Shown: one piece after another, positions 1 to 64,000 of the stretch | Layout of the letters: each line of letters begins with the position of its first letter | Position numbering within the stretch: position 1 is the first letter of the stretch | Assembly: GCF_054482525.1 (NCBI RefSeq) | Contig: NZ_CM137006.1 | Reading direction: 5' to 3' (one strand) | DNA length: 64,000 nt | Notes under the pieces: generated by a model | What the model was told of the DNA's origin: nothing | The model's database searches: none | What the model saw: only the letters and a program-made list of their open reading frames with translations | Made by a program: the position numbers and the translations under genes

Positions 1-327
1 AAAGACACCGATACCGGGGAATATATCTCCAGCATTAACCCGGATACCGTTACCAGTACCCTGAATATTCCGATCGCTCACAGTGGCTTCTCTGTTGGTT
101 GGGTCGGTACGTTTGCCGATCGCTCAACACATATCAGCAGCAGCTACAGCAAACAACCTGGCTATGGTGTGAATGATTTCTACGTCAGTTATCAAGGACA
201 ACAGGCGCTCAAAGGTATGACCACTACTCTGGTATTGGGCAACGCCTTCGATAAAGAGTACTGGTCGCCGCAAGGCATCCCACAGGATGGTCGTAACGGA
301 AAAATTTTCGTGAGTTATCAATGGTAA
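1..327 (+). CDS. chuA: TonB-dependent outer membrane haem receptor, C-terminal fragment (5' end outside window)
   Basis: Frame 1 is open from position 1 and ends ...GRNGKIFVSYQW then TAA at 325-327; the terminal aromatic residue is typical of a TonB-dependent receptor beta-barrel; chuS follows directly. Confidence 0.8.
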   Translation, partial: KDTDTGEYISSINPDTVTSTLNIPIAHSGFSVGWVGTFADRSTHISSSYSKQPGYGVNDFYVSYQGQQALKGMTTTLVLGNAFDKEYWSPQGIPQDGRNGKIFVSYQW

Positions 328-334
328 TCATCTG

Positions 335-358
335 CCCCGATATTTCGGGGTATTTATC
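335..358 (+). terminator. Intercistronic stem-loop between chuA and chuS (possible attenuator or partial terminator)
   Basis: CCCCGA-tatt-TCGGGG perfect 6 bp stem at 335-350 followed by T-rich tatttatc; lies 8 nt after the chuA stop and before the chuS RBS. Confidence 0.4.
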
Positions 359-375
359 TGGAAGGAAGAGAGACA

Positions 376-1404
376 ATGAACCACTACACACGCTGGCTTG
401 AGTTAAAAGAACAAAATCCCGGAAAGTACGCGCGTGACATCGCAGGTTTAATGAATATCAGCGAAGCAGAACTGGCATTTGCACGCGTCACGCACGATGC
501 GTGGCGGATGCGCGGCGATATCCGTGAAATTCTGGCGGCGCTCGAAAGTGTTGGCGAAACCAAATGTATTTGCCGTAATGAATATGCAGTCCATGAGCAA
601 GTTGGTGCGTTCACAAACCAGCATTTGAACGGACATGCCGGATTGATCCTCAATCCGCGCGCGCTGGATTTACGTCTGTTTCTCAATCAATGGGCCAGTG
701 TTTTCCACATCAAAGAAAACACGGCTCGTGGCGAACGCCAGAGTATTCAGTTCTTTGATCATCAGGGCGATGCATTACTAAAAGTTTATGCCACCGACAA
801 TACCGATATGGCGGCATGGAGTGAGCTTCTGGCACGGTTTATCACCGATGAGAATACGCCGCTTGAGTTAAAAGCCGTTGATGCGCCAGTTGTTCAAACG
901 CGAGCCGATGCCAGTGTGGTCGAGCAAGAGTGGCGGGCGATGACCGACGTTCATCAGTTTTTTACGTTGCTCAAGCGCCACAACCTGACGCGCCAACAGG
1001 CGTTCAATCTGGTGGCAGACGATTTGGCCTGCAAAGTATCCAACAGTGCGTTGGCGCAAATTCTTGAATCTGCACAGCAGGATGGCAATGAAATCATGGT
1101 GTTTGTTGGCAACCGTGGCTGCGTACAGATTTTCACCGGTGTGGTAGAAAAAGTGGTGCCAATGAAAGGTTGGCTGAATATTTTCAACCCGACGTTTACC
1201 CTTCATCTATTAGAAGAGAGCATTGCTGAAGCCTGGGTTACCCGTAAACCGACCAGCGATGGCCACGTAACCAGCCTGGAATTGTTTGCCCATGATGGTA
1301 CGCAGATAGCGCAACTTTATGGTCAACGTACAGAAGGTGAACAGGAGCAAGCGCAATGGCGTAAGCAAATTGCTTCGTTGATACCGGAAGGCGTTACTGC
1401 ATAA
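376..1404 (+). CDS. chuS: Haem oxygenase / haem degrading protein ChuS (HemS family)
   Basis: 342 aa ORF with RBS GGAAGGAAGAG upstream; length and sequence match recalled ChuS/ShuS; immediately downstream of the receptor gene. Confidence 0.85.
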   Translation: MNHYTRWLELKEQNPGKYARDIAGLMNISEAELAFARVTHDAWRMRGDIREILAALESVGETKCICRNEYAVHEQVGAFTNQHLNGHAGLILNPRALDLRLFLNQWASVFHIKENTARGERQSIQFFDHQGDALLKVYATDNTDMAAWSELLARFITDENTPLELKAVDAPVVQTRADASVVEQEWRAMTDVHQFFTLLKRHNLTRQQAFNLVADDLACKVSNSALAQILESAQQDGNEIMVFVGNRGCVQIFTGVVEKVVPMKGWLNIFNPTFTLHLLEESIAEAWVTRKPTSDGHVTSLELFAHDGTQIAQLYGQRTEGEQEQAQWRKQIASLIPEGVTA

Positions 1405-1464
1405 CGTATAATTAACGGGAGGTCTGGCTATTTATTGTTGGGCCTCTTTATATTAATCAATCGA

Positions 1465-1995
1465 TCACACCAGATAATCAATATGCTGATGGCGTACCAA
1501 CTCATTGATCCGCTTAAGATTGAGGATCATCATGATATTGTGTTTATGGCAGTAGAACGTTTTTAGCGATATTTTCAGTTTCTCCAGAATATCTTCCGTT
1601 GTCATTTGATTCGCAATGCAGCTCAGAACCTGATGCTGCTTGCGCGAAAGGGACACATCCGCTTCAGGCACAGAGCAGTAACTGCCATTGATGAGTGCGA
1701 CAAAGTCGATGATGGTGATAGTTCGCGGAACAAAGGTCACCGGTACTTTCCCCAGGCAGCGTTTAATATTAAAGGGGGAGAAAATAATCACATGGACAGG
1801 TTTTAATCGTTCAATTTGAGTGAGCAAATTAGAATGAAATACATTATTCATTAATGTATCAATAATGACGAAGGCATGCTGATGCAACATTACGTCGATC
1901 TCTTCTTCGTTCTGTATATGAACGACATTACCTTTACTCAGAATGTTTTTCATCGCAGTGAAGAACATCGTATCCCTGGTAATTATAAGAAACAT
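1465..1995 (-). CDS. dctR: LuxR-family transcriptional regulator DctR (YhiF)
   Basis: 176 aa ORF with a C-terminal LuxR-type HTH (…LSRKQHQVLSCIANQMTTEDILEKLKISLKTFYCHKHNIMMILNLKR…); synteny with slp. Confidence 0.85.
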   Translation of the reverse strand: MFLIITRDTMFFTAMKNILSKGNVVHIQNEEEIDVMLHQHAFVIIDTLMNNVFHSNLLTQIERLKPVHVIIFSPFNIKRCLGKVPVTFVPRTITIIDFVALINGSYCSVPEADVSLSRKQHQVLSCIANQMTTEDILEKLKISLKTFYCHKHNIMMILNLKRINELVRHQHIDYLV

Positions 1996-2110
1996 AACCG
2001 ACTCCTGGTGCGGACATTAACTTTATAATCAGTTTGCCAAAGGTAATTAACAGGACAGGGCTTATAATAATAATAGTTAGCTGGCTGTGTATTAATTTGA
2101 TGTAATGCAT

Positions 2111-2139
2111 GATGCAGATGCTGAGAAAGCATCTGCATC
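2111..2139 (-). terminator. Stem-loop downstream of slp (putative terminator)
   Basis: GATGCAGATGCT-gagaa-AGCATCTGCATC perfect 12 bp stem 12 nt after the slp stop; the downstream tract is A/T-rich but not a clean U-run. Confidence 0.4.
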
Positions 2140-2150
2140 TCTCGGTGGTG

Positions 2151-2717
2151 TTATTTGACCAGCTCAGGTGTTACCTGACTCACCGCATTGGTGTAGTAAG
2201 GCGCGCCCCAGCCCGGTTCCGGCCAGAATGCACCATAGCCGTAATCCCACAGGTTATAGGTGGTATTAACCACTTCTCTCAAATGCCACACCTGGATGCC
2301 CTGCATATTCACTTCGAGGAAGTTATACGGGACTTTATTGATAAAGCCAGGTTGTTCACCCTGAATGGTACCGAGGATGGTAACAAAGTGATTACGATAG
2401 TTCACTGGATCAAGGAAGCCGCTTTGTCTGGCGAGCAGTCGGCCCTGATAGTTGGCTTCAATATCAGGCTTCGCATAGCTATCCAACGGTAATACAGCGA
2501 TTTCTAACAACGTATCCGTTTTGCCATTGATAACGTTGATAACCTTCCCACCAAAGCGCGCTTGTTGACCAACATATAACCCCGGCTGGTTATGAACAGC
2601 AACAAAACTTTTTTGAATATCAGGTTGGTTATTGCCTTTGATATTTTGCGGAATTGAACTACATGCGGCAAGCAAAAATGAAAGGCTGAGGATGAGTGCA
2701 CCTTTTGTCATGTTCAT
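2151..2717 (-). CDS. slp: Outer membrane lipoprotein Slp
   Basis: Start refined to MNMTKGALILSLSFLLAACSS (lipobox LAAC), giving 188 aa; the track ORF has an 11-residue N-terminal extension. Confidence 0.9.
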   Translation of the reverse strand: MNMTKGALILSLSFLLAACSSIPQNIKGNNQPDIQKSFVAVHNQPGLYVGQQARFGGKVINVINGKTDTLLEIAVLPLDSYAKPDIEANYQGRLLARQSGFLDPVNYRNHFVTILGTIQGEQPGFINKVPYNFLEVNMQGIQVWHLREVVNTTYNLWDYGYGAFWPEPGWGAPYYTNAVSQVTPELVK

Positions 2718-2960
2718 GTTACTATCCTTATCAACAAATATTAAAACCATAATAGATATTTCTTTATAGTTTTCATCTGATTCTGAGGCGATATGCCTGA
2801 TAGTAACGTAAACCTGTCTGATGTTTATATCCCTCTGTTTAGTTTAATTCTGTTAATTTTGGGGCGTGACATGAGTATCCATCGCCCCATAAAATAGCCT
2901 TTTTTTAAAGGTACATAAAATCTATTTTATTCAATGATTATAAAGCGCTAATGTTCAATA

Positions 2961-4184
2961 TTATGGGATTATATTCTGGTAATGATTTGATAAGCGAATT
3001 CTTTTGCCAGTTGGTATTTCTATTTCCACCCCATAATTTATAGTTTTTTCATCAGGTAGCGATCTCTTTAAATAAGGTGCGCATGACATTTTTTTTGGGT
3101 TAAGCGTCTCGCGTTGAAATACTTCGAATTGATATTCAGACATTTCTGCCCATGTTTGAATTTTATTGTATCGGGAGAGTGTCGTAAAGGCTTTAACTTG
3201 CTTATAACATTGTTTTTTGAATTCTTGCTGATATTTTAATATGTCATTGTATGAAATATTGGTTATCCTGGCCTCTAAGAATTTAATTATTGTCGAAGCA
3301 ATTTCCGCTTTTGCTCGTAAAAAGTTGTCATTAATGGTTAATAATGTTGAAAATAAACCTTCGATTTGTTTGTCAAGATATTGATCGTCTTTATATAATT
3401 TTGGGGTAGGGTGTTCTTTATGTGAAAAAATAGTGTCACCTAAATTTGCGTCAGTGAAATTTATATTAAGTAGATCTTCGAAATAAAACCTTGACAAGGT
3501 TAGAACGAACCCGGACAGGTTCTGTCCTGTCATATTGAAATCAATAAAGTTGGTTCCGGCAAAGACTTTCATCCTGTTTTTATTTTCACTGTGCTTAATA
3601 TATAACTTCGTCATTTTTTGATACAGGTTTTGAATATCTTTTATATTAGTCGGTAAGTCAGCCTGTTGTTCAGCAATAAAATTAGTATCTGAAAACATGG
3701 TTTGGACACTGAATCTTACTGGTATTCCCTCTTCTACGCTAATTTTAGTTATGATTGCCTTGTCGGGTTTAGGATTAGCGACAACAATGATTCGACATTC
3801 AGCACTTTTGTTTTTTTCGTATCTAATGTTATTAATCTGATTAAGTATTGATTGTGTCTGTTGCGTAAGTGGTGTCGAACTTATCGTTTCAATGTTAGTA
3901 ATAAGACTTACAAGTTGAGCCACAACTTTTGAGTAGTCTGCATTTGTATATGTAGTGTTCGTGTGGCACGCATTAATTTGTTGGAGTTGTTGTTGCGCTA
4001 AATCAAATTGTTCAGCGTTATATCCTTCTTCAGACAATGAAAAATTAATGGGTTGCTGTTCTTCCTGATTATCACAAGGCCACATCGGTGTGTCTGGTGT
4101 TTTAACATTGTCGGTATCTGTTGTGCGGTTATAAATATCGCCGTGATATGTATTTATCATACCTGGGGTAAAGTCAATTGACAT
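2961..4184 (-). CDS. yhiS: Uncharacterised AT-rich protein, YhiS-like (intact 407 aa), with a possible pentapeptide-repeat segment
   Basis: Long ORF in a strongly AT-rich block; RBS AAGGA 5 nt upstream of the ATG; position corresponds to yhiS between slp and ars; central segment [42 protein letters not shown] resembles A(D/N)LXX repeats. Confidence 0.6.
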
Positions 4185-4763
4185 AACATTCCTTATTGTT
4201 CATCTATTTCGCTAAATTTTTTAAATCGGAGAATTAGAGCAGGAATGGATTTTCTTCTACGCGGAAATAAACACAATGCGTCATATCTTCCTGATATAAT
4301 TACCTTTAACTTCCCTTTCATTTCCACCCGGTAATATTTGTGTATAAAAAAAGGGCAGTGATAGTATCGTAAAGGAAAACGTTAACAACTATCAAAAAGC
4401 GCTCATTTTAAAAAGTTATGATGTTCTCCGATAGTGTGTGAAGTGATATTTTTGTGATGTTTTAGATGTGTAATAATGAACCAGGTTAAAGTGTATTTAA
4501 AAATGTGTTGTATTGGCGACTGAAATCTGCCCTTTAAAAGGGGGGATAGCACTGAAACAAAGAGACATTGCTTCTCCGATAAAATGTCAGAGAAGCATGA
4601 TTGCGTGGTGATTGTCGATTGATGACTTACTGACGGATCCGTCATCATTCTCAAAGCATTAGTTAAGTTATTTGTGATTTTTAAGGATTATCCTACCTAT
4701 GATTTTCTACTCAGAAGGATAAGGCACTCACAATGCTCCTTATAGTTTACTGCTGGCATCTAT

Positions 4764-5765
4764 TTAAAATAGCATTTGAGTCAAATAGCCCATCAAGATA
4801 GCCATACCTAAGATAACCGTCAGGAATGCAACTATCATCGGTATTCTGAACATTGATTTAAGTAATATCACTTCCGTCAGGCTTGCGCCGGCACTGCCGA
4901 TGATTAATGCCATTAATGCTCCCAGACCCATTCCTTTTGTCATCAGAACAGATGCCAGAGGGATAACCGCCTCTGCCCGGATATACAGCGGAATACCGAC
5001 AACGGCGCTCAATGGGATGGCGAAGGGATTATCTGCCCCTGCATGAGCGGCAATCCACTCTGAGGGAATAAAGCCATAAATAAAAGAGCCTATTAATACC
5101 CCTAACAAAAGATATGGCAGTACATCTTTAAACTGTTGCAACGCATCTTTGGTGGCTAGTTTTATGGGATTAATACTTACCACAGCTTTGGTACTGCAAC
5201 AGTTTACTACAGGTTTCTCAATGGCTTTAGCCGCTGGACTACAGCAACTCACTTTTATTGGCGTATATGTCGTCCCCGGCGAAGTTTTGGCTGGAGCACA
5301 ACAATTTGCTGATGAGCTTTTACTGGCAATGATATGACGTTCAAATCCCAGGGAATCCAGGATAATACTGGCAAGTACGGAGACGCCGGCGGCGATAATC
5401 GCGTACAACAAGGTAACTTTCCAGCCAAAGGTCACCCACATTAACCCGACGATAATGGGATTAAGTAATGGGGAAACAAATAAAAAAGTGAGGGTCGGGC
5501 CGAACCCGGCTTTCGCTGACAACAATCCACGTAACATTGGGATTGTCGAGCAACTACAGAACGGGGTAACGGCTCCCAACAGAGCCGCCAGGAGATAGCC
5601 TCTCCCTTTTCTGGCCCCCATCATCTGCTGGATTTTATGGTCTGGCACCTTTTGTCTTATCAGGCTCACACCGGCACTAATCACTATAAACAGCAAGGAA
5701 AGCTCGACGGCGAGAAACACAAACATCTCTGCGGCATCTTGCAGCATCGCAAGCCAACTACTCAT
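4764..5765 (-). CDS. ArsP-like (DUF318/YraQ-type) permease with a TPFCSCS motif; putative organoarsenical efflux permease
   Basis: Multi-TM protein with GAVTPFCSCSTIPMLRGL (motif at 5547-5567) and a loop with three vicinal Cys pairs (NCCAPA, VSCCSP, VNCCST; 5196-5303); start refined to the ATG at 5765 (GAGG 6 nt upstream); divergent from an ArsR-family gene. Confidence 0.65.
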   Translation of the reverse strand: MSSWLAMLQDAAEMFVFLAVELSLLFIVISAGVSLIRQKVPDHKIQQMMGARKGRGYLLAALLGAVTPFCSCSTIPMLRGLLSAKAGFGPTLTFLFVSPLLNPIIVGLMWVTFGWKVTLLYAIIAAGVSVLASIILDSLGFERHIIASKSSSANCCAPAKTSPGTTYTPIKVSCCSPAAKAIEKPVVNCCSTKAVVSINPIKLATKDALQQFKDVLPYLLLGVLIGSFIYGFIPSEWIAAHAGADNPFAIPLSAVVGIPLYIRAEAVIPLASVLMTKGMGLGALMALIIGSAGASLTEVILLKSMFRIPMIVAFLTVILGMAILMGYLTQMLF

Positions 5766-5788
5766 ACGTAACCTCATTGAATAAATCT

Positions 5789-5847
5789 ATATTTCCAGAA
5801 TAATCGAAATAAAATTCAGATCAAGATATTTCTGGTATTATCGAAAT
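5789..5847. promoter_or_regulatory. Two palindromic operator-like repeats in the divergent promoter between the permease and ArsR-family genes
   Basis: ATATTTCCAGAATAATCGAAAT (5789-5810) and ATATTTCTGGTATTATCGAAAT (5826-5847); each is ATTTC-N10-GAAAT. Confidence 0.4.
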
Positions 5848-5872
5848 ATCAACCAGACAAAGGGGGTGTCAT

Positions 5873-6193
5873 ATGCAGTTGGAAGAAGTTGCTAAAGCGC
5901 TGAAAGAGCTAGGTCACCCGACCCGTTTGTTCATATTCAAACACCTGGTCAAAGCGGGGGAACAAGGCTTGCCGGTCGGTGAGTTGCAAAAGCAGCTTGG
6001 GATACCCGGCTCTACACTCAGTCACCATATCTCAGCACTGGTATCGGTAGGGCTGGTCAAACAAAACCGTGAGAGTCGAACGCTGATGTGTGTTTCGCAA
6101 TACGCAATGCTGGAAGCGATAATTGAATTCTTACGCGAGGAGTGCTGCGTAAATAGCAAAACACATGGCGAAGGGGCCACGAAGAACAAATAA
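5873..6193 (+). CDS. ArsR/SmtB-family metalloregulator with C-terminal vicinal cysteines (Cys91-Cys92)
   Basis: 106 aa; HTH region GELQKQLGIPGSTLSHHISALVSVGLV; lacks the ELCVCDL-type site of canonical ArsR but has REECCVNS near the C-terminus; divergent from the permease. Confidence 0.7.
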   Translation: MQLEEVAKALKELGHPTRLFIFKHLVKAGEQGLPVGELQKQLGIPGSTLSHHISALVSVGLVKQNRESRTLMCVSQYAMLEAIIEFLREECCVNSKTHGEGATKNK

Positions 6194-6210
6194 GGGGGCA
6201 TATCCCCCTT
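6192..6210. terminator. Bidirectional terminator hairpin between the convergent ArsR-family gene and arsC
   Basis: AAGGGGG-catat-CCCCCTT flanked by A/T runs, in the 20 bp gap between the two stops. Confidence 0.5.
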
Positions 6211-6213
6211 TAG

Positions 6214-6639
6214 CTATTTCAGGCGTTTACCCGCTTCATCAACCACTTTCTCGCCATCTTCCTTGGTGAACGCGCGTTGTTGCGCATCTGGCAGAATTTC
6301 CAGCACCACTTCTGAAGGGCGGCACAGGCGAGTTCCCAGCGGCGTCACCACAATCGGGCGATTAATCAGAATCGGGTGCTGAAGCATAAAGTCGATTAAC
6401 CGATCGTCAGTAAATTTATCTTCTGCAAGGCCCAGTTCCTCATACGGCTCGACGTTTTTACGCAGCAGCGCGCGTACGGAAATCCCCATATCGGCAATGA
6501 GTTTGACCAGTTCATCACGCGTCGGTGGGGTTTCCAGATAATAGACAATGGTCGGTTCTGTGCCGCTGTTGCGGATCATCTCCAGCGTATTTCGCGACGT
6601 GCCGCAGGCTGGGTTGTGATAAATGGTAATGTTGCTCAT
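6214..6639 (-). CDS. arsC: Arsenate reductase
   Basis: 141 aa ORF starting MSNITIYHNPACGTSRNTLEMIR; last gene of arsRBC. Confidence 0.9.
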   Translation of the reverse strand: MSNITIYHNPACGTSRNTLEMIRNSGTEPTIVYYLETPPTRDELVKLIADMGISVRALLRKNVEPYEELGLAEDKFTDDRLIDFMLQHPILINRPIVVTPLGTRLCRPSEVVLEILPDAQQRAFTKEDGEKVVDEAGKRLK

Positions 6640-6651
6640 ATCGGTATCTCA

Positions 6652-7941
6652 TTACAAAGTGAAAGAGAGGCGTAGCGCCAGCGCAGCCAGCGTTACAAAC
6701 AGCACAGGCAGGGTCATGATAATCCCTGTACGGAAGTAATATCCCCAGCTGATAGTCATATTCTTCTGCGAAAGTACGTGCAGCCAGAGTAGCGTAGCCA
6801 GGCTACCAATTGGGGTAATTTTCGGCCCCAAATCGCAGCCAATCACGTTGGCATAAACCATCGCTTCTTTGATAACGCCAGATGCCGTGCTGCCATCAAT
6901 GGACAACGCGCCAACCAGTACCGTCGGCATATTGTTCATAATAGAAGAGAGGAAGGCGGTGAGGAATCCGGTGCCGAGCGTCGCGGCCCACAGGCCGTTT
7001 TCCGCCAGCACGTTGAGTACGCCAGAAAGATATTCCGTTAGTCCGGCATTGCGCAGGCCATAAACCACCAGATACATGCCGAGCGAGAAGATGACAATCT
7101 GCCAGGGCGCACCGCGTAGCACCTTACCCGTATTAATCGCATGACCGCGTTTAGCGACGACAAATAATATCAACGCGCCCACTGCCGCAATGGCGCTGAC
7201 CGGAATGCCGAGCGGTTCCAGGACGAAAAATCCCACCAGCAGAAGCAGTAAAACAACCCAGCCAGTTTTGAACGTAGCAGGATCTTTAATCGCTTCTGCG
7301 GGAGATTTCAGCAGCGCCATGTCGTAGTTCTGCGGAATATCTTTGCGGAAATAGAGATGCAACATCACCAGCGTGGCAACAATCGCGGCGATATCCACCG
7401 GCACCATCACCGAGGCATATTCGCGAAAGCCGAGGCCAAAGAAATCTGCGGAAACGATATTCACCAGGTTGGAGACAATAAGCGGCAGGCTGGCGGTATC
7501 GGCAATGAATCCGGCCGCCATCACGAACGCCAGCGTAGTGCCTTTACTGAACCCTAAAGCCAGCAGCATGGCGATGACAATTGGCGTTAAAATCAGCGCC
7601 GCACCATCATTGGCAAACAGAGCTGCAACGGCAGCACCGAGCAGGACAATCCAGGTGAACAGCAAGCGACCGCGTCCATTGCCCCAGCGTGAGACGTGCA
7701 GCGCTGCCCATTCAAAAAAGCCGGACTCATCCAGCAGCAGGCTGATGATAATAACGGCAATAAACGCAGCCGTCGCGTTCCAGACGATATTCCACACCAC
7801 CGGAATATCACCCGGATGTACCACGCCCGTAACTAACGCCAGTACTGCGCCGAGTGTTGCACTCCAGCCGATGCCTAAACCTTTCGGCTGCCAGATAACC
7901 AATACGATGGTCAGGACAAAGATAGCGCCTGCCAGTAACAT
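6652..7941 (-). CDS. arsB: Arsenite efflux pump ArsB
   Basis: Start refined to [13 protein letters not shown] (GGGAGG RBS 4 nt upstream), giving 429 aa; polytopic membrane protein. Confidence 0.9.
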
Positions 7942-7995
7942 AATGCCTCCCGGAAAAAACACATGTGCAAATCCATATGTGTTTAGATAAATTTT

Positions 7996-8349
7996 TTAAC
8001 TACAAATGTTCTTACTGTCTTCGGAACAATTTTGTCGAGCCAAGTTGCGGACAATCACCTGAACCTTTTCCTGTTCGCATCGCCAGGCCTGCTCAATAAT
8101 TTTCGCGGCCCATGATGGAATATGCGGTGATAAGCGGTAATGAACCCACTTACCCTGCTTGCGATCCAGCAATAGCCCACTTTCACGCAGCAATGCCAGG
8201 TGGCGGGATATCTTGGGCTGCGACTGATCGAGGGCAGTGCAGAGATCGCAGACGCATAATTCTCCCAGCTCGCTGAGCAGTAAAACGATGCCCAGACGGG
8301 TTTCATCAGCAAGAATTTTGAACAGTTGGATGGGTAACAGAAATGACAT
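7996..8349 (-). CDS. arsR: Arsenical resistance operon repressor ArsR
   Basis: 117 aa with the metalloid-binding ELCVCDLC motif in the HTH region. Confidence 0.9.
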   Translation of the reverse strand: MSFLLPIQLFKILADETRLGIVLLLSELGELCVCDLCTALDQSQPKISRHLALLRESGLLLDRKQGKWVHYRLSPHIPSWAAKIIEQAWRCEQEKVQVIVRNLARQNCSEDSKNICS

Positions 8350-8500
8350 ATTGCGCTCCTGATTGTTGCAGGTAGTGTCTCTCTTCGAAGCGGATAAGTC
8401 AAAAATATATATGGTTTAACGAATGTGTATGTGCAGAGGAAGGTAATAGGTGTGAATTTTGAGTTGGCTATTTATTTGAAAGGAGGTCTGAATCAGGACG

Positions 8501-8586
8501 TAAAAAAACCGACTTTGCGTCGGTTTTTTACTTTCCAGCCCTGAGTTGGTGGCTCTGGCCGGAGTGAGAATGCCCACATCTAACGG
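8501..8586 (-). ncRNA. agrB: Antisense sRNA of the dinQ locus, copy proximal to arsR (agrB-like)
   Basis: About 90 bp repeat unit; 33 nt (GCTCTGGCCGGAGTGAGAATGCCCACATCTAAC) identical to a segment of the dinQ leader at 8986-9018; ends in an intrinsic terminator (stem CCGAC/GTCGG flanked by A7/T6); agrA/agrB assignment from recalled K-12 order. Confidence 0.5.
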
Positions 8587-8734
8587 TTCAATACTATTAG
8601 CCAGTGGCTAACATTGCAAGCGTTAGCGATTTCTTCAGCTGGCGAAGGGACAGTTTGCTATACATGTTGGTGAAAGAGGATTTATATACTTTCATCGGGT
8701 CGCTGCCGTACCAGGCCTTGTCCGAATCCGGACG

Positions 8735-8820
8735 TAAAAAAACCGACTTCGCGTCGGTTTTTTACTTTGCAGCCCAGAGTTGGTGGCTCTGGCTGGAGTG
8801 AGAATGCCATCATCTAACGC
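8735..8820 (-). ncRNA. agrA: Antisense sRNA of the dinQ locus, second copy (agrA-like)
   Basis: Second copy 234 bp from the first, with several mismatches to dinQ in the complementary segment; same terminator structure. Confidence 0.5.
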
Positions 8821-8882
8821 ATCAATGCTAATACCATACTGAAACTATTGCAAGGACATGCTGGTTTTATAACCTGTATGTA

Positions 8883-8898
8883 CTGTATGATTATCCAG
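8883..8898 (+). promoter_or_regulatory. LexA box (SOS operator) upstream of dinQ
   Basis: taCTGTATGATTATCCAGtt fits the CTG-N10-CAG LexA consensus, about 190 bp upstream of the dinQ ORF. Confidence 0.6.
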
Positions 8899-9091
8899 TT
8901 AGTTCTGAGGCATTTTCACTCTGGTAATGCGCATAAACGCTTTCAAAGTCCTGGTCAGAAGTACGGGTGGTGCCGTTAACTGATGCTCTGGCCGGAGTGA
9001 GAATGCCCACATCTAACAATGGGGCATGCGCCGTGACAGGCAGTGGATGAGTAAGCGGATGCATTCTCACTCCATCGCATGGAGAAAACGG

Positions 9092-9175
9092 GTGATTGAT
9101 AAAGCAATCATCGTTCTTGGGGCGTTAATTGCGCTGCTGGAACTGATCCGCTTTCTGCTTCAGCTTCTGAACTGA
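9092..9175 (+). CDS. dinQ: SOS-induced toxic membrane peptide DinQ (27 aa, GTG start)
   Basis: GTG ATT GAT AAA... encodes VIDKAIIVLGALIALLELIRFLLQLLN, a single hydrophobic helix; GGAG RBS 7 nt upstream; a 6-codon upstream mini-ORF (ATG at 9079) overlaps the start. Confidence 0.7.
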   Translation: MIDKAIIVLGALIALLELIRFLLQLLN

Positions 9176-9191
9176 TAGCGGAAACGTAGCT

Positions 9192-9222
9192 AAGGGCAAA
9201 GAGCACACCACTCTTTGCCCTT
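9192..9222. terminator. Hairpin between the convergent dinQ and gor genes
   Basis: AAGGGCAAAGAG-cacacca-CTCTTTGCCCTT, 12 bp perfect stem, just 3' of both genes. Confidence 0.5.
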
Positions 9223-9228
9223 TAACAT

Positions 9229-10581
9229 TTAACGCATGGTCACGAACTCTTCTGCCGCCGTCGGGTGAATGGCGACGGTATTGTCGAAGTCTTTTTTGGT
9301 CGCCCCCATCTTCAGCGCCACCGCGAAGCCCTGCAACATTTCATCCATACCAAAACCAATGCCGTGAATTCCGACAATCTTCTCTTCCGGTCCAACGCAT
9401 ACCAGTTTCATGCGGCACGGCTGGCGGTGAGTGGTGACGGCGGTATACATCGCGGTGAAAGAGGATTTATACACTTTCACCTGATCGTCGCCGTACTGCT
9501 CGCGCGCCTGCGGTTCCGTTAAACCAACAGTCCCAATCGGCGGATGGCTGAAGACCACGGTCGGAATGTTGCTGTAATCGAGATGCTCATCCGGCTTGTT
9601 ATTAAACAGGCGTTCAGAGAGACGGCGACCCGCTGCAACTGCTACCGGTGTCAGTTCCACTGCACCCGTGTTATCGCCCACCGCGTAAATACCTTCAACG
9701 TTGGTGTTTTGATATTTATCGACGACGATATAGCCTTTTTCGTTGGTTTTAACGCCAGCGGCTTCCAGGTTGATGTTGTCATTGGCAGGCTCGCGACCAA
9801 TCGCCCAAATCAGGCAATCCACCGTTTCACTACGCCCATCTTCCAGCTCCAGCGTCAGGCTGCCATCGGCATTTTTCACCACCGCTTTCGGGATGGCATT
9901 GGTATGCAACTGTGGGCCTTCGGCGTTCATCACTTCGACCAGCGTTTCAGAGATCATCGGGTCGAAGCTGCGCAGCGGCGCGTGTTTACGTACAAACAGA
10001 TGCGTTTTCGCGCCGAGGCCGTTAATCACGCCCGCCAGTTCAACGGCGATGTAACCCGCGCCAACAACCGCTACGCGCTCTGGCAGCGCCGGAAGGGCGA
10101 AGAAGCCATCAGAATCAATACCGTATTCCACGCCCGGAATATCCGGGTGGCTCGGACGACCGCCGGTGGCGATCAGAATATGATCGGCCGTGATGGTTTC
10201 GCCGTTTACCTTCAGCGTTTTGGCATCAACGAAGCGGGCAAAGCCTTTGATTACATCAACGTTATTTTTACCGAGCACGTTTTCATAGGAAGTATGAATA
10301 CGGTCGATATAGGCGGTACGGCTGGCGATCAACGTTTCCCAGTTGAATTTATTGATAGTGGTATCGAAACCATAATCCGGACCGTACATGTGGATCGCTT
10401 CACGGATTTGCGCCGCGTGCCACATCACTTTCTTCGGTACGCAACCGACGTTCACGCAGGTGCCGCCCAGTTCTTTGGCTTCAATCAGCGCACATTTCTG
10501 GCCGTACATAGCCGCGCGGTTGATGGAGGCGATACCGCCGCTGCCGCCGCCGATGGCGATGTAATCATAGTGTTTAGTCAT
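9229..10581 (-). CDS. gor: Glutathione reductase
   Basis: 450 aa; FAD site GGGSGGIAS and redox-active disulfide [13 protein letters not shown]. Confidence 0.95.
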
Positions 10582-10652
10582 GACAGAGTGTCCTTATCGT
10601 TGATTACCGCGATTGTAGCGCGAGACGTAATAGGTGCCAGCAATGGCTGCAA

Positions 10653-11495
10653 TTACTCCGGCACGATCCAGCTTACGGTGGCGTGCCCGGTACCAGCCGG
10701 AACCAGTTTGCTGTGCAGCCACGGCAGCACGTTATTCATCTGCTGTTCCAGCTTCCACGGCGGGTTAATCACAATCATGCCGGAAGCGGTCATGCCACGG
10801 CGATCGCTGTCTGGCAGTACCGCCAGTTCAATTTGCAGAATTTTGCGAATGCCGGTCGCTTCCAGGTCGTGGATCATGCGCTTAATTTGCTGGCGCAACA
10901 CCACTGGATACCACAGTGCGTAAGTGCCAGTGGCGAAACGTTTATAGCCTTCTGCTATCCCGCTGACCACCGCCTGATAGTCGGTTTTCATTTCATACGG
11001 CGGGTCGATAAGGATTAAACCACGGCGGGAAACCGGCGGCAGTTTGGCCTTAAGCTGCTGGAAACCATCGGCTTTTTCGACGCGCGCACGGCTGTCTTTC
11101 TGAAATTCAGAACGCAGCAACGGGTAATCGCTCGGGTGCAGTTCGGTCAGTTGCAGGCTGTCCTGTTCACGCAGTAACTGACGAGCAATCAACGGTGAAC
11201 CGGGGTAGTAACGCAACTGACCGCTACGGTTGAAGTGTTTTACCACATTGATGTACGCCTCCAGCTCCGCAGGCAAATCGTCCTGCTGCCAGATACGGGC
11301 GATACCTTCGAGATATTCGCCGGTACGCTCGGCATGTTCGCTGCCTAACTGATAACGCCCGGCCCCTGCGTGGGTATCGAGATAGAGAAACGGTTTATCT
11401 TTCTCTTTCAGCGACTCGATGATCAGGCTCTGAACGGTATGTTTAAGGACGTCGGCGTGGTTGCCAGCGTGAAAGCTGTGGCGATAACTGAGCAT
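10653..11495 (-). CDS. rlmJ: 23S rRNA (adenine2030-N6)-methyltransferase RlmJ (YhiR)
   Basis: Start refined to MLSYRHSFHAGNHADVLKH, giving 280 aa. Confidence 0.9.
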   Translation of the reverse strand: MLSYRHSFHAGNHADVLKHTVQSLIIESLKEKDKPFLYLDTHAGAGRYQLGSEHAERTGEYLEGIARIWQQDDLPAELEAYINVVKHFNRSGQLRYYPGSPLIARQLLREQDSLQLTELHPSDYPLLRSEFQKDSRARVEKADGFQQLKAKLPPVSRRGLILIDPPYEMKTDYQAVVSGIAEGYKRFATGTYALWYPVVLRQQIKRMIHDLEATGIRKILQIELAVLPDSDRRGMTASGMIVINPPWKLEQQMNNVLPWLHSKLVPAGTGHATVSWIVPE

Positions 11496-11697
11496 GGGTA
11501 AAGGTGTTCCGGTAAGTAAAAATCGGCCCGTATTCGGGGCGCACAAAAGCCTATCAGGACAGTATACCGAAAAGAGGCCGCCGCCGCGAAAGCGTAACGT
11601 TTCTCATTGAAATTCACTACACTTAACCCCATGCTACAAACATTATGTAAAGCGCCTGTTGAGCGCTTCCTTAACCTCTTTAACCAGGACTGCGCTA

Positions 11698-13740
11698 ATG
11701 ACGAATCCGTTACTGACTCCCTTTGAATTGCCTCCGTTTTCTAAAATTCTCCCGGAACATGTCGTTCCAGCCGTGACTAAGGCGCTGAACGACTGCCGCG
11801 AAAATGTGGAGCGCGTAGTAGCGCAAGGGGCACCGTACACCTGGGAAAATCTCTGCCAGCCGTTGGCGGAAGTGGACGATGTGCTGGGGCGTATCTTCTC
11901 CCCGGTCAGCCACCTGAACTCGGTGAAAAATAGCCCGGAACTGCGTGAAGCCTACGAACAAACCCTGCCGCTGCTGTCGGAATACAGCACCTGGGTAGGG
12001 CAACATGAAGGGCTGTATAAAGCATATCGCGACCTGCGCGATGGCGATCATTACGCCACGCTGAACACGGCTCAGAAAAAAGCGGTTGATAACGCACTGC
12101 GCGACTTCGAACTCTCTGGCATCGGTCTGCCGAAAGAGAAACAGCAGCGTTACGGCGAAATTGCTACCCGTCTTTCTGAACTGGGCAATCAGTACAGCAA
12201 CAACGTCCTCGATGCGACGATGGGCTGGACCAAACTCGTTACCGACGAAGCGGAGCTGGCGGGAATGCCTGAAAGCGCGCTGGCTGCGGCAAAAGCCCAG
12301 GCTGAAGCGAAAGAGCTGGAAGGTTATTTGCTGACGCTGGATATCCCAAGCTATCTGCCGGTAATGACTTACTGCGACAACCAGGCCTTGCGTGAAGAGA
12401 TGTATCGTGCTTACAGCACCCGCGCTTCCGATCAAGGCCCGAACGCCGGTAAGTGGGACAACAGCAAGGTGATGGAAGAGATCCTCGCGCTGCGTCACGA
12501 ACTGGCGCAACTGCTGGGTTTTGAAAACTACGCCTTTAAATCCCTTGCCACTAAAATGGCAGAAAACCCGCAGCAGGTGCTGGATTTCTTAACCGATCTG
12601 GCAAAACGCGCGCGTCCGCAGGGCGAAAAAGAGCTGACACAACTGCGTGCCTTCGCCAAAGCCGAATTTGGCGTCGATGAGTTGCAGCCGTGGGATATCG
12701 CTTACTACAGCGAAAAACAAAAACAGCATCTCTACAGCATCAGTGACGAACAGCTGCGTCCGTACTTCCCGGAAAACAAAGCGGTTAACGGCTTGTTTGA
12801 AGTGGTGAAACGTATTTACGGCATCACCGCTAAAGAGCGTAAAGATGTTGATGTCTGGCATCCGGATGTACGTTTCTTCGAACTGTATGACGAGAACAAC
12901 GAACTGCGCGGCAGCTTCTACCTCGACCTGTATGCCCGTGAAAACAAGCGCGGCGGGGCGTGGATGGATGACTGTGTAGGCCAGATGCGTAAAGCCGACG
13001 GTTCGCTGCAAAAACCGGTCGCGTATCTGACCTGTAACTTCAACCGCCCGGTAAATGGTAAACCGGCGCTGTTTACCCATGACGAAGTGATCACCCTGTT
13101 CCACGAGTTCGGTCACGGCCTGCACCATATGCTGACCCGCATCGAAACCGCCGGTGTATCCGGGATCAGCGGGGTGCCGTGGGATGCGGTCGAACTGCCG
13201 AGCCAGTTTATGGAAAACTGGTGCTGGGAGCCTGAGGCGCTGGCGTTTATCTCCGGTCACTATGAAACCGGCGAACCGCTGCCGAAGGAGTTGCTGGATA
13301 AAATGCTGGCGGCGAAGAACTACCAGGCGGCGCTGTTTATCCTGCGTCAGCTGGAGTTCGGCCTGTTCGATTTCCGCCTCCATGCCGAGTTCCGCCCGGA
13401 TCAGGGAGCGAAAATCCTCGAAACTCTGGCAGAAATCAAGAAACTGGTTGCCGTAGTACCGTCTCCATCCTGGGGCCGTTTCCCGCACGCTTTCAGCCAT
13501 ATTTTCGCCGGTGGTTATGCCGCAGGTTACTACAGCTACCTGTGGGCCGACGTGCTGGCGGCAGATGCCTTCTCGCGCTTTGAGGAAGAGGGCATTTTCA
13601 ACCGTGAAACCGGACAGTCGTTCCTCGACAACATTCTGAGCCGTGGCGGTTCAGAAGAGCCGATGGATCTGTTCAAACGCTTCCGTGGTCGTGAACCGCA
13701 GCTGGATGCGATGCTGGAGCATTACGGCATTAAGGGCTGA
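11698..13740 (+). CDS. prlC: Oligopeptidase A (M3 family zinc metallopeptidase)
   Basis: Start refined to [14 protein letters not shown], giving 680 aa; zinc motif HEFGHGLHH. Confidence 0.95.
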
Positions 13741-13747
13741 TCATTCA

Positions 13748-14500
13748 GTGAAAATCTGCTTAATTGATGAAACAGGCACCGGAGACGGTGCCTTATCTGT
13801 TCTGGCGACCCGCTGGGGGCTGGAACATGATGAAGACAACCTGATGGCGCTGGTATTAACGCCGGAGCATCTGGAACTGCGCAAGCGTGATGAGCCAAAA
13901 CTTGGCGGCATCTTTGTTGATTTTGTTGGCGGGGCGATGGCGCACCGTCGCAAATTCGGCGGCGGACGTGGGGAGGCAGTGGCGAAAGCGGTGGGTATTA
14001 AAGGCGATTATTTGCCAGACGTGGTGGACGCTACCGCAGGGCTGGGGCGCGATGCCTTTGTGCTGGCTTCGGTCGGCTGCCGCGTGCGGATGCTGGAGCG
14101 TAATCCGGTGGTTGCTGCATTGCTCGACGACGGCCTGGCGCGTGGTTATGCGGATGCGGAAATCGGCGGCTGGTTGCAGGAGCGGTTGCAGTTAATTCAC
14201 GCTTCCAGCCTGACGGCGCTGACCGATATTACTCCGCGCCCGCAGGTGGTCTATCTCGATCCGATGTTCCCGCATAAGCAGAAAAGCGCGTTGGTGAAAA
14301 AAGAGATGCGAGTCTTTCAGTCGCTGGTGGGGCCGGATCTTGATGCCGATGGATTGCTGGAGCCTGCACGCTTGCTGGCGACCAAACGCGTGGTGGTAAA
14401 GCGCCCGGACTACGCGCCGCCGCTGGCGAATGTCGCCACGCCAAACGCGGTAGTGACCAAAGGGCATCGCTTTGATATTTATGCCGGAACGCCGGTGTAA
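13748..14500 (+). CDS. rsmJ: 16S rRNA (guanine1516-N2)-methyltransferase RsmJ (YhiQ)
   Basis: GTG start 8 nt after the prlC stop ([14 protein letters not shown]), giving 250 aa; the track ORF extends upstream into prlC. Confidence 0.9.
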
Positions 14501-14504
14501 AAGT

Positions 14505-14536
14505 AAAGCAGGGTAGCGTTATCGCTACCCTGCTTT
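14505..14536. terminator. Bidirectional intrinsic terminator between rsmJ and dtpB
   Basis: AAAGCAGGGTAGCG-ttat-CGCTACCCTGCTTT, perfect 14 bp stem. Confidence 0.7.
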
Positions 14537-14548
14537 CTGCAAGAATAA

Positions 14549-16018
14549 TTAATGGCTTTCGGGCGTCGCAATCATTCGTTTCAGCCACGGCACCATCAGC
14601 AGCATCACCACCGCAACGCCCAGCGTAACCAGGCCAATCTTACCAAACACGTTGGTATAGACGGGCAACGTCTCAAGCGGATCGGTAATGTTGTCTGGTA
14701 CTGCGGTAAATGTTGCCACATAGCCGCCCAGCAAGAACGCGGCAGCCTGCGTCAGGAACCACATCCCGAGAATAAAGCCCATCAAATGCTGCGGCACCAG
14801 GGCAGCAATCATCGCCAGGCCAAGGGCGCTAATAAACAGTTCACCTAGGCTCTGGAATAAGTAAACCAGCACAATAAACCACGGCGATGTCAGCCCCTGG
14901 GCATCCGCAAACCACATTCCCGCAGCTGCAGCCGTCAAAAAGCCCAGTGAGCACATAAACATGCCGAGAGTAAATTTCATCGGCATAGAGAGATCTTTGC
15001 CTTTGTTACCCAGATGCGTGTAAATGCCTGCCAGTATTGGGCTGGCGAGTACCACCCAGAACGGGTTAAGCGCCTGGAAGCTGACCGGGTTGATGGAAAA
15101 GCCGAGAATTTCATGATGCACGTTGTTGATGGCAAAGAAGTTCAGCGACGTTGGCATCTGGGCGTAGAGAATGTAAAACACCACCGCTTCGAGCATCAGG
15201 ACAAAGGCGACAAACATTTTATTGCGCCCGGTTTTATCCAGCTTGAATGCCTGACGAAAGAAAATGATGGTGACGACGATGGAGAGAACAATCAGCACCA
15301 GATTGGCGACTTCTACGTTGTGCATCAGCCATGCACAGACGAAGATCATCACCACGCTGCCAAGTAACACGTACAACAGTTTGCTGAAGCTCATCGGCCG
15401 GAAGTCGGGTTCAGAACCAATGTCTTTCACCATTCCGCGACAGGCGATGTAAACCAATAGCGCGATAATTAATCCTGCACCGCACAGGTTGTAGGTGACT
15501 GAATAGCCGAATCTATCAGCGATCACAGGGGCCAGCGATAACGCTATCAACGAGCCGATGTTGATCGACATATAGAACAGGGTAAATGCGCCATCAAGCC
15601 GCGGATCTTTCGGCGGATAGCACTTCGAAAGCAAGCTGGCTGGGTTAGCTTTAAACAGGCCGTTACCGACAGCGATAGTCCCCAGGGCGATGAAAATCAG
15701 GTCAGGCTTAAGTAGCGACAGGCCGGTCATGAAGTAGCCAATCGCCAGCACAAGTGCTCCGAGAACAATGGTGCGTTTGGTCCCCAGCAGGTGGTCGCCG
15801 ACATAGCCGCCAATGGAAATGAGGCCATAGACCAGCGCAGCAAAAGCACCAAAAGTGACAAAAGCCTGTTCTTGCGAGAATCCAAGCTGCTTAACGAAGA
15901 AAACCGCCAGTACGCCCTGCACGCCGTAGTAGCCGAATCGCTCCCATAACTCGACAAAAAAGATCATGAAAAATGGGCGAGGTTGCTGCAGCATCCCCAT
16001 GGGTGTTGTTGTATTCAT
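14549..16018 (-). CDS. dtpB: Dipeptide/tripeptide:H+ symporter DtpB (YhiP), POT family
   Basis: 489 aa starting [17 protein letters not shown]; 12+ TM MFS/POT-type protein. Confidence 0.95.
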
Positions 16019-16233
16019 ATTTATTAACCTTCCAATACCATCCTGAAAAGTATGAACGCGTAAGGGATAACGCGCGAAAAAGTTTACATCTGTCAGAGAT
16101 TCTTAATATTGATGCGGTGAATAGATTAATACACTATTACAACAGAAAATAACCAGCTGATCACACTAATGATGGAAAATATGATGGTGTTAAATGTTGT
16201 ATTGGCAGGGGATTTTGATTGCGTACGCAGACC

Positions 16234-16263
16234 GTAGGCCAGATAAGGTGTTTACGCTGCAAG
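16234..16263. repeat. Degenerate REP-like element
   Basis: GTAGGCCAGATAAGGTGTTTACGCTGCAAGG resembles the reverse complement of the REP consensus with several mismatches. Confidence 0.35.
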
Positions 16264-16278
16264 GTAACAAGGCGCGCC

Positions 16279-16308
16279 AAAAAGCAATACGCCCGCATAT
16301 GCGGGCGT
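16279..16308 (-). terminator. uspA intrinsic terminator
   Basis: On the minus strand ACGCCCGCATATGCGGGCGT (8 bp palindromic stem) is followed by attgCTTTTT, 26 nt after the uspA stop. Confidence 0.6.
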
Positions 16309-16333
16309 TCAGGAACACGTCGTAGAGGGAAGA

Positions 16334-16768
16334 TTATTCTTCTTCGTCGCGCAGCGGAACAATCAGCATATCAACGTGAACGGTGTTGATCAGCTGACGT
16401 GCGGAAGACATCAGTTTGCTCCAGAAGTCCTGGTGGTGACCACAAACCACCAAATCCATATCGTATTTCTTGATTGCATCGACCAGAACCTGGCCCAGGT
16501 CGCCGCTGCCGCTCAGGGTTTCAGTGATTGGGTAGCCTGCATTAGTGGAAAGCTCGGTCAGCGCATGATGTGTCTCTTCAGAGATGCGTTTCTGCATATC
16601 ACCCAGATTCACATCAATAAGCCCGGTGTATAGGTCAGAGTAGTTTACATCTACGTGGATCAGAGAAACTTTCGCATTATAGGGGCGAGCCATAGAGACT
16701 GCTTTCTCTACCAGAACTTTGCTTTCCGGGGAGAGATCGACCGCGATGAGAATGTGTTTATAAGCCAT
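16334..16768 (-). CDS. uspA: Universal stress protein A
   Basis: 144 aa starting [24 protein letters not shown]. Confidence 0.95.
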
Positions 16769-17158
16769 AGTGTTACTCCTTCCATAAAGTTGTCGATGAC
16801 TGGCCAGCTAGCGTTTCTTGTGCCGTTACGTCACCCGCGTCCTGCGAACTACGTGCGCGGGGCTAACCCAGCCGTAAAGATTCAGTGTTAAGACCATCCT
16901 TACCTTATAGCGACCCGGATGATCCGTCAATCCGCCTTGCTTACCCGTTAGATAAACAAATTTTCGACATGAATATATTGATAGTGGTTAACCTTCTGGA
17001 AAAAAAACAACCTGATCTCCTACACTATCTATAGAGCCGCTCGGATGTTGGTCACCACAAAAGCGGTTTCTCCAGGACCTGGTGTTAACTGATTGGCAGC
17101 GTATCGGGAGCGGTAGCCCCGGGGTGGAACTCCGCGGGCAGGTCGCCGGGGAGGAGGT

Positions 17159-17494
17159 ATGATAAGCACCGTCGCATTATTTTGGGCTTTATGTGTCGTT
17201 TGCATTGTTAACATGGCGCGCTATTTCTCATCACTACGCGCGTTGTTAGTGGTACTGCGTAACTGCGATCCATTGCTCTATCAATATGTTGATGGAGGGG
17301 GCTTTTTTACCTCACATGGCCAACCCAACAAACAGGTGCGTCTCGTTTGGTATATCTATGCCCAACGTTATCGCGATCATCACGATGATGAGTTTATTCG
17401 CCGCTGTGAGCGGGTGCGTCGGCAGTTTATTCTGACCAGCGCATTGTGTGGTCTGGTGGTGGTCAGCCTGATTGCATTGATGATTTGGCATTAA
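17159..17494 (+). CDS. uspB: Universal stress protein B (small membrane protein)
   Basis: 111 aa with two hydrophobic helices; GGAGGAGG RBS upstream; divergent from uspA. Confidence 0.9.
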
Positions 17495-17523
17495 GCACTT
17501 CAGCAAAAATAACGCATAAAAAA

Positions 17524-17552
17524 AGCGGGCCAGTAAACTGACCCGCTCGTTT
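17524..17552. terminator. Bidirectional terminator between uspB and pitA
   Basis: GCGGGCCAG-taaa-CTGACCCGC (one mismatch) preceded by A7 and followed by TCGTTTT. Confidence 0.6.
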
Positions 17553-17564
17553 TGGTGCGTGCGA

Positions 17565-19064
17565 TTACAGGAACTGCAAGGAGAGCCAGTAAAGCCCGCC
17601 GGAAAGCAGTACCGCAGCCGGAAGGGTAAACACCCAGGCCATCAGAATACTGGTCACGGTTTTACGCTGTAAGCCGCCGCCATCTACCACCATCGTCCCC
17701 GCGACAGAAGAGGAGAGTACGTGAGTGGTGGAAACCGGCATCCCGGTATAACTCGCCAGGCCGATGGACACTGCCGCCGTCATCTGGGCAGACATCCCCT
17801 GAGCGTAGGTCATGCCTTTCTTACCGATTTTCTCACCGATAGTCGTTGCCACACGACGCCAGCCAATCATCGTACCGATACCTAACGCCAGCGCGACCGC
17901 CATGATGATCCACACCGGTGCATACTCGATGGTGCTAAGCATGTCAGACTTCAGTTTCTTCAACAGGCGCTGATCGTCAGCACTCACGCCAGGCATCTTC
18001 ACCACTTTGTCGATAGTGTCAGAAACGCACAGCATAATGCGGCGCATCTGGCTACGTTGATCAAGCGACAGCTTATCGTAGCTTTCCACATCGGTAGTCA
18101 ACATGCCTTTCAGGCGGTTGAGCGCGTTAATGGTATTCGACGGATGGCAATGGAACTCCGCAGGTTGCGTTGCGCCAGCTTCCGGAGCCGGTACTAACTG
18201 ATCAGCACCGGTAGCCTGTTTCAGCAGCGCAGGGTGCTGCTCAAAGTAAGCTTCCACGTTGTTGATGGCATCACGGGTACGGGTGATTTCGTAGCCAGTG
18301 GCATTCATGTTCACCACGAAGCCTGCTGGTGCGACGCCAATCAATACCAACATAACCAGACCAATGCCTTTCTGACCATCGTTCGCGCCGTGCGAAAACG
18401 CCACGCCGATAGCGGAAAGGATCAGCGCAATACGCGTCCAGAACGGCGGCTTTTTCTTGCCGTCTTTCTTTTCACGCTCCGCTGGGGTCAGGTGGATACG
18501 GGCGCGTTTCTTGGTGCCGCTCCAGTAGCGACGCAGCAAGAAAATCAGACCGCCAGCAAACACCAGGCCGACAATAGGGGAAACGATCAGAGAACCGAAA
18601 ATACTTAATACTTTCGGGATATTGAGTGCATCCACCACTGACGTCCCGGTCATCAACGCATTGGTTAAACCAATCCCGATGATCGCGCCAATCAGCGTAT
18701 GAGAGCTGGATGCAGGTAAACCAAAGTACCAGGTACCCAGGTTCCAGATAATCGCCGCCAGCAACATAGAGAACACCATGGCAAGGCCATGAGACGATCC
18801 CATATTAAGCAGCAGATCCGTCGGCAGCATATGCACAATGGCATAGGCAACACTCAGACCACCCAGCAAAACACCCAAAAAGTTGAACACCGCCGCCATA
18901 ACCACGGCGAGCTGAGAACGCATCGCGCGGGTATAGATAACGGTTGCCACGGCGTTGGCTGTGTCATGGAAACCATTGATGGCTTCGTAGAACAGCACAA
19001 AAGCCAGTGCAAGCAATAATAACAGCCCGGTATGCAAATCCAGGCCAGCAAACAAATGTAGCAT
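17565..19064 (-). CDS. pitA: Low-affinity inorganic phosphate transporter PitA
   Basis: 499 aa starting [40 protein letters not shown]. Confidence 0.95.
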
Positions 19065-19295
19065 AGGACGTTACGCCATTTTGAGGACATGAACGCGGCG
19101 CATTATCAGTGACTTTCGCGGCGCGGGCAAAGTGAAATATAGACTTTTTTTGATTTGCCTCCTGTATGGATTTCACTCAAAAAATAATTATCTTATATAA
19201 TTCAGGTAAATACTTCCTTTTAGTAATATTGATGCTGGTGCGACCACTGAGGAATCTTTACAATTCACGCCCGTTTTTTCTTAGAGGAGCGCAAC

Positions 19296-20498
19296 GTGGA
19301 AAGGTTTGATGCCATTATTATAGGCGCTGGTGCGGCGGGTATGTTCTGTTCTGCGCTGGCAGGTCAGGCAGGACGCCGGGTTCTGCTGATCGATAATGGT
19401 AAAAAACCAGGGCGCAAAATCCTCATGTCTGGCGGTGGGCGCTGCAACTTTACCAATCTTTATGTCGAACCGGGCGCTTATCTGAGCCAGAATCCGCATT
19501 TTTGTAAGTCTGCACTCGCGCGTTTTACCCAGTGGGATTTCATTGATCTGGTCAATAAACACGGCATCACCTGGCACGAGAAAACGTTAGGGCAACTCTT
19601 CTGCGATGACTCCGCGCAGCAGATTGTCGACATGCTGGTGGATGAGTGCGAGAAGGGCAATGTGGCCTTCAGATTGCGTAGCGAAGTGCTGAGTGTGGCG
19701 AAGGATGAAACAGGCTTCACGCTTGAACTGAACGGCATGACTGTCGGTTGCGAAAAGCTGGTCATCGCGACCGGTGGACTGTCAATGCCGGGGCTGGGCG
19801 CGTCGCCGTTTGGTTATAAGATTGCCGAACAATTTGGCCTCAACGTGCTGCCGACCCGCGCGGGCCTGGTGCCATTCACTCTGCATAAACCGTTGCTCGA
19901 AGAGTTACAGGTGCTGGCGGGCGTGGCGGTGCCTTCCGTGATTACCGCTGAAAACGGCACCGTTTTCCGTGAGAACTTACTCTTCACCCACCGCGGCTTA
20001 TCTGGACCGGCGGTGTTGCAAATTTCCAGCTACTGGCAACCGGGTGAATTTGTCAGTATCAATCTGCTACCGGATGTGGACCTCGAAACCTTCCTGAATG
20101 AGCAGCGTAATGCACATCCGAATCAGAGCCTGAAAAACACTCTGGCGGTTCATCTACCGAAGCGGTTGGTTGAACGTTTACAACAACTCGGGCAAATCCC
20201 GGATGTCTCGCTAAAACAGCTCAACGTGCGTGACCAACAGGCACTGATTAGCACATTGACCGACTGGCGCGTACAACCCAACGGCACTGAAGGCTATCGC
20301 ACTGCCGAAGTGACGCTCGGCGGCGTGGACACCAACGAACTCTCTTCACGGACGATGGAAGCGCGCAAAGTGCCTGGGCTGTACTTCATCGGCGAAGTGA
20401 TGGACGTCACCGGCTGGCTGGGGGGCTATAACTTCCAGTGGGCGTGGTCGAGTGCATGGGCTTGTGCGCAGGATTTGATTGCAGCGAAGTCGTCCTGA
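19296..20498 (+). CDS. yhiN: Flavoprotein YhiN (HI0933-like predicted oxidoreductase)
   Basis: 400 aa; GTG start with GAGGAG RBS; FAD motif IIIGAGAAG. Confidence 0.9.
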   Translation: MERFDAIIIGAGAAGMFCSALAGQAGRRVLLIDNGKKPGRKILMSGGGRCNFTNLYVEPGAYLSQNPHFCKSALARFTQWDFIDLVNKHGITWHEKTLGQLFCDDSAQQIVDMLVDECEKGNVAFRLRSEVLSVAKDETGFTLELNGMTVGCEKLVIATGGLSMPGLGASPFGYKIAEQFGLNVLPTRAGLVPFTLHKPLLEELQVLAGVAVPSVITAENGTVFRENLLFTHRGLSGPAVLQISSYWQPGEFVSINLLPDVDLETFLNEQRNAHPNQSLKNTLAVHLPKRLVERLQQLGQIPDVSLKQLNVRDQQALISTLTDWRVQPNGTEGYRTAEVTLGGVDTNELSSRTMEARKVPGLYFIGEVMDVTGWLGGYNFQWAWSSAWACAQDLIAAKSS

Positions 20499-20812
20499 GC
20501 TATTTCCTAAAGATGAAAATTATTAGAGTCGCATTAAAAATGAGCTAATTTTGATAGTGGTTATCTTGTGATTATTTTCTAATGAGACTGTGAACTGAAA
20601 CCCTCCATGCTTAATATAAGGTGGAAGGAAAGGTGATTAAAACTCCCCCAGTGGCCAGATCTTTATAAAATATGAACAGGTTGAAAAAATCAGCAACTTT
20701 GCTGTTTTTTTATACTTAACCACTATGCATTAATTCTGCGTTATTTCATGATACCTGAGAAAAACCAGCGTTACGCAAATGGTCAACGCTGGTTTTATCC
20801 GGTACGTTGCAA

Positions 20813-31785: not shown

Positions 31786-31830
31786 CAACTGAACTTAATT
31801 TTATAAATTAAGTTCAGTTAATATCTTTTC
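31786..31830 (+). terminator. AT-rich perfect inverted repeat followed by a T-run, downstream of the antitoxin gene
   Basis: AACTGAACTTAATTT-tat-AAATTAAGTTCAGTT (31786-31818), then aatatcttttctttcc. Confidence 0.5.
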
Positions 31831-31851
31831 TTTCCTCGTTTTAGAAATAAC

Positions 31852-34655
<2,804 letters not shown>

Positions 34656-34659
<4 letters not shown>

Positions 34660-35600
34660 GCGTGGGCTCCTTCATGACGACGAATGCGCGGGTCCAGCGC
34701 GGCGTTGAGCAAATCAACAATCAAATTACAGACCACAAAAACCACCACCATCATCAGCGTAAAGCACTGGATCACCGGATAGTCACGGTTAAAAATCGCC
34801 GATACCGCATAGCGCCCGACGCCCGGCCAGGCAAAGATGTTTTCGATAATCATCGTCCCGCCAATCAGTTCGCCAATGTGCATCCCCACGGCGGTGATCA
34901 TCGGCAGCGAGGCATTGCGCAGAATATGACGACGTTCGGTCTGTTTGTCGTTCAGGCCGCGTAGCCGCGCCCAGGTGACGTGACGCTGACCGGCGACGTC
35001 CAGCATACTGGCGCGCAGTAGCCGTGCATTAATCGCCAGCGACATAAAGGCAATGGAAACCGCAGGCAAAATGATGTGCTGCCAGCCGCCGTAGCCCATC
35101 GCGGGTAGCCATTGCAGATACACCGAAAACGCCATCACCAGTAAAAACGCCAGCCAGAAGTTGGGCATCGACACGCCGAGAAACGCGATGAAACGTACGG
35201 CGAAATCCGGCAGACGATCGCGATGGCGCGCCGCCCAGATACCGAGCGGTACGGAAGTGAGCAGAATTAACACCAGCGCGGCACCTGCAAGTTCCAGCGT
35301 GGCGGGCAGGAAGTTCAGCATATCGTCCAGCACCGGGCGTTGGCTGGCGAATGAGATACCAAAGTCAAGATGCAGCGCCTTCCACAACCAGGTGCCGTAC
35401 TGGACATACAGCGGCTGATCCAGCCCCAGCATGGTGCGGGTAGAAGCCAGCATCTCCGGCGTCGGCGGCAGGTTAGACAGACGCAGATAATCGAGCGCCG
35501 GGTCGCCGGTGCCGAGGCGCAGCATCAGAAAAATGATCACCGAGGCGGCGAGCACCATCGGGATCAGCAGCAGAAAGCGGCGTAATACGTAACGCAACAT
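34656..35600 (-). CDS. nikB: Nickel ABC transporter permease NikB
   Basis: 314 aa polytopic permease of the DppB/OppB type. Confidence 0.9.
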
Positions 35601-37174
35601 TAAGGTTTCACCGGTTTAATCTGTTCGAACGGAATTTCGGTGGCGATCGGCGCGTAGGGGATGTTACCCAGCTCCGGTTTTGATACCACCATCATTGAGA
35701 TGTAACTGATAGGCAGATAAACCGCCTCGTCATGCAGACGGGTCAGAATGTCGCGATACAGCGCCTGACGTTGCGTTTCGTCATGGGTCGCCAGCACTTC
35801 GCCGATCTCTTTATCAATCAGCGGCTTGTCGGCTAATCCTTGCTGTGCCTGGAAATCAGCGTGCGACGGTACGCGCATTGAACTCAGGAAGGCGTGTGGA
35901 TCGTATGGCGCGCCCCAGGTGCGATGGAAAATCATGCCAAAACGACCGTCGCGCTGACGAGCATAGATACTGCTCTCTTCTTCGCCAACCAGTGAGACAT
36001 CTGCGCCAATCTGGCGCATATCAGCCTGAATGATTTCCGCCATCGATTTGCTTAACGCATCGGTGCCGATGAACGACAGTTCAATGCGCAGCGGCTGACC
36101 ATTTTTCTCGCGGATGTCTTTGCCCGCAGGAAGCGTCCAACCGGCTTTTTCCAGCAACGCTTTCGCTTTCTGCGGATCGTACTGGCGCGGTTTCAGGCCG
36201 AGGTTGGCGTAGGGCACAGAAGGGGCAAACAGGGTGTCGGCGACCTGCTGGGTGCCATACAACGCGTTATCAATCAGCGATTTTTTGTTTACCGCGTAAT
36301 TAAGAGCTTCACGTACGGCCAGCTCGTTGGTGGGGGCTTTGGCGGTATTGAGTGCCAGCATCACGGTTTCGATCGGCTGTGACAGTTGGGTGTGGTAAGC
36401 CGGGTTCTGGCTAAAGCGGGCGAAGGTATCGAGCGGTAATAACCCTTCATTTCCGTACAGCAGGTCGATATCGCCAGTTTCAAACGCCACCGCGCGGGTA
36501 GTCGGGTCCGGGATCACGTTAAAGGTGATCTTTTTAATCGCTGGCTTTTCGCCCCAGTAGTTTTCGTTACGGACGAAGACATCGTACTGATTCAGTTTCG
36601 ATTCCTGTAAAACCCACGGCCCGGTGCCAATCGGCGCTTTAATTCCGTTCATGGTTTCGTGGTTTTTAAACTGCGAGGGGGCGATAAAACGGAAAGGACG
36701 GGGCAGGGCCAGTTCTTGCAGGAAAGGATAGTAGGCGCTTTTCAGGGTGATTTGCAGCTCGTTTTTACTGAGTGCTTTGACATCAACAATCTGGTTTGCC
36801 AGCTCCAGCCAGGCGTGACGTTGACGGTTATCGAGCACTGCGCGGAAGTTTTCTGCCGCCGCCTCTGCATCAAACGGTTCGCCGTTGGAGAATTTCACGT
36901 CATCACGCAGGGTGAAGGTCCAGGTTTTACCATCTTCTGAATGAGTCCAGCTTTTTGCCAGCCACGGGATCACCGAACCGTCTGCCTGATATTTCACCAA
37001 TGGTTCATAAACCATGCTCTGGGCGAACATCTGGTTAGGCGTGTAAAGGTGCGGGTTTAGTGGCCCGACATTCACCGGCCAGGCGGTGGTGATTTCATCT
37101 GGTGCAGCGGCATGGACGATAAAAGACGCACAAGCCAGCAGCGCAAATAGAGTGCGGCGGAGTGTGGAGAGCAT
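35600..37174 (-). CDS. nikA: Periplasmic nickel-binding protein NikA
   Basis: 524 aa with signal peptide [25 protein letters not shown]; first gene of nikABCDE-nikR. Confidence 0.95.
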
Positions 37175-37211
37175 GGTAACCCCAATGGATTAAAATAGAT
37201 GGCGGAAATAA

Positions 37212-37239
37212 GTATGACGATTTTAAGTATTCGTCATAC
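37212..37239 (-). promoter_or_regulatory. NikR operator in the nikA promoter
   Basis: GTATGA-N16-TCATAC dyad (GTATGAcgattttaagtattcgTCATAC) about 40 bp upstream of nikA. Confidence 0.8.
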
Positions 37240-37284
37240 TGATAACCTGTTCTGGATCAAAAGATGGACAGTCGGGTGGGCGGA

Positions 37285-37872
37285 TCAGTTAACTGAATCG
37301 ATCCATTGCACACTGTCGGCGGAGAGCGTAAAGGGGGTGGGAGTGCAGATCGCCAGGCTTAAATTATCAAGCTGGCAATGGCTGACCGACAGTGATGACT
37401 GATAGGTGCTGTCTACGCTGACGATTTGCCAGGCGCTGCCGCCACGTTGTTTAACGATGGCTTCTTTGCGTGTCCAGATGCGCCAGAACATTTCCAGTTG
37501 CTGATCAGGATGCACGGCGTCCATCTCAGCGTGTTCCCCGAGGCTGAACACCGCGTTCGCCAGCCAGCGCCAGTTGGCGCGCGGGCGAATCACTTCGATA
37601 TCGCAGCCGACTTCGCCTTCATCGCTCAACAGCAGGGCGATATCGTCACCGCTATGGCTTAAGTTGAACCATAGCGGCGTTTCCGGCGCGAATGCAGGTT
37701 TGCCTTGTTCGCCATAGATGATCTCCGGTAGCGGGGAAAGCGTGTGCGAAAGCAATGCACGCCCCGCCAGCCAGCGTTCGCGTCGTGGACCTTGCGGTGC
37801 TTGATCGCGTAAAGCCGGTGGCAGTGGAGCTGCGCTTAAGGTCGAAACTTTCCCCAGAACTATCCGATACAT
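37285..37872 (-). CDS. acpT: 4'-phosphopantetheinyl transferase AcpT
   Basis: Start refined to MYRIVLGKVSTL, giving 195 aa; PPTase motifs (GEQGKPAF, WTRKEAIVKQ); starts 2 nt after the upstream ketosynthase stop, so it is the last gene of the operon. Confidence 0.85.
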   Translation of the reverse strand: MYRIVLGKVSTLSAAPLPPALRDQAPQGPRRERWLAGRALLSHTLSPLPEIIYGEQGKPAFAPETPLWFNLSHSGDDIALLLSDEGEVGCDIEVIRPRANWRWLANAVFSLGEHAEMDAVHPDQQLEMFWRIWTRKEAIVKQRGGSAWQIVSVDSTYQSSLSVSHCQLDNLSLAICTPTPFTLSADSVQWIDSVN

Positions 37873-37873
37873 A

Positions 37874-39103
37874 TCAGGGCCAACGTTTAATGATGATGGA
37901 TGTATTAATGCCACCAAAGGCAAAGTTGTTACTCTGCAAAAACTCACAATCAACTTTGCGGGCTTCATGCATGATGTAATCCAGCGCGCCACAATTCGGG
38001 TCTGGTTTATTCAGGTTTAGCGTAGGCGCAAACCAACCTTCGCGCATCATTTGCAGACTCATCCAGGCTTCGAGCGCGCCACAGGCACCAAGCGTATGAC
38101 CAAAATAACTTTTCAGCGAGGAGAGCGGCACATTATCACCGTAAATGGTTGCTGTCGCCAGACTTTCTGCCATATCACCGCGATCGGTCGCCGTACCATG
38201 CGCTGAAATATAGCCGATATCTTGTGCGCTTAACCCGGCGATTTTCAGCGATTGCTCCATACAATACTGCATGGTTTCGCGCTGCGGCTGGGTAATATGT
38301 GCCGCGTCGCAGTTAGTCGCAAAGCCGACGATTTCACCGTAAATGGTCGCGCCGCGCGCTTTGGCGTGCTCCAGTTCTTCGAGAATGAGCGTACCTGCGC
38401 CTTCACCAATCACCAGCCCGTCGCGGTTTTCATCGAACGGTGAAGGTGTGGTTTTCGGCGCATCATTGTGCTGGCTGGTGGCGAAAAGCGTATCAAATAC
38501 CGCTGCTTCTGAAGGGCATAACTCTTCGGCACCACCAGCAACCATCACCGTTTGATAACCGTGGCGAATGGCTTCCCACGCATAACCGATTGCCTGGCTG
38601 CCGGAGGTACAGGCGCTGGAGGTTGGAATCACCCGCCCGCGCAGGCCGAAAAAGAGGCCAGTATTAACGGCGGTGGTGTGTGGCATCATCTGCACATAGG
38701 TGGTGCCAGTGATGTTGTTCGTGTGCTTTTCCGTCAGCATGGTGGCGAACTCGCTCACCGGGCCGGTACTGCCGGTCGATGAACCGTACGCAATGCCCGT
38801 TTCGCCGCTGGTTAATATCGGATCGCCAATCAACCCTGCCTGCTCTAATGCCAGCTCTGTCGCACGGGTCGACATTTGCGACACGCGGCCCATCGCACGG
38901 ATACGCTTGCGGGTGTAATGCTCCGGCAGCGTAAAATCATCAACAGGCGCGCCAAGCAGGGTGTGCAGACCATCGTAGACCTGCCACTCCGGCATTTTGC
39001 GCACTGCATTCTCATACGCCAGCAGACGCGCGGAAACGTCCTGCCAGTTTTCACCAAAGGCAGTCACGCCGCCCATTCCTGTAATCACTACGCGACGTGT
39101 CAT
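37874..39103 (-). CDS. apeR: Beta-ketoacyl-ACP synthase (FabB/FabF-like), APE cluster, ApeR position
   Basis: 409 aa; active-site context IPTSSACTSGSQAIG and C-terminal HTLGACG. Confidence 0.8.
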   Translation of the reverse strand: MTRRVVITGMGGVTAFGENWQDVSARLLAYENAVRKMPEWQVYDGLHTLLGAPVDDFTLPEHYTRKRIRAMGRVSQMSTRATELALEQAGLIGDPILTSGETGIAYGSSTGSTGPVSEFATMLTEKHTNNITGTTYVQMMPHTTAVNTGLFFGLRGRVIPTSSACTSGSQAIGYAWEAIRHGYQTVMVAGGAEELCPSEAAVFDTLFATSQHNDAPKTTPSPFDENRDGLVIGEGAGTLILEELEHAKARGATIYGEIVGFATNCDAAHITQPQRETMQYCMEQSLKIAGLSAQDIGYISAHGTATDRGDMAESLATATIYGDNVPLSSLKSYFGHTLGACGALEAWMSLQMMREGWFAPTLNLNKPDPNCGALDYIMHEARKVDCEFLQSNNFAFGGINTSIIIKRWP

Positions 39104-39831
39104 AACATCCCTCCGTTGATGGAAATAACCTGGCGGGTGACGTAACCCGCAATATCAGACATTAAATAGCTGGCAAGCCCGGCAACTTCTTCCGCCTGGC
39201 CCATGCGTTTCATGGGGATCATCGACATTGCCTCTTTCAGAGCGCTCTCTTCCATTTCGATCATCCCGGTATCAATAAGCCCCGGCGCGATGCAGTTGAC
39301 GGTGATTTTGCGCTTCGCGAGTTCGATAGCCAGTGCTTTTGTTGCGCCGATAATTCCGGCTTTGGCAGCGCTGTAGTTCACCTGTCCGCGATTGCCCATC
39401 ACGCCGGAAACCGAGGACAGCGTGATGATTCGTCCACCCTGGCGTGCGCCGATCATCGGCATAATGCACGGCTGAATGACGTTGTAGAAACTGTCGAGGT
39501 TGGTGTGGATCACCGCATCCCAGTCGTCATCGCTTAAAGCCGGAAAAGCGGCATCGCGGGCGATCCCGGCGTTACTAACCACGCCGTACCAGGCACCGTG
39601 TTGCGCGATCTCGTGCTCCAGCACTTCCCGACACTGTTCGCGGTTTGCGACGTCGAAACTGAGCAAACGCCCGTTACCACCGTTAGCGACAATGGCATTC
39701 AGCGTTTCCTGAGCGCCTGCGGCGTCACGGTGATAGTGAACGCCAATGTTAAAACCGTCTGCCGCCAATTGGCAGGCGATGGCGCGACCAATGCCTTTGC
39801 TGGCACCAGTAACCAGAACTGAACGACTCAT
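39100..39831 (-). CDS. apeQ: 3-oxoacyl-ACP reductase (SDR, FabG-like), ApeQ position
   Basis: 243 aa; Rossmann motif TGASKGIGRAIA and catalytic YSAAK. Confidence 0.85.
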   Translation of the reverse strand: MSRSVLVTGASKGIGRAIACQLAADGFNIGVHYHRDAAGAQETLNAIVANGGNGRLLSFDVANREQCREVLEHEIAQHGAWYGVVSNAGIARDAAFPALSDDDWDAVIHTNLDSFYNVIQPCIMPMIGARQGGRIITLSSVSGVMGNRGQVNYSAAKAGIIGATKALAIELAKRKITVNCIAPGLIDTGMIEMEESALKEAMSMIPMKRMGQAEEVAGLASYLMSDIAGYVTRQVISINGGML

Positions 39832-40295
39832 CAGGACGCTCCTTGTTGAAACAGGGTGGTAAGTTCTTCCGCGGTCGGCTGGAAGGTGTTAATGCGGCCC
39901 GTTGCTTCGCCGTCGTTGATACTGCACTCAAAACTGCCGAAGCGATCGTCTTGCATCAGGAGTTTGACGGTAATGGTCAGCGTCTGGCCTGCGGGCAGAA
40001 TGCCAGCGGCGCAAAGCAATTCACGTGCGCCCAGTACCATCCCTAACTCAATACTGTTTTTGCCCTGCTGGTGGCGATGCCAGCCAGACCAGACGCCGAC
40101 GGTTTGCGCCATCAATTCAAGGGCAAACCAGCCAGGGAGATTGCCGTCCGGGTCGAGAAACGGTGCCAGTACGCCACTGGGCGAAACCGTCACGCGGCAC
40201 ACCGCGCTGTCATCGCTGACGCTCACCACGTCTTCCAGCAGTAACATGGGCGCGTCGTGGGGCAGATAAGCGCCGGGGGATAAATAGTGGCTCAC
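39831..40295 (-). CDS. apeP: Hotdog-fold 3-hydroxyacyl-ACP dehydratase (FabA/FabZ-like), ApeP position
   Basis: 154 aa; LPHDAPMLLLEDVV... typical of FabA/FabZ-like dehydratases; overlaps both neighbours. Confidence 0.7.
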   Translation of the reverse strand: MSHYLSPGAYLPHDAPMLLLEDVVSVSDDSAVCRVTVSPSGVLAPFLDPDGNLPGWFALELMAQTVGVWSGWHRHQQGKNSIELGMVLGARELLCAAGILPAGQTLTITVKLLMQDDRFGSFECSINDGEATGRINTFQPTAEELTTLFQQGAS

Positions 40296-41470
40296 GAAAC
40301 CCTCCCGAGCAGAATGCTGGCGTTATTGCCGCCAAAGGCGAAGGAATTGGACAGGATCACCGGACGTGCCAGCGGCTGTGGTTGTTCGATAATGCCGCAC
40401 GGTGGCAGCGTGGGATCGCGCGGCGACAGGCTGAAGTCCTGAGCGAGCAGCGGTAAATCACGCTGTAAAATCAACATGCTGATTGCCGCCTCGGTAATGC
40501 CCGCCGCGCCCAGCGTGTGTCCGGTCAAATGTTTGGTGGAACTGCAAGGTACGCGTTCGCCAAACAGGGCGTTAACCACCATCGATTCAATCTGGTCGTT
40601 GAGTTGTGTGGCGGTACCGTGCAGGTTGATATAGCCGACGTCATCTGGCGTAAGCTGCGCATCGGTCAGCGCCTGGTTAATGGCGCGGATCGCCCCTTCG
40701 CCCTGCGGATGCGGGGCCGAAATATGGTAAGCGTCGCTCGATTCACCAACGCCCAGTAACGCGATGGGCTGCGGTTCACGGGTTAATAACATCAGTCCCG
40801 CCCCTTCGCCAATGGTGATACCTGCGCGGTCACGACCAAACGGCTGACATAAGGTGGGCGAGAGCGATTCGAGGCTGTGAAAACCGTTAATCGGCATCCG
40901 GCTCAGAGTATCTGCGCCACCCACAATGGCGGCATCGACCAGCCCCGCTTCGATAAGCCTGCGCCCGCTGATCATCGCTCTGGCGCTGGAAGAGCAAGCG
41001 GTTGAAAGGGTATAAGCCGGGCCATCGAGCGCCAGCCAGTGGCTGAGAAAGCGCGACGGATCGCCAAGTTCCTGTTGCGCGTAGTGCCATGTGGTGCTCG
41101 GCTGTCCGTTGGTGCGCAGGTTAACGTGCGTGTCGCCCTCATGCAGGCCGGAGGTGCTGGTGCCAAGTACAATCGCGATGCGCTCGTGACCATATTTCGC
41201 GATAGCGTCATCAACCTGCGGCTGGATCTGCGCCAGCGCCGCCAGCAGGATCTGATTGTTGCGCGAGCGGTGCGCAGCGAATTTTTCGGGGATAAGCGGA
41301 AGCTCGCCATCCACGCCAGCCAGGACCGCCTGCGGATGCCCCTGCAACCAGCCTGCGCGCGGACGCATGCCGGGAGCGACACCGCGAGTCAGGTTGGCTG
41401 CGATCTCATCAAGGTTATTTCCCAGGGCGTTGATCATGCCGACGGCGGAAATATAAATCATATCAGTCAC
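40292..41470 (-). CDS. apeO: Beta-ketoacyl-ACP synthase, ApeO position
   Basis: 392 aa; active-site Cys context YTLSTACSSSARAM; HLTGHTLGAAG near the C-terminus. Confidence 0.8.
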   Translation of the reverse strand: MTDMIYISAVGMINALGNNLDEIAANLTRGVAPGMRPRAGWLQGHPQAVLAGVDGELPLIPEKFAAHRSRNNQILLAALAQIQPQVDDAIAKYGHERIAIVLGTSTSGLHEGDTHVNLRTNGQPSTTWHYAQQELGDPSRFLSHWLALDGPAYTLSTACSSSARAMISGRRLIEAGLVDAAIVGGADTLSRMPINGFHSLESLSPTLCQPFGRDRAGITIGEGAGLMLLTREPQPIALLGVGESSDAYHISAPHPQGEGAIRAINQALTDAQLTPDDVGYINLHGTATQLNDQIESMVVNALFGERVPCSSTKHLTGHTLGAAGITEAAISMLILQRDLPLLAQDFSLSPRDPTLPPCGIIEQPQPLARPVILSNSFAFGGNNASILLGRVS

Positions 41471-42047
41471 CTAAGTATTGAATGGTGATGTGGTATTTAA
41501 AGACATGCTGCTCAATGCTGATTGGCACGCGTTTGCCCTTGCGATTCAAATAGGTGATTTCCGTGACCAGCTTGCCGCTGGCGTTACGCAGCTCGCGTTT
41601 GTCACCGTTGTCGCGAAGTGTCCAGCCAGTGGGAAGTTGCGGCTGCCAGGCGCTAATCGGCCAGTGGCTGAGCATCACGTCAGCCAGTACCTGACTTGCG
41701 GGCGGTAACTGTGGGACGACGATCGATTGCTCGGCGCGTAGCCCTTGCGCATCGTAGGTCACCAGAAACAGGCGAATGCCGACCGACGACAGTCCGGCAA
41801 GGGTGATTTTCTGGTCGTCGGCGTTAAGCATCACTAGCAGCGACTGGGTTTTGCCGTTGAAGCTGCCGGTCAACAGTTGCTGGGAATTGACGGCGGGTGA
41901 AATCCCCGGCGCAGGCAGCGTGATGCGCGTGCCAGGTTGCAGCCACGCTTGCGGGCGGCCTTCCTGTTCTGGTTGCGAGTGGCTACAGCCGGTGAGGATA
42001 AGCGTAGCGGTCAGGGCGAACGCTCGCCAGAATGTGGGTTTGATCAT
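41463..42047 (-). CDS. apeN: Lipoprotein (DUF3261-like), ApeN position
   Basis: 194 aa with lipoprotein signal peptide MIKPTFWRAFALTATLILTGC. Confidence 0.65.
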   Translation of the reverse strand: MIKPTFWRAFALTATLILTGCSHSQPEQEGRPQAWLQPGTRITLPAPGISPAVNSQQLLTGSFNGKTQSLLVMLNADDQKITLAGLSSVGIRLFLVTYDAQGLRAEQSIVVPQLPPASQVLADVMLSHWPISAWQPQLPTGWTLRDNGDKRELRNASGKLVTEITYLNRKGKRVPISIEQHVFKYHITIQYLGD

Positions 42048-44362
42048 TTTTTTGTTCTCTTTTTATCGGGCATGGCCAGCGGCGAAAGCAGGAAGGCGGT
42101 GAAAATACCGCTCACCAGCACAATGCCAAAACTGCTGATGGCCTGGGTGGCGCTGAATACCAGCATTCCCAGCGTCAGCAAGGTGGTGAGCATTGCCAGC
42201 GTGATCGCCAGTAGCGAAGTTAATGGTGTGCCGCGCGGATTACTGAAAAACAGCGTGTAGTTGATGCCGATGCCAAGCACCAGTACCAGCGCCAGCAGCG
42301 AAAAGAGATTCACCGCCTGCCCGCTCATCGCCAGCACCGCCAGACCGCAGCCCAGTGAAAGCACCGAAGGCACCAGGCTGATAAACCCTTTGCGCCAGCC
42401 GAGGCGGGCCACTGCGCCGCAGGCAATTACTGCCAGCGCCACCAGCAACAAGCCGGTTAACACATAACGGTAAAGTGCGAACAATTCATCAAAGGTGTTT
42501 TTGCGATCAACCCAGGCAATGCCACAAGGGTAATAGCTGGAGATTTCCTGTAGCGCCGCGCTATTTTTAACCCCTTCAACCGGCACCAGCACGCCGCTTG
42601 CGCCATTTTCCAGCGTCAGCCACAGCAGACGCCAGCCTTCACTGGCGGGGCTTGCCAGCCATTCATCAACCTTCACTGGCATGGCGTTAAGATCCGGGTT
42701 CACCGCCGTCAGCCCGGCATTTTGCAGTGCTTTTGTTACCGTCGGGGCAGCCGTTTTCAGCAGGTCTAAATCTTCCTCCTGCCGCGCCAGGGAGTTCAGC
42801 GGAATGGTGCGGTAGTTGCTGATAAGGCCGTCTTTTTTCGCTTTCTCCAGCGAGGTGGTAAATGTCTCCAGCCGTCCCAAGGTTTGCTGTGACGAATCGC
42901 CGTAAACCACAAACCATTTTTGATCGACGCTTTGTCCGGTCAGGGCGGTGATGGCTTTCTCCTGCGCCAGAATATGCTGCGGTAGCGCCTGTAACTGCGA
43001 GATATCGTCATCGACGCACAGCATTGACATCCCCGCCAGCGAAAACAGCGCCAGCGCGACGGGCAGACCCCGCGACAGTTTTTTATTACGCCGCCACGCT
43101 GCCAGCCAGCGCAGCATCAGCGCCATCGCTGGAACCGGACGCACCGGCAGGCCACGGCACAGCCACGGATGCCAGAACAGGACGGTCAGACAGGAGGCGC
43201 TCAACCCGACGGCGGCAAAAATCGCCATCTGGCGAATGCCGGGGAAGGGGGCGAGCATCATAATCAGATACGCCGCCACGGTGGTGAGCAGCGCCAGCAG
43301 CAGGGCATTGCGCACTTTCGCCAGGCTTTGCCACGGCGAAACGTCATTGCCGTGCACCATCCGCTCGGTGAGGTAATAGAGCGTGTAGTCAGCGGAAATG
43401 CCGATAACGCTCATGCTCATCACCAGCGTCATCAGGTGTAATTCGCCGAAAATCAACAAGGTGGCGACCGTTCCCGCCAGCGCGCCGATGCCGATGGAAA
43501 TCACACACATCAGCAACGGGCGCAAAGAGCGGAACACCGCCACAATCAGCAATATCACCCCCAGCAGCGTTGCCACGCCCAGGGTGGAGATATCCTGCTT
43601 CGCCTGTTGGCTGGCGTAATCGCTGTAAAACACCGTGCCGCGTGAGAGCAACTGAGCCTGCGGGTAACGCGTTTTCAGATCCTTTTCCAGCGTATTCAGG
43701 GTCGTGATGAGCTGGTGGGTTTGCTGCATATCAAACGACGATCCCGCCAGTTCGCCGTGCAGCAGATACCAGTAGTTGCCCTGGGGATCCTGCGTCACCA
43801 GCCAGCCGTCCATCAGCCGCAAACGCTGGCCGTTTTTCGCCATCGCCAGCTGCGAGCCACGCATTAACATCAGCGGATCGTTTTGCAGCTCCTTACCGCT
43901 TACCCCGGAGAACGCAGAATAAAGCTGGGAGAGGATCCACTGCGCCTGCGCTTCGCCGCCGTTTTGCAGGCGCGCGCGGGTGTCGGGGTCAATCAGACCG
44001 TTGCGATGCTGCCAGAAAAACGCTCCCCACGCCTGCTGGCTGGCGGCATCCATTGGCCCTTTAACGTCGCCGAGCGCAGCGGATTTTTGCAGCAGCGTCA
44101 GCCACTCCTGAGCGACCCTGGGATTAGCCTCTTTACCGGGGCTGACCAGCCACACCAGTTGGCGGTCCAGACGCTGCATAAAGCCGTCATTCAGCGCTGG
44201 GGGAATATCGCCCATCGCCTGTTTGGGTAACATAGCCAGTACGCTACTGTTCAGTCGTGATTGCGGCAACAGGATCAGCAACGCCGCCGCCATGACCAGG
44301 CAGACGATCCCCCATAACAGCGCCGGGCGTTTACTGGGCGGCAAAACGTTGGCGTTCGTCAT
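42044..44362 (-). CDS. apeM: MMPL/RND-superfamily membrane exporter, ApeM position
   Basis: 772 aa with two blocks of TM helices separated by soluble domains. Confidence 0.75.
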   Translation of the reverse strand: MTNANVLPPSKRPALLWGIVCLVMAAALLILLPQSRLNSSVLAMLPKQAMGDIPPALNDGFMQRLDRQLVWLVSPGKEANPRVAQEWLTLLQKSAALGDVKGPMDAASQQAWGAFFWQHRNGLIDPDTRARLQNGGEAQAQWILSQLYSAFSGVSGKELQNDPLMLMRGSQLAMAKNGQRLRLMDGWLVTQDPQGNYWYLLHGELAGSSFDMQQTHQLITTLNTLEKDLKTRYPQAQLLSRGTVFYSDYASQQAKQDISTLGVATLLGVILLIVAVFRSLRPLLMCVISIGIGALAGTVATLLIFGELHLMTLVMSMSVIGISADYTLYYLTERMVHGNDVSPWQSLAKVRNALLLALLTTVAAYLIMMLAPFPGIRQMAIFAAVGLSASCLTVLFWHPWLCRGLPVRPVPAMALMLRWLAAWRRNKKLSRGLPVALALFSLAGMSMLCVDDDISQLQALPQHILAQEKAITALTGQSVDQKWFVVYGDSSQQTLGRLETFTTSLEKAKKDGLISNYRTIPLNSLARQEEDLDLLKTAAPTVTKALQNAGLTAVNPDLNAMPVKVDEWLASPASEGWRLLWLTLENGASGVLVPVEGVKNSAALQEISSYYPCGIAWVDRKNTFDELFALYRYVLTGLLLVALAVIACGAVARLGWRKGFISLVPSVLSLGCGLAVLAMSGQAVNLFSLLALVLVLGIGINYTLFFSNPRGTPLTSLLAITLAMLTTLLTLGMLVFSATQAISSFGIVLVSGIFTAFLLSPLAMPDKKRTKK

Positions 44363-44936
44363 CGGTCAGTTGCGCTGGCGTCAGTTGATGTTGGGTAAGA
44401 GCGATATCGGTGCGATCGCCCTGTTTATCATTAAGCTGAATGCTCTCCAGATAGGTTTGCCCGGCGAGATCGATGGTGTTGAAAATTTTATCCAGCGGCG
44501 TGGTGGTCGGCGTCAGGCGCAGTGTCCAGCGGCCTTCGCCTTTGTCAGCAAATTCGACGCGGAAGTTTTGTTCCAGCACTTTGCGATCGGCCTGGAACAG
44601 CGCGCGCAGCAGGTGGTTAAACTGGAACATCTGCGGGTTATTTTCTGCCGTGATAATTTGCGGCGGCTGACCGTTGATCACCTGCACCATGCGTTTATCG
44701 TCCAGCAATAGTTGCATGGGGAACGGTGAGGTTTGATCCCACAACAGCCCCTGGTCGCGGGCGATCAACATCTGGCCCTGAGATCGTAGCGGCTGCGGCA
44801 GATCTTTAATCGTCCGGGTTTGATCGAAATGGGCGCGGATCACTGGCTGTTCGGTAAAGCGTTGCTGAAGATCGTCCAGGTTCAGGGCGCTCACAAACGG
44901 GCTAATCAGCAGCGCCAGCAGCGGTAAAAATTTCAT
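44331..44936 (-). CDS. apeL: LolA-like outer-membrane lipoprotein carrier protein, ApeL position
   Basis: 201 aa with signal peptide MKFLPLLALLISPFVSALNLDDL; ATGA overlap with the upstream gene. Confidence 0.65.
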   Translation of the reverse strand: MKFLPLLALLISPFVSALNLDDLQQRFTEQPVIRAHFDQTRTIKDLPQPLRSQGQMLIARDQGLLWDQTSPFPMQLLLDDKRMVQVINGQPPQIITAENNPQMFQFNHLLRALFQADRKVLEQNFRVEFADKGEGRWTLRLTPTTTPLDKIFNTIDLAGQTYLESIQLNDKQGDRTDIALTQHQLTPAQLTDDERQRFAAQ

Positions 44937-45355
44937 GGTTTGACTCCCATGCGTTCAAACAGAATATCGGGGCTGACAAAGCACAGTTCGCGGCTTTGCT
45001 CGTCGACCGCGACCTGAATGGTGTATCCGGTGGTGGCGCGTTTTCCCGTTTCGGCATCGAAAATCTGATAGCCAATCCGCAGACGGTTTTCGAACTCTTC
45101 GATATGCGCACGCACGCGGATGCGTTGCTCAAAGGTGAGGGCGTGGCGATATTTCACCCTCGCATCGACCACTGGCCACAAATAACCGGACTCTTTCATC
45201 TGCCGATAGCCGTAATTGAACTGGTTGAGCAGCGCCTCGCGGGCCACTTCAAAGTAGCGAAAATAGTTACCGTGCCAGGCCACGCCCATCATATCGACGT
45301 CGTGAAAGGGAATGGTCAGCTCGACTTCAGCGGTAAATCGGGGATCGTTAAGCAC
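44933..45355 (-). CDS. apeK: Hotdog-fold acyl thioesterase (4HBT family), ApeK position
   Basis: 140 aa; N-terminal ...IPFHDVDMMGVAWHGNYFRYFEVAREALL typical of 4HBT/YbgC-type thioesterases. Confidence 0.7.
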   Translation of the reverse strand: MLNDPRFTAEVELTIPFHDVDMMGVAWHGNYFRYFEVAREALLNQFNYGYRQMKESGYLWPVVDARVKYRHALTFEQRIRVRAHIEEFENRLRIGYQIFDAETGKRATTGYTIQVAVDEQSRELCFVSPDILFERMGVKP

Positions 45356-45358
45356 CCT

Positions 45359-47035
45359 TTACTCCTTGTCCTGGACTTCCGGCAGTTGCCAGAAATCGAA
45401 AAAATTAAACCAGTCGAGGGGGGACTGGAGCGCGTAATATTCCAGACGCGCGGCGTAATGATCGATAGCGTTTTGCAGCGCCTGCTGGCGTTCGCCACGC
45501 GGCAACAGCAGCGGGTCGGCAAAGGTTTCGCAGTGAATATGCAGCTTGCCGTGCTGGCGCAGCGCGAAAATCAGATTCACCGGGCAGCGCAAAATAGACG
45601 CAAGAATAAACGGCCCCTGCGGGAAGGGCGCAGGCTGGCCCATAAACGGACTCCAGCAGACTCGCCAGTCGCCGCCGCGTTGCGGGTTGACGGCGATGCG
45701 GTCACCGACAATCGCCACCCATTCGCCGTTATCCAGCTTCTCTTTGAGCAGGATGGCGGTTTCTGGGCCGATATCCGTCACCGGGAGCAGGTTGATGCCT
45801 GCCTGCGGGGCCATCTCCTGCATTATCTGTTTAAAGCGTTGGGCGTTTTCGCTAAACACCAGCGCGTTAATGGTTTTGTAGCCCTGAATTTTTGCCAGCG
45901 CCCGGCACACTTCCACATCGCCAAGATGCGAGGCCAGCAGCAATTTGCCGCGCGGATCGCTGACGTTAAGTGCCGCTTCTGCGCCTGGTGCAAACAGCAC
46001 ATCACGCCCGAGTTGCAGCTCGCCGCGCCAGCTGGCGATTTTGTCGAGCATGGCGTTGCCGAAACGTAGAAAGTGCTGATAGCTGTTGATTTTTGCTGCC
46101 AGTGGTTGTTGTTGGCGCACACGGGCGAGCCAGGCTTGCGACGCTTTACGCGCACGAGCAGCGGTGAGCCAGTAGACGCCCACCACCGGGTAAAGCAGCG
46201 CGGTAAACGCAGTTCTTCCCAGCAGACGCCAGACCAGCAGCATCAGGCGCATTCCCCATAATCCTTTCACTTCGCTCTGCCGCGCCCAGTGGCTGGAAGA
46301 GCTGCGCATCAGCAGTGAAGGAATACGCGGCAACATGCCGAAAAACAGACGTGTGTGCATGAGCGAGATGCGGACGTTATCTTTCAGGGCATCAAAATGC
46401 GAAAGCCCGTCCAGTGGATAGGTGACGCGGGTCGGCACGAAATAGCTGGTGTTTCCCTGCCAGTAGAGGCGCACCATCACTTCAGTGTCGAAATCCATCC
46501 GCTTGCCGATGGTGGCGTATTTTGCCAGTTGCAGCGTTGGCGCAACCGGATAAACGCGAAAGCCGCACATGCTGTCTTTCAGTTGCAGGGAGAGCGTTTC
46601 GATCCATACCCAGACGTGGGTGACCCAGCGCCCGTACAGCCGTGAGCGGGGGATGGAGTCATCGTAAATCGGCTGGCCGGAGATCAGCGCCGCAGGCTGC
46701 TGTTCAGCGAGTGCCAGCAGTTTAGGGATGTCTTCAATCGCGTGCTGACCGTCAGCATCCACCTGTACCGCATGGCTGAAGCCCGCGTCTGCCGCCGCCT
46801 GTAAGCCGCGCATTACCGCCGCGCCTTTGCCTGCGTTTTCTGCCAGGCGAATTAAGGTCACGCCAGGCTGTTCGGCAACCAGATTATCCAGTTGCTGTTG
46901 CGTGGCGGCATCGCTGCCGTCATCCACCACAATACAGGGCAGATTAAATGGCTTAAGACGCGCCAGCACGCCCGGCATCATCGCACCGTGGTTGTAGCAG
47001 GGGATCAACACACAGGGAGAAAAGTTTACCGACAT
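45359..47035 (-). CDS. apeJ: Bifunctional glycosyltransferase family 2 / lipid A-type acyltransferase-like protein, ApeJ position
   Basis: 558 aa; N-terminal GT2 motifs (CIVVDDGSD, VQVDADGQH) and a C-terminal acyltransferase-like domain. Confidence 0.7.
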   Translation of the reverse strand: MSVNFSPCVLIPCYNHGAMMPGVLARLKPFNLPCIVVDDGSDAATQQQLDNLVAEQPGVTLIRLAENAGKGAAVMRGLQAAADAGFSHAVQVDADGQHAIEDIPKLLALAEQQPAALISGQPIYDDSIPRSRLYGRWVTHVWVWIETLSLQLKDSMCGFRVYPVAPTLQLAKYATIGKRMDFDTEVMVRLYWQGNTSYFVPTRVTYPLDGLSHFDALKDNVRISLMHTRLFFGMLPRIPSLLMRSSSSHWARQSEVKGLWGMRLMLLVWRLLGRTAFTALLYPVVGVYWLTAARARKASQAWLARVRQQQPLAAKINSYQHFLRFGNAMLDKIASWRGELQLGRDVLFAPGAEAALNVSDPRGKLLLASHLGDVEVCRALAKIQGYKTINALVFSENAQRFKQIMQEMAPQAGINLLPVTDIGPETAILLKEKLDNGEWVAIVGDRIAVNPQRGGDWRVCWSPFMGQPAPFPQGPFILASILRCPVNLIFALRQHGKLHIHCETFADPLLLPRGERQQALQNAIDHYAARLEYYALQSPLDWFNFFDFWQLPEVQDKE

Positions 47036-47379
47036 AGGCGGATCTTCCCGCTACTGGCGGTGTGGCGGGCGTCACCGTCGTGACGCTGATAGCTAAAGCT
47101 CAGAATCTGGCGTTCTTCCTGCCAGTTAAGCGTGAGCGTGACGCGGTTTTCCGGCAGCAACGGGGACTGGAATTTGATGTTCTGAATAGAGTGAAAACGC
47201 CAGCCAGGCGCGAGCAGGGCAAGCGCGTAGCTCATCGCCCAGTCGATTTGTGCAACTCCTGGAAGTAACGGCTGCACGGCAAAATGACCGCGAAACCAGA
47301 ACAGATCCGCCCTGAGATGCAGAACAATTTCAAGGTGATTCGCTTGTGCCTGATGGCGCTCGATTTCATGGGGCTTCAT
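47026..47379 (-). CDS. apeI: Hotdog-fold dehydratase (FabZ-like), ApeI position
   Basis: Start refined to MKPHEIERH (AGGAG RBS 8 nt upstream); contains FRGHFAVQPLLPGV. Confidence 0.7.
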   Translation of the reverse strand: MKPHEIERHQAQANHLEIVLHLRADLFWFRGHFAVQPLLPGVAQIDWAMSYALALLAPGWRFHSIQNIKFQSPLLPENRVTLTLNWQEERQILSFSYQRHDGDARHTASSGKIRLCR

Positions 47380-48727
47380 GAAATAACTCCTGTAATTGCG
47401 CATAGACACGCTTGTTCATACTGTTTACTGGCATTTCATCAATAACGCGCCAGTAACGCGGAATAGCAACTGGCTCCAGGGTCGGGCGCAGTAATCGCCG
47501 CCAGGTCATTTCCTGGCTATGCCCGCCGCCGTTCTGCCATTGCAGATGAGCTTCGTCATCCAGCACCAGCAAAACGCCGATGCTCTGACGCCCGCCGCGC
47601 GTAACGGGAACTGCCGCCGCCTCGCGAATGCCGTCCAGCGCCAGCAGACGTTGTTCTACTTCCTGGAGTGAAATACGTTTTTCTTCAATCTTAACGATGC
47701 GCCCACGACGCCCCATCAGATGGAACTGACCGTCCTGGCTAAACTGCAAGAGATCGTCGAGCAACAGGCCGTTATCTTCCGCTATCAGCGGTGAAAAGAG
47801 GCGAAATGCTTCACCTTCGACCTGGAAGTGCATACCTGGAAAGGGCCGCCAGCGGCGTTGCTCTTGTTCGCGGTAACGCCAGGCAATGACGCCGGTTTCC
47901 GTGCTGCCGAAGATTTCATCAGGCCAGACGCGCAGCCAGCTCTCGGTATATTGTACGTCCTGCCACGGCAGCTCACCGCCAGCAGAGAGAAGCACCTGAA
48001 CAGGCGGCGGGGATAGCTGAGCATCCAGACGCTTCAAAAATGCCGGGCTGCTGATGAAGATATAGCGATGCTGGTGACTCAATGCGGCAAACTGTTCGAC
48101 ATACCAGAGCATGGCGGCGTGCAGCGGTAATCCCAGCGCCATTGGCAGGAAAACGCGAAAAGTCAGGCCGTACAAATGCTGCGGCAAAACGGAACCGACG
48201 ACACGACATCCGGCAAGACGTGCGCCTAATCGTTCAGCCAGCAGTTCTGCTTCACGGTCCAGCAAATGAACAGGCTTAATTACCCGCTTTGGCTGCCCCG
48301 TAGAACCGGAGGTAAACAGCTCGATATAAGCGTCTGGCGCTATAGCGGCAAAGGTGAATGATTGTGTCGCGACTTGTGGGGAACTTGCTACCAACAGCAA
48401 TGAACCTTGCCAGTTAAGTTCGCTGTCGCTAAGTACACCATCGAACAGTTCACGTTGCTCATTAAGCTGGATGACACGGTTATGCCCCGGAAGCACCGGC
48501 GTTTTTCCGGCGTGTAGCGTGGCGAGCAGGGCAACGATAAATAGATAGCTGTTCTCAAAGCACAGCGCCCAGCGTTCACCCGGCTGTTGCTGCAAGCGGC
48601 AGATAAGTTGCGCGACATCGTGACGCAAATCGCCCAGTGTCCACGAGCTTTCGTCCAGCCACGCAATGGGCGTGTCATCAGGGCGTGGCGCAGTCAGCCA
48701 GCGTGCAAGCGGTAAGGTCTGCTTCAT
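47366..48727 (-). CDS. apeH: AMP-dependent synthetase/ligase (acyl/aryl-CoA or acyl-ACP ligase), ApeH position
   Basis: AMP-binding signature LFTSGSTGQPKRV; start refined to MKQTLPLARWL, giving an ATGA overlap with the upstream gene. Confidence 0.8.
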   Translation of the reverse strand: MKQTLPLARWLTAPRPDDTPIAWLDESSWTLGDLRHDVAQLICRLQQQPGERWALCFENSYLFIVALLATLHAGKTPVLPGHNRVIQLNEQRELFDGVLSDSELNWQGSLLLVASSPQVATQSFTFAAIAPDAYIELFTSGSTGQPKRVIKPVHLLDREAELLAERLGARLAGCRVVGSVLPQHLYGLTFRVFLPMALGLPLHAAMLWYVEQFAALSHQHRYIFISSPAFLKRLDAQLSPPPVQVLLSAGGELPWQDVQYTESWLRVWPDEIFGSTETGVIAWRYREQEQRRWRPFPGMHFQVEGEAFRLFSPLIAEDNGLLLDDLLQFSQDGQFHLMGRRGRIVKIEEKRISLQEVEQRLLALDGIREAAAVPVTRGGRQSIGVLLVLDDEAHLQWQNGGGHSQEMTWRRLLRPTLEPVAIPRYWRVIDEMPVNSMNKRVYAQLQELFHEAP

Positions 48728-49305
48728 GAGCGATCTCTTTTTATCACCTGACGGCGCACCAGCCATTCACCTGCCATTAACGTTCCCATCAACAAATAAG
48801 CAATCATGCCGTTCCAGGCGGTCCATAACGACATATCGCCATAAAGCGCGGTAAAGAGGGCAATTCCGCCGTTAATGATGAAAAAGCCGCACCAGATTTG
48901 CGTGACACGGCGGGTATAGCGCACGCCCTTTTCCGGGAGGTCTGGCTCCTGCAAACGTGCCAGCCGCTCAACTATCGGCATTGTCGACCACAGCGAACCG
49001 CCAAAAACCGCCAGCATGATCGCGTTAACCACTACCGGGTAAAACAGCAGTAGCTGGTGCGTTTTCAACAGAAAGCTGGCGACACACAATGCGATGCCCA
49101 CGACAGCGACGATTTGTGTGACGGCTTGTAGCGGCCCCGCCCGGCGACGGGTCTGGCGCAGGCGCAACAAAAGCAGCAACGCTATTAGCGGCAACAACCA
49201 GTGCAGGCCGTTATGCGCCAGGCCAAACCAAATCACAAACGGCCAGGCGAGCAGCAATAATCCAGTCAGCAGCTTAATCATCGGTAGCGAGCGAATGCCC
49301 GACAT
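48724..49305 (-). CDS. apeG: Small integral membrane protein, ApeG position
   Basis: 193 aa with about five hydrophobic helices. Confidence 0.6.
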   Translation of the reverse strand: MSGIRSLPMIKLLTGLLLLAWPFVIWFGLAHNGLHWLLPLIALLLLLRLRQTRRRAGPLQAVTQIVAVVGIALCVASFLLKTHQLLLFYPVVVNAIMLAVFGGSLWSTMPIVERLARLQEPDLPEKGVRYTRRVTQIWCGFFIINGGIALFTALYGDMSLWTAWNGMIAYLLMGTLMAGEWLVRRQVIKRDRS

Positions 49306-49309
49306 CAGA

Positions 49310-49561
49310 TCAGGCTTCTTGTAGCAGGCGTTCTACAGCCTCTACGACATCCTGAACTGTGCGCACTGCTTTAAACTCTTCCGGCTTGATTTTCTTACCG
49401 GTTTTCTTTTGCAGGTGCACAATCATGTCAACGGCGTCGATGCTGTCCAGTTCCAGATCTTCGTACAGGCGCGCTTCAGGTTTGATGTCCTGCGGATCGA
49501 TTTCAAACAGCTTAACCAGCAGGGCTGAGACTTCCTGATAGACGGTTTGTTGTTCTGTCAT
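49310..49561 (-). CDS. apeF: Acyl carrier protein, ApeF position
   Basis: 83 aa; phosphopantetheine-attachment context LELDSIDAVDM. Confidence 0.85.
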   Translation of the reverse strand: MTEQQTVYQEVSALLVKLFEIDPQDIKPEARLYEDLELDSIDAVDMIVHLQKKTGKKIKPEEFKAVRTVQDVVEAVERLLQEA

Positions 49562-49572
49562 GATGGCTTTCC

Positions 49573-49830
49573 TCAGGCACGTTGCGCAGCAATGAAAGAG
49601 GCCAGAGTGGCGACGGAGAAAAAGTGCTGACGCATCTCTTCACTTTCCGCAGAAAGTACAACGCCATATTGATTTTTCACTGCCAGCCCCAGTTCCAGGG
49701 CATCGATGGAATCCAGTCCTAAACCGTCGCCGAACAGCGGCGCATCGGTCTCGATATCATCAGGAGTCAACTCGTCCAGATTGAGGGTACTGATGATGAG
49801 GTTTTTAATTTCCAGATAAAGCGCTTGCAT
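49573..49830 (-). CDS. apeE: Acyl carrier protein, ApeE position
   Basis: 85 aa; attachment context LGLDSIDALEL. Confidence 0.85.
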   Translation of the reverse strand: MQALYLEIKNLIISTLNLDELTPDDIETDAPLFGDGLGLDSIDALELGLAVKNQYGVVLSAESEEMRQHFFSVATLASFIAAQRA

Positions 49831-50626
49831 TATTTATTCCTGAGAGAGGTAAACAACCTTGTTGTAATTGAAGCAAAAGATGCCGGTTTAACTGCCTTGC
49901 TGCCAGCGCCGGTTCTTGTGAAGTTGCATCGTAAAATTTATTGATTTCAACCCGACCATGGACTTCAACCGTAAAAAACGGCCGGTCAGGTGGAACGTCA
50001 TACCATTTACTTTGTTTATCCAGCAGATGCTCGCTACAGCCGATCGTCACGATGCGTAAATCGCTGGCACAGCGCACGGCAATATTCGCCGCCCCGCGCT
50101 GCAGCGTCATTTTTTCACCGGGCTTCGTTCGCGTGCCTTCGGGGAAAATCAGGATAGTGTCACCCTGTGCCAGTCGCTGTTGGCAGCGGGGTAACAGGGT
50201 TTCAGCTTCGCTGTTGATTAAATAATCTGCCGCCCGCACGACGCCGCCAAGAAAAGGATTTTTTAACAGCGCGCTTTTCACCAGGCAGTCAGTTTCTGGC
50301 ATGACTGACGCCAGCAGCACGTAATCGATCAGCGTGGGATGATTGGCTACGACGAGGCAACCGCGTTCCTGACGTAAAATTTCAGCGCCATCAATACGAT
50401 AATCCAGCACGCCAAGCCCTTTCGCGACAGTTAAAAACAGGCGAAAACTGGCGGCAATGCTGCGACGCGCCAAACGACGGCGGCGGGAAGTATCCCACAC
50501 CAAAACTAACAATATGTTAAACCACACGACAGAAAGCAGCAGGCCGCCGAGACCAAACAGGGCAAAACATAACCCGGTCATGACCAGTCGCCAGGTCCAC
50601 TCCAGACGTGACATCAGCTTACTCAT
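49805..50626 (-). CDS. apeD: Lysophospholipid/1-acylglycerol-3-phosphate-type acyltransferase, ApeD position
   Basis: HX4D motif NHPTLID and N-terminal TM helices; start refined to MSKLMSRLEW (ATGA overlap). Confidence 0.75.
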   Translation of the reverse strand: MSKLMSRLEWTWRLVMTGLCFALFGLGGLLLSVVWFNILLVLVWDTSRRRRLARRSIAASFRLFLTVAKGLGVLDYRIDGAEILRQERGCLVVANHPTLIDYVLLASVMPETDCLVKSALLKNPFLGGVVRAADYLINSEAETLLPRCQQRLAQGDTILIFPEGTRTKPGEKMTLQRGAANIAVRCASDLRIVTIGCSEHLLDKQSKWYDVPPDRPFFTVEVHGRVEINKFYDATSQEPALAARQLNRHLLLQLQQGCLPLSGINNASALSGN

Positions 50627-51345
50627 CTGCGGCTCCAGCGCCATTGCACGCGCTCGCCAGGCAGTGAAAATGCGTCTGCATTTTGTAAATAGTGCTGTAA
50701 AAACAACATGCTTTGCGGCAGTGATGTTTCATTGCCCGCAATGGCTGACTGCGTTTCACATTGCCAGTCATCGCCAGCTTCAATCACCAGCGCGACGGCG
50801 TACGGCCAGGTCGGCATTTCTGATGGCAGTTGTGGGTGATAAAACTCAGGCAGAAAGCCATCAAAATCGACCATCAGCACGCGCTGGTATCCCGCTTGTA
50901 ACAGGCTAAGCACTTCACACAAACCTTGCTGGAAAGTGTCGCGACCAGCAGAAAGCGATGACGAAACGATCGGCTGTTTGGCCGCAATGGTCAGGTTACC
51001 CACGGAAGAGTTGTGTACGGAGAGCGCGAAGTCGGTCGGAGAAAGCGCCTGTTCAGTTGCCAGTGCATGAACAATGCGGTAATTGCGCTCCAGTTCGCCA
51101 TGACGACTGGTATACAAAACGGCGTCTGGCTGATGGCGGCGTAGCATTGCCAGACCGCATTCAACAGCCAGTTTGCTGCCTGAACTAAGGCGGCGGGCGG
51201 TCATCATTGGCAGTTCACTTAATTTTGCCAACGGCGCGGCAGGGTCAATCGCCCACGGCTGGCGCGACCATGCTTGCCATTGCTGCGCTTCGCTAAGTCC
51301 AGGCGCCAGTGCCTGCCAGTCGGTAATATTTAATGTAAATTTCAT
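50623..51345 (-). CDS. apeC: Truncated ketosynthase-like protein without a canonical active-site Cys (chain-length-factor-like), ApeC position
   Basis: About 240 aa, with SVHNSSVGNL where a KS would carry its catalytic Cys; start refined to MKFTLNI (the track start is a TTG). Confidence 0.6.
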   Translation of the reverse strand: MKFTLNITDWQALAPGLSEAQQWQAWSRQPWAIDPAAPLAKLSELPMMTARRLSSGSKLAVECGLAMLRRHQPDAVLYTSRHGELERNYRIVHALATEQALSPTDFALSVHNSSVGNLTIAAKQPIVSSSLSAGRDTFQQGLCEVLSLLQAGYQRVLMVDFDGFLPEFYHPQLPSEMPTWPYAVALVIEAGDDWQCETQSAIAGNETSLPQSMLFLQHYLQNADAFSLPGERVQWRWSRR

Positions 51346-51385
51346 CAACGCGCGCCCGCGGTAAACCAAAATTATTAAGTGACGA

Positions 51386-52453
51386 TTATTTCTTTTGGCA
51401 TATCAAAAGTGTATGCCCAACGCCTAAATTATCGTGGCGCTCTGCTACCTGGAATCCTGCTTTATTCAGATAGTCGTAAAATTTCTCTGCACTATAGAAA
51501 CGGCTGTTACCGTTTGCCATGCAGGTAAAATAAAGTGAGGACGCGTTCAGGCTAAATGATGCTGCTTCAAACCGCTGCGCATCCCAGAACAACTCCATGA
51601 TGCAAACTTTTGCGCCAGGCTTCATTACGCTGGCGATTTTGCTGAGTATGCTAATTATTTGTTCGGGTGAAAAACAGTCTAAAAATTGGCTCATCCACCA
51701 GATATCAGCCTCGCCCGGTAATGGGGCATCGCTTAGCATATCCACCGCATGGAAATCTATGCGATCAGAAAAACCTGCATTCGCGATATTTTCTTTCGCT
51801 AGTACGATTTGTTGTGGCAGATCTAATAACGTCACGGCGATGTTTTCATTGTATTTGCAGCAACGCAAAGCCCACTTACCCGTATTGCCGCCTACATCGT
51901 ACAATGTTGTGGGGTTGTTGGCGAATACATAAGGCAGTGCGGCGTTAAATGCGCCATCTGAATAGTAATGATCAAACGCAAACCAGCTTTCACGAGCGGC
52001 GTCTGGTAATTGTGAAAGTGCCGGATATATCGTCGGCCAGTCGCCAAATACTTTTAACCCGGACGGTTTTCCTTCATTGAGTGAATCGGCGAGGAAGAAG
52101 AGCCCCTGGTAACAGACATCCTGGGTGAAATCCATATTCACGCGAGTCATAGTGTCATGCAGGAGGTAATGACCGATTTTCGCCAGGTAATACATTCCCT
52201 CTTTACAGGTAATAATTCGCCCGCTTAAGCCCATATCTAACAGAACGCTGGCCGCATATTCGTTGATATGGCTATGTTCGGTGATATCAGCCAGCGTTGC
52301 GCCATGTTTGCCTTGCCGATCCAGATATGAAAGTACACCCGCATTACGTAGGCAGAGTGCTGTTTGAAAAAGCATAGGGGCAAAGGCAATGCGTTGAGCT
52401 TCGGTAATCGCATCCAGTGCGCTAAGAGAATCCTGTTCGTACATGTTGGGCAC
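51386..52453 (-). CDS. apeB: SAM-dependent O-methyltransferase, ApeB position
   Basis: 355 aa; methyltransferase fold with YDVGGNTGKWA-type SAM-binding glycine motif; track start is a GTG, first ATG three codons later. Confidence 0.75.
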   Translation of the reverse strand: MPNMYEQDSLSALDAITEAQRIAFAPMLFQTALCLRNAGVLSYLDRQGKHGATLADITEHSHINEYAASVLLDMGLSGRIITCKEGMYYLAKIGHYLLHDTMTRVNMDFTQDVCYQGLFFLADSLNEGKPSGLKVFGDWPTIYPALSQLPDAARESWFAFDHYYSDGAFNAALPYVFANNPTTLYDVGGNTGKWALRCCKYNENIAVTLLDLPQQIVLAKENIANAGFSDRIDFHAVDMLSDAPLPGEADIWWMSQFLDCFSPEQIISILSKIASVMKPGAKVCIMELFWDAQRFEAASFSLNASSLYFTCMANGNSRFYSAEKFYDYLNKAGFQVAERHDNLGVGHTLLICQKK

Positions 52454-52512
52454 AACCTGTTAAGAGGGAATTAAATTATTATCGGACCGCAGCGGCCCGA
52501 CTTTAGGAAGAA

Positions 52513-52890
52513 TTATAAATCTGCGCCCGCTGACAAATTCAGTTGAATATCTTTGTCGAGATTGCGGACCCAGCGATTGTAGTTTTTATGAATTTGTCCG
52601 CCTGACGCTTGTAGGTTCTGGCTATTTTCATAATTGATATCGTAGCTGGATGCCGTGTAGTTAATGCGAATTTCGGCTGAATGATCGCGTGACTGTTGAC
52701 GTGCTTTAATTACGCCTTGTCCGGCTTCGGACATAATCCATTTGCGTTCAACGCCAGCTTTCAGAATCGCTTTTTTCACTTGTTCCTGGGTATGACCAGC
52801 GCTGACGGTTGAGTGAACCTGATCAATTGGCGCAGTACGCGCGCAACCCGCTAAAGCACCCACAACAGCAATAGCCGCAAACCATTTCAT
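52513..52890 (-). CDS. Small lipoprotein, first gene of the operon
   Basis: MKWFAAIAVVGALAGCART (lipobox LAGC), 125 aa; the track ORF start at 52902 gives a 4-residue extension; IS1 lies 14 bp upstream. Confidence 0.6.
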   Translation of the reverse strand: MKWFAAIAVVGALAGCARTAPIDQVHSTVSAGHTQEQVKKAILKAGVERKWIMSEAGQGVIKARQQSRDHSAEIRINYTASSYDINYENSQNLQASGGQIHKNYNRWVRNLDKDIQLNLSAGADL

Positions 52891-52895
52891 GTAAT

Positions 52896-52904
52896 GTCTC
52901 ATTA
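52896..52904. repeat. IS1 target-site duplication, left copy
   Basis: GTCTCATTA directly abutting the IS1 end; identical copy at 53673-53681. Confidence 0.9.
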
Positions 52905-52919
52905 GGTAATGACTCCAAC

Positions 52920-53423
52920 TTATTGATAGTGTTTTATGTTCAGATAATGCCCGATGACTTTGTCATGCAGCTCCACCGATTTTGAAAACGACAGCGACTT
53001 CCGTCCCAGCCGTGCCAGGTGCTGCCTCAGATTCAGGTTATGCCGCTCAATTCGCTGCGTATATCGCTTGCTGATTACGTGCAGCTTTCCCTTCAGGCGG
53101 GATTCATACAGCGGCCAGCCATCCGTCATCCATATCACCACGTCAAAGGGTGACAGCAGGCTCATAAGACGCCCCAGCGTCGCCATAGTGCGTTCACCGA
53201 ATACGTGCGCAACAACCGTCTTCCGGAGCCTGTCATACGCGTAAAACAGCCAGCGCTGGCGCGATTTAGCCCCGACGTATCCCCACTGTTCGTCCATTTC
53301 CGCGCAGACGATGACGTCACTGCCCGGCTGTATGCGCGAGGTTACCGACTGCGGCCTGAGTTTTTTAAGTGACGTAAAATCGTGTTGAGGCCAACGCCCA
53401 TAATGCGGGCGGTTGCCCGGCAT
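52920..53423 (-). CDS. insB: IS1 transposase InsB (expressed as InsAB' by -1 frameshift)
   Basis: 167 aa ORF within IS1, in the -1 frame relative to insA. Confidence 0.9.
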
Positions 53424-53617
53424 CCAACGCCATTCATGGCCATATCAATGATTTTCTGGTGCGTACCGGGTTGAGAAGCGGTGTAAGTGAACTGCAGTTG
53501 CCATGTTTTACGGCAGTGAGAGCAGAGATAGCGCTGATGTCCGGCGGTGCTTTTGCCGTTACGCACCACTCCGTCAGTAGCTGAACAGGAGGGACAGCTG
53601 ATAGAAACAGAAGCCAC
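53342..53617 (-). CDS. insA: IS1 protein InsA
   Basis: 91 aa starting [40 protein letters not shown] (zinc-finger-like). Confidence 0.9.
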
Positions 53618-53672
53618 TGGAGCACCTCAAAAACACCATCATACACTAAATCAGTAAGTTGGCAGCATCACC

Positions 53673-53681
53673 GTCTCATTA
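53673..53681. repeat. IS1 target-site duplication, right copy
   Basis: GTCTCATTA, identical to 52896-52904. Confidence 0.9.
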
Positions 53682-54008
53682 GAACCCCATTAAAGTATTG
53701 TTTTTACGAGTAAAGCAAGATTTAACTGTAATTGCTGGAATCACTATTCTTTATTTAGCGAAAAAATTACTTGTGAGATAAGTCAGTAAGTGCACATCAG
53801 AGTAAAAATTTCTGAAATGACTAAATTACTGCCAGCGGGGACCAACTATAAGTGAGTGAGAAAAATGAGGCAATAAAAATAACAGATTGTTATCAGTGCA
53901 TTCTTTGAGAGGGATTTAATCGCTATTCGGCGTTTATATATATTTGACTTAAGGAATGGTTTTTATAAATTAATTGTCTGAATAATGTTTCTTCATTTCC
54001 TCAAATCA

Positions 54009-54039
54009 AATGGCCACTGTTAGATAAACGGTGGCCATT
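54009..54039 (-). terminator. Stem-loop downstream of yhhT
   Basis: AATGGCCAC-13 nt loop-GTGGCCATT, 20 nt past the yhhT stop, followed on the minus strand by TTGATTTGAGG. Confidence 0.45.
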
Positions 54040-54058
54040 GCCTGCTCAGGAGGTGCTA

Positions 54059-64000: not shown

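Follow-up and report, generated by a model that had tools for sequence, protein, structure and literature searches.

The 407-codon open reading frame on the minus strand at positions 2961-4184 of the window (the whole stretch of 64,000 nucleotides analysed here, contig NZ_CM137006.1 of assembly GCF_054482525.1) is, by sequence comparison, an intact full-length allele of yhiS. Our best explanation, to which we give a probability of about 0.6, is that yhiS is a selected, hypervariable gene of Escherichia coli and Shigella, whose product has a pentapeptide-like core and acts as a conditionally useful partner-binding protein. As a gene, yhiS is already known. It is one of the K-12 "y-genes" and was never studied, because the reference strain K-12 has a broken copy. 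Our search of the literature on yhiS and b3504 returned incidental mentions only, and the K-12 gene is described there solely as uncharacterised and IS-disrupted (PMC8170033, PMC6928379).

The gene and its upstream elements are located as follows:

2961..4184, minus strand: yhiS coding sequence, full-length 407-aa allele, stop codon included (open reading frame list, ATG start).
4190..4194, minus strand: Shine-Dalgarno sequence AAGGA, 5 nt before the yhiS ATG, in the context TAAGGAATGTT directly followed by ATG.
4185..4763, minus strand: AT-rich upstream spacer of 34.9% GC, presumed to hold the yhiS promoter and part of the variable cassette described below (composition, divergence).

We identify this frame as yhiS because it matches the gene of E. 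coli PCN033 at 100%, lies in arsC-yhiS-slp synteny, corresponds to the gene split by IS5 in K-12 and belongs with an allele already bearing the name in UniRef (the 76% allele is called "YhiS"). The start codon is the same as that chosen by PGAP in other strains. The slp gene (2151-2750, minus strand) adjoins yhiS and has the same orientation. On the other side lies a gene pair for an ArsP-type permease and an ArsR-like protein, followed by arsC-arsB-arsR. This placement, with the ars operon on one side and slp on the other, recurs in the annotated regions of PCN033, K-12, O157:H7 and others; slp, dctR and ars genes are the neighbours in every strain examined. The coding sequence has 34.1% GC (GC3 30.6%), the flanking spacers 31-35% and the whole window 51.6%; yhiS thus looks foreign and is accompanied by its own AT-rich upstream spacer. 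No open reading frame of 50 aa or more is found on the opposite strand inside the gene. The probability that a frame of 407 codons stays open by chance in DNA of 34% GC, calculated from composition on the assumption that a random codon is a stop in about 7% of cases, is about 1e-13.

In K-12 BW25113, the same gene (b3504, UniProt P37635, listed as a pseudogene or putative uncharacterized protein) occupies the same ars-slp position between arsC and slp. Unlike the uninterrupted copy in the window, it is split by IS5. Its two fragments align by blastn, free of gaps, with nucleotides 1-746 (95.6% identity) and 742-1224 (94.6%) of the window gene, and in silico removal of IS5 again yields a 407-aa open reading frame. 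The insertion site can be placed precisely:

3439..3443, minus strand (CDS nt 742-746): TTAGG, position of the K-12 IS5 insertion with its target duplication (blastn of the K-12 fragments, duplicated TTAGG).

The two loci also differ in that PCN033 has the permease/ArsR-like pair between arsC and yhiS, and K-12 does not have that pair.

RefSeq labels the PCN033 gene "frameshifted". We reject this label as an artefact, because the form used as reference, the 371-aa protein of O157:H7, is truncated, being itself the product of a -1 frameshift in a poly-A tract by which the C-terminal tail was lost. Two features are concerned:

3089..3096, minus strand (CDS nt 1089-1096): A8 homopolymer, site of the -1 frameshift that gives the 371-aa O157:H7 form (alignment, indel table).
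2964..3071, minus strand: residues 372-407, the conserved C-terminal tail, which is nearly the same in 13 alleles, among them the allele of 62% identity.

His401 is invariant in all full-length sequences compared (93/93), and Cys326 is near-invariant (91/93). Nine checked strains have the 407-aa frame, as do alleles whose identity is as low as 62%; of the 1224-nt copies checked in other strains, all nine are open (9/9). RefSeq thus flags full-length alleles as pseudogenes and accepts the truncated O157:H7 form, which distorts pan-genome and pseudogene counts. An earlier note on this DNA, made from the letters alone, had described, without stating the strand, an intact 407-aa frame with a good ribosome-binding site in an AT-rich block between slp and the ars region, where K-12 would have a yhiS gene disrupted by IS5. 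These observations are all confirmed, and the alignment to the K-12 fragments that it proposed covers the whole length of the gene.

As judged from homology searches, yhiS is a stand-alone gene, confined to E. coli and Shigella and matching no curated family. Neither the query nor a single one of 13 alleles matched Pfam, although the threshold was as lax as E<=10. Only noise was obtained from NCBIfam (far below cut-offs) and from PHROGs (E>0.04), and three alleles searched against the PADLOC-DB defence models at E<=1 matched 0 families. An Rfam scan of the whole window detected nothing at yhiS and two AgrB copies elsewhere. Using phmmer against 1.84e9 representative proteins, we retrieved the cluster of YhiS itself, its fragments and one pentapeptide protein (P0158). 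A profile search of 5.8e9 proteins returned 136 sequences, every one of them from E. coli or Shigella. In 100,044 species-representative genomes, YhiS peptide patterns and the back-translated invariant motif revealed 0 relatives; the species representative of E. coli evidently lacks yhiS or the searched motifs. Tblastn found no copy in phages and no true copy in plasmids, where the three matches were chromosomes of 4.8-4.9 Mb filed as plasmids.

Together with its upstream spacer, yhiS forms a sharply bounded, mosaic, hypervariable cassette. Nucleotide divergence between strains reaches 20-26% in yhiS and the spacer, compared with 0-1% in slp/dctR, and the spacer is as divergent as the coding sequence (20-24% relative to the strain carrying P0118). 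The dS of yhiS is 0.05-0.62, that of slp 0.01-0.06 with dN of about 0. Along the gene, stretches of 0% divergence are interspersed with stretches of 20%, and alleles fall into at least six classes at 12% amino acid distance. This interspersion and the abrupt boundary at slp speak against a mutation rate that is high throughout, and we reject it as the source of the diversity. That the divergence merely follows the genome-wide phylogeny, with no excess over the flanks, is contradicted by the present data.

Pairwise dN/dS of the whole gene is 0.25-0.6. The lowest values (0.19-0.31) are found at about residues 177-300, a stretch that contains the repeats at 206-255, and values of up to 0.8 occur in residues 327-371. 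Since none of the 30-codon windows along the gene has dN/dS above 1, positive selection at the level of windows is rejected, and diversifying selection is not supported. The high diversity could be due to imported alleles combined with relaxed constraint. Intact yhiS is kept open by purifying selection. Alleles that are 181-282 substitutions apart have an identical frame of 407-410 codons, and where intact alleles differ by indels, these are in frame without exception. When substitutions were simulated as neutral, 0.14% of runs still had an open frame after 181 of them, and 0 of 5000 did after 282.

The upstream region has been noticed before in K-12. There Panyukov and Ozoline (2013, PMC3661553) list two regions, the arsC/yhiS spacer and that of insH/slp, among 78 H-NS-bound promoter islands, which as a set are linked to genes predicted to be foreign, and the locus is covered by H-NS and StpA (PMC3661553; bioRxiv 10.64898/2026.02.10.705075). 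The locus in the window resembles these islands in being AT-rich, the binding data being from K-12 only. Both the coding sequence and the spacers are AT-rich relative to the genome, as is expected of a xenogeneic gene silenced by H-NS/StpA. Unlike what would be expected for a promoter island, however, the spacer has no excess of promoter-like sites in a consensus promoter scan (12 versus 9.1 +/- 3.2 in shuffles). Because H-NS/StpA cover the K-12 locus, yhiS is probably silent under laboratory conditions.

The gene is also lost repeatedly, at least nine independent lesions having inactivated it across lineages. A match to the coding sequence is present in 4433 of the 5426 genomes surveyed, and about 18% are without it. 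In an evenly spaced sample of genomes with a match, 31 of 60 copies are length-preserving. Since roughly half of genomes have lost the gene, any function is dispensable. Two further indel sites are:

3811..3817, minus strand (CDS nt 368-374): A7 homopolymer, insertion site in isolate 12 (+1) and APEC O78 (+3).
3424..3430, minus strand (CDS nt 755-761): T6C; seven of the sampled strains lack the C, namely O104:H21, O111:H8, O121, A5, AR_0374, 2013C-3033 and APEC O78 (alignment, indel table).

Such a number of lesions and losses would suit a decaying, functionless relic, whose frame in PCN033 would be open only because a disabling mutation has yet to occur and whose period-5 pattern (see below) would be a fossil. 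The dN/dS of yhiS, high for E. coli in the gene as a whole and at residues 327-371, points the same way, as do the coverage of the K-12 locus by H-NS/StpA, the pseudogene call of RefSeq and the finding that neither deletion of K-12 yhiS nor its ASKA clone changes the chlorhexidine MIC (PMC8170033). We regard decay as very unlikely, however. Neutral change closes the frame in more than 99.8% of runs, yet alleles 181-282 substitutions apart all keep it, and the indels between intact alleles are in-frame ones only. In addition, dN/dS is well below 1 everywhere (0.19-0.3 over residues 177-300), the C-terminal tail is near-invariant, and the RefSeq flag stems from a truncated reference.

The most conspicuous feature of the protein itself lies within its best conserved stretch:

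3420..3569, minus strand: ten consecutive degenerate pentapeptide repeats, residues 206-255 (period-5 statistics, profile matches).

A possible pentapeptide-repeat segment had already been noticed as a peptide of 42 residues, which we located at residues 212-253. The Pfam search suggested as a check is negative for all 13 alleles, as given above, and to that extent the proposal did not stand. It is partly supported, for residues 206-255, by period-5 statistics and by PDB, phmmer and profile-profile comparisons. Phenylalanine, leucine or methionine occurs at every fifth residue ten times in a row (residues 208-253), for which the expected number is 1.7e-6; none of 20000 shuffles contained such a run, their maximum being 7. 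The pattern is kept in all aligned alleles; eight or more tandem five-residue repeats with an L/F centre would be expected of the pentapeptide repeat family. At the other periods between 2 and 8, runs of F/L/M never exceed 3. A period of 5 is not the amphipathicity period of an alpha-helix or a beta-strand. It is shared with pentapeptide repeat proteins (PF00805 clan; Rfr32, 2f3l, and thylakoid TL15, 3n90), which likewise have F, L or M at every fifth residue.

Agreement with this group extends in part to other positions of the repeat. Outside the centre, 18 of 40 residues conform to the consensus [STAV][DN]x[STR][G], a score matched by 4 of 5000 shuffles. Consensus residues are found at i-1 in six of ten repeats (P=0.001), at i+1 in five (P=0.02) and at i+2 in three (P=0.002), so that YhiS is enriched, as pentapeptide repeat proteins are, in D/N, S/T/R and G, respectively. 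Position i-2 shows no enrichment (4/10, P=0.18); whereas pentapeptide repeat proteins have a small residue there, that of YhiS is often bulky or charged (F, F, I, K, Q, E). Remote matches point in the same direction. A PDB profile search returned only 2f3l (E 0.014) and 3n90 (E 0.34), both of which are pentapeptide proteins, over residues 203-254. P0158 is the sole phmmer match outside the YhiS family (E 5e-4). In hhalign, its pentapeptide module profile was aligned with YhiS at a probability of 74.7% (E 2.6e-5), and the single P0158 sequence at 8% only. Remote matches from three different searches are thus all pentapeptide proteins, in identical register. Taken together, these data argue weakly to moderately for reading residues 206-255 as a degenerate run of ten pentapeptide repeats. 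In contrast to typical members (PF00805, PF13599, PF13576), YhiS fails every Pfam pentapeptide model, and its repeats would make only about 2.5 coils inside an otherwise unique 407-aa protein.

It is conceivable, though in our estimation rather unlikely, that the period-5 segment does not form a beta-helix and consists, for example, of short amphipathic elements belonging to a new type of fold; the weak matches to pentapeptide proteins would then be due to composition and periodicity only. The failure of Pfam for 13 of 13 alleles, the deviating i-2 position, the small number of repeats and the marginal E-values of the remote matches would all fit such a structure. AlphaFold2 builds no beta-helix either. 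Full-length models (13 alleles, mean pLDDT 34.5) draw the segment partly as strand and partly as helix, and models of residues 178-407 (nine alleles, mean pLDDT 44.9) draw it as helical. Both sets are, however, of very low confidence and hence uninformative on the repeat fold. Against a structure of this kind stand the period itself, which fits neither alpha-helix nor beta-strand and is the only one from 2 to 8 with an F/L/M run above 3, the separate enrichment of i-1, i+1 and i+2, and the fact that every remote match is a pentapeptide protein in one register.

PipB2, EspX and SopA contain pentapeptide repeats. In type III secretion (T3SS) effectors with such repeats (PipB/PipB2 of Salmonella, the EspX family of E. 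coli, the SopA/NleL beta-helix domain), as in YhiS with its putative repeats, an AT-rich, foreign-looking gene encodes a lineage-specific protein with a repeat module and a polar N-terminus. YhiS might then be an effector of the LEE or ETT2 system, with a polar N-terminal signal and a repeat module that binds a host protein as in PipB/PipB2/EspX. Its gene is AT-rich and foreign-looking. The N-terminus is polar, rich in Ser, Thr, Asn and Pro, free of Leu and drawn unstructured (pLDDT 23-35, very low confidence), the pentapeptide-like segment is set within an otherwise unique protein, and the high allelic diversity would suit a host-interaction factor. On the other hand, no search revealed sequence similarity of YhiS to known effectors, and neither a signal peptide nor a transmembrane segment is predicted. 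No T3SS, chaperone, prophage, IS or pathogenicity island is adjacent, the gene has one chromosomal position in the strains examined, and copies on phages or plasmids were not detected. Unlike T3SS effectors, yhiS is present in most E. coli irrespective of pathotype, and the LEE-positive lineages in our small sample (O157:H7, O111:H8 and O121) carry frameshifted genes. E. coli B laboratory strains and ETEC, by contrast, keep a length-preserving 1224-nt gene, annotated in E. coli B as an intact 407-aa protein. We therefore consider an effector role highly improbable, and the likeness to secreted or effector-like proteins that the earlier note saw in YhiS is not supported.

Returning to the preferred explanation, in which YhiS is a selected partner-binding protein, we propose that the repeats would fold into a right-handed quadrilateral beta-helix of about 2.5 coils. 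This may serve as a rigid interaction scaffold between the N-terminal helical/beta and the C-terminal helical regions, and the variable parts of the protein (about residues 126-176 and 327-371) would carry specificity. The function would be conditionally useful and often dispensable. Most plausibly, YhiS would bind a partner that is itself variable, be it a host, phage or competitor factor. Qnr, MfpA and McbG are pentapeptide repeat proteins as well; we infer that the YhiS module would be too short for DNA mimicry of the Qnr/MfpA type.

A bolder proposal is that YhiS founds a new E. coli-specific family engaged in antagonistic interaction, for instance as a factor directed at phages, competitors or the host, and shaped by balancing selection and intragenic recombination, with a minimal pentapeptide beta-helix that presents variable flanking surfaces. 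Balancing or frequency-dependent selection would then maintain the deep allele classes, and lineages would drop the gene when its cost exceeds its benefit. We find this scenario unlikely. It is pure speculation that Cys326 and His401 (His401 belongs to the conserved C-terminal hairpin missing from O157:H7) might constitute a catalytic dyad, an idea that rests on secondary structure of very low confidence.

Our findings on yhiS change no major paradigm. The cryptic pentapeptide-like core offers a first structural handle on a true orphan. A discrete divergent cassette, deep mosaic classes, purifying selection and repeated loss are together typical of conflict or niche-specific genes, and the yhiS locus is therefore a good candidate for functional work.

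The window matches the E. coli PCN033 chromosome at 100% identity, and the ORF listing gives a single ORF of 407 aa between slp and the ars region, on the minus strand, which the earlier note had not stated. No antisense ORF of at least 50 aa is listed within it. Principal features of the locus are as follows.

2151-2750: slp; the mechanical ORF begins at an upstream ATG (199 aa), the annotated Slp lipoprotein has 188 aa (start MNMTKGALIL)
2961-4184, minus strand: studied ORF, ATG start, Shine-Dalgarno AAGGA 5 nt upstream of the ATG
3089-3096, coding strand of the ORF: A8 run
3424-3430, coding strand of the ORF: T6 run
3811-3817, coding strand of the ORF: A7 run
4569-4597, minus strand: sole terminator-like hairpin of the region (11-bp stem, then T-rich tail), about 170 nt 3' of the permease stop codon
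4764-6193: two-gene module in the gap between arsC and the ORF, ArsP-type permease (PF03773) and divergent ArsR/SmtB-like regulator
8500-8583 and 8734-8817, minus strand: tandem AgrB antisense RNA copies (Rfam RF02891; 106 and 98 bits) in the arsR-gor spacer, adjoining the annotated dinQ type I toxin gene

The earlier note stated that K-12 carries a yhiS pseudogene disrupted by IS5 at this place, correctly so. The same gene lies between arsC and slp in BW25113 (K-12), interrupted by an IS5 element. Its fragments align without gaps to CDS nt 1-746 (95.6% identity) and 742-1224 (94.6%), and in silico removal of the IS with one duplicated TTAGG copy restores an open frame of 407 aa. Because of the shared locus, fragment identity and restored frame, the ORF is yhiS (b3504, P37635), which the literature mentions solely as a pseudogene, uncharacterised and disrupted by an IS (PMC8170033, PMC6928379).

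RefSeq labels PCN033 yhiS (PPECC33_RS19075, 3068-4184) a "frameshifted" pseudogene ending at window position 3068. PGAP puts this label on the full-length PCN033 gene as well as on the K-12 fragments, and accepts the 371-aa O157:H7 YhiS (WP_001303709.1) as a normal protein. According to alignments, however, the O157:H7 form arose when a single A was lost from the poly-A run around CDS nt 1090. The 407-aa frame is common to PCN033, nine other checked strains (intact according to PGAP) and alleles down to 62% identity. The 36-residue C-terminal tail missing in O157:H7 is otherwise almost invariant, and H401 is invariant in all 93 full-length sequences. Since the O157:H7 reference is itself -1 frameshifted and the 407-aa frame is shared by these strains and alleles, we reject the pseudogene assignment; the flag on full-length yhiS is an artefact that recurs systematically in the annotation of this gene. 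The ORF is thus intact, as the earlier note had read from the sequence, and has a good ribosome-binding site.

The CDS has 34.1% GC (GC3 30.6%) and the adjoining spacers 31-35%, against 51.6% for the window, confirming a strongly AT-rich block. One flank carries slp, dctR and chuS, the other the ArsP-type permease, ArsR-like regulator and arsC-arsB-arsR. Of 30 genomes sampled evenly, 12 have the permease/regulator module, which K-12, O157:H7 and the strain carrying the most divergent (62%) YhiS allele lack; it is a presence/absence polymorphism adjoining yhiS. As the hairpin separates permease and yhiS, transcription of the latter probably starts from a promoter of its own within the ~380 nt of spacer that are left. 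In a simple promoter scan, promoter-like sites were not in excess. The K-12 arsC/yhiS spacer and insH/slp region are among 78 H-NS-occupied "promoter islands" associated with predicted foreign genes (PMC3661553). K-12 yhiS is also named among high-affinity StpA sites (bioRxiv 10.64898/2026.02.10.705075), and its expression is unchanged on YdeO overexpression (PMC4222967).

Together with its upstream spacer, yhiS is a sharply bounded hypervariable cassette. Compared with the strain carrying the 62% allele, PCN033 differs at 20-26% of nucleotides over spacer and CDS; divergence drops within about 200 bp of the yhiS stop to 0-1% in slp and dctR, and is 4-7% in ars and gor. Across the same strain pairs, yhiS dS is 0.05-0.62 and dN 0.03-0.21, compared with dS 0.01-0.06 and dN about 0 for slp; dS is 0-0.13 for dctR, 0.03-0.11 for chuS and 0-0.29 for arsC. 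At least six YhiS allele classes are distinguished at 12% aa distance. Alleles show alternating stretches of 0% and about 20% divergence along yhiS, hence its deep haplotypes recombine within the gene.

Slp (WP_001057453.1) is identical in PCN033, UPEC69, O104:H21, O157:H7, SMN013SH2 and KE26, six strains in which YhiS is widely different or disrupted. The uneven divergence of the locus with the 62% allele (L008, Logan contig ERR7420778), 4-7% from PCN033 over gor and arsRBC and 0-1% in slp and dctR, indicates either a chromosome mosaic around the locus or a divergent Escherichia lineage labelled E. coli. Secondary divergence peaks lie beyond the window start: the first 200 nt of chuS differ by 7-8% in three strain comparisons, and the chuA-chuT spacer upstream of chuA by 10-18% between PCN033 and L008, with 0-4% in the remaining chu genes.

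Inactivation of yhiS has occurred repeatedly across strains. Detected lesions are listed below.

1-nt deletion at nt 761, common to seven sampled strains
single-nt deletion, O157:H7, in the poly-A run around nt 1090
+1 and +3 insertions in the second poly-A run, nt 368-374
14-nt deletion
secondary lesions: a nonsense codon and another 1-nt deletion
IS5 at a TTAG-type target, K-12
IS5-family ISKpn26 with loss of nt 447-681, strain 102651 (locus L021)
IS1 (IS1A), strains 81 and SCU-172 (copies H24/H90)
large deletion leaving about 126 codons, B2 strain

The IS insertions are independent and at differing sites; AT-rich and H-NS-bound, yhiS seems to be hit by IS elements repeatedly. Most frameshift lesions of other strains (-1, +1, +3, -1) fall in the A8, A7 and T6 runs, which are short for classical phase variation and clearly mutational hot spots. 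The CDS is matched in 4,433 of 5,426 complete genomes. Among 60 evenly spaced genomes from these, 31 copies keep 1224 nt, 23 have frame-breaking length changes and six are IS-split or partial. Intact yhiS is therefore present in roughly 40% of sequenced genomes, a rough figure from a database that samples E. coli non-randomly.

Intact alleles are nevertheless maintained by purifying selection, weakly by E. coli standards. Pairwise dN/dS of eight codon-aligned alleles is 0.25-0.60, lowest (0.19-0.31) in residues 177-300, and 30-codon windows never exceed 0.8. When the observed substitution spectrum was placed at random on PCN033 yhiS, 0.14% of runs kept an open frame at 181 substitutions and none of 5,000 did at 282; these two numbers are the distances actually seen to two further intact alleles. 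It is this frame closure, along with dN/dS, that leads to our conclusion.

Searches of Pfam (query and 13 alleles), NCBIfam, PADLOC and PHROGs gave no meaningful match. Phmmer against 1.84 billion representative proteins retrieved one full-length cluster, fragments of yhiS and P0158, an unrelated protein; in a profile search of 5.8 billion proteins the same 136 came back, each with an E. coli or Shigella label. No relatives were detected in two scans of 100,044 species-representative genomes, and no copies were found in phages. Three "plasmid" matches were mislabelled chromosomes.

The earlier note proposed a pentapeptide-repeat segment in the peptide forming residues 212-253. The Pfam search that it suggested was negative for the query and 13 alleles. 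On the question of PENTAPEPTIDE, four lines beyond Pfam mutually agree. Firstly, ten consecutive F/L/M occupy every fifth residue of 208-253, a run reached in 0 of 20,000 shuffles (maximum 7) and kept in all alleles; at other periods from 2 to 8 no run exceeds 3. Secondly, with the register fixed, 18 of the 40 remaining places fit the classical consensus [STAV][DN]x[STR][G], equalled by 4 of 5,000 shuffles; relative to the central F/L/M (i), enrichment is seen at i-1, i+1 and i+2, and i-2 is not enriched and often bulky. Thirdly, a PDB profile search (E<=10) yielded only 2f3l (E 0.014) and 3n90 (E 0.34), both pentapeptide-repeat proteins aligned over residues 203-254. Finally, the sole outside match, P0158, is an 803-aa PEP-CTERM protein with many Pfam Pentapeptide domains; hhalign of a profile of five tandem P0158 modules with YhiS 204-255 gives 74.7% probability (E 2.6e-5), the single P0158 sequence only 8%. 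Two AlphaFold2 attempts (pLDDT 34.5 and 44.9) produced no usable fold. We thus predict, with a probability of roughly two in three, a pentapeptide-type beta-helix of about 2.5 coils at residues 206-255. The core is degenerate, an outlier that cannot be shown to belong to the Pfam family, and the repeat proposed in the earlier note is supported in part.

The suggestion that YhiS resembles secreted or effector proteins finds no support in its sequence and context. YhiS has neither a signal peptide nor a hydrophobic segment (its highest Kyte-Doolittle average over 19 residues is 0.99), and there is no T3SS, chaperone, prophage or IS context at this stand-alone gene in a fixed chromosomal site. 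The sampled LEE-positive lineages O157:H7, O111:H8 and O121 have it frameshifted; an E. coli B lab strain and an orangutan isolate keep it intact, and ETEC strains at full 1224-nt length.

As an object yhiS is not new, having been catalogued, named and recorded as "hypothetical protein" in thousands of genomes. What is added here is a corrected annotation, statistical arguments for a hidden repeat core and an evolutionary portrait of the locus. Identity, intactness, selection, orphan status, periodicity and the pattern of diversity and loss are established; the fold, silencing in PCN033 and a biological role are inferred. PCN033 carries intact yhiS, a gene specific to E. coli that looks foreign and is probably silenced by H-NS/StpA, as the K-12 literature suggests. 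Its product is most likely soluble, with a short pentapeptide-like beta-helix as the constrained core between helical flanks, and would be a scaffold or binding protein with specificity in the more variable flanks. Deep mosaic alleles, a sharp boundary and recurrent loss are what genes that engage a variable partner typically show, although no window has dN/dS >1; the function of YhiS may be conditionally useful and often dispensable.

Follow-up and report, generated by a model that had tools for sequence, protein, structure and literature searches.

ArsP permeases have been described as proteins with eight transmembrane (TM) segments, in which TMS4 and 5 may or may not be separated by a hydrophilic insert; one ArsP type bears this insertion, and another, of approximately 300 amino acids, is without the Cys-rich insertion (PMC2963123). 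A C(S/T)C motif is universal in ArsP homologues, where it lies in a TM segment, and it is preceded by tPF in "ArsP cluster 2" (PMC4435449). The ArsP protein of C. jejuni, which belongs to PF03773 by name and in the literature, exports trivalent organoarsenicals and does not extrude As(III) (review, PMC6205960); its gene is part of an arsP-arsR-arsC-acr3 operon whose ArsR is induced by As(III)/As(V) (PMC3598800), and it does not form a divergent pair with a two-Cys ArsR. In Shewanella putrefaciens 200, by comparison, SpArsR (Sput200_1227) and arsP (Sput200_1226) form a divergent regulator-permease pair. SpArsR is without a third Cys and answers MAs(III) but not As(III) (PMC11868830; PMC13236881), and when SpArsR and the arsP promoter were placed in an E. 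coli reporter, derepression reached 73% of the full level at 1 μM MMAs(III) and 9% at 50 μM As(III) (PMC12124457). AfArsR from Acidithiobacillus ferrooxidans (6J05), which senses As(III), has vicinal cysteines, Cys95/96, at the end of its C-terminal helix and a third ligand, Cys102.

In this study, we have analysed a divergent regulator-permease pair in E. coli that is a new instance of the kind of pair already known from Shewanella. The initial annotation of this DNA, which was made from the sequence alone, had proposed a distinct organoarsenical unit next to arsRBC. That proposal is largely supported by the orthology of the pair to SpArsR/arsP and by the likeness of the predicted operators; the substrate specificity is inferred. 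We consider it probable that the pair is a self-contained unit for the sensing and efflux of trivalent arsenicals and the E. coli orthologue of the S. putrefaciens arsR(SpArsR)-arsP pair. The features of the locus within the window, which is the whole 64-kb stretch of DNA analysed, are as follows.

4764..5777, minus strand: permease gene, PF03773/ArsP_1, an intact open reading frame whose longest form encodes 337 amino acids
5160..5342, minus strand: Cys-rich, hydrophilic, disordered loop between TM4 and TM5, with CC pairs encoded at 5298-5303, 5241-5246 and 5196-5201
5547..5567, minus strand: TPFCSCS codons, residues 71 to 77 (Cys74, Cys76), at a break between two helices in a discontinuous TM segment
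5766..5872, no strand assigned: divergent promoter/operator region of 107 bp, with two tandem 37-nt repeats at 5789-5825 and 5826-5862
5791..5810, no strand assigned: predicted permease-proximal operator O1, ATTTCCAGAATAATCGAAAT, with the inverted repeat ATTTC-N10-GAAAT
5828..5847, no strand assigned: predicted regulator-proximal operator O2, ATTTCTGGTATTATCGAAAT, with ATTTC-N10-GAAAT
5873..6193, plus strand: gene of an ArsR/SmtB-family regulator of the SpArsR/AfArsR type (106 amino acids, WP_001175592.1), an intact open reading frame
6192..6210, no strand assigned: GC-rich hairpin where the regulator and arsC genes converge, likely a bidirectional terminator
6214..8349, minus strand: canonical arsRBC operon, which is context outside the unit (arsC, 6214-6639; arsB, 6652-7941; arsR, 7996-8349)

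The favoured start of the permease is the ATG at 5765, which gives a protein of 333 amino acids (WP_000100283.1); it agrees with RefSeq, is accompanied by a GAGG Shine-Dalgarno sequence and corresponds to M5, with which the starts of the homologues line up. A profile search placed the protein in ArsP_1 (PF03773; E value of 2.4e-52), with residues 13 to 334 matching model positions 3 to 293 of 294. Eight TM segments were predicted, a count that comes from hydropathy, and an AF2 model was also built (pLDDT, 86.4; pTM, 0.81). The TPFCSCS motif does lie in a predicted TM segment, as had been claimed, and in the model the helix is broken there, at 66/71. The form (I/V/L)TPFCSCS(T/S) was found in 83 of the 83 family members examined, and both Cys74 and Cys76 were invariant in an alignment of 56 sequences. 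Transport by the C. jejuni ArsP reportedly needs two conserved cysteines. The E. coli permease carries the signature that marks "ArsP cluster 2," tPF-C(S/T)C. This motif alone leaves specificity unfixed, since the PF03773 paralogues of Shewanella both have TPFCSCS: the "B-type" paralogue shares the motif with the E. coli permease at 29 to 30% identity, yet it has no Cys-rich loop and lies inside an arsC-arsR-arsP-trx-gapdh-arsJ operon with a CVC-type ArsR.

The three CC pairs noticed earlier in the permease loop correspond to residues 159/160, 178/179 and 193/194, within a stretch modeled with a pLDDT of ~50. Among homologues, the length of the TM4-TM5 loop varies; at least one loop Cys is present in every homologue that could be parsed and at least two are present in 48 of 50, and loops of the family hold many CC and SCC repeats. 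Such repeats would also suit a loop that acts as a metal-binding domain, in a sensor and exporter of soft metals (Cu/Zn/Cd/Hg) resembling the SO_0444 branch, and the top NCBIfam match of the permease is indeed the SO_0444 Cu/Zn efflux model, over the full length and with an E value of 3e-31. However, the score of 108.8 bits is far under the cut-off of 300, and membership of that family (NF033936) was rejected; we regard the soft-metal explanation as improbable. SO_0444, SaoE and E. coli YraQ all belong to the PF03773 superfamily with full-length matches, as does the permease. Membership of the SaoE family (NF040736) was rejected at 85.6 bits against a cut-off of 325, and a YraQ paralogue was rejected because identity is 24% and YraQ reads MMCTCCAAP where the permease has TPFCSCS. 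No NCBIfam model is specific to ArsP, and for the permease only the SO_0444 and SaoE models score, both under threshold; the NCBIfam "arsenic_eff" model scored 35 bits on the Shewanella orthologue. A search of PDB sequences with the permease gave no match. All 120 homologues among the matches listed are named "permease" alone, and the full-text literature search returned no paper that names TPFCSCS or ArsP together with Cys65, and no experiment on the E. coli permease or regulator genes.

The regulator matches HTH_20 (2.9e-14) and HTH_5 (1.6e-6) in Pfam and scores 61.6 bits against a cut-off of 55 with the NCBIfam HTH_metalloreg model (NF033788). Together with the open reading frame, these matches bear out the earlier description of a divergent ArsR/SmtB-like protein that has Cys91-Cys92 (codons at 6143-6148) and lacks the CVC motif; the adjoining canonical ArsR has ELCVCDLC. 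The only cysteines are at positions 73, 91 and 92. Its top PDB match is AfArsR 6J05 (E value of 3.2e-10), in which Cys95/96 align with Cys91/92, so that the assignment to the ArsR proteins with C-terminal cysteines also holds. The vicinal pair at the end of the C-terminal helix is thus common to both proteins, whereas the third thiol is not: the position of AfArsR Cys102 is occupied by His98, and the stretch that follows the CC pair, VNSKTHGEGATKNK, is without Cys. At the level of sequence, the regulator is an AfArsR-type ArsR (type 2, C-terminal site) that bears the vicinal Cys pair alone. FLxxECC is present in 63 of 63 family regulators and a third Cys (CCxDExC) is present in 25 of the 63, which suggests that the inducer range varies within the family.

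The regulator sequence also bears on the soft-metal explanation. Metal sensing is common among ArsR/SmtB proteins; however, among solved or characterised regulators the nearest are AfArsR and SpArsR rather than CzrA, SmtB or CmtR, the CmtR model gives 20 bits against a cut-off of 150, and LEAIIEFLREECC shows no His/Asp/Glu α5 metal site.

A further explanation would place the regulator with the BigR/SqrR/YgaV proteins, as a sensor of redox state or reactive sulfur (persulfide/sulfite) that controls a permease for a sulfur compound. After AfArsR, the next PDB matches of the regulator are YgaV (3cuo) and then BigR (3pqj), the alignment with SqrR (6o8k) reaches the C-terminal Cys, the NCBIfam BigR model scores the E. 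coli regulator at 38 bits and the Shewanella one at 47 bits, and vicinal cysteines could form a redox switch. BigR and SqrR require an α2 Cys that pairs with an α5 Cys. The E. coli regulator, however, has no Cys before residue 73 and hence no α2 Cys, and its BigR score (NF040642, 38.2 bits) is far under the cut-off of 155; identity as a BigR/SqrR-type persulfide sensor was therefore rejected. In addition, the orthologue SpArsR responds to MMAs(III) by direct experiment (PMC12124457), and the pair has ars and arr genes, rather than sulfur genes, as its neighbours. We consider a role in reactive-sulfur sensing to be highly improbable.

The relationship between the E. coli pair and SpArsR/arsP was established through a protein of the S. 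putrefaciens group, P0242 (105 amino acids), with which the regulator shares 58% identity over 92 residues (E value of 4e-41) and in which Cys83/101/102 correspond to Cys73/91/92 of the E. coli protein. Translation of the published SpArsR gBlock gives the P0242 protein, whereby the cluster P0122/P0242 is SpArsR. In the near-identical strain W3-18-1, the P0242 regulator has a divergent permease, which shares 52.5% identity with that of E. coli and, like it, has TPFCSCS and a Cys-rich TM4-5 loop. The intergenic gap in W3-18-1 is 222 bp, which is exactly the length given for the promoter of arsP (Sput200_1226) in PMC12124457, and the W3-18-1 permease corresponds to the gene published under that name. 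The E. coli regulator accordingly combines a vicinal Cys pair alone with orthology to Sput200_1227 and retains synteny with a divergent PF03773 permease, and the link between the E. coli permease and C. jejuni ArsP is an indirect one, via Sput200_1226, which is called arsP in the literature. The two units differ in that the intergenic region is 107 bp with two predicted operators in E. coli and 222 bp in Shewanella, and also in their surroundings: the unit of Shewanella is part of a large ars/arr island, which holds a second PF03773 paralogue, and that of E. coli adjoins arsRBC only.

The intergenic repeats pointed out in the initial annotation are two tandem 37-nt units, each with one ATTTC-N10-GAAAT. 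The two predicted operators are the only matches to this motif in the window, where 0.10 would be expected by chance. A 21-nt stretch at O2, GATATTTCTGGTATTATCGAA, is identical in the published arsP promoter of S. putrefaciens 200, and an intergenic alignment with Salmonella, Aeromonas, Citrobacter, Buttiauxella, Aliivibrio and Shewanella contains conserved blocks. The relaxed motif TTTC-N10-GAAA is present in 65 of 70 homologous divergent regulator-permease intergenic regions, mostly twice in each. Weak sigma-70-like hexamers are present on either strand of the region, and an Rfam search of it found no RNA family.

Across 80 species-level loci, the sole conserved neighbour of the permease is the divergent regulator (63 loci). 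Most of the relatives fetched stand alone, with no ars gene within approximately 5 to 8 kb (the queries excluded Acr3 and ArsM), as in Vibrio, Photobacterium, Aeromonas, S. oneidensis and IncI plasmids; the others adjoin arsC, arsH, arsDA or arr in at least five layouts. The pair adjoins arsC in E. coli and also in the arsRDABC context of Citrobacter, arsH in Salmonella and Pseudoalteromonas, and arsDA in Endozoicomonas; in Buttiauxella, arsC-arsB-arsR/arsH lies on the other side of the pair, and in Shewanella the pair sits between the ars and arrAB operons. On an IncI-type plasmid, arsA-arsD-sigma-arsH adjoin the pair, the sigma factor being Cys-tailed, and the 13 kb examined contain no arsB and no acr3. 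That a majority of family members have no ars linkage would suit an exporter of soft metals; against this, arsH, arsC, arsDA and arr genes repeatedly adjoin the pair in differing layouts.

These contexts, in particular the position of the pair beside arsRBC or arsRDABC in enterobacteria, also raise the question of whether inorganic As(III)/Sb(III) is what it detects and exports, as a second arsenite pump that backs up ArsB and not as a system specific to organoarsenicals. Within 13 kb on the IncI-type plasmid, arsD-arsA have no candidate membrane partner nearby other than the permease, a point also made in PMC2963123; furthermore, the Cys-rich loops could bind As(III), and a third Cys, as in the As(III)-binding AfArsR, occurs in the fraction of family regulators given above. 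However, the vicinal pair is all that the E. coli regulator offers, the place of AfArsR Cys102 being taken by His, the SpArsR reporter was derepressed far less by As(III) than by a 50-fold lower concentration of MMAs(III) (PMC12124457), and As(III) is reportedly not among the compounds that C. jejuni ArsP extrudes (PMC6205960). On balance, we think it unlikely that inorganic As(III)/Sb(III) is what the pair handles, although we give this explanation somewhat more weight than the soft-metal one.

Under the preferred reading, that of a trivalent-arsenical sensing and efflux unit, we infer that a dimer of the 106-amino-acid ArsR/SmtB regulator would bind the two ATTTC-N10-GAAAT operators of the 107-bp region and repress the permease gene, and probably the regulator's own gene too. 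The inducer site would be Cys91-Cys92, where the C-terminal dimerisation helix ends, equivalent to the "type 2" site of AfArsR. Since the regulator is without a third thiol, a two-coordinate ligand, for example methylarsenite or some other trivalent organoarsenical, would be expected to free the repressor far better than As(III). The permease would act as an eight-TM PF03773 secondary exporter with the invariant Cys74-x-Cys76 at a broken TM helix, and the disordered loop, predicted to be cytoplasmic, would probably use its vicinal cysteines to catch the thiol-reactive substrate and pass it to the membrane site.

The pair is present in 2,225 of 5,426 complete E. coli genomes. It had been proposed that K-12 has no equivalent pair at this position, and the K-12-like genome of strain 7A indeed lacks it but keeps a 62-bp remnant of the 3' end of the regulator gene. 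Because this remnant persists in K-12-type genomes, the idea that E. coli had recently acquired the pair by insertion was rejected, and these genomes appear to have lost the pair by deletion.

It can be envisioned, more tentatively, that the ArsP branch with the Cys-rich loop and the two-Cys ArsR together constitute a distinct, widespread, stand-alone methylarsenite cassette, which would range over Vibrio, Shewanella, Aeromonas, enterobacteria, hundreds of conjugative plasmids and one prophage and would be native in wild E. coli. As K-12 lost the cassette, arsenic work in K-12 hosts could not have revealed it. The same reading, which we put forward as a possibility only, includes the IncI-type permease: given its association with arsD-arsA and arsH and the lack of ArsB and Acr3 in the 13 kb, it may partner an ATP-driven organoarsenical pump.

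Should the unit work in the way proposed, ~41% of sequenced E. coli would have a native, inducible defence against methylarsenite or trivalent aromatic arsenicals; this fraction takes in many pathogenic and livestock lineages and leaves out K-12. Such a defence would bear on arsenic methylation by microbes of the gut and soil and on the legacy of roxarsone-type feed additives, homologues being carried on many conjugative plasmids from poultry and pigs. An E. coli-native repressor of the MAs(III) type, with its predicted operator, may also be of use in biosensor design. Finally, these results provide grounds for a specific name for genes that are labelled merely "permease" and "ArsR/SmtB family transcription factor."

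The interval 4764-6193, read in the initial annotation as an ArsR-type regulator beside an ArsP-like permease, contains two intact reading frames and lies on an E. coli chromosome with 99.9% identity to strain PCN033. Genes along the window follow one another as chuS, dctR, slp, a yhiS-like ORF, the permease gene, the regulator gene, arsC, arsB, arsR, gor, rlmJ and prlC; the features of the pair are as follows.

4764-5777 (-), permease gene
5791-5810, putative operator O1
5828-5847, putative operator O2
5873-6193 (+), divergent regulator gene

RefSeq labels these genes just "permease" and "ArsR/SmtB family transcription factor," and no experiments on them were found in the literature. Counted from the first ATG, the permease ORF has 337 aa; the start favored by RefSeq, by the aligned homologues and by a GAGG Shine-Dalgarno sequence is the ATG at 5765, which gives 333 aa. 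The yhiS-like ORF (2961-4184, minus strand) is an unbroken 407-aa frame in the window, without a match in NCBIfam; IS5 interrupts it in the K-12-like strain 7A, and according to RefSeq it is frameshifted in PCN033. Two AgrB-family antisense RNA genes, 8500-8583 and 8734-8817(-) (Rfam RF02891; 106 and 98 bits), sit between arsR and gor, where RefSeq places dinQ.

The 106-aa regulator matches HTH_20/HTH_5 and scores above the NCBIfam ArsR/SmtB metalloregulator cutoff. As originally described, it lacks the CVC site, which the neighboring canonical ArsR has (ELCVCDLC), and carries Cys91-Cys92 near its C terminus; its cysteines are 73, 91 and 92. The best solved relative is Acidithiobacillus ferrooxidans ArsR (AfArsR; PDB 6J05; E value, 3.2e-10), whose Cys95-Cys96 are the exact counterparts of Cys91-Cys92; however, its third As(III) ligand, Cys102, is replaced by His98 in the E. 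coli protein. One characterized ArsR in the literature has a vicinal pair and no third cysteine: SpArsR, the MAs(III)-selective repressor of Shewanella putrefaciens 200. SpArsR was placed in sequence space through a homologue from Shewanella, found with the E. coli regulator, which clusters with 105-aa S. putrefaciens-group proteins (CC at 101/102), and through the codon-optimized SpArsR gene in the supplement of PMC12124457, which translates to the protein of that cluster, MNIADMNVADMNVENAAKVLKELGH... It shares 58% identity with the E. coli regulator over 92 residues, with all three cysteines aligned. A BigR/SqrR-like role in sulfur or redox sensing is very improbable, given that the E. coli regulator has no alpha2 cysteine and that the BigR model gives 38 bits versus a cutoff of 155.

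The intergenic repeats in the initial annotation resolved into two tandem 37-nt units, each with an inverted repeat, ATTTC-N10-GAAAT; nowhere else in the 64-kb window does this pattern match, and 0.10 matches would be expected by chance. Of 70 loci with divergently transcribed regulator and permease genes, the window included, 65 have TTTC-N10-GAAA between the genes, most of them twice, and across an alignment reaching from E. coli to Aliivibrio and Shewanella the regulator-proximal site hardly varies. The sequence GATATTTCTGGTATTATCGAA is identical in E. coli and in the published S. putrefaciens arsP promoter, a 222-bp region upstream of arsP (Sput200_1226) and adjoining arsR (Sput200_1227) (PMC12124457). 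In Shewanella sp. W3-18-1, the SpArsR-cluster regulator and a PF03773 permease are divergent with a gap of exactly 222 bp, and this region matches the promoter sequence printed in that paper. With SpArsR in E. coli, the arsP promoter reached 73% of full derepression at 1 μM MMAs(III) and 9% at 50 μM As(III), and there was no response to MMAs(V), DMAs(V) or DMAs(III) (PMC12124457). These SpArsR data, together with the missing third cysteine, speak against an As(III)/Sb(III) pump, which we regard as unlikely.

The permease assignment was borne out by Pfam ArsP_1 (PF03773; E value, 2.4e-52) over the whole length, and the reported TPFCSCS motif (residues 71 to 77) and three loop CC pairs (159/160, 178/179 and 193/194) are present. 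An AlphaFold2 model built from 56 homologues is confident (pLDDT, 86.4; pTM, 0.81) outside the Cys-rich loop (pLDDT, about 50). In this model Cys74/Cys76 (residues 70/72 of the 333-aa form) sit where a discontinuous transmembrane segment is interrupted between its two helices, and the second half of the protein has a similar break. Neither sequence search nor Foldseek matched a solved structure to the permease. To our knowledge, Campylobacter jejuni ArsP is the only ArsP tested for transport. The divergent permease of W3-18-1 shares 52.5% identity with that of E. coli, and both have TPFCSCS and a Cys-rich loop. A second Shewanella PF03773 paralogue (B-type) also has TPFCSCS, but shares only 29 to 30% identity and lacks the loop; it sits inside an arsC-arsR-arsP-thioredoxin-gapdh-arsJ operon in the same ars/arr islands as the divergent permease (comparison loci L093 [W3-18-1], 9264-10262; L044, 4918-5916; and L094/L095, 5176-6603). 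In L044, L094 and L095, the Cys-rich-loop permease is immediately followed on its 3' side by a gene for a eukaryotic-type glutathione synthetase; W3-18-1 has none there. E. coli YraQ (24% identity) has MMCTCCAAP at the motif position. Because the distant paralogue has TPFCSCS and YraQ does not, the motif marks a PF03773 branch, "ArsP cluster 2," defined by tPF ahead of the universal C(S/T)C (PMC4435449), and not one specificity. Castillo and Saier distinguished ArsP proteins of two types, of which one carries a hydrophilic insertion between TMS4 and TMS5, and observed that an ArsP cluster from Aeromonas, E. coli and Yersinia belongs to operons containing arsA (PMC2963123). It is improbable that the permease exports soft metals in the manner of SO_0444, since it scores 109 bits against a cutoff of 300 and the relatives of the regulator are arsenic sensors.

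Repression of the divergent promoter by the regulator, by way of the two operators, is likely in our view; the substrate identity is the weaker link. The regulator would be released when Cys91/92 bind a trivalent arsenical that is two-coordinate, methylarsenite for example, and the induced permease would export the same arsenical with its CSC thiols, the vicinal-Cys loop being the probable capture element. Taken as a whole, this reading is the probable one.

A scan of one genome per species gave 80 relatives (48 to 74% identity), mostly from marine gammaproteobacteria. When neighbors within 5 kb were clustered, an ArsR-like regulator was the single conserved partner of the permease (63/80 loci; median distance, 128 bp), and FLxxECC closes the last helix in every one of these regulators. 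A third cysteine (CCxDExC) occurs in 25 of the 63, mainly in Vibrio; the other 38, including those of Enterobacteriaceae and S. hafniensis, lack it, the pattern common to the E. coli regulator and SpArsR. In most loci, arsB, arsC, arsA, arsD and arsH are not near the pair, which stands alone, for example, in Aeromonas, in S. oneidensis MR-1 and on IncI-type plasmids. Linked arrangements are listed here.

Loci with arsenic genes near the pair
Citrobacter: after arsC in arsRDABC, inside a prophage
Salmonella: after arsH
Buttiauxella: on the other side of arsC-arsB-arsR/arsH
Endozoicomonas: after arsDA
Pseudoalteromonas: near arsH
Shewanella: between the ars operon and arrAB
Salmonella plasmid: with arsA-arsD, a sigma factor and arsH

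A rough estimate based on genome size, as opposed to a calculated statistic, is that chance would bring an arbitrary gene to within 5 to 8 kb of an ars operon in far fewer than 1% of genomes. Linkage of the pair to arsenic genes is thus real yet not obligatory, consistent with a sensor-pump unit that is self-sufficient and can do without a reductase or ArsB.

Several further observations concern these loci. The Citrobacter arsRDABC and pair are apparent cargo of a lambdoid prophage (L007-L009, 1-13092; L014), with lambda-P/DnaT-like replication genes on one side and DinI, RusA, holin and lysozyme genes on the other. SigZ-like ECF sigma factors whose C-terminal tails are rich in cysteine also occur at these loci (L088, 6309-6905; L101, 4208-4753). 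One with the tail ..QGCCAPV..CKGC adjoins the pair in 14 of 80 marine loci, and a Salmonella IncI-type plasmid has a distant homologue (26% identity; tail, ..HVCCHKKMN) between arsD and arsH; this Cys-tailed factor might be thiol-reactive or arsenical-responsive. About 995 plasmid records, mostly conjugative enterobacterial plasmids, carry homologues, and many of the matches listed (H21-H60) are of chicken, turkey or pig origin. An IncI-like plasmid has an arsH pseudogene remnant next to the regulator (L001, 10963-11148), and a turkey-derived Staphylococcus aureus plasmid (L099, 4565-5858) encodes a tandem ArsR with CVC plus C-terminal CC and a loop-less permease with 37% identity to that of E. 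coli.

Within E. coli, 2,225 of 5,426 complete genomes have the 1.9-kb pair segment at a coverage of at least 80%. The expectation that K-12 has no equivalent pair held for K-12-type genomes. In these, 62 bp with 84% identity to the final part of the regulator gene (window 6100-6161, at its 3' end; 6200-6261 in L003, the K-12-like strain 7A) survive and are followed by a REP element. This remnant shows that the pair was present here ancestrally and that the K-12 lineage lost it by deletion; it argues against insertion of the pair into other E. coli lineages.

This kind of unit is already known from SpArsR/arsP, and the presence of ArsP homologues in ars clusters of enterobacteria was pointed out in 2010. 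The present analysis makes explicit that the E. coli pair is orthologous to SpArsR/arsP and adds the conserved operator, the split of the regulator family into two-Cys and three-Cys forms, and the K-12 deletion remnant.

Follow-up and report, generated by a model that had tools for sequence, protein, structure and literature searches.

A conserved cysteine-pair linker in an ArsP-family permease of Escherichia coli, a candidate thiol tether for substrate capture

An ArsP-family permease encoded beside the chromosomal arsenic operon of E. coli carries three vicinal cysteine pairs in a hydrophilic linker between its two homologous halves, and the pairs are retained in orthologs whose linkers have otherwise diverged widely. 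With moderate confidence we propose that this loop is the thiol capture and hand-off tether of a permease that exports a soft substrate. The analysis covered one stretch of DNA of 64,000 nucleotides, referred to below as the window.

Results

An ArsP-family permease with a family-wide Cys-x-Cys signature

The permease and its features, identified from the list of open reading frames with translations, Pfam, RefSeq and an AlphaFold2 model, are located in the window as follows.

4764..5777, minus strand: permease open reading frame, ArsP_1 family, 337 aa
5544..5567, minus strand: TPFCSCST, residues 71-78 (C74, C76), at a helix break between half-helices 59-70 and 75-87 in the AlphaFold2 model
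5169..5330, minus strand: hydrophilic linker, residues ~150-203, joining the two homologous permease halves; disordered in the AlphaFold2 model
5196..5303, minus strand: Cys-pair segment, Cys159 to Cys194, with three vicinal pairs, C159C160, C178C179 and C193C194

The original prediction had called the protein an ArsP-like permease, which is correct at the Pfam level: a Pfam scan assigned it to PF03773 (ArsP_1; family 2.A.119 in TCDB) over the full model (E 2.4e-52, 178.4 bits, residues 13-334 on model positions 3-293 of 294). An ATG start codon lies at Met5 (position 5765), with GAGG 6 nt 5' of it, and the RefSeq product for the same gene, in a genome 99.9% identical to the window, has 333 residues (WP_000100283.1, 'permease'). 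Met5 is probably the real translation start, giving a protein of 333 aa in which published numbering would be lower by 4 than the numbering used here.

Two narrower assignments were tried and rejected. The permease has its superfamily and the CSC signature in common with the SO_0444 Cu/Zn efflux family (NF033936) and the SaoE efflux family (NF040736), but it falls far below both equivalog cut-offs, scoring 108.8 against 300 bits and 85.6 against 325 bits, respectively. Homology of the loop to ArsD (PF06953) was also rejected: the scan of the whole protein gave ArsP_1 alone, and disorder is predicted for the loop. The TPFCSCST motif is a family signature, each of its positions being at least 90% conserved among 100 homologs; its C74 and C76, presumed to form the substrate site at the tip of a hairpin, are the only cysteines of the permease outside the loop.

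Three vicinal cysteine pairs in a disordered, basic linker

The segment first drawn to attention, with the peptide ANCCAPAKTSPGTTYTPIKVSCCSPAAKAIEKPVVNCCSTK (permease residues 157-197), was located exactly: translation confirmed that its coordinates begin and end at the outermost loop cysteines and enclose three CC dipeptides. On the minus strand the codons of Cys159/160 occupy 5298-5303, those of Cys178/179 5241-5246 and those of Cys193/194 5196-5201. Each pair sits among small residues, as in N/S-C-C-A/S. The segment had also been described as lying between hydrophobic blocks, and this holds: the hydropathy trough of the permease spans residues ~145-210, and the helices of the AlphaFold2 model stop at 148 and restart at 204. 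The region is net positive, with 9 K/R against 3 D/E over residues 146-214, and cysteine makes up 9% of the loop. When the 8 cysteines were placed at random in the 337 residues, at least three CC pairs were seen in 27 of 300,000 shuffles (~9e-5; 0.17 pairs expected). Tandem Repeats Finder detected no tandem DNA repeat in the loop region from which three CC units could have arisen.

Retention of the pairs among orthologs and excess of CC across the family

We compared the loop in 16 sequences, made up of orthologs from Escherichia, Salmonella, Proteus (plasmid), Citrobacter and Aeromonas and of two metagenomic relatives. Identity to the query was 56-97% in the core and 6-69% at the non-Cys positions of the loop, and 15 of the 16 sequences retained four to six of the six loop Cys columns. 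Where core identity was 83-97%, identity at the non-Cys loop positions went down to 6-35%, with the same four to six cysteine columns still in place. Within E. coli, the large clusters number four, of 252-3371 members, and each of them has all three CC pairs. The pattern points to selection on the CC pairs, with the rest of the loop free to change.

Roughly 4,600 relatives of the permease are detectable. A set of 94 diverse family representatives, at no more than 50% identity, gave 58 CC dipeptides in the loops, against 11.4 +/- 2.9 expected from within-loop shuffles and a maximum of 24 in 5000 of them. The same loops contained 25 CxC and no CxxC, and their Cys frequency was 4.1%, compared with 1.7% overall. 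Across the family the flanks favoured by CC were S at -1 and S or A at +1 and +2. It appears from these counts that adjacency of the cysteines is selected across the family. Since the pairs are both conserved among orthologs and in excess family-wide, chance is untenable as their origin.

The original prediction had described the loop as an addition to the permease core, a description borne out by central loops of 29 to 138 residues and by the absence of CC from 64 of the 94 relatives. Loops that do bear CC are 55-138 residues long and have one to seven pairs; in some relatives, such as P0258, the central loop is His-rich in place of Cys. Absence of the loop from functional homologs had been named as a finding that would count against the role proposed for it, and such absence is partial: most family members, the Campylobacter/Helicobacter clade included, have 0-1 CC or CSC, so that the loop is an accessory outside the core transport mechanism. 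A literature search for a Cys-rich ArsP loop returned nothing relevant, within a limited coverage that may have missed an earlier description.

Fold and sidedness of the loop

Structure modelling had been suggested as a check on the loop. In the AlphaFold2 model of the permease (mean pLDDT 87.8, pTM 0.84) it is an unstructured linker (pLDDT about 50-67, no secondary structure) within an otherwise confident structure. The two halves of the permease are homologous, with hhalign pairing residues 13-142 with 206-335 at a probability of 97.4% (E 1e-11). The modelled fold looks elevator-type and may consist of inverted repeats, each with a re-entrant hairpin and a discontinuous helix, as in ArsB/DASS; the comparison group was the IT superfamily (DASS, ArsB, AbgT, CNT). 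Equivalent loops of the two halves bear opposite K+R loads over 100 homologs: 4.67 in L1-2 against 0.55 in L5-6, and 0.61 in L3-4 against 2.5 in L7-8. In the same homologs the N-terminus carries 0.65 and the central loop 8.4. Homologous halves with opposite charge loads place the N-terminus outside and the central loop inside. The charge bias, taken together with the fold and the fusion architectures, leads us to infer that the loop is cytoplasmic.

The fusion architectures are found among seven relatives with an extra N-terminal helix. None of the seven has CC in the central loop, and five have CC, CxC or CCC in K/R-rich N-terminal tails. One relative, P0162, has an N-terminal module that matches MerT weakly (Pfam E 0.01). 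In its Cys-rich segment, SASSCCAPQND, P0162 is similar to the query (SSANCCAPAK), and exactly one helix separates this segment from the core. These seven proteins, with their weak MerT match, suggest that the Cys-rich element is modular, a movable thiol 'antenna'. Other N-terminal tails are His-rich, come without an extra helix and are acidic (1-5 K/R against 11-17 D/E); despite a first appearance of conflict with an N-out topology, their composition would be compatible with translocated tails.

A divergent ArsR-type regulator with a two-cysteine site

The permease gene is transcribed divergently from a regulator gene, and arsRBC follows in the window.

5778..5872, no strand assigned: divergent intergenic control region between permease and regulator
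5789-5811 and 5827-5849: an operator-like palindrome, TATTTC-N10-GAAATA, occurring twice and recognised as inverted and direct repeats
5873..6193, plus strand: ArsR/SmtB regulator, 106 aa, divergent from the permease, scoring 61.6 bits with NCBIfam NF033788, whose cutoff is 55
6143-6148, plus strand: C91C92, C-terminal vicinal pair of the regulator, aligned to the arsenic-site C95C96 of AfArsR
6214..8349, minus strand: chromosomal arsRBC, with arsR at 7996-8349, arsB at 6652-7962 and arsC at 6214-6639 (open reading frames and RefSeq annotation)

Each palindrome is overlapped by a promoter-like hexamer pair (5777-5804 on the plus strand, 5852-5823 on the minus strand), of a kind no commoner than in shuffles. 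The best PDB match of the regulator was 6J05, AfArsR. The regulator has no Cys after C91C92, and thus no equivalent of the third AfArsR ligand, C102; the same is true of all enteric and Aeromonas partners, and EECC and C73 are kept in all paired regulators examined. SpArsR, which responds to MAs(III) only, is reported to lack the third Cys ligand because MAs(III) needs just two (PMC11868830). By alignment the regulator matches the SpArsR-type definition, the C95/C96 equivalents being kept and C102 missing, and differs from it in the extra conserved C73, which might complete an As(III) site or alter selectivity.

Arsenic loci and distribution of the regulator-permease pair

On the E. coli chromosome, both in the window and in RefSeq, the pair lies directly downstream of arsRBC, whose ArsC scores 304 bits with NF007456. 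It lies downstream of arsRDABC in Citrobacter and of arsDABC-arsH in Salmonella, and adjoins arsH on E. coli plasmids. Arsenic-specific surroundings could not be extended to all CC-loop homologs: distant ones are found beside PadR + CDF + Metal_resist, GCS2/TauE, or a molybdopterin oxidoreductase.

The pair is carried by 2,233 of 5,426 complete E. coli genomes (41%). A search with the whole 1.9-kb query gave ~2,237 records at 95% identity or more, near the count of genomes with the pair. In E. coli K-12 the pair is absent, which is why the E. coli permease has so far gone uncharacterised. Homologs at 60% identity or more occur in ~650 plasmid records, mostly conjugative plasmids of E. coli and Salmonella; many of the listed plasmid records come from poultry and pigs. 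Arsenical feed additives were formerly given to these animals.

Discussion

A tether for capture and hand-off

In the reading we favour, in which thiolate binding, hand-off to the CSC motif, the cytoplasmic side and the identity of the substrate are all inferred, the Cys segment would be part of a long, disordered cytoplasmic linker between the two inverted repeats of a PF03773 efflux permease. Each CC pair would be a separate two-thiolate site for a soft, thiophilic substrate, taken up by the tether from the cytosol or from glutathione conjugates. The tether would concentrate the substrate locally near the inward-facing mouth and transfer it by thiol-thiol ligand exchange to C74-S-C76 on the tip of the first re-entrant hairpin; an elevator-type movement would then export it. 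The divergent ArsR-type repressor would govern expression, with C91C92 as its sensing site. The substrate in the enterobacterial clade is most likely a trivalent R-As(III) organoarsenical (methylarsenite, reduced roxarsone or phenylarsenite), because such compounds require exactly two sulfur ligands, as a CC pair offers; As(III)/Sb(III) or Hg/Cd/Cu(I) are less likely.

The original prediction had left the choice between a substrate-capture and a regulatory domain. A thiol role of this kind fits the CC pairs kept within a fast-evolving disordered linker, the CC excess that comes without CxxC, the ars context with a CC-site ArsR and the Cys-rich N-tails, all of which would agree with either capture or regulation.

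A regulatory role would have the loop act as a sensor, in which substrate binding or thiol-to-disulfide oxidation alters the freedom of the two repeats and so gates or tunes transport, whether by autoinhibition or by activation; the His-rich loops that CDF and ZIP transporters have in the cytoplasm would be a parallel. The linker joins both repeats of an apparently elevator-type fold, whose domain movement could be restrained by cross-linking; the conserved Cys pairs, and the His-rich central loops of relatives such as P0258, would suit a sensor too. However, the range of loop length (55-138 residues), the one to seven pairs and the predicted disorder suit multivalent capture better than a precise allosteric switch, and Cys-rich segments also occur as free N-tails that could not restrain an inter-repeat linker. 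We regard a sensor as unlikely.

The sidedness of the loop bears on a further explanation. The published topology of the ArsP family has 4+4 parallel transmembrane segments, in two repeat units with a hydrophilic loop of variable size (PMC7176098). With the central loop excluded, the 100 homologs carry a K+R load of 2.5 on the loop's side and 8.3 on the opposite side, so that under the parallel model, with the N-terminus out, the charge bias would make the loop periplasmic. The pairs would then either be oxidised by DsbA, forming structural disulfides, or accept substrate where it leaves the permease. We think this unlikely.

It is improbable that the loop is a metallothionein-like buffer, binding soft metals or metalloids at the membrane independently of transport. 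Its Cys content, a family-wide surplus of the CC and CxC motifs that characterise metallothionein-style clusters, and the disorder of the metal-free loop in the AlphaFold2 model are what a buffer would show, but three pairs per permease amount to negligible buffering capacity, and the feature is always found on a transporter with its own C-S-C dithiol site, on the presumed cytoplasmic face beside the inward-facing mouth. A neutral low-complexity linker, in which the CC dipeptides would be functionless and due to composition alone, agrees with a loop that is weakly conserved, indel-prone, without a tandem repeat in its DNA and, within E. coli, more polymorphic than its flanks (90-95% identical loop DNA in 513 genomes, against at least 95% identity over the whole 1.9-kb query in about 2,237 records), but it is effectively refuted, and very improbable, given the chance of ~9e-5 in the query protein, Cys columns retained where spacer identity is 6-35%, and family CC five-fold over shuffles.

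Comparison with known systems

The ArsP of C. jejuni is reported to export MAs(III) and Rox(III), but neither As(III) nor pentavalent forms (PMC6205960). The query shares with it a full-length PF03773 domain, the Cys-x-Cys motif, and ars linkage with an ArsR regulator, and dithiol sites suit the efflux of two-coordinate arsenicals. The comparison was made through representatives of the Campylobacter/Helicobacter clade, ~30-33% identical to the query, to which the characterised protein presumably belongs; their loops are ~50-60 residues long and contain 0-1 CC or CSC, where those on the query side have three to four CC. With so few loop cysteines in that clade, the CC loop must be dispensable for ArsP-type transport in general.

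The proposed tether has a functional precedent in ArsD, which serves the ArsAB pump as a metallochaperone for As(III) and has vicinal pairs at Cys12-13, Cys112-113 and Cys119-120. Binding of a trivalent metalloid by three adjacent Cys pairs, and its passage to a transporter by ligand exchange, are a known feature of ArsD and are what we propose for the loop. ArsD is a protein in its own right, soluble and with a thioredoxin-like fold, whereas the loop is an unstructured insertion in a permease, and the resemblance is functional only. In MerT, MerF, MerC and the C-terminal Cys pair of MerA, a soft metal is passed from one protein to the next by vicinal cysteines that face the cytoplasm. The likeness extends to P0162 of the ArsP family, with its weak MerT-like module and a CC segment like that of the query loop. 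The Mer proteins import Hg(II), however, with the key CC inside a transmembrane helix, and the query has no Mer homology and lies in an ars locus. The His-rich loops of CDF (ZnT, CzcD) and ZIP transporters are also disordered, ligand-rich cytoplasmic segments of variable length on a conserved core, thought to capture or sense substrate, and some PF03773 members have His-rich segments as they do; they differ from the query in using imidazole instead of thiolate chemistry, in substrate class and in transporter fold.

Significance

A broader formulation, which we put forward tentatively as possible but not probable, is that PF03773 permeases carry a portable, disordered cytoplasmic thiol antenna that would be a built-in ArsD-like metallochaperone, located in the inter-repeat linker or in an N-tail behind an extra helix and feeding the C-x-C at the hairpin tip of an elevator-type inverted-repeat fold, as opposed to a 4+4 parallel, TOG-type one. 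If so, the permease and the two-Cys ArsR would together confer a resistance to trivalent organoarsenicals that has gone unrecognised, although widespread in E. coli and on conjugative plasmids associated with livestock.

The regulator-permease pair is common in E. coli yet unstudied, and the apparent similarity to ArsB/DASS structures touches the classification of the whole PF03773 family. If capture and hand-off by the loop are correct, the permease would offer a compact model for how a transporter can do without a dedicated chaperone when it acquires soft metals or metalloids from a cytosol rich in thiols, and the loop could serve in biosensors as a multivalent tag that binds organoarsenicals. 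A disordered, K-rich linker with S-C-C-[SA] repeats would then be a signature for substrate class in a large family of 'predicted permeases'.

A permease with three cysteine pairs

The window is E. coli chromosome, with the gene order arsR-arsB-arsC, a second ArsR-family gene (hereafter the regulator) paired with the permease, a yhiS-like ORF and slp. The permease is a full-length Pfam ArsP_1 protein (PF03773, E 2.4e-52). NCBIfam matches to the SO_0444 Cu/Zn efflux protein (109 bits, cut-off 300) and to SaoE (86 bits, cut-off 325) were sub-threshold, and both assignments were rejected. The yhiS-like ORF (407 aa, 2961..4184, minus strand) gave no NCBIfam match, and Gln, Asn and Thr abound in its N-terminal half. 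The ORF is intact here; it carries a frameshift in E. coli PCN033 and is interrupted by IS5 in K-12. The features of the locus are:

4764..5777, minus strand: permease, 337 residues in the ORF list
5298-5303, minus strand: Cys159/160, by translation
5241-5246, minus strand: Cys178/179, by translation
5196-5201, minus strand: Cys193/194, by translation
5873..6193, plus strand: regulator, divergent from the permease
5789-5811 and 5827-5849: two copies of an operator-like palindrome, TATTTC-N10-GAAATA, within 5778..5872, between regulator and permease

Translation confirmed the CC pairs in the central loop; both the peptide quoted in the original prediction and its coordinates, which begin and end exactly with the outermost loop cysteines, were correct. 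Shuffling 8 Cys among 337 residues gives three or more CC pairs in about 9e-5 of cases. The only other cysteines, C74 and C76, both lie within TPFCSCST. Since GAGG is found 6 nt upstream of the second ATG and the RefSeq product is 333 aa, the true start is probably Met5.

Conservation of the pairs

The 120 proteins closest to the query have loops of 66-120 residues, almost always with two to four CC pairs; the large E. coli protein clusters all have three. In an alignment of 16 orthologs, identity to the query was 56-97% in the core versus 6-69% at non-Cys loop positions (6-35% in Salmonella, Proteus, Citrobacter and Aeromonas), and four to six of the six loop Cys columns were kept in 15 of the 16. 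Across the family (94 full-length representatives, clustered at 50% identity), central loops held 227 Cys and 58 CC pairs, versus 11.4 +/- 2.9 pairs expected from within-loop shuffles (maximum 24 in 5000). CxC occurred 25 times in these loops and CxxC not at all; the favoured context of the pairs was S-C-C-[S/A]-[A/S]. No tandem DNA repeat was found beneath the loop. These counts speak against the rival reading of a neutral linker; the Cys-pair loop is a real, selected feature.

The loop had been proposed to be an addition to the permease core, and it is indeed an accessory insertion, confined to some family members: at least one CC is present in 30 representatives and at least three in seven (highest count seven), while 64/94 have none, many of these with short cysteine-free loops. 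A few central loops are His-rich. Loops of the Campylobacter/Helicobacter clade have 0-1 CC or CSC; thus, on comparative grounds, the CC loop is dispensable for the basic activity of the ArsP_1 family. No prior description of the loop was found in the searchable literature, which is not proof of absence.

Within E. coli, the loop-coding DNA (5140..5340) is unusually polymorphic, with 513 genomes at 90-95% identity. Loop indels occur (e.g. AKASAKTLPG vs AKTSPG), and all major protein clusters still have the three pairs.

Fold and membrane side

Structure modelling, a check suggested with the original prediction, was run in AlphaFold2 with a 100-sequence alignment and gave a confident core (mean pLDDT 87.8, pTM 0.84) and a loop predicted to be disordered, residues ~150-203 having pLDDT ~50-67 and no secondary structure. 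Hydropathy and the model agree on a hydrophilic stretch of ~55 residues between hydrophobic blocks, as had been described. Both halves of the model are built alike, from a long first helix, two half-length helix pairs and a final full-length helix. The helix breaks of the first half fall at TPFC and SPLLNP and have counterparts at matching positions in the second half; hhalign identifies the two halves as homologous (97.4%, E 1e-11).

Lys+Arg content, averaged over 100 homologs, was 0.65 for the N-terminus, 4.67 for L1-2, 1.04 for L2-3, 0.61 for L3-4, 8.4 for the central loop, 0.55 for L5-6, 0.74 for L6-7, 2.5 for L7-8 and 0.08 for the C-terminus. Equivalent loops of the two halves thus show opposite charge bias, as an inverted repeat predicts (~16.6 inside vs 2.6 outside); the 4+4 parallel topology published for the family (PMC7176098) does not fit (10.9 vs 8.3). 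We infer from these sequences an inverted repeat whose N-terminus faces outwards and whose central loop faces inwards. The rival placement is a periplasmic CC loop.

Relatives with other architectures lend independent support to the inverted-repeat topology. In seven representatives the core is preceded by an extra hydrophobic helix; 5/7 carry K/R-rich N-tails (5-10 K/R) with CC, CSC, CACAC or CCC, and 0/7 have a central-loop CC. One metagenomic relative, P0162 (486 aa), appears to be a fusion of a weak MerT-like three-helix module (Pfam E 0.01) to an ArsP_1 core with no CC in its central loop. A CC lies inside its first helix (TCCGFPIL), followed by a segment with four CC pairs, SASSCCAPQND...CC...CC...CC, with Lys clusters on either side. 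This segment matches the cytoplasmic Cys loop of MerT, and exactly one helix separates it from the core; it would share the central loop's side only with the core N-terminus outside.

Four members have His-rich tails joined directly to the core N-terminus; these are acidic and K/R-poor (1-5 K/R, 11-17 D/E), compatible with translocated tails. In the subfamily P0160, P0176, P0184 and P0186, the signature is altered to TPLCTFST, with a single Cys, the N-tails (64-77 residues) contain 13-22 His, 11-17 Asp/Glu and scarcely any Lys/Arg, and the central loop has one CC and several His. This subfamily may handle a different metal, and its N-tails may be periplasmic. The pattern emerging from this small sample is of thiol-rich elements on the reducing side and imidazole/carboxylate-rich ones on the other.

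The regulator

The regulator is an ArsR/SmtB protein (NF033788, above cut-off). Its closest solved relative is AfArsR (6J05), which binds As(III) through C95, C96 and C102 (PMC11868830); C91C92 of the regulator aligns on C95C96. All enteric and Aeromonas partner regulators read ...EECC(V/I)NS... with no Cys beyond, and a third C-terminal Cys is present in the more distant partners of Sedimenticola and P0281. A further cysteine of the winged-helix hairpin, Cys73, recurs in all partner regulators that were compared (E. coli through Sedimenticola and a metagenomic relative) and has no Cys counterpart in AfArsR; it might be a third arsenic ligand. Each palindrome copy overlaps a weak sigma-70-like hexamer pair.

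Distribution and neighbours

Of 5,426 complete E. coli genomes, 2,233 carry the loop DNA, in every case on the chromosome and at 90-100% identity. The regulator-permease pair is absent from K-12 MG1655, where arsC is directly followed by the disrupted yhiS. Homologs were found in 1,001 plasmid records, of which 639 are predicted to be conjugative, chiefly from E. coli and Salmonella; chicken and pig are the source of many of the records listed. Both plasmid loci looked at in detail have the pair in the same arrangement, one adjoining arsH and IS26/Tn3 remnants, the other IS26, without arsH. In Citrobacter the pair comes after arsRDABC, in Salmonella after arsDABC-arsH; in Aeromonas it is isolated. 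More distant CC-loop homologs lie in metal contexts other than arsenic; the element may therefore serve as a general soft-metal device.

Two kinds of gene turn up repeatedly in the vicinity of CC-loop permeases of unrelated taxa, TauE/SafE-family (PF01925) and GCS2 (PF04107, glutamate-cysteine ligase-like); loci with these or oxidoreductase neighbours are L011/L012 (Salmonella), L007, L016 and L005. The neighbours at L005 are a TorD-like chaperone and a molybdopterin oxidoreductase with an Fe-S subunit; the enzyme may reduce arsenate or polysulfide. At L007, a Syntrophorhabdaceae MAG, a PadR-family regulator with its own vicinal pair, SGCCVPT (3494..3925), adjoins a 4-CC-loop permease.

A putative capture role

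Each loop pair would offer two thiolates, all that an R-As(III) site requires, as would C74-S-C76 of the permease and C91C92 of the regulator. C. jejuni ArsP exports MAs(III) and Rox(III), not As(III), and ArsH oxidises these same exported compounds (PMC6205960); arsH neighbours the pair on one plasmid and in Salmonella. On these grounds, we propose that the disordered cytoplasmic linker could act as a multivalent capture tether, from which thiol exchange would move substrate on to the CSC site at the tip of an inward-facing hairpin, like an ArsD-like chaperone built into the pump. The analysis shows the CC pairs themselves, their conservation, the predicted disorder of the loop, the genomic linkage and the similarity of the permease fold; we infer the membrane side of the loop, thiolate binding, the hand-off and the identity of the substrate. 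The loop could instead be a regulatory switch, the second role offered by the original prediction, or a metallothionein-like buffer. The capture role is plausible, and the comparative evidence strengthens it.

By its sequence, the E. coli permease is an ArsP-family member to which a vicinal-thiol linker has been added. It deserves moderate attention, chiefly because E. coli strains and livestock-associated plasmids commonly carry its gene and K-12 lacks it.

Follow-up and report, generated by a model that had tools for sequence, protein, structure and literature searches.

Classical operators of ArsR/SmtB repressors are 12-2-12 imperfect inverted repeats, such as those of SmtB, CzrA and CadC, and the R773 ArsR site. 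SpArsR of S. putrefaciens 200 is an AfArsR-like repressor without the third cysteine; it recognizes MAs(III) via Cys101 and Cys102 and is unresponsive to As(III) (PMC11868830, PMC13236881). A biosensor was assembled from SpArsR (Sput200_1227) and a 222-bp stretch that precedes arsP (Sput200_1226) in S. putrefaciens; this promoter fragment was repressed by SpArsR and induced by MMAs(III), the signal relative to a no-repressor control being 9% with 50 µM As(III) and 73% with 1 µM MMAs(III) (PMC12124457). In AfArsR of Acidithiobacillus ferrooxidans (structure 6J05) the Type 2 As(III) site is made of Cys95, Cys96 and Cys102. NdArsR of Noviherbaspirillum denitrificans HC18 is also MAs(III)-responsive and has a C-terminal CC pair.

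The window, i.e. the whole stretch of 64 000 nt analysed here, is a part of an E. coli chromosome with 99.9% identity to strain PCN033. It carries two divergent genes separated by a gap of 107 bp: a permease gene of the PF03773 ArsP_1 family (333 aa, 4764–5765, minus strand) and an ArsR-family gene of the SpArsR/AfArsR type (106 aa, 5873–6193, plus strand) whose product carries a Cys91-Cys92 pair in the C-terminal part. In the PGAP annotation of PCN033 both genes have the same starts, the permease coordinates agree with those in the window, and the pair adjoins arsC-arsB-arsR, slp and dctR. We took the permease start as the ATG at 5765 (minus strand) rather than the one at 5777, since PGAP places the start at the former, which is preceded by a GAGG Shine-Dalgarno sequence at 5772–5775; the longer ORF that appeared in the mechanical ORF list (ATG at 5777, 337 aa) is probably not used. 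Two boxes located in the gap are, as we propose with a probability of about 85%, operators for the repressor encoded at 5873–6193, which would repress both its own gene, arsR, and the permease gene, the proposed regulated target. The comparisons described below support characterizing this locus as a previously uncharacterised ArsR/SmtB operator pair in a putative divergent, autoregulated arsR-arsP module of the SpArsR type.

The original prediction placed two 22 bp palindromic repeats at 5789–5847, 37 bp apart between the divergent start codons, and both the repeats and their position were reproduced. The pattern ATTTC-N10-GAAAT has exactly two matches on both strands of the 64 kb window, at 5791–5810 and 5828–5847, with the ATG codons at 5765 (minus strand) and 5873 (plus strand) on either side; in 100 dinucleotide shuffles of the window the mean number of matches was 0.10, and one shuffle of the 100 reached two. 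The 22 bp repeats are ATATTTCCAGAATAATCGAAAT (5789–5810) and ATATTTCTGGTATTATCGAAAT (5826–5847), with a start-to-start distance of 37 bp. Site 1, on the permease side (5791–5810), reads ATTTCCAGAATAATCGAAAT and extends to a dyad TATTTC-N10-GAAATA at 5790–5811; site 2, on the arsR side (5828–5847), reads ATTTCTGGTATTATCGAAAT and extends to ATATTTC-N10-GAAATAT at 5826–5849. The description of the repeats as palindromes holds for the outer arms, to which true palindromy is confined in both sites; the centres are asymmetric. The left arm is ATTTC(C/T)(A/G)G and the right arm is ATCGAAAT in both sites, which have identical polarity on the plus strand.

A repeat search reported the same region as a 37-nt direct repeat (5789–5825 versus 5826–5862, 73% identity), and the two boxes also as mutually complementary arms. 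Within 5789–5862 the 15 nt that follow each box match at 9 of 15 positions. There are hints that the box-plus-spacer unit is an old duplication in the enteric and Aeromonas lineage. In marine lineages the box spacing is 48–52 bp, unlike the 37-nt tandem repeat of the window.

The same boxes were found in the S. putrefaciens system. The 222-bp fragment (PMC12124457, Text S3) holds ATTTCTGGAATTATGGAAAT, an exact match to the dyad. A second box, ATTTCTGGTATTATCGAATT, lies at a distance of 108 bp from the first, with 19 nt between it and the arsR start, and differs from site 2 of the window by a single base in the right arm. Along with the two boxes, the systems share the recognition segment IPGSTLSHHIS of the regulator, the Cys pair (C101/C102 in SpArsR, C91/C92 in the window protein) and an adjacent target of the PF03773 arsP type; they differ in the distance between boxes, 108 bp versus 37 bp. 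In an alignment of 78 residues the regulators are about 54% identical. SpArsR has an N-terminal extension of 10 residues that is absent from the E. coli protein, and this extension places C101/C102 of SpArsR exactly on C91/C92; altogether SpArsR carries the same three cysteines (C83, C101 and C102) as the window regulator. The SpArsR sequence used here is a translation of the gene given in Text S3 of PMC12124457, where a few bases lost in the PDF text have produced a frameshift.

The arsRM promoter regulated by NdArsR (same Text S3) holds ATTTCCAGTATTTTGAAAT, which has the same arms as the window boxes; this system differs in having a 9-bp spacer, a single site and arsM rather than arsP as a target. 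With the classical ArsR/SmtB operators the window sites would share, by analogy, the architecture of an imperfect inverted repeat of ∼20–26 bp, bound by a winged-helix dimer at the core promoter of an autoregulated operon and released upon ligand binding. Unlike the classical operators, the half-site here is ATTTC/GAAAT with a 10-bp spacer, the sites come as two or three separate copies, and each promoter of the divergent pair has a site of its own. A full-text literature search returned no description of an ATTTC-N10-GAAAT operator; the primary papers on SpArsR, AfArsR, NdArsR and ArsP were outside its scope, and earlier footprinting is possible.

A broader claim, to which we would give even odds, is that ATTTC-N10-GAAAT (N9 in Noviherbaspirillum) may be a common operator code of the ArsR clade with the C-terminal CC pair (SpArsR, NdArsR and perhaps AfArsR), and that the E. 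coli pair, together with its plasmid paralogue, may make a sensing-efflux module inducible by methylarsenite or roxarsone.

To see how the dyads are distributed across species we used loci collected by a peptide-pattern scan with one genome per species; 80 loci encoding relatives of the regulator were found, and two further loci were added. Dyads were counted in 81 loci, which come mostly from different species. The permease gene is divergent from the arsR orthologue in about 47 loci of the 82. An exact dyad was present upstream of arsR in 56 of the 81 loci, and a dyad within one mismatch in about 69; about 12 of the 80 orthologous loci had no dyad within one mismatch upstream of arsR. In total, the 250 nt regions upstream of arsR orthologues (20 kb in 81 loci) contained 79 exact dyads, while dinucleotide shuffles of these regions produced 0.115 on average and never more than 2. 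The remaining 461 kb of the same loci contained six exact dyads, so that the density is 3.94 per kb upstream of arsR versus 0.013 per kb elsewhere. Each of the six immediately precedes a permease gene in a non-divergent arrangement with arsR (loci L024, L043, L049, L061, with two dyads, and L067). A dyad precedes the permease gene wherever that gene sits, which supports the suggestion, made in the original prediction, that two copies could serve two divergent promoters. The more general idea that the dyads may be operators of the adjacent dimeric ArsR/SmtB repressor is likewise supported by the comparison across species.

With at most one mismatch, the dyads were observed in Enterobacterales (Citrobacter, Buttiauxella, Hafnia and Pantoea among others), in Aeromonas, in Vibrionaceae (Vibrio, Photobacterium, Aliivibrio and Enterovibrio), in Shewanella, in Colwelliaceae (Colwellia and Thalassotalea) and in Endozoicomonas; the dyad was also found in the alphaproteobacterium Pseudovibrio. 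In most loci the dyad ends 18–25 nt before the arsR ATG. A second, permease-side dyad is usual in loci with a divergent permease gene; the distance from its end to the permease ATG is 14–32 nt in most loci and 44–82 nt in long intergenic regions of the Vibrio type. Only one box is present at solitary arsR genes and in front of arsR-arsH operons (Hafnia L048, Pantoea L068). The spacing between the two sites is variable: 37–39, 48–52, 63–65 or 86–90 bp, with 108 bp in S. putrefaciens. The near-constant distance from site to gene combined with the variable distance from site to site favours one operator per promoter rather than a unit in which cooperation is obligate.

Eight Vibrio loci (L017, L018, L021, L022, L027, L038, L064 and L076) have an intergenic region of ∼200–240 bp with three boxes: a pair spaced by 50 bp towards the permease gene, and a third located 18–23 nt before arsR. 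The middle box of this layout, ATTTCGATAAATATCGAAAT, is an almost perfect palindrome.

In frequency matrices derived from 68 and from 39 non-identical sites, the latter on the permease side, the information is spread over ∼24 positions that read aTATTTC(t/g)(a/g)nTA(t/a)TaTCGAAATAt, and it is close to zero in the flanks. The symmetric arms ATTTC/GAAAT are the most conserved positions, with about 2 bits each. When 11 intergenic regions from enteric bacteria and Aeromonas are aligned, conservation is confined to the two boxes, a −35-like TCAAG block and the regions of ribosome binding and translation start; site 2 is the best conserved block, with 5826–5849 invariant in all 11 sequences. In the sampled E. 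coli chromosomes the 20-bp cores are identical, and the substitutions fall outside the cores.

The regulator has matches to Pfam HTH_20 (1.8e-14) and HTH_5, which assign it to the winged-helix ArsR/SmtB fold, as well as to the NCBIfam model HTH_metalloreg (61.6 bits versus the cutoff of 55). The closest solved structure is that of AfArsR (6J05, E = 3.2e-10). Cys91-Cys92 align with Cys95-Cys96 of AfArsR and with the QCC motif of SpArsR (Cys101-Cys102). In 27 homologues with 62–88% identity C73, C91 and C92 are invariant, as is the recognition-helix segment S47-T-L-S-H-H52 (STLSHH); an invariant recognition helix would match the invariant half-site. The tail after the CC pair, VNSKTHGEGATKNK, has no Cys; thus, unlike AfArsR, the window regulator has no equivalent of Cys102, and this absence predicts, by the logic of PMC11868830, a two-coordinate binding of organoarsenicals rather than of As(III).

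Some homologues from Vibrio, Photobacterium and Desulfovibrio (P0052, P0098, P0099, P0113, P0075 and P0115) have an extra Cys 4–8 residues after the CC pair (ECCVNEQC, CCIDEC, CCSAAPLC), an arrangement resembling that of Cys102 in AfArsR. Judging by this arrangement such proteins might respond to inorganic As(III), in contrast to the regulator of E. coli. In the chromosomes of E. coli A31 and E04 (L083, L084) arsR is annotated with 98 aa (WP_001175589.1); the difference from the 106-aa version of the window and PCN033 is in the C-terminal tail after the CC pair.

The most likely inducer, by analogy with SpArsR, would be methylarsenite or a related organoarsenical. This assignment is extrapolated from the homology to SpArsR (∼54% identity) and from the arsRBC/arsH context: in the window arsC, arsB and a second arsR adjoin the pair, and its plasmid copy is followed by arsH. 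The tblastn searches with E. coli ArsC, ArsB, ArsH and the R773-type ArsR found ars neighbours in Enterobacterales only, other types of ars genes being beyond these queries; in marine loci the pair occurs without E. coli-type ars neighbours. The permease is a clear member of PF03773 (ArsP_1, 2.1e-52, 178.6 bits versus the cutoff of 32.3); still, among the curated NCBIfam models it reached no equivalog, its matches to the SO_0444 Cu/Zn efflux model (108.8 bits versus 300) and SaoE (85.7 versus 325) being sub-threshold. Given the marine loci without ars neighbours and the permease without a curated equivalog, the inducer and the substrate are the weakest steps of the model.

It could be, then, that the operators are as described, with a regulator that senses inorganic As(III) or Sb(III), or that reacts to persulfides or to oxidants of thiols in the manner of BigR and SqrR, and with a permease that has a different substrate. 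A third invariant Cys (C73) in the regulator family would be in line with such a scheme, as would the marine loci and the weak sub-threshold NCBIfam similarity of the regulator to BigR and of the permease to the two models named above. Against it stand SpArsR, a reportedly MAs(III)-selective repressor in which all three cysteines are shared, and the enteric copies of the pair, which adjoin arsRBC or arsH. We consider a different inducer unlikely, though a possibility to be taken seriously.

With methylarsenite or a related organoarsenical as the preferred inducer, the control could work as follows. Without inducer, one repressor homodimer would bind each 20–24 bp dyad (aTATTTC-N10-GAAATAt, with the right arm TCGAAAT), and each dyad would cover positions from about −20 to −1 of one of the two back-to-back promoters. 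At site 2 the repressor would lie over the extended −10 element TGgTATTAT of the arsR promoter, thus providing autoregulation, and at site 1 over the −10 element of the permease promoter (TATTCT, minus strand). The bound repressor would block RNA polymerase, i.e. act by promoter occlusion; we infer occlusion from the fact that each box holds a −10-like hexamer facing its adjacent gene. A thiol-reactive trivalent arsenical bound to Cys91-Cys92 would release the repressor, and the permease gene and the repressor gene would be switched on. The two sites would act independently, one operator per promoter.

The geometry of the dyad would agree with this picture. In the arms, the invariant C lies 11 bp from the invariant G; judging by ArsR/SmtB–DNA complexes, such a spacing would suit two recognition helices placed in successive major grooves, with the wings on the A/T-rich outer arms.

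One may suppose instead that the two boxes act cooperatively as a single unit, with a tetramer or a DNA loop repressing both promoters jointly. The boxes do lie within a 37-nt tandem repeat and the spacings do fall into narrow classes (37–39 and 48–52 bp); moreover, the putative −35 of the permease promoter is immediately adjacent to site 2, and each site could thereby act on both promoters. However, the spacings of 37, 39, 49, 50, 63, 65, 87 and 108 bp (the latter in S. putrefaciens) keep no single helical phase, and at solitary arsR and arsR-arsH loci a single box is enough. Joint repression seems to us rather improbable, and we keep the reading with two independent operators.

The promoter elements considered above were assigned as follows. 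In site 2 a putative extended −10 of the arsR promoter (5833–5841, plus strand) consists of TG (5833–5834), one base and TATTAT (5836–5841); the start of arsR transcription would then be near 5848, with a 25-nt leader. The motif TGnTATTAT is kept in 11 of 11 close relatives, and the central hexamer in the 68 non-identical sites has the composition T93% A99% n T88% a76% T100%, so that T1, A2 and T6 are retained at 93–100% in distant relatives as well. In site 1 the hexamer TATTCT (5797–5802, minus strand) is the likely −10 of the permease promoter, which would start transcription near 5790, also with a 25-nt leader; within 39 permease-side sites A2 of the hexamer is conserved in 97% and T6 in 85%. 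The putative −35 of this promoter, TTGATC (5819–5824, minus strand), is located 16 nt from the −10; its counterpart in both Aeromonas and the IncF plasmid copy is TTGACC. Immediately to the left of site 2 the alignment of 11 sequences shows a conserved (G/A)TCAAG block. The promoter scan listed other candidates with 9/12 matches and did not list the permease promoter that we chose (8/12); we kept the assignment because its −35 and −10 are the ones conserved in the alignment. All of these −10 and −35 elements remain putative, having been assigned from consensus matches only.

A second promoter facing arsR could conceivably lie further upstream, at 5777–5804 (plus strand; TTGAAT, 16 nt, AATAAT; 9/12 in the scan). 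Its −10 would be inside site 1, and the plasmid copy reads TTGACA-16-AATAAT; in the Aeromonas sequences of the alignment this promoter is absent as a conserved feature.

The presence of a −10-like hexamer in each box and the overlap of the boxes with sigma-70-like scan matches raise the question whether the boxes are conserved merely as core promoter elements (an A/T-rich −10, UP-like sequences) with no repressor bound. Several observations argue against this. The best conserved positions are the outer arms ATTTC/GAAAT, which do not belong to the sigma-70 consensus; the boxes are symmetric dyads with a spacer fixed at 10 bp and accompany a single regulator family in distant taxa, features that mark the sites of DNA-binding proteins acting as dimers; and the homologous S. 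putrefaciens fragment was shown to depend on the repressor (PMC12124457). We consider conservation for promoter function as such very unlikely.

Slightly less credible still is binding of the boxes by another protein, either a global regulator or the R773-type ArsR encoded by the second arsR gene at 7996–8349. This gene is located 2 kb from the boxes, and cross-talk of ArsR paralogues is conceivable. Yet in about 70 box-bearing loci of the SpArsR type neither an R773-type arsR nor arsBC is located within 3 kb, and the ATTTC-N10-GAAAT pattern is absent from the arsRBC promoter region, as well as from the rest of the window.

Finally, a chance feature of an A/T-rich intergenic region, to which one could point given that the orthologous upstream regions average 62% A+T, is virtually out of the question, as an artefact of composition is rejected both by the shuffles (79 dyads versus 0.115 expected in composition-matched sequence; 2 versus 0.1 in the window) and by the within-locus control (upstream regions versus the other 461 kb).

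The reading of the boxes as operators of the adjacent SpArsR-type repressor gives a base-level operator model for a regulator-permease pair that we found in about 2220 of 5426 complete E. coli genomes, i.e. about 40%. E. coli K-12 lacks the pair, which has hence been unstudied in this species. The pair is now linked to SpArsR, called the only characterised methylarsenite-selective repressor. The consensus derived from about 100 sites can be used to find further targets, and the operator model could guide design and tuning of organoarsenical biosensors. If the shared operator code is true, organoarsenical regulons would be readable from genomes by the motif alone, and a compact native E. coli promoter would become available for biosensors. 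With all this, we are dealing with ordinary bacterial gene regulation, and the concept of the action of ArsR/SmtB repressors is unchanged.

A paralogous pair with ∼84% identity is present in about 800 plasmid records, mostly of conjugative plasmids. In this version arsH is located 100 nt downstream of arsR and the permease is longer, 377 aa (e.g. L001, 3001–5374, in IncF plasmid p14EC029c). The hosts are E. coli, Salmonella and Klebsiella, many of the listed sources being chicken, pig or turkey. In two aligned plasmid copies site 1 has a degenerate left arm (GTTTC or TATTC), and site 2 is identical to the chromosomal sequence.

The permease contains the TPFCSCS Cys pair, the importance of which in ArsP was reportedly demonstrated by Chen et al. 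in 2015. Besides this motif it has a central Cys-rich hydrophilic loop with three CC pairs (NCCAP, SCCSP and NCCST). The plasmid version has a longer loop, and marine orthologues of ∼300 aa have a shorter one or none.

We also considered a structured RNA in the intergenic region. A search against Rfam with permissive thresholds over 5500–6300 gave one match only, at a chance level and outside the intergenic region, and this candidate was rejected.

At the other end of arsR, a GC-rich hairpin AAGGGGGCATATCCCCCTT at 6192–6210, seen in the terminator scan and in the sequence, separates the stop codons of the convergent genes arsR (6193) and arsC (6214); it is a probable two-way terminator closing the arsR transcript. 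On the permease side, between slp and the permease gene, there is an ORF of 407 aa (2961–4184, minus strand) with no Pfam match; the corresponding region of PCN033 is annotated by PGAP as a frameshifted hypothetical protein.

Follow-up and report, generated by a model that had tools for sequence, protein, structure and literature searches.

The arsR-gor intergenic region of Escherichia coli was found, by sequence comparison, at positions 8350-9228 of the window, which is the whole 64,000-nucleotide stretch of contig NZ_CM137006.1 (NCBI RefSeq assembly GCF_054482525.1) that was analyzed. The region is 100% identical to that of strain PCN033. Alignment with the K-12 arsR-gor region, the check proposed in an earlier note made from the DNA letters, gave 92.5% identity and the same gene order as in the MG1655 record, namely arsR - agrB - agrA - dinQ - gor, with dinQ convergent with gor. 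The earlier note had placed a dinQ-agrA-agrB locus at 8480-9230; the whole of the locus lies inside this span, and each of the elements described there was found where it had been located. The features are as follows.

8502-8583, minus strand: agrB small antisense RNA, arsR-proximal (Rfam RF02891), with a terminator hairpin at 8503-8529 and a U run
8591-8619, minus strand: putative agrB promoter, -35 TTGCAA (8614-8619), 17-nt spacer, -10 TAGTAT (8591-8596)
8659-8711, minus strand: relic of gor coding sequence in the agrB-agrA spacer, 83% identical to gor 9444-9496
8736-8817, minus strand: agrA small RNA, the dinQ-proximal paralogue (Rfam RF02891), with its own terminator hairpin at 8737-8763
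8825-8853, minus strand: putative agrA promoter, -35 TTGCAA (8848-8853), 17-nt spacer, -10 TAGCAT (8825-8830)
8873-8892, unstranded: weak overlapping LexA box CCTGTATGTACTGTATGATT, over the dinQ promoter
8881-8900, unstranded: strong LexA box TACTGTATGATTATCCAGTT, a 20-mer identical to the K-12 dinQ operator
8886-8891, plus strand: likely dinQ -10 element TATGAT, placed from the position of +1
8898-9226, plus strand: primary dinQ transcript of about 329 nt, +1 being 8898 by K-12 numbering
From 8941, plus strand: processed, active dinQ form (+44 by K-12 numbering)
8913-8925, 8991-9003, 9064-9075, and 9079-9084, plus strand: switch elements 1, 2, 3, and 4 (the last with the Shine-Dalgarno sequence), from published positions
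8985-9017, plus strand: AgrB target site in the dinQ leader (+88 to +120), a member of the direct-repeat family
9081-9084, plus strand: Shine-Dalgarno GGAG, read from the sequence
9092-9175, plus strand: dinQ coding sequence, GTG start, 27 codons and a stop, a single hydrophobic helix
9192-9222, unstranded: 12-bp hairpin (inverted repeat), putative shared terminator of the convergent dinQ and gor genes

The dinQ ORF encodes the product (V/M)IDKAIIVLGALIALLELIRFLLQLLN, a peptide with a GRAVY of 1.79 in which 74% of the residues are hydrophobic. Its score against the NCBIfam equivalog model NF041472 (toxin_DinQ) was determined to be 54 bits (cut-off 30; E = 1.4e-14), and that against the DinQ_rel/DqlB sister model was 14.9 bits, under the cut-off of 35. 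The toxin is therefore assigned to dinQ proper. In PCN033, RefSeq labels exactly this ORF as 'damage-inducible type I toxin DinQ' (WP_001295215.1), and the same accession is carried by a strain with an intergenic region identical to that of MG1655. The proposal that the 27-codon GTG ORF is DinQ is borne out by the model score and by this identity. Of 71 loci compared across several Escherichia species, 70 encode the unchanged peptide within flanking DNA that diverges. It is the same as that of K-12, where the toxicity of DinQ has been demonstrated (PMC3567139).

The two small RNA genes were recognized on the strand opposite dinQ by the Rfam AgrB covariance model (RF02891), at 8500-8583 with 106.2 bits and at 8734-8817 with 98.3 bits (gathering score 40), and both matches are full-length, covering model positions 1-84 of 84. 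MG1655 has annotated 82-nt ncRNAs, agrB and agrA, at the homologous positions; the identities to these are 75/82 and 76/82, respectively. The predicted fold of agrB has an energy of -33.6 kcal/mol (z = -4.75). The DNA repeats that hold the two genes (8486-8599 and 8720-8833) are 114 nt each and 89% identical, and their starts are 234 nt apart. A spacer of 120 nt lies between them, so that they should be called direct and not, in the strict sense, tandem (head-to-tail) repeats. The two tandem repeats of roughly 90 bp in the earlier note thus agree with the RNA units of 82-84 nt but not with the DNA repeats. The intrinsic terminator suggested for each unit is present in both, as a minus-strand hairpin CCGAC-GCRAA-GUCGG (R is A in agrB and G in agrA) whose stem is lengthened by A-U pairs and which has a U run behind it.

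The -10 element of the putative agrB promoter is 7 nt from the start at 8583, and the promoter region is conserved with K-12, for which consensus-like -10 and -35 elements and a mapped start have been reported (PMC3567139). The agrA promoter has the same geometry and is identical in sequence in K-12. A scan for consensus promoters and terminators flagged none of those at this locus. By manual count the agr promoters match at 8 of 12 positions, which is below the scan threshold of 9; the agr terminators were missed, in our opinion, because the A/U extension of the stem probably absorbs the T run. We attribute the failure of the scan at this locus to its thresholds and not to a lack of signals. 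Rfam matches in the region to Spy779816 and ncr952 reached 20-24 bits, compared with gathering scores of 67 and 100, and were treated as chance; those to Spy779816 sit over both agr terminator hairpins.

A LexA box had been proposed about 190 bp upstream of the toxin ORF. The segment CTGTATGATTATCCAG was located at 8883-8898, with 194 nt between it and the GTG codon downstream. The bare CTG-N10-CAG motif occurs at 33 sites in the 64-kb window and was rejected as evidence for a LexA site; because it is uninformative alone, it is the identity of the full 20-mer to the K-12 operator that counts. The published heterology index (HI) values for K-12 are 4.83 for the strong dinQ box and 13.82 for the weak one (PMC3567139). 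The low-HI operator overlaps the predicted dinQ promoter, as expected for a gene of the SOS (LexA) regulon, and induction of dinQ by UV has been seen on Northern blots in K-12 (PMC3567139). At the other end of the transcript, the stem of the 9192-9222 hairpin is kept by a compensatory A-T to T-A change relative to K-12, where the corresponding hairpin was called the putative dinQ terminator (PMC3567139).

The 33-nt segment that the earlier note had found to be shared with the dinQ leader is the 33-mer GCTCTGGCCGGAGTGAGAATGCCCACATCTAAC, which is present at 8552-8584 in agrB and at 8985-9017 in the leader (33/33). The corresponding 33-mer of the agrA copy (8786-8818) matches at 30 of 33 positions, that is, with 3 mismatches. 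The first 32-33 nt at the 5' end of agrB are fully complementary to the dinQ leader, and the duplexes with dinQ are predicted at -72 kcal/mol for AgrB and -57 kcal/mol for AgrA. A hydrophobic ORF of 27 amino acids and an RNA with perfect antisense complementarity to the toxin mRNA over 33 nt are both present, as in a type I toxin-antitoxin pair. The binding of AgrB to dinQ G88-A119 has been demonstrated in K-12 (PMC5066626).

The dinQ leader extends for 194 nt ahead of the ORF. With +1 at 8898, each of the published positions U16, G88, G94, U167, U178, A182, and G187 carries the base reported for it, and the four elements described by Kristiansen et al. in 2016 are capable of the mutually exclusive pairings 1:2, 2:3, and 3:4. 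The minimum free energy (MFE) fold of the +1 RNA contains the 1:2 duplex and the Shine-Dalgarno hairpin (3:4), with z = -5.8, and an inverted repeat makes a perfect 13-bp 2:3 duplex available. Forcing the 2:3 pairing was calculated to cost 10 kcal/mol in the +1 RNA and only 2.4 kcal/mol in the +44 RNA. For the allele in the window, the MFE structure predicted for the +44 RNA still pairs the Shine-Dalgarno sequence, so that thermodynamic prediction alone misses the open state. The modeled energy gap between the states shifts in the expected direction, which is consistent with the switch but not decisive. We also considered whether the first 33 nt of the dinQ mRNA are a diverged, inverted agr 5' end. 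The idea was rejected as not significant, since without gaps the two agree at 16/33 positions, a score equaled or exceeded by at least 397 other 33-mers of the window. Any likeness between the two 5' ends is a consequence of the pairing of both with element 2.

Compared with K-12, the locus is alike in its arsR-gor site, gene order, strands, and small RNA promoter geometry; the DinQ peptide, the LexA box, the Shine-Dalgarno hairpin, and elements 3 and 4 are identical, and in both strains the RNA that fits the target best is the arsR-proximal one. Six bases in the core of the AgrB-target duplex of the window differ from those of K-12, and the changes coincide in agrB and the dinQ leader (GAATGCCCAC versus GAGAGTTCTT). 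The 1:2 and 2:3 duplexes are predicted at -30.9 and -24.7 kcal/mol in the window and are weaker in K-12, at -24.2 and -19.3 kcal/mol, respectively.

The identification of the three genes as dinQ, agrA, and agrB is supported, at the level of sequence, by independent database tests and by the direct comparison with K-12. We regard it as nearly certain that the region contains dinQ-agrAB, a chromosomal type I toxin-antitoxin locus of Escherichia coli, with every part intact in this strain. The reading of the locus as dinQ-agrA-agrB put forward in the earlier note is one on which Rfam, NCBIfam, RefSeq, and the MG1655 annotation all agree. The locus is already known, having been characterized experimentally in 2013 (Weel-Sneve et al., PMC3567139) and 2016 (Kristiansen et al., PMC5066626); it is present in Rfam and NCBIfam, its coding gene is annotated by RefSeq, and the copy described here is ordinary and intact. 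The confirmation is therefore of little weight in itself and mainly shows that a type I toxin-antitoxin locus can be recognized from raw sequence.

The functional steps at this locus are carried over from K-12, across an intergenic identity of only 92.5%. By this analogy, LexA would hold dinQ off until DNA is damaged. The full-length mRNA would be inert in translation, with element 1 paired to element 2 and the Shine-Dalgarno sequence locked in the 3:4 hairpin. Loss of the first 43 nt would allow element 2 to pair with element 3 and would free the Shine-Dalgarno sequence. AgrB bound to element 2 of the +44 form would re-close the Shine-Dalgarno hairpin and create a substrate for RNase III. Any DinQ that escapes this control would enter the inner membrane, where it would be expected to cause depolarization and lower ATP and to affect nucleoid compaction and recombination.

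Repression might be wired differently in this strain. In K-12, deletion of agrB leads to UV sensitivity, and it is AgrB, not AgrA, that blocks translation and directs cleavage by RNase III (PMC3567139, PMC5066626). That the effective repressor is the better matched, arsR-proximal copy, as had been suggested, is in agreement with these experiments, although it is less certain for this allele. AgrB has no mismatch to its target here (33/33) and one in K-12, and by manual count AgrA has 3 mismatches here compared with 7 in K-12, which makes the inactivity of AgrA less certain. With only 3 of its 33 positions mismatched to the target, AgrA might repress dinQ in this strain as AgrB does, the two being redundant copies. 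The predicted AgrA:dinQ duplex of -57 kcal/mol compares with -47 kcal/mol in K-12 and lies within the range of -55 to -62 kcal/mol of the best available pairs in strains where even the closest copy carries 1-3 mismatches; deletion of agrA in K-12 already gives 3-fold more full-length dinQ mRNA (PMC3567139). Against redundancy, the mismatches of AgrA cluster at positions 9, 24, and 25, the last two inside the strain-variable segment, and AgrA of K-12 left the SHAPE reactivity and the translation of the +44 RNA unchanged (PMC5066626). We consider redundancy unlikely, although not strongly so, and the claim of only one effective repressor in this strain is not secure.

It is far less probable that only a silent or decaying remnant is left in this strain, one that no longer works as a toxin-antitoxin pair. 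Such loci do exist: 814 of 5,426 complete genomes (about 15%), including Nissle 1917, carry a recombinant from which the small RNA genes are missing, together with the LexA box and both promoters, and in which the dinQ ORF is still annotated; the locus is therefore dispensable. However, the promoters, terminators, LexA box, switch elements, Shine-Dalgarno sequence, and ORF are all intact here, and the match between target and antitoxin is perfect. The least credible reading, in which the repeats have a structural intergenic role or serve arsR or gor as terminators or attenuators, and the short ORF is due to chance, might draw on the blank consensus scan and on the abundance of short ORFs in the region, but it is already contradicted by the full-length fit of both copies to the AgrB covariance model, the constancy of the peptide within diverged DNA, the covariation of RNA and target, and the Northern blots, primer extension, and toxicity data from K-12, which indicate real genes (PMC3567139).

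The dinQ-agrAB locus has several counterparts. The dqlA/dqlB (DinQ-like) family of enterobacterial plasmids and chromosomes was defined previously (PMC5066626) and has a homologous 5' UTR and peptide; the gene in the window, in contrast, is chromosomal and located at arsR-gor. With the dinQ mRNA from the window as the query, 2,312 plasmid records were found at 60-80% identity, many of them labeled 'DinQ-like type I toxin DqlB'. The zor-orz system of E. coli O157 also has a divergent, non-overlapping antisense RNA that acts on the toxin 5' UTR, and tandem paralogous copies, and a 2024 study found part of a zor 5' UTR to be similar to the 5' UTR of a plasmid dinQ (PMC11264685). It differs in toxin family and in locus. 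The tisB-istR-1 system has a small hydrophobic inner-membrane toxin under LexA control, a divergent, non-overlapping antisense RNA directed at the 5' leader, and an inert primary mRNA that is activated by 5' processing, with RNase III cutting the duplex. There is a single antitoxin RNA for tisB, compared with the two paralogous copies at dinQ, and the chromosomal site is another one. We know of no sequence relationship between the two systems. The likeness of dinQ-agrAB to tisB-istR-1 of E. coli has been remarked on previously (PMC3567139).

The AgrB RNA and its dinQ target were found to co-vary between strains. We tentatively propose, with somewhat less than even confidence, that gene conversion among the 33-nt modules of agrB, agrA, and the dinQ leader has produced matched target-RNA 'specificity alleles', and that which paralogue is cognate depends on the lineage. 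The cognate antitoxin would be the arsR-proximal copy for K-12 and the strain described here, and the dinQ-proximal copy, 'agrA', for O157:H7 and many others. Such alleles may differ only in the 8-nt hypervariable core, and recombination between the repeats may also give the one-copy and promoterless variants. If the cognate paralogue does depend on the lineage, the K-12 rule that AgrB is the antitoxin and AgrA is inert is not general. Alleles in which RNA and target have changed together already exist in nature and amount to an in vivo test, by covariation, of the AgrB-dinQ duplex, and strains in which the other paralogue is better matched would show whether the identity of the antitoxin is set by sequence or by position. 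Metagenome contigs with one badly matching agr copy, such as one with a K-12-type target and only an agrA-type RNA, were not counted as genotypes, as they may be collapsed assemblies of the repeats spaced by 234 nt.

These side observations are potentially useful to those who work on type I systems, and a last one concerns the origin of the module. To the left of agrB (8350-8499), the local alignment score with gor was 15, with a maximum of 22 for the shuffles, and no similarity beyond the shuffles was found there. The relic in the agrB-agrA spacer gave a score of 61, compared with 19 ± 2.3 (maximum 28) for the shuffles, and its translation resembles Gor. The presence of gor relics beside agr copies suggests that a duplication or an insertion at the 3' end of gor gave rise to the module.

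The interval between arsR and gor was found to be 879 bp in length and 100% identical to that of E. coli PCN033, and a match to it is present in 5,422 of the 5,426 complete E. coli genomes. The alignment with the K-12 arsR-gor region proposed in the earlier note gave 92.5% identity to K-12-type genomes. The assignment of 8480-9230 to a dinQ-agrA-agrB locus was borne out by the RefSeq annotation of DinQ, the NCBIfam and Rfam AgrB models, and the positions of the MG1655 ncRNAs. Because every needed sequence element is intact and the AgrB-target duplex is perfect, we accept this interpretation with high confidence. The feature is the dinQ-agrAB system itself rather than a relative, and is already known and ordinary. 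Its components are as follows.

7996-8349, minus strand: arsR, flanking gene
8583 to 8502, minus strand: agrB, from MG1655 homology
8817 to 8736, minus strand: agrA, from MG1655 homology
8883-8898: LexA box CTGTATGATTATCCAG, 194 nt before the dinQ GTG
9092-9175, plus strand: dinQ ORF, GTG start, 27 codons
9229-10581, minus strand: gor, flanking gene

The sole gene annotated in this interval in the PCN033 RefSeq record is 'damage-inducible type I toxin DinQ' (WP_001295215.1), which lies exactly on 9092-9175; the same accession is found in a strain that has exactly the MG1655 intergenic sequence. The peptide is strongly hydrophobic (GRAVY 1.79) and reaches 54 bits with the NCBIfam toxin_DinQ model NF041472 (cut-off 30), and it falls below the cut-off of the sister DqlB model. 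The accession and the NF041472 score agree with the identification of the 27-codon GTG ORF as DinQ. In the stem of the putative dinQ/gor terminator hairpin (9192-9222), a compensatory exchange at 9198 and 9216 has replaced the A-T pair of K-12 by T-A; a loop base close by differs as well. In some genomes, RefSeq PGAP has placed minus-strand 'hypothetical protein' ORFs over agrA or opposite the leader of dinQ (648-863, 939-1112, and 708-881 in compared loci L003, L007, and L008, respectively), and these are probably spurious. No agrA or agrB ncRNA was annotated by PGAP in the non-K-12 records fetched.

The LexA box that had been placed about 190 bp upstream of dinQ was found there. The bare CTG-N10-CAG motif occurs at 33 sites in the 64-kb window, and the 20-mer at this site, TACTGTATGATTATCCAGTT, is identical to the K-12 dinQ operator, for which a heterology index of 4.83 and a weaker overlapping box have been reported (PMC3567139). 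This weak second, LexA-like box is located at 8873-8892 (CCTGTATGTACTGTATGATT); it reads CTGTAT vs CTGCAT in K-12, and its left half-site is thereby nearer to consensus in this strain.

A repeat search identified two direct repeats of 114 nt each (8486-8599 and 8720-8833; 89% identity, starts 234 nt apart) and a 33-nt family with three members, one each in agrB (8552-8584), agrA (8786-8818), and the dinQ leader (8985-9017). The agrB and leader copies are exactly the same, and the agrA copy differs by three mismatches, as the earlier note had described for the arsR-proximal and distal units. Rfam RF02891 (AgrB) matched the minus strand over the whole 84-position model with 106 and 98 bits (gathering score 40). 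The agrB and agrA boundaries were assigned because 82-nt ncRNAs are annotated at the homologous places in the MG1655 record. The predicted fold of each RNA has a hairpin at its end with a run of U residues behind it, in keeping with the intrinsic terminator proposed for each repeat, and upstream of each is TTGCAA-17 nt-TAG(T/C)AT, ending 7 nt from the start. A simple consensus promoter and terminator scan of the window flagged neither for the agr genes, a miss that we attribute to its thresholds.

In K-12, the dinQ transcripts are UV-inducible, and of five RNA species only the processed +44 form is translated, from the GTG, to give a toxic 27-residue inner-membrane peptide; deletion of agrB confers dinQ-dependent UV sensitivity (PMC3567139). 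The Shine-Dalgarno hairpin of the +44 RNA is closed by AgrB, which stops translation and directs RNase III cleavage, whereas AgrA does none of this (PMC5066626). By analogy with K-12, DNA damage would lift LexA, processing to +44 would open translation, and AgrB would close it again and recruit RNase III. As judged from the sequence, all elements required by these steps are intact in the window. If 8898 is taken as +1, the published U16, G88-A119 (the AgrB site), G94, U167-U178, and A182-G187 (which includes the Shine-Dalgarno) all fall on the stated bases, and the GTG is at +195; C28 and G106 are substituted. The predicted fold of the +1 RNA (z = -5.8) reproduces the published lock, with leader elements 1 and 2 paired and the Shine-Dalgarno inside hairpin 3:4. 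With the core allele of the window, the locking 1:2 duplex (8909-8925/8991-9008; -30.9 vs -24.2 kcal/mol) and the activating 2:3 duplex (8994-9006/9061-9073; a perfect 13 bp, -24.7 vs -19.3 kcal/mol) are both predicted to exceed their K-12 counterparts in length and stability. The 2:3 duplex can be forced on the +1 RNA at a cost of 10 kcal/mol and on the +44 RNA at only 2.4. The folding is consistent with the switch but is not proof of it, since the minimum-free-energy fold of the +44 RNA keeps the Shine-Dalgarno paired.

The proposed type I toxin-antitoxin-like arrangement agrees with the 33/33 antisense match of AgrB, the hydrophobic DinQ, and the K-12 experiments. The further claim that one RNA is the effective repressor is the one point that we would soften. 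The AgrB-target duplex is perfect in the window (predicted -72 kcal/mol; one mismatch in K-12), but AgrA is also near its target, with 3 mismatches vs 7 in K-12, and its predicted duplex of -57 kcal/mol is on a par with the best pair that several other strains can form. T1TAdb lists AgrA in some strains only and selects whichever pairing is more stable.

In mechanism the locus most resembles tisB-istR-1; the closest homologues are the dql genes. A search with the dinQ mRNA returned 2,312 plasmid records (60-80% identity) in Escherichia, Klebsiella, Salmonella, Enterobacter, and others (database matches H27-H49). Most of the plasmids (1,983) are conjugative, in line with PMC5066626; many records are annotated dqlB and a few dinQ. 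When one genome per species was scanned for the exact pattern, the chromosomal leader was found in Escherichia only (E. coli, E. albertii, E. whittamii, and Escherichia sp.), plus contigs, apparently of E. coli origin, in MAGs that bear other labels. The pattern also occurs once in a Bacteroidetes MAG, which has no dinQ.

The agrB and dinQ-leader copies lie 433 bp from each other and depart from K-12 at the same six core bases (GAATGCCCAC vs GAGAGTTCTT; K-12 loci L002 and L020), which can be explained by gene conversion or compensatory evolution.

8570-8579: duplex core in the window, within 8552-8584
9003-9012: duplex core in the window, within 8985-9017

Co-variation was followed in 69 loci including the window (L003-L016, L018-L019, and L021-L074), drawn from complete genomes, species representatives, and metagenome contigs. 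The dinQ target varies almost exclusively at positions 19-26 of the 33-mer, and the core is usually common to one agr copy. The better match was at the agrB position in 16 of the 35 two-copy loci and at the agrA position in 18, with 1 tied; the 18 include the complete genomes of O157:H7 E32511, WP5-W18-ESBL-11, and M00057. The K-12 rule that AgrB is the antitoxin may not be valid by position in all lineages. We give somewhat less than an even chance to a reading of allele-matched co-variation in which the copy that acts as cognate antitoxin changes between lineages. A perfect 33/33 AgrB match was found in 3 of the 69 loci, the window among them. At position 9 (8560 in agrB and 8993 in dinQ of the window), dinQ C vs agr T is nearly fixed in the other sampled loci, giving a C.A mismatch in the duplex. 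Several metagenome contigs (within L021-L074) have a K-12-type target and, as sole RNA, a poorly matching agrA-type, which resembles a delta-agrB mutant in K-12. Such single-copy genotypes were not counted as real, given possible assembly collapse of the two repeats. A limited literature search returned no description of the matched differences from K-12 or of the co-variation, copy-number, or gor-relic results, which we do not claim to be unpublished.

Of the 5,426 complete genomes, 3,823 contain the spacer between the two copies and are taken as two-copy. The junction of a 433-bp deletion occurs in 814 at no less than 99%, including Nissle 1917 (H63); in E. coli A33 it is at 1560-1790 of L011. 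This deletion joins the agrB 33-mer to that of the dinQ leader. Lost with it are agrA, the LexA box, the promoters of both RNAs and of dinQ, and ~87 nt from the 5' end of the leader. The dinQ ORF is still annotated in these genomes; A33 is also without arsR and arsB. By subtraction, the remaining ~770 would have one agr copy. In three such examples, E. coli 2011C-4251 (L008), M114 (L009), and RIVM_C040348 (L010), about one repeat period (231-234 bp) is lost together with a gor relic that otherwise lies in the agrB-agrA spacer. This relic (8659-8711, minus strand) is 83% identical to gor 9444-9496, codons about 360-385 (score 61 vs a shuffle maximum of 28), with protein-level similarity over about 8620-8735, and is more decayed in K-12. 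E. albertii (L012) has one agr copy, and just past its terminator, on the side away from gor, is a 30-nt gor stop-codon relic identical at 26/30 positions to the real gor 3' end (score 40 vs a shuffle maximum of 25). This suggests that the agr-dinQ module lies between duplicated stretches of the gor 3' end, via insertion or local duplication.

Follow-up and report, generated by a model that had tools for sequence, protein, structure and literature searches.

How did a piece of gor come to lie between the two small RNA genes of the dinQ-agrAB locus, and does it have any function there? The window (the whole stretch of DNA that we analysed, 64,000 nucleotides of contig NZ_CM137006.1, assembly GCF_054482525.1) contains the E. 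coli arsR-gor interval, with dinQ and two AgrB-family sRNA genes in between (Table 1). A first-pass annotation of this DNA had pointed out that 8669-8712 matches 37 of the 44 positions of gor at 9454-9497. The coordinates and the count are reproduced here, and the true match is longer (44/53). From the comparisons described below, the sequence at about 8634-8711 is very probably a pseudogene relic without function, derived from the 3' part of gor (residues 363-387) and retaining about 25 of the 450 codons.

The gene order in the K-12 annotation is gor-dinQ-agrA-agrB-arsR; therefore the arsR-proximal sRNA gene is agrB and the dinQ-proximal one is agrA. The functional antitoxin is agrB (Weel-Sneve et al. 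2013, PMC3567139). The relic is situated in a 150-nt spacer, 3' of the agrA terminator and 5' of the agrB promoter. The first-pass annotation was right to place the gor-like segment just upstream of one agr repeat, and both RF02891 and the K-12 annotation identify this repeat as agrB. Since the relic abuts the agrB promoter region, the spacer is wholly explained as the agrA 3' flank, followed by the relic, followed by the upstream region of agrB. Both flanking agr copies score above the Rfam RF02891 gathering score of 40, but the relic interval has no above-threshold match to this family, just a plus-strand one of 24 bits (8676-8766), which runs into the agrA terminator. The relic is inside the dinQ-agrAB locus but outside any agr unit, and the K-12 record has no annotation on this stretch.

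Table 1. Features of the arsR-gor interval, in coordinates of the window.
Feature	Position	Strand	Remarks
arsR	7996-8349	minus	
agrB sRNA, arsR-proximal	8500-8583	minus	Rfam RF02891, 106 bits
agrB terminator hairpin	8503-8529		
agrB promoter	-10 at 8591-8596; -35 TTGCAA at 8614-8619	minus	
Probable continuation of the relic, with 2-3-nt indels	8634-8658	minus	Gor residues about 380-387; from the gapped alignment of the K-12 allele
Core of the relic, gor-derived	8659-8711	minus	sense, like gor; Gor residues 363 to about 379-380
agrA 3' flank	8712-8733		joined directly to the relic
agrA sRNA, dinQ-proximal	8734-8817	minus	Rfam RF02891, 98 bits
agrA terminator hairpin	8737-8763		
dinQ LexA operators and promoter	about 8876-8900		
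33-nt core repeat in the dinQ 5' UTR	8985-9017	plus	target of the agr sRNAs; repeat analysis; PMC3567139
dinQ CDS, type I toxin	9092-9175	plus	GTG start, 27 aa; annotation of identical loci; PMC3567139
gor, intact CDS	9229-10581	minus	450 aa
Source segment within intact gor	9417-9496	minus	

The ungapped match extends over 8659-8711 and gor 9444-9496, in direct orientation, with 44 of 53 positions identical (83%). When the intergenic sequence 8350-9228 is aligned locally with the gor CDS the score is 61, while 1000 dinucleotide-preserving shuffles, with both strands considered, score 23.3 +/- 2.2 and reach 33 at most (z = 17, Gumbel p about 1.6e-10). The similarity thus withstands the comparison with shuffled controls that had been proposed as its check. 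Elsewhere in the 64-kb window, every site agrees with the 53-mer at fewer than 30 positions. The relic keeps the gor reading frame on the minus strand, with a protein-level alignment score of 71 and with S365, P367, M368 and N377 as derived residues relative to Gor. It is clear that 8659-8711 and gor are homologous and share orientation and frame.

A gapped alignment of the K-12 allele extends the match leftward to about 8634 (gor about 9417-9420, GCTGGCG). This extension alone is not significant (p = 0.34 and 0.68), and it could be argued from this, and from a match of just 53 nt, that an intergenic stretch resembles a nearby coding region by chance. We consider the probability of this negligible in view of the shuffle p value of about 1e-10 and the kept reading frame; further, the K-12 allele is significant independently and through different bases, and the orthologous relic of E. 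albertii extends to the stop codon of gor. A MAFFT alignment continues the similarity to gor still further to the left, into the agrB -35 region, at a weak level (about 54%). We treat it as spurious because agrA has a homologous promoter without gor context.

To see how the spacer varies within E. coli, we searched it against 5,426 complete genomes; the counts are based on 5422 of them. The full spacer occurs in 3841/5422, and about 1581 (29%) match through gor only; BLAST returns the same 53-nt gor match in genomes that do not have the full-length spacer. In about 810 genomes the spacer is at least 90% identical to that of the window (the W allele), and in about 3,030, K-12 included, it is only about 80% identical (the K allele). 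The differences between W and K are nearly confined to the gor-like segment, with 18 substitutions in 74 positions (24%) and 5 gap columns, whereas in the agr sRNAs and their promoters the divergence is 2-8% (Fisher p = 8e-5 versus the relic). The sequence at 8584-8633, beside the agrB promoter, is well conserved, with 4 differences in 50 positions. There is a 4-nt deletion in the K allele, and strain AW1.7 has an additional deletion of 12 nt.

The K allele is itself similar to gor, with a gapped score of 50 against 18.9 +/- 2.2 in shuffled sequences (p about 8e-9). Its match uses partly different bases (CGGTATAtATCGCaGTG, TTTCAC and ATCGTC) and reaches gor at about 9420. Among 74 sites compared three ways, 44 are identical in all three sequences, 8 have W equal to gor, 11 have K equal to gor and 11 have W equal to K. 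These classes are interleaved along the segment, which argues against patches of gene conversion. As W and K each keep different gor-identical bases, their common ancestor was more similar to gor than either of them is today.

The 24% divergence between W and K in the relic exceeds the four-fold-site rate of gor in the same strains, 11.5% (p = 0.013), an excess that neutral decay alone, in a single haplotype history, leaves partly unexplained. A further observation concerns 'E. coli' E69 (CP089930.1). Its gor differs from that of K-12 at 20% of four-fold sites, which is a species-level divergence, but its agrA-relic-agrB spacer is 2-3 nt off K-12 over about 150 nt (L012, 5835-5990). Judged from these sequences, the contrast suggests recombinational exchange of the intergenic region among Escherichia lineages. 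Old haplotypes, or exchange of the interval between Escherichia lineages, could explain both the W-K excess and the E69 spacer.

Comparison across Enterobacteriaceae had been recommended for dating the duplication. One genome per species was scanned for relatives of Gor, which gave at least 80 loci; among the matches listed, E. albertii and 'E. coli' E69 represent Escherichia beyond the E. coli type. In E. albertii, dinQ and a single agr stand directly downstream of gor, 93% identical to E. coli, and arsR is absent. The single agr is of agrA type. Its terminator is followed by GATTCGGACAA (the same flank as in E. coli agrA), then by 6 unrelated nucleotides, then by GTACGGC. From here AGTACGGCGGCAATCAGGT is identical at 17 of 19 positions to the species' own gor codons 363-368, and the point where it starts is that of the E. 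coli relic. Another 17 nt further, GCGGCGAAAGAATTCATGACCATGCGTTAA is identical at 26 of 30 positions to the last nine gor codons and the stop codon, and translates as AAKEFMTMR-stop. Taken together the two collinear blocks match gor at 43 of 49 positions, with codons 363-368 fused to 442-450 and the stop. This collinear alignment scores 62 versus 31.9 +/- 4.0 in shuffled sequences, and none of 1000 shuffles scored as high.

The shared junction and the stop codon in E. albertii mean that the relic is older than the split of E. coli and E. albertii, and that it once extended from codon 363 to the stop. Codons 369-441 were later lost in E. albertii, and everything past about codon 387 was lost in E. 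coli. In agreement with the species tree, W and K share the derived GACCC, where the E. albertii relic retains the gor-like state. These observations also bear on a different reading, namely that the gor copy was never longer than roughly 50-80 nt and was put in as templated filler, by template switching during replication, at the time of the agr duplication in E. coli. It is true that little non-repeated DNA besides the gor-like stretch lies between the agrA and agrB units, and a longer copy is present in no complete E. coli genome. However, E. albertii with its one agr has the same junction and the same start, plus the collinear piece that reaches the stop, and homology to plasmids begins there only at the last 6 nt (CGTTAA) of this tail piece. 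In our opinion templated filler is very improbable.

Beyond the relic stop, the DNA of E. albertii NBRC 107761 (L008, 5931-6100) is 93-95% identical to E. coli phage-plasmids of roughly 90 kb, where the matching sequence is annotated as phage tail protein or hypothetical protein. As this DNA is phage-plasmid-like, the original downstream context of the relic has been lost. We had considered a hairpin after the stop, GCCCGTTATATCGGG, as the native gor terminator, given a weak likeness to the sequence downstream of gor in Salmonella, and dropped it because the DNA is phage-plasmid-like from 5931 on. No residual dinQ' or agr' was found beyond the E. albertii relic. The plasmid-like DNA is followed by a pair of ORFs (6445-7157) which may be a HigB/HigA-like toxin-antitoxin pair, and the next ORFs may be slp and dctR. 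E. albertii has no arsRBC here, and the stretch from the relic to the probable slp seems to be a site of variable insertions.

In other genera the dinQ-agr module is patchily distributed. Citrobacter sp. On2M and C. youngae CCUG 30791 have dinQ and one agr downstream of gor (82% identical), placed between gor and a downstream sequence that is common to Citrobacter without dinQ; a gor relic was not detected in either of the two. In Kosakonia sacchari a dinQ-like gene follows gor at a distance of about 750 nt, and variants of the DinQ homologue, proteins of 27-28 aa, are found in Escherichia sp. E4742 and E13S3. An inverted gor-like piece in Yokenella is not a relic, since it sits in a paralogous gene for a disulfide oxidoreductase of 441 aa. 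When positions 8480-9228 of the window were used as the query against plasmids, 2,353 with dinQ/dql homologues matched the region of the dinQ transcript and never the spacer (for the dql family see Kristiansen et al. 2016, PMC5066626). Conjugation is predicted for 2,004 of these 2,353 dinQ/dqlB plasmids, which come from Escherichia, Klebsiella, Salmonella, Enterobacter, Citrobacter and others, with 65-80% identity. A few plasmids, that of Edwardsiella tarda for example, match the agr region too.

Such a distribution (two Citrobacter representatives, Kosakonia, thousands of plasmids) indicates that the module moves, and one might suppose that the relic is a foreign piece of gor, brought from another genus together with the module or with the ars region. 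Yet the fragment is nearest to the gor of Escherichia (83% for E. coli versus 75-81% for other genera), and its inferred ancestor is nearer still. Nor is there discordance between the 5' and 3' parts of gor: across 74-78 species no break in similarity was found at codon 362, whether all sites or synonymous codons are considered (z <= 1.65 in the genera that bear dinQ). With the plasmid dql loci also not matching the spacer, we regard a foreign origin as highly improbable.

How, then, would the relic have arisen? At four-fold sites the gor of the window strain has diverged by 0.115 from that of K-12, and the gor of E. coli by 0.25 from that of E. albertii. The relic differs from gor by 17% in the W core, by about 26% in the extended alignment of K and by 12% in E. 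albertii, a dating that is based on about 50-75 sites. Neutral decay since roughly the time when E. coli and E. albertii split would give similar values, which implies that the two copies were nearly identical at the origin. This in turn speaks for a duplication within the lineage, or for an exchange with a very closely related one. Between gor and the relic the only genes are dinQ and agrA; no ORF there exceeds 59 aa, and hence there is no recombinase gene. In both E. coli and E. albertii, gor and the relic form a direct repeat of the gor 3' end that flanks dinQ-agr.

In the scenario that we propose, a copy of the gor 3' end of about 265 nt would have come to flank dinQ-agr in the common ancestor, giving gor-dinQ-agr-gor'. 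This might have happened by one of two routes: a tandem duplication of [gor 363-450 + dinQ + agr], or a recombination event with its anchor in gor, which installed [gor 3' end + dinQ + agr] and displaced the resident 3' end. In the E. coli lineage the simplest further step would be a second copy of the module, obtained by tandem duplication or by unequal crossover between the gor 3' end and gor'. Deletion of gor' codons 388-450 and of the second dinQ would then have left agrB directly beyond the relic. In some E. coli at least, later recombination between agrA and agrB would have removed the spacer together with the relic. Between agrB and arsR of E. coli a second relic was looked for and not found, and the 5,426 complete E. 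coli genomes contain no second long copy of the gor 3' end among possible intermediates; two dinQ places occur in one genome only.

The earlier proposal that the agr/dinQ repeat block arose from duplication of the gor 3' end and its downstream region has therefore to be divided. The homology is real, and the duplication of the gor end is tied to the module, as the K allele and the stop codon in E. albertii demonstrate. That gor and agrA/agrB were duplicated in one event is not established; in E. albertii the relic occurs beside just one agr. Nor does the gor duplication account for the third repeat, the 33-nt core in dinQ. On the other hand, the order of relic and agrB fits one old tandem duplication of [gor 3' end + dinQ + agr], and so does the fact that agrB and agrA are more divergent than E. 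coli agrA and E. albertii agr.

With the 33-nt core left aside, the identity of E. coli agrA and the agr of E. albertii is 91-93%, but agrB reaches no more than 71-75% with either. This suggests that agrB may also be old, with the reservation that flanks and promoter spacer weigh most heavily in the comparison, and their positions are perhaps only partly homologous. Since E. albertii and Citrobacter have one agr each, of agrA type, agrA is the antitoxin gene in the ancestral position; agrB is the added copy, which later became the working antitoxin. E. coli EC-JS426 also has a single agr, in which an agrA-type promoter and 5' end are combined with an agrB-type 3' flank and arsR-side sequence, without relic. 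Given that in E. albertii the relic stands beside a single agr, the EC-JS426 allele is a deletion by recombination between agrA and agrB and not an ancestral state.

A young and independent case of the same architecture, to judge from its sequence, is provided by Phytobacter ursingii ATCC 27989T. Downstream of its intact gor come 1.37 kb of unrelated DNA and, after these, a second copy of the gor 3' end in direct orientation, 212 nt long and covering residues 391-450 and the stop (97% identical; copies at 5151-5362 and 6735-6946 of L031). Nothing is repeated except the gor end, and the insert encodes an ORF of 324 aa on the opposite strand. The relic copy continues into native downstream sequence that is common to P. 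diazotrophicus, while the intact copy is followed by foreign DNA; these contexts indicate that incoming DNA brought a gor end with it and displaced the resident one.

Displaced gene ends of this kind are familiar from E. coli K-12, where the icd' fragment (icdC) beside prophage e14 / phage 21 is a displaced 3' end of a gene. The likeness is in the arrangement, an intact gene followed by inserted DNA and then by a direct leftover of the same 3' end, which is fresh in gor of P. ursingii. Unlike icd/e14, the present locus has no integrase or att site, and the insert is a toxin-antitoxin module of roughly 0.6 kb without a recombinase ORF. Also unlike icd/e14, the Escherichia relic is old, internally deleted and heavily diverged, and which copy (intact or relic) is the original one is no longer readable. 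Another known process is homology-facilitated illegitimate recombination, in which a homologous anchor on one side is combined with an illegitimate join at the other end, known from natural transformation. It would place a gene end with cargo inside the resident gene and leave the resident 3' end duplicated, as in Phytobacter and possibly in Escherichia. Here it is inferred only, no junction microhomology or donor having been identified for Escherichia.

With some hesitation, since we think it rather unlikely, we would mention a wider reading in which the gor 3' end is a recurrent landing site in Enterobacteriaceae. Incoming DNA anchored in gor would displace the resident end (fresh in P. ursingii, fossil in Escherichia), perhaps the route by which the chromosomal dinQ-agr module moved between Citrobacter, Escherichia and Kosakonia, and the gor/gor' repeats would then have amplified the module and created agrB. 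If this is true, the two very old relic haplotypes of E. coli record exchange of the interval between Escherichia species.

The locus may also be compared with tandem type I toxin-antitoxin loci of E. coli (ldr/rdl, ibs/sib, zor/orz, hok/sok). As in those, an antitoxin sRNA gene has been duplicated locally, one copy (agrA) decays, and copies are lost by recombination between repeats. Unlike those, a piece of a neighbouring housekeeping gene was carried along, marking the boundary of the duplicated segment and allowing it to be dated. That agrA and agrB are 'presumably tandemly duplicated' has been stated before (PMC3567139).

Does the relic have a function at present? The suggestion that it adds potential for base-pairing with gor mRNA does not fare well. 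The relic has the same sense as gor, thus a minus-strand RNA, such as agrA read-through, would be gor-sense, and only a plus-strand RNA could pair with gor mRNA. Such an RNA would be complementary at 44 of 53 positions. However, a consensus scan of 8350-9260 found no plus-strand promoter-like site, the symmetric terminator hairpins of agrB and agrA may block transcription in either direction, and the transcriptome and RNase III papers report no such spacer RNA. The stretch might alternatively modulate the agrB promoter, as the agrB -35 hexamer follows it at about 40-90 nt and it adjoins the well-conserved 8584-8633. Against any regulatory element, whether it acts on gor or on agrB, speak the facts that the relic is the fastest-diverging and least conserved part of the locus, with a rate at or above neutral, that it carries the 4- and 12-nt deletions, and that about 29% of genomes do not have the full-length spacer. 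A regulatory role is, in our opinion, very improbable indeed.

The remaining candidate function is a small protein gene, an ORF of 32 aa at 8597-8695 on the minus strand. The frame is open in the window allele, and PGAP annotates a hypothetical CDS, WP_000968019.1, in strain MN06021. But the 4-nt deletion breaks the frame in the commonest, K-12-type allele, AW1.7 lacks 12 nt more, no evident Shine-Dalgarno sequence precedes the ATG, and the ORF is absent from E. albertii and from roughly 29% of E. coli genomes. It is extremely improbable that this ORF is a gene. WP_000968019.1 (71 aa; L007, 1202-1417) spans the relic together with agrA, and another such protein, WP_001306359.1 of strain elppa4 (L003, 2041-2214), is antisense to dinQ. 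As other alleles carry frameshifts, these hypothetical CDSs are probably annotation artefacts. The relic evolves without constraint and is dispensable, and its present role would be that of spacer DNA between the agrA terminator and the agrB promoter, the comparison of alleles giving no evidence of function.

The gor piece in the spacer is unreported in the dinQ papers (PMC3567139, PMC5066626), which, like two transcriptome papers, mention neither a gor-like segment nor an interaction with gor. It is an unannotated footprint of the formation of dinQ-agrAB and a minor example of displaced or duplicated gene-end relics, which are of a known kind; it reveals no new mechanism and no new regulator of gor. 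What is gained is a datable structural history for a well-studied SOS-regulated type I toxin-antitoxin system: the module already stood beside gor, with a duplicated gor end at its flank, when E. coli and E. albertii diverged. The K-12 arrangement is one of at least three architectures of the locus, which is useful to know when dinQ regulation is compared across strains. Genome annotation may benefit as well, given the spurious PGAP hypothetical proteins over the relic in some genomes.

Several minor observations concern the core repeats. In a class of strains represented by CREC7837 (NZ_CP200274.1) a deletion runs from an agr unit to the dinQ core repeat, corresponding to about 8548-8984 of the window. 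It takes the LexA boxes and the dinQ and agr promoters; arsR/arsB are also gone, but the DinQ ORF has been kept intact. The core repeats of agr and dinQ seem to have recombined here. The 33-nt cores themselves (agrB 8552-8584, agrA 8786-8818, dinQ 8985-9017) co-vary between E. coli haplotypes. In the window the agrB and dinQ cores are identical and both carry GAATGCCCAC, whereas in K-12- and elppa4-type strains both carry GAGAGTTCTT / GAGAGCTCTT; the agrA core is constant across haplotypes (AATGCCATC / ATAGCCATC). The covariation suggests that the toxin mRNA and the antitoxin may co-evolve as allele pairs while agrA drifts. Finally, the dinQ 5' UTR contains a weak full-length match to the AgrB model on the minus strand, antisense, at 8931-9016 (22.6 bits, E = 0.35), and upstream of the dinQ core a gapped likeness can be seen by eye (CTTTCAAAGTCCTGG versus CTTTCCAGCCCTGAG); the dinQ target region may be a degenerate third copy of agr.

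Follow-up and report, generated by a model that had tools for sequence, protein, structure and literature searches.

What is the long AT-rich palindrome that lies between the hicAB toxin-antitoxin (TA) pair and the nickel regulator gene nikR, and to which of its two neighbours does it belong? The window analysed here, the whole 64-kb stretch of DNA, is from E. coli and is 100% identical to strain PCN033 across the tested stretch. The palindrome falls inside a 119-bp spacer separating the convergent genes hicB and nikR, the latter being the last gene of the nik nickel-uptake cluster. The distance to the palindrome is 55 nt from the hicB stop (31732) and 32 nt from the nikR stop (31852, minus strand), and with no gene on either side before the opposing gene it sits at the end of a transcription unit. 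Literature searches combining hicAB with nikR and HicA with PCN033 returned nothing relevant. The features of the locus are as follows.

31101-31376, plus strand: hicA, 91 amino acids, Pfam HicA_toxin.
31373-31732, plus strand: hicB, 119 amino acids, Pfam HicB family; its transcript would enter the hairpin.
31733-31786, no strand assigned: the part of the spacer nearest to hicB, unique to this configuration.
31750-31762, minus strand: 13-mer TACGCAGAATATC, an exact match, in the same orientation, to 32142-32154 within the nikR coding sequence (nt 100-112 of the gene).
31787-31801, no strand assigned: left arm of the palindrome, AACTGAACTTAATTT.
31802-31804, no strand assigned: loop, TAT on the plus strand and AUA in the nikR sense (TCT/AGA in the variant of the DUF3829 configuration described below).
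31805-31819, no strand assigned: right arm of the palindrome, AAATTAAGTTCAGTT.
31820-31851, no strand assigned: nikR-proximal flank of 32 nt, T-rich on the plus strand (AATATCTTTTCTTTCCTCGTTTTAGAAATAAC) and A-rich in the nikR sense, common to the DUF3829 configuration.
31852-32253, minus strand: nikR, Pfam RHH_1 and NikR_C, converging on hicB.

The initial annotation had described a perfect inverted repeat at this site, and its 15-bp arms are indeed 100% complementary around a TAT loop. It had picked out the right element but placed it, at 31786-31818, one base too far to the left; the 33 bases of the palindrome occupy 31787-31819. Among the perfect hairpins of the window it is the longest, the longest perfect stem in 20 composition-preserving block shuffles being 12 bp. 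No similar sequence was found elsewhere in the window, with 0 matches expected from shuffles. The plus-strand RNA hairpin is predicted at -15.3 kcal/mol (z -5.4) and the minus-strand segment at -19.4 kcal/mol (z -5.1), and both the MFE and the centroid folds of the whole spacer keep the hairpin on both strands. With 15 perfect pairs and a 3-nt loop it provides the stable RNA stem-loop of an intrinsic terminator; what it does not provide is the G+C-rich stem, as only 3 of the 15 pairs are G-C (20%) and the base of the stem is AACUG/CAGUU. Other long hairpins in the window (14505-14536, 8503-8529 and 8737-8763) are G+C-rich with A/T tracts. Two of them, at 8503-8529 and 8737-8763, were seen in the perfect-hairpin scan to be near-identical terminator-like hairpins, AAAAAACCGACTT(T/C)GCGTCGGTTTTTT, 234 bp apart. 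An Rfam scan of 30500-32500 at E<=10 gave only chance matches far below threshold.

Directly after the palindrome the plus strand reads AATATCTTTTCTTTCCTCGTTTT. A simple terminator scan, which asks for five T among eight nucleotides no more than 2 nt from the stem, flagged the palindrome in the window on the plus strand only; the tail AAUAUCUUUUCUUU satisfies this rule, but its first nucleotides are A-A-U-A and the U run begins 6 nt past the stem. On the minus strand the stem is followed by GCAUAGAU, which holds no U tract. At mapped intrinsic terminators, G+C content peaks immediately ahead of the U tract (PMC12207403). As a stable stem-loop past two converging stops, A-rich on one side and T-rich on the other, the palindrome is like the intrinsic terminators of convergent gene pairs, including bidirectional ones; it is unlike them in the weak base and low G+C content of its stem, for which 14505-14536 and 8503-8529 give canonical G+C-rich counterparts in the window, and in a U run that is displaced on one strand and missing on the other. 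Terminator-like hairpins are ordinary elements, and this one stands out for its unusual composition and its place in a mosaic locus; nothing here challenges current understanding.

To which gene the hairpin belongs can be read from the way in which the locus varies. Across 5,426 complete genomes at least seven arrangements of the yhhJ-nikR interval were seen, making it a mosaic hotspot. These are the following.

Arrangement A: yhhJ-hicAB-119 bp-nikR, as in this window; about 1,490 genomes.
Arrangement B: hicAB plus a 5.8-kb low-GC island with PTS, aldolase and GntR genes; O157:H7 and HS4.
Arrangement C: K-12, with rhsB-yhhH-ISEc1, and WP2-W18, with a different RHS element.
Arrangement D: only 8 bp from yhhJ to nikR; AST85.
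Arrangement E: the PTS island without hicAB; FDAARGOS_144.
Arrangement F: hicAB-PTS island-DUF3829-nikR; 3 genomes.
Arrangement G: IS1 derivatives of A.

The palindrome is confined to arrangements A, F and G. The DUF3829 gene, the PTS island and the hairpin region have a G+C content of 30-45%, against 54-59% for the nik genes. A comparison of this junction between strains with and without the TA pair had been proposed in the initial annotation, with an unchanged palindrome in TA-less genomes as the case that would count against its reading. That case did not arise, as the TA-less genomes sampled (K-12 type, AST85, FDAARGOS_144 and WP2-W18) are without the palindrome; K-12 is also the strain for which Term-seq data exist.

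The view of the TA pair itself as a variable insert was not borne out. Citrobacter freundii has the same order (rbbA-yhhJ-hicA-hicB-nikR-nikE), as does Klebsiella aerogenes (hicA-hicB-nikR), so that hicAB adjoining nikR is the older gene order and not a recent insert. The spacers in these species are different. That of C. freundii (L018-L020 3361-3453) is 93 bp long, G+C-rich, REP-like (GCCGGATGGCGGC...) and unrelated to ours, and that of K. aerogenes comprises 27 nt and has no hairpin. Judged from these sequences, the extra ~90 bp holding the palindrome is specific to E. coli. Each genus thus appears to fill the convergent hicB-nikR gap with a different extragenic sequence, and the K. aerogenes spacer argues that the hicB/nikR pair does not require a hairpin.

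In E. coli of arrangements B and F, hicB is followed by another, GC-rich hairpin, UAUAGCGGC...GCCGCUAUA (-20.2 kcal/mol), and then by UUUUUG. The window keeps only the left-arm stub of this O157-type hairpin, TTTTAGCGGC, to which the first ~11 nt of 31733-31786 correspond, leaving the AT-rich palindrome as the only strong hairpin downstream of hicB. It could be taken for an intrinsic terminator dedicated to the hicAB operon and moving along with the TA module, a reading with which the T-rich tail on the hicB-sense strand, the scan flag on that strand only and the position of hicB 55 nt upstream in nearly all palindrome genomes agree. The comparative data contradict it, and we regard it as the least probable of the explanations considered here. 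There are hicAB pairs that lack the palindrome in E. coli of the O157/HS4 type, C. freundii, K. aerogenes, Enterobacter lignolyticus and a P2-like prophage of C. koseri, and in the DUF3829 configuration the palindrome and its nikR flank lie 7 kb from hicAB. Of the intrinsic-terminator option in the initial annotation, the terminator-like character of the hairpin stands and its assignment as the TA operon's own terminator falls, given its absence from O157/HS4-type hicAB genomes and its recurrence beside DUF3829.

The DUF3829-type neighbourhood is found in the 3 genomes of arrangement F and on the metagenome contigs L032 and L034, and it is here, beside the DUF3829 gene, that the palindrome recurs together with its 32-nt nikR-proximal flank. 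In the nikR sense arrangement F reads nikR stop TGA, GTTATTTCTAAAACGAGGAAAGAAAAGATATT, AACTGAACT, a ~150-bp BIME, AACTGAACTGAACTTAATTT-AGA-AAATTAAGCTCAGTT and then ATTTTAATTCCC, after which about 140 nt lead to the DUF3829 gene on the nikR strand. A comparison of 120 nt per side with the DUF3829 locus detected nothing; the common flank lies behind the BIME and was revealed by aligning L029 and L032. Once the BIME is gapped, colinearity between the window and the DUF3829 configuration runs from the nikR stop through the 32-nt flank and the palindrome, and similarity between the arrangements stops exactly at the hicB-side edge of the palindrome, 31786/31787. The palindrome is therefore linked to the nikR flank and not to hicAB. 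A third variant, ACTGAACTTAATTT-AGA-AAATTAAGTTCAGT followed by TGGTTTAATTCCC, is present on contig L031, and a metagenome scan for the AGA-loop variant returned one contig, arranged as in Z1323. The second option of the initial annotation, an insertion or recombination boundary, holds as to position, with homology ending at 31786/31787. It does not hold as to origin: the rearrangement did not create the palindrome, which is whole in both of the configurations compared and so predates the breakpoint.

In the DUF3829 configuration the hairpin is followed in the nikR sense by a U-rich tail, AUUUUAAUU. The same terminator scan gave no flag there, as an A.C mismatch splits the stem; the fold energies of the hairpin in this configuration are -11.3 and -16.4 kcal/mol. 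With this original tail the element has the canonical hairpin-plus-U-tract layout of intrinsic terminators.

The explanation that we favour, with a modest degree of confidence, is that the palindrome is an inherited nikR-side terminator hairpin which now acts as a leaky two-way terminator or 3'-end stabiliser at a rearrangement breakpoint. It would encode an RNA stem-loop belonging to the nikR 3' flank. In the rare DUF3829 configuration an A-rich leader, the hairpin, the U-rich tail and the next gene ~140 nt on together make up the full anatomy of an intrinsic terminator for the nikR sense. In the window the rearrangement would have ended at the distal edge of the hairpin, removed the U tail and brought hicB within 55 nt. 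Transcripts of hicAB on the plus strand would now encounter the hairpin followed by AAUAUCUUUUCUUUCC, probably a weak-to-moderate terminator limiting antisense transcription into nikR. For nikR transcripts, which would meet no U tract, a pause site or a barrier to 3' exonucleases seems likelier than an efficient terminator. One history that would fit derives arrangement A from a DUF3829-bearing form by deletions, one of them ending at the hairpin, although the order may have been the reverse.

Robust folding on both strands, the scan flag on the plus strand, the position at the end of two transcription units, the colinearity with the DUF3829 configuration, the lack of any other strong hairpin downstream of hicB in the window and the high identity among carriers support the terminator reading, and the stem of 20% G+C with its weak base, the offset or missing U run and the hairpin-less spacer of K. 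aerogenes speak against a strong terminator. If the hairpin terminates or stabilises transcripts it would shield the nickel regulator nikR from antisense transcription from the TA operon, and if terminating it would be a natural terminator of unusually high A+T content on which terminator models could be tested. The locus also offers a more general lesson: its neighbours changed in several rearrangements that the short hairpin itself outlived.

The remainder of the spacer consists of debris. The mosaic is made up of 11 nt left over from the O157-type hicB terminator, the nikR fragment of 13 nt, orphan sequence and the palindrome. For the part of 31733-31786 beyond the stub, neither the O157 nor the K-12 islands offer a counterpart, and the spacer does not resemble the ends of the O157 PTS island or of the K-12 rhsB/ISEc1 block. 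The score of the 13-mer TACGCAGAATATC was reached by 0 of 1,000 shuffles (blastn-short E 2e-4), and the match is probably the remnant of a second, decayed copy of nikR. Between the DUF3829 stop and the B-type GntR-nikR spacer, arrangement F contains a fragment of nikR nt 104-113 and then, following the order of the gene, an exact 24-mer of nt 367-390; these two fragments downstream of DUF3829 were located in strain Z1323HEC0462 (L028 4905-4985). The nikR fragment of the window resembles the arrangement-F tail over 17 nt, a score that 5 of 1,000 shuffles reach. Together, these fragments outside nikR suggest a decayed duplicate nikR.

Insertions have also reached the palindrome itself. In strain G3/10 an IS1 is inserted in the right arm (L006 1500-2300) with a 9-bp target duplication, AATTAAGTT, at 31806-31814; in strain A30 (L004 5230-6010) the same IS1 junction abuts yhiN, yhiM through hicB being deleted. 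In the DUF3829 configuration the BIME interrupts the nikR-proximal (right) arm after the equivalent of 31811, and AACTGAACT repeats on both sides of it. This BIME is a REP pair of ~150 bp with an IHF-type linker (L029 3657-3835; L028 6190-6350; L032 2627-2800), with an extra AACTG after it, and looks like an insertion with a short duplication. The BIME repeat matches ~10 places per E. coli genome.

Given this debris, the palindrome might instead be a functionless relic, the ancestral nikR terminator of the DUF3829-bearing arrangement left behind as a neutral leftover after deletions, a possibility that we take seriously while thinking it less probable than retained activity. The nikR-sense U tract is lost in the window, the spacer is made up of rearrangement debris, strain G3/10 tolerates IS1 in the right arm, seven genomes (STEC346 among them) carry a point change in the palindrome, and K. 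aerogenes manages without any hairpin. Set against this are the perfect 15-bp palindrome, unchanged in 1,486 genomes from lineages with differing flanks, the T-rich tail still present on the hicB-sense strand, and the status of the palindrome as the only strong hairpin remaining downstream of hicB.

The palindrome was found once each in about 1,490 of the 5,426 complete E. coli genomes (1,496 carriers in the identity count) and is 100% identical in 1,486 of the 1,496. One change is seen in 7 genomes and two changes in 3, the latter being those of arrangement F. Sampled variants of arrangement A differ at 31746, 31758, 31777, 31786 and 31842, none of them inside the palindrome, and the common c31786t allele extends the arms to 16 bp. 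This conservation within the species is one in which selection and recent common ancestry are inseparable: the 33 nt hold 0 common SNPs where the 86 nt of flank hold ~6, which gives p roughly 0.14 by our own estimate. The stem changes seen are single substitutions only, and none allows covariation to be assessed.

A different kind of explanation places the function in the DNA, with the RNA structure incidental: as a hairpin or cruciform the palindrome would attract recombination or transposition, as a hotspot or target, or else it would be bound by a dimeric protein. Three independent events in or at the palindrome, namely IS1 at 31806-31814, the BIME in the nikR-proximal arm and the breakpoint at 31786/31787, point in this direction, as does a perfect symmetry that exceeds what a terminator needs. 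We consider this unlikely, as the element is single-copy in each genome, essentially restricted to E. coli, absent from the phage and true-plasmid collections searched (two multi-megabase E. coli replicons aside) and not adjacent to a recombinase gene; moreover, IS1 generally prefers AT-rich targets and REP/BIME elements are common at the 3' ends of genes. Nor do known operators fit: the NikR operator consensus is GTATGA-N16-TCATAC, to which the palindrome has no match, and the hicA promoter repeats TGAnGTCAT were matched only weakly (~6/9 positions by eye). A HicB or NikR operator was rejected, with no convincing match to the hicA promoter repeats, compared by eye, or to the NikR consensus. 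On a further reading the palindrome would be more than a terminator, a structure-prone DNA site directing rearrangement at the nikR 3' end, its hairpin or cruciform recruiting IS1 and REP/BIME elements and setting the end-points of deletions. This we hold to be very unlikely; if true, it would explain the mutual replacement of gene blocks (hicAB, PTS island, DUF3829 and Rhs).

The distribution of the palindrome also bears on its relation to repeats and mobile elements. Like the REP/BIME elements of E. coli, which are 3'-end mRNA stabilisers, it is palindromic, extragenic and placed within a 3' untranslated region where two genes converge, and it plausibly protects a 3' end; REP-like sequence occupies the equivalent C. 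freundii spacer, and a BIME lies beside the palindrome in the DUF3829 configuration. It differs from them in being AT-rich (20% G+C), without a REP consensus and limited to one locus per genome, where REP/BIME elements have many dispersed copies with a G+C-rich consensus and true BIMEs occupy ~10 places per genome. A repeat family was rejected, an apparent '2 places per genome' being the match of the palindrome to itself on the opposite strand. It shares with insertion or excision scars and with MITE or IS remnants a position at the exact boundary of alternative arrangements in a highly mosaic interval, but it has no flanking target duplication or other direct repeat around it, no similarity to the ends of neighbouring islands and, in E. 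coli genomes and phages or on true plasmids, no second copy that would mark a MITE, an IS remnant or an att site. Its immediate neighbours are hicB and nikR, with no adjacent recombinase gene.

The phage collection gave no match, and in the plasmid collection the palindrome was found only on two multi-megabase E. coli replicons carrying the same locus; that search also returned a piece of K. aerogenes chromosome and distant hicB genes. A plasmid or phage origin was therefore rejected. A GTDB-wide scan for the arm cores found E. coli only, besides an E. coli-like contig binned as Citrobacter and 2 chance matches in AT-rich Mycoplasmopsis; it required exact 11-nt arm cores, which variant palindromes of other species would escape. 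Look-ups of 93-97%-identical NikR and HicB for other Escherichia species yielded only ordinary E. coli contigs of arrangement A or another genus.

The left arm and loop are overlapped by a seven-codon ORF (ATG CAA CTG AAC TTA ATT TTA TAA, 31783-31806, MQLNLIL), which is preceded at 8 nt by AGGA. It was rejected, being unlikely to be functional as the common c31786t allele turns its second codon into a stop.

We made a number of further observations on hicAB itself. The hicA promoter region (31040-31094) contains a -35/-10 match, TTGACT-16-TACTAT, with which three copies of the repeat TGA(T/A)GTCATA and one inverted TTGACTTCA overlap; K. aerogenes has comparable TTGACTTCA/TGAAGTCAT motifs (L017 1500-1555). 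This is probably the HicB operator. An 81%-identical hicAB pair is located within a P2-like prophage (L021 from Citrobacter koseri and the Logan contig L022, 2729-3360), with Phage_GPA replication genes on one side and portal and terminase genes on the other, so the hicAB TA family is also phage-borne. An Exo_endo_phos family gene comes after the pair. Damage to hicA is frequent and includes an internal stop in RS571 (L005 2362-2637) and a frameshift in HS4 (L012 9302-9576), and a shorter 231-nt hicA is annotated in C51 and LD26-1 (L007 and L008), a class in which the interval is 14 bp shorter. HicB is one and the same protein (WP_000593555.1) in nearly all of these genomes; the antitoxin appears to be retained and the toxin gene to be decaying.

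Follow-up and report, generated by a model that had tools for sequence, protein, structure and literature searches.

Orientation of the aryl-polyene-type cluster and acpT relative to the NikR-controlled nikABCDE promoter of an Escherichia coli strain

The nickel-regulated operon nikABCDE-nikR is located next to a long gene cluster in this strain, and the short gap between the two contains an inverted repeat. This arrangement raises the question of whether the nik promoter is intact and whether, and in which direction, transcripts of the neighbouring genes could enter it. The initial annotation had recognized a GTATGA-N16-TCATAC dyad in the 110 bp between the nikA start and the acpT stop, had interpreted it as a NikR operator at the end of a long accessory operon, and had proposed that read-through from this operon runs antisense into the nik promoter region.

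The NikR operator and its genomic neighbourhood

In the window, i.e., the whole 64-kb stretch of DNA that was analysed, the perfect dyad GTATGA-N16-TCATAC occurs once, at positions 37212-37239 on the minus strand, where it reads GTATGACGAATACTTAAAATCGTCATAC (GTATGACGATTTTAAGTATTCGTCATAC when read on the plus strand). No perfect match was found in 100 dinucleotide-preserving shuffles, and the two further matches that appear in the window when up to two mismatches are allowed correspond to chance level. The dyad lies inside the 110-bp gap between the nikA ATG (37174) and the stop codon of acpT (37285-37287), at a distance of 37 nt from the ATG, and the initial annotation had placed it correctly. 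Its sequence is the one published for the NikR operator of nikABCDE (PMC7055735). The nikA promoter is reported to be repressed by Ni-NikR and to depend on FNR (PMC9434800), and Ni-dependent NikR binding and repression of nik have been reported for the K-12 sequence, to which the dyad is identical (PMC7055735; PMC9434800). Judged by its hexamers with N16 spacing, its place upstream of nikA and the cognate nikR gene encoded in the same window, the dyad is the known NikR operator of the E. coli nikABCDE promoter, located at its normal place. This confirms the operator assignment of the initial annotation; as a textbook operator in its usual position, already known, it adds nothing new on nickel regulation.

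Gene calls were taken from the RefSeq annotation of the near-identical strain E. coli PCN033 (100% identity over 36900-37600), which differs from the window by four mismatches in ~40.7 kb compared and by an IS1 element present in the window only; protein families were assigned by NCBIfam. Equivalog-level matches were obtained for NikA, the nickel ABC transporter substrate-binding protein (35600-37174, minus strand; TIGR02294, 838.6 bits), for NikR, the cognate repressor (31852-32253, minus strand; NF002815, 235 bits at a cutoff of 83, and TIGR02793), and for AcpT, a 4'-phosphopantetheinyl transferase (37285-37872, minus strand; NF007676, 394.6 bits). According to the annotation, nikB, nikC, nikD, nikE and nikR together occupy 31852-35600 on the minus strand. 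On the other side of the spacer, acpT is separated by a gap of 1 nt from apeR, the nearest gene of an annotated 18-gene aryl-polyene-type cluster (O-island 138) that extends from apeR back to apeA (37874-52890, minus strand) and is composed of co-oriented, mostly overlapping genes. All genes from nikR to apeA are encoded on the minus strand, and yhhT is located beyond the cluster. The same co-directional order of acpT and nikA, with the same 110-bp spacer, is found in K-12.

A plus-strand ORF starting with ATG (37199-37402, 67 aa), antisense to the 3' end of acpT, was considered as a gene; NCBIfam gave no match for it, and it is probably spurious. The ORF begins exactly at the coordinate at which the initial annotation had set the start of its feature. 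At the far end of the nik operon, a hicA/hicB toxin-antitoxin pair is located at 31101-31732, between yhhJ and nikR. In K-12, the yhhJ-nikR region presumably contains an rhsB element.

Architecture and conservation of the nik promoter

The acpT-nikA spacer (37175-37284, minus strand) holds the whole nik promoter. In the centre of the operator we found a -10-like hexamer, TAAAAT (37220-37225, minus strand), which would serve as the -10 element. Farther upstream, at 37247-37260 on the minus strand, an FNR-type site, TTGATCCAGAACAG, combines one perfect TTGAT half-site with a degenerate second half-site, AACAG, that matches the FNR box at three of five positions. Class II FNR promoters are defined by an FNR box, TTGAT-N4-ATCAA, centred at -41.5, which the site at 37247-37260 resembles. 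We infer a start of the nik mRNA at 37212 (+/- 2 nt, minus strand), a position 7 nt after TAAAAT and 41.5 bp from the centre of the FNR site; with a start at about this place, the geometry would be compatible with a box at -41.5. A simple sigma-70 scan found no promoter in the nik promoter region, which is expected because the promoter is activator-dependent and does not count as positive evidence for it.

In the mechanism that we propose, nik would be transcribed from a weak sigma-70 promoter whose -10 element, TAAAAT, is part of the 28-bp NikR operator. FNR, bound at the site centred ~41.5 bp upstream of the putative start, would provide class II activation under anaerobic conditions. As the -10 element is buried in the operator, bound NikR would occlude RNA polymerase: the Ni-loaded repressor is expected to cover both the -10 element and the start site and so to switch the promoter off. 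We consider it very likely, with a probability of roughly 0.93, that the region is the canonical promoter-operator of E. coli nikABCDE-nikR, a core sequence with class II activation by FNR, occlusion by NikR and neighbours in sense-tandem orientation. The sequence, position, strand, conservation and architecture of the region come from the present analysis, and NikR binding and FNR dependence come from the literature cited above.

Of 5,426 complete E. coli genomes, 5,425 contain the 69-bp segment that leads from the operator to the nikA ATG (37175-37243), and 5,128 have it in identical form, so that an intact operator is the rule in this species and not notable. Beyond E. coli, one scan for NikA relatives yielded 80 species loci. 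Of these, 75 have an operator, called at two or fewer mismatches, ahead of nikA, whatever the upstream gene, at 8-41 nt (mostly 19-41 nt) from the approximate nikA start codon, with the exception of two Escherichia loci that carry insertions. All 71 Enterobacterales nikA loci have TAnAAT at operator positions 15-20 (TAAAAT in 54), and in 69 of the 71 a TTGAT is located exactly 21 nt upstream of the operator. This cross-species comparison shows that the N16 of the operator is not free: the supposedly unconstrained 16-bp spacer is conserved because it carries the predicted -10 element.

The two Escherichia loci with insertions belong to cryptic-lineage genomes. In Escherichia sp. MOD1-EC7003 (locus L017, 2852-2963), ~112 bp are inserted between the NikR operator and the ribosome-binding site of nikA; this insert is an intergenic repeat that is dispersed in E. 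coli genomes (median, 8 copies per genome), and we take it to resemble ERIC. In Escherichia sp. E1V33 (locus L015, 2532-2970), ~440 bp, in which a GC-rich unit of 81 bp is tandemly repeated 3.1 times, are inserted directly after the operator, which is thereby located ~470 bp from the nikA start, and part of the right operator arm is repeated beside nikA. A different rearrangement is seen in E. coli EC96 (locus L012, 1733-2651), where IS26 truncates nikA after ~150 bp and joins it to asd; the remaining nik operon and the intervening genes are absent from this strain, and the operator is kept.

acpT, the variable island and an IS1 insertion

The initial annotation had described a long accessory operon, with acpT as its last gene, that abuts the nik promoter. 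The adjacency is real, since acpT directly follows the ~15-kb co-oriented cluster at 37874-52890. The accessory status does not extend to acpT itself, however: all but one of the 5,426 complete E. coli genomes (5,425) have the acpT-nikA junction, which makes acpT a core gene. The apeR-acpT junction, in turn, occurs in 824 of the 5,426 genomes (~15%, the window included). The variable island begins ~20 bp upstream of the acpT ATG, and island-negative genomes match the window to about that point. K-12 retains the last ~20 bp of apeR upstream of acpT (window positions 37873-37892), and the other boundary of the island is at the yhhT stop codon (54059). These remnants are consistent with the published view that the cluster was lost from K-12 by deletion. 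After its yhhT stop codon, K-12 carries a 34-bp stretch without counterpart in the window (locus L002, 4916-4969).

The arrangement of acpT and nikA is not special to strains with the cluster, as K-12 and other island-negative strains share the 110-bp spacer. Each of the 11 E. coli strains sampled has a spacer of this length, and two haplotypes were found, which differ only at three positions upstream of the operator (37244, 37261 and 37268). The K-12-type spacer is present in island-negative strains as well as in the island-positive strains O157:H7 FRIK944 and A30. The type found in the window is shared by the island-positive strains PCN033 and CH4796 and by the island-negative strain 144, and its T/T/T combination occurs exactly in 201 of 5,426 genomes. 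All three differences spare the TTGAT half-site, the -10 hexamer and the operator; one of them precedes the TTGAT half-site by 1 nt, and the weak -35 region contains another. An adaptation of the spacer to the island was considered and rejected, since both haplotypes occur with and without it.

Outside Escherichia, acpT is located upstream of nikA only in some Citrobacter and in one of two Superficieibacter loci. Citrobacter amalonaticus and C. sedlakii (loci L020 and L022) have both apeR and acpT, with ~1.6 kb between acpT and nikA, indicating that another gene lies in between. The operator still adjoins nikA in these two species.

The cluster encodes two KS, a CLF, two ACPs, an AMP-binding enzyme, dehydratases, FabG2, a methyltransferase, an acyltransferase, a GT2 protein, a thioesterase, a LolA-like protein, an MMPL transporter, a DUF3261 protein and two small proteins. 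Based on the PCN033 annotation, it thus contains the gene set of an aryl-polyene cluster, i.e., KS/CLF, two ACPs, an adenylating enzyme, DH, KR and the remaining genes in the published order. The aryl-polyene cluster of E. coli CFT073 comprises 18 genes in 15.5 kb, is equivalent to O-island 138 of O157:H7 and relies on the 'orphan' transferase AcpT for activation of its carrier proteins; production of the aryl-polyene pigment has been shown for this strain (PMC8253772).

The IS1 element that distinguishes the window from PCN033 is 768 bp long (52905-53672, minus strand; insA at 53342-53617 and insB at 52920-53423, minus strand) and is flanked by a 9-bp target duplication, TAATGAGAC, at 52896-52904 and 53673-53681. 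It is inserted 14 bp upstream of the apeA ATG in the orientation of the cluster and pushes the native upstream region 777 bp away. Its position between apeA and this region probably lowers transcription of the operon. In the genome collection, IS1 was also found at other positions of the same yhhT-apeA interval, in the same orientation, in four genomes (see loci L094, 1339-2036, and L095, 1887-2584): in Eco_23-3511 the element is inside apeA, and in JX21CE8 and two human isolates it is found just after yhhT. This suggests repeated IS1 insertion at the head of the aryl-polyene cluster.

Transcription from acpT towards nikA and comparison with known systems

The initial annotation had seen no strong terminator after acpT, and our searches agree with it. 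A consensus scan of 36900-38200 detected no canonical intrinsic terminator, and no GC-rich stem with a loop of 3-8 nt and a U-tract is present downstream of acpT, where the only hairpin is the operator itself. An Rfam search of 36500-38500 gave no match at E <= 1. With no Rfam match and a fold z-score of only -1.97, a structured RNA in the spacer was rejected. In a transcript that reads through from acpT, the operator (37211-37240, minus strand) would form a hairpin with a 10-bp stem and a 10-nt loop, followed by UAUUUCC (UUAUUUCC after a 9-bp stem), with a predicted energy of -11.5 kcal/mol and ~4 GC pairs.

Which transcripts could reach the nik promoter depends on the strand of the neighbouring unit. 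Antisense read-through, in which transcripts of the accessory operon would run against the nik promoter and act by collision or as antisense RNA, could draw on the missing canonical terminator after acpT. However, nikA, acpT and all 18 cluster genes are encoded on the minus strand, so that their transcripts run in the same direction, and acpT and nikA are co-directional in K-12 as well. A convergent arrangement, with facing units on opposite strands, is absent at acpT-nikA, and no plus-strand gene faces the nik promoter, the sole plus-strand ORF (37199-37402) being the one without a family match. The antisense proposal of the initial annotation is impossible with this gene order, and we assign it a probability close to nil. 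With all genes on the minus strand, read-through from acpT would instead enter the nik promoter in the sense direction, as a tandem arrangement, and, given that the acpT/aryl-polyene unit is co-directional with nikA, this is the only conceivable form of cross-talk.

A hairpin in the path of such transcripts brings up another explanation, namely that the operator palindrome doubles as an intrinsic terminator or insulator that halts acpT transcripts before nikA. The 10-bp hairpin with the following UAUUUCC speaks in its favour, as does a median of 5 T in the 8 nt after the operator across species. Yet the hairpin fails the terminator scan with its 10-nt loop and AU-rich stem, and among the 1,387 hairpin-plus-T candidates of the window it takes only rank 206, with energies of -19 to -23 kcal/mol for the best terminator-like structures. 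Selection for RNA pairing could be expected to leave its trace in the asymmetric operator positions; over 49 distinct operators, the departures from symmetry comprise 30 of the G.U type vs 23 of the A.C type. This lack of a bias to G.U pairs, which gives no sign of RNA-level selection on operator symmetry in the sequences compared, indicates that the dyad is explained by binding of a symmetric protein. A role of the operator as terminator is therefore weakly supported at best, and we regard it as very improbable.

Sense read-through would mean that, where the island is present, transcription of the aryl-polyene operon and acpT proceeds across the 110-bp spacer into nikA, causing FNR-independent nik expression or occlusion of the nik promoter, with NikR as a possible roadblock. 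It would be expected to produce additional transcripts that include nikA, to occlude the promoter or to meet a NikR roadblock, and not to cause the convergent collision or antisense RNA of the antisense proposal. The co-directional genes, the 1-nt distance between apeR and acpT, and the absence of a canonical terminator, with a sole hairpin that is weak (-11.5 kcal/mol, 10-nt loop), argue for it, and the short spacer would leave little untranslated RNA for loading of Rho. In contrast, the spacer gives no indication of adaptation to the island: the island-positive strains O157:H7 and A30 have exactly the K-12 spacer, and the window haplotype is also present in the island-negative strain 144. 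Furthermore, acpT and nikA are absent from the 3'-end and operon datasets that were searched, with no transcript ends or operon calls for acpT-nikA in the supplements of PMC7815308, PMC6131387, PMC8765615 and PMC5956150, and the main text of an RNA-seq paper on TosR, which is cited as inducing the aryl-polyene cluster, contains neither nik genes nor acpT. In the window, moreover, IS1 separates apeA from its native upstream region. Taking both sides together, we infer from the gene layout that some sense read-through into nikA, with NikR as a potential roadblock, is plausible; the full reading, with consequences for nik expression in island-positive strains, is possible and on balance rather unlikely. 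Improbable, in our view, is the farther-reaching idea that nickel uptake of island-positive E. coli is partly coupled to expression of the pigment cluster via acpT-nikA read-through, or that NikR forms a nickel-dependent roadblock to it, and that IS1 upstream of apeA alters this coupling in the present strain.

The preferred reading thus remains that of a canonical nik promoter-operator with co-directional neighbours. The main use of the analysis is the correction of the strand of the neighbouring unit; its significance is otherwise small.

Compared with the nikABCDE promoter of K-12, the 28-bp operator and the 37 bp to the nikA ATG are identical, the spacer has the same 110 bp, and both sequences have acpT as their upstream neighbour and nikR at the operon end. 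The window differs by three substitutions upstream of the operator (37268, 37261 and 37244). With class II FNR-activated promoters, the nik promoter shares a TTGAT at a fixed distance from a TAnAAT -10 sequence (69 of 71 species), whereas its second half-site is degenerate (AACAG) and its start is putative. The cluster corresponds to APE_Ec of CFT073, as far as the published description of the latter allows the comparison, in its 18 co-oriented genes over ~15 kb, in their predicted functions and order, and in acpT directly following it; in contrast to CFT073, the window has IS1 14 bp upstream of the first gene. Finally, transcriptional interference between tandem, co-directional units, or promoter occlusion, is a general concept. 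The gene layout described here resembles it in that only 25 bp, without a terminator, separate the end of an upstream co-directional unit from the activator site of the promoter that follows.
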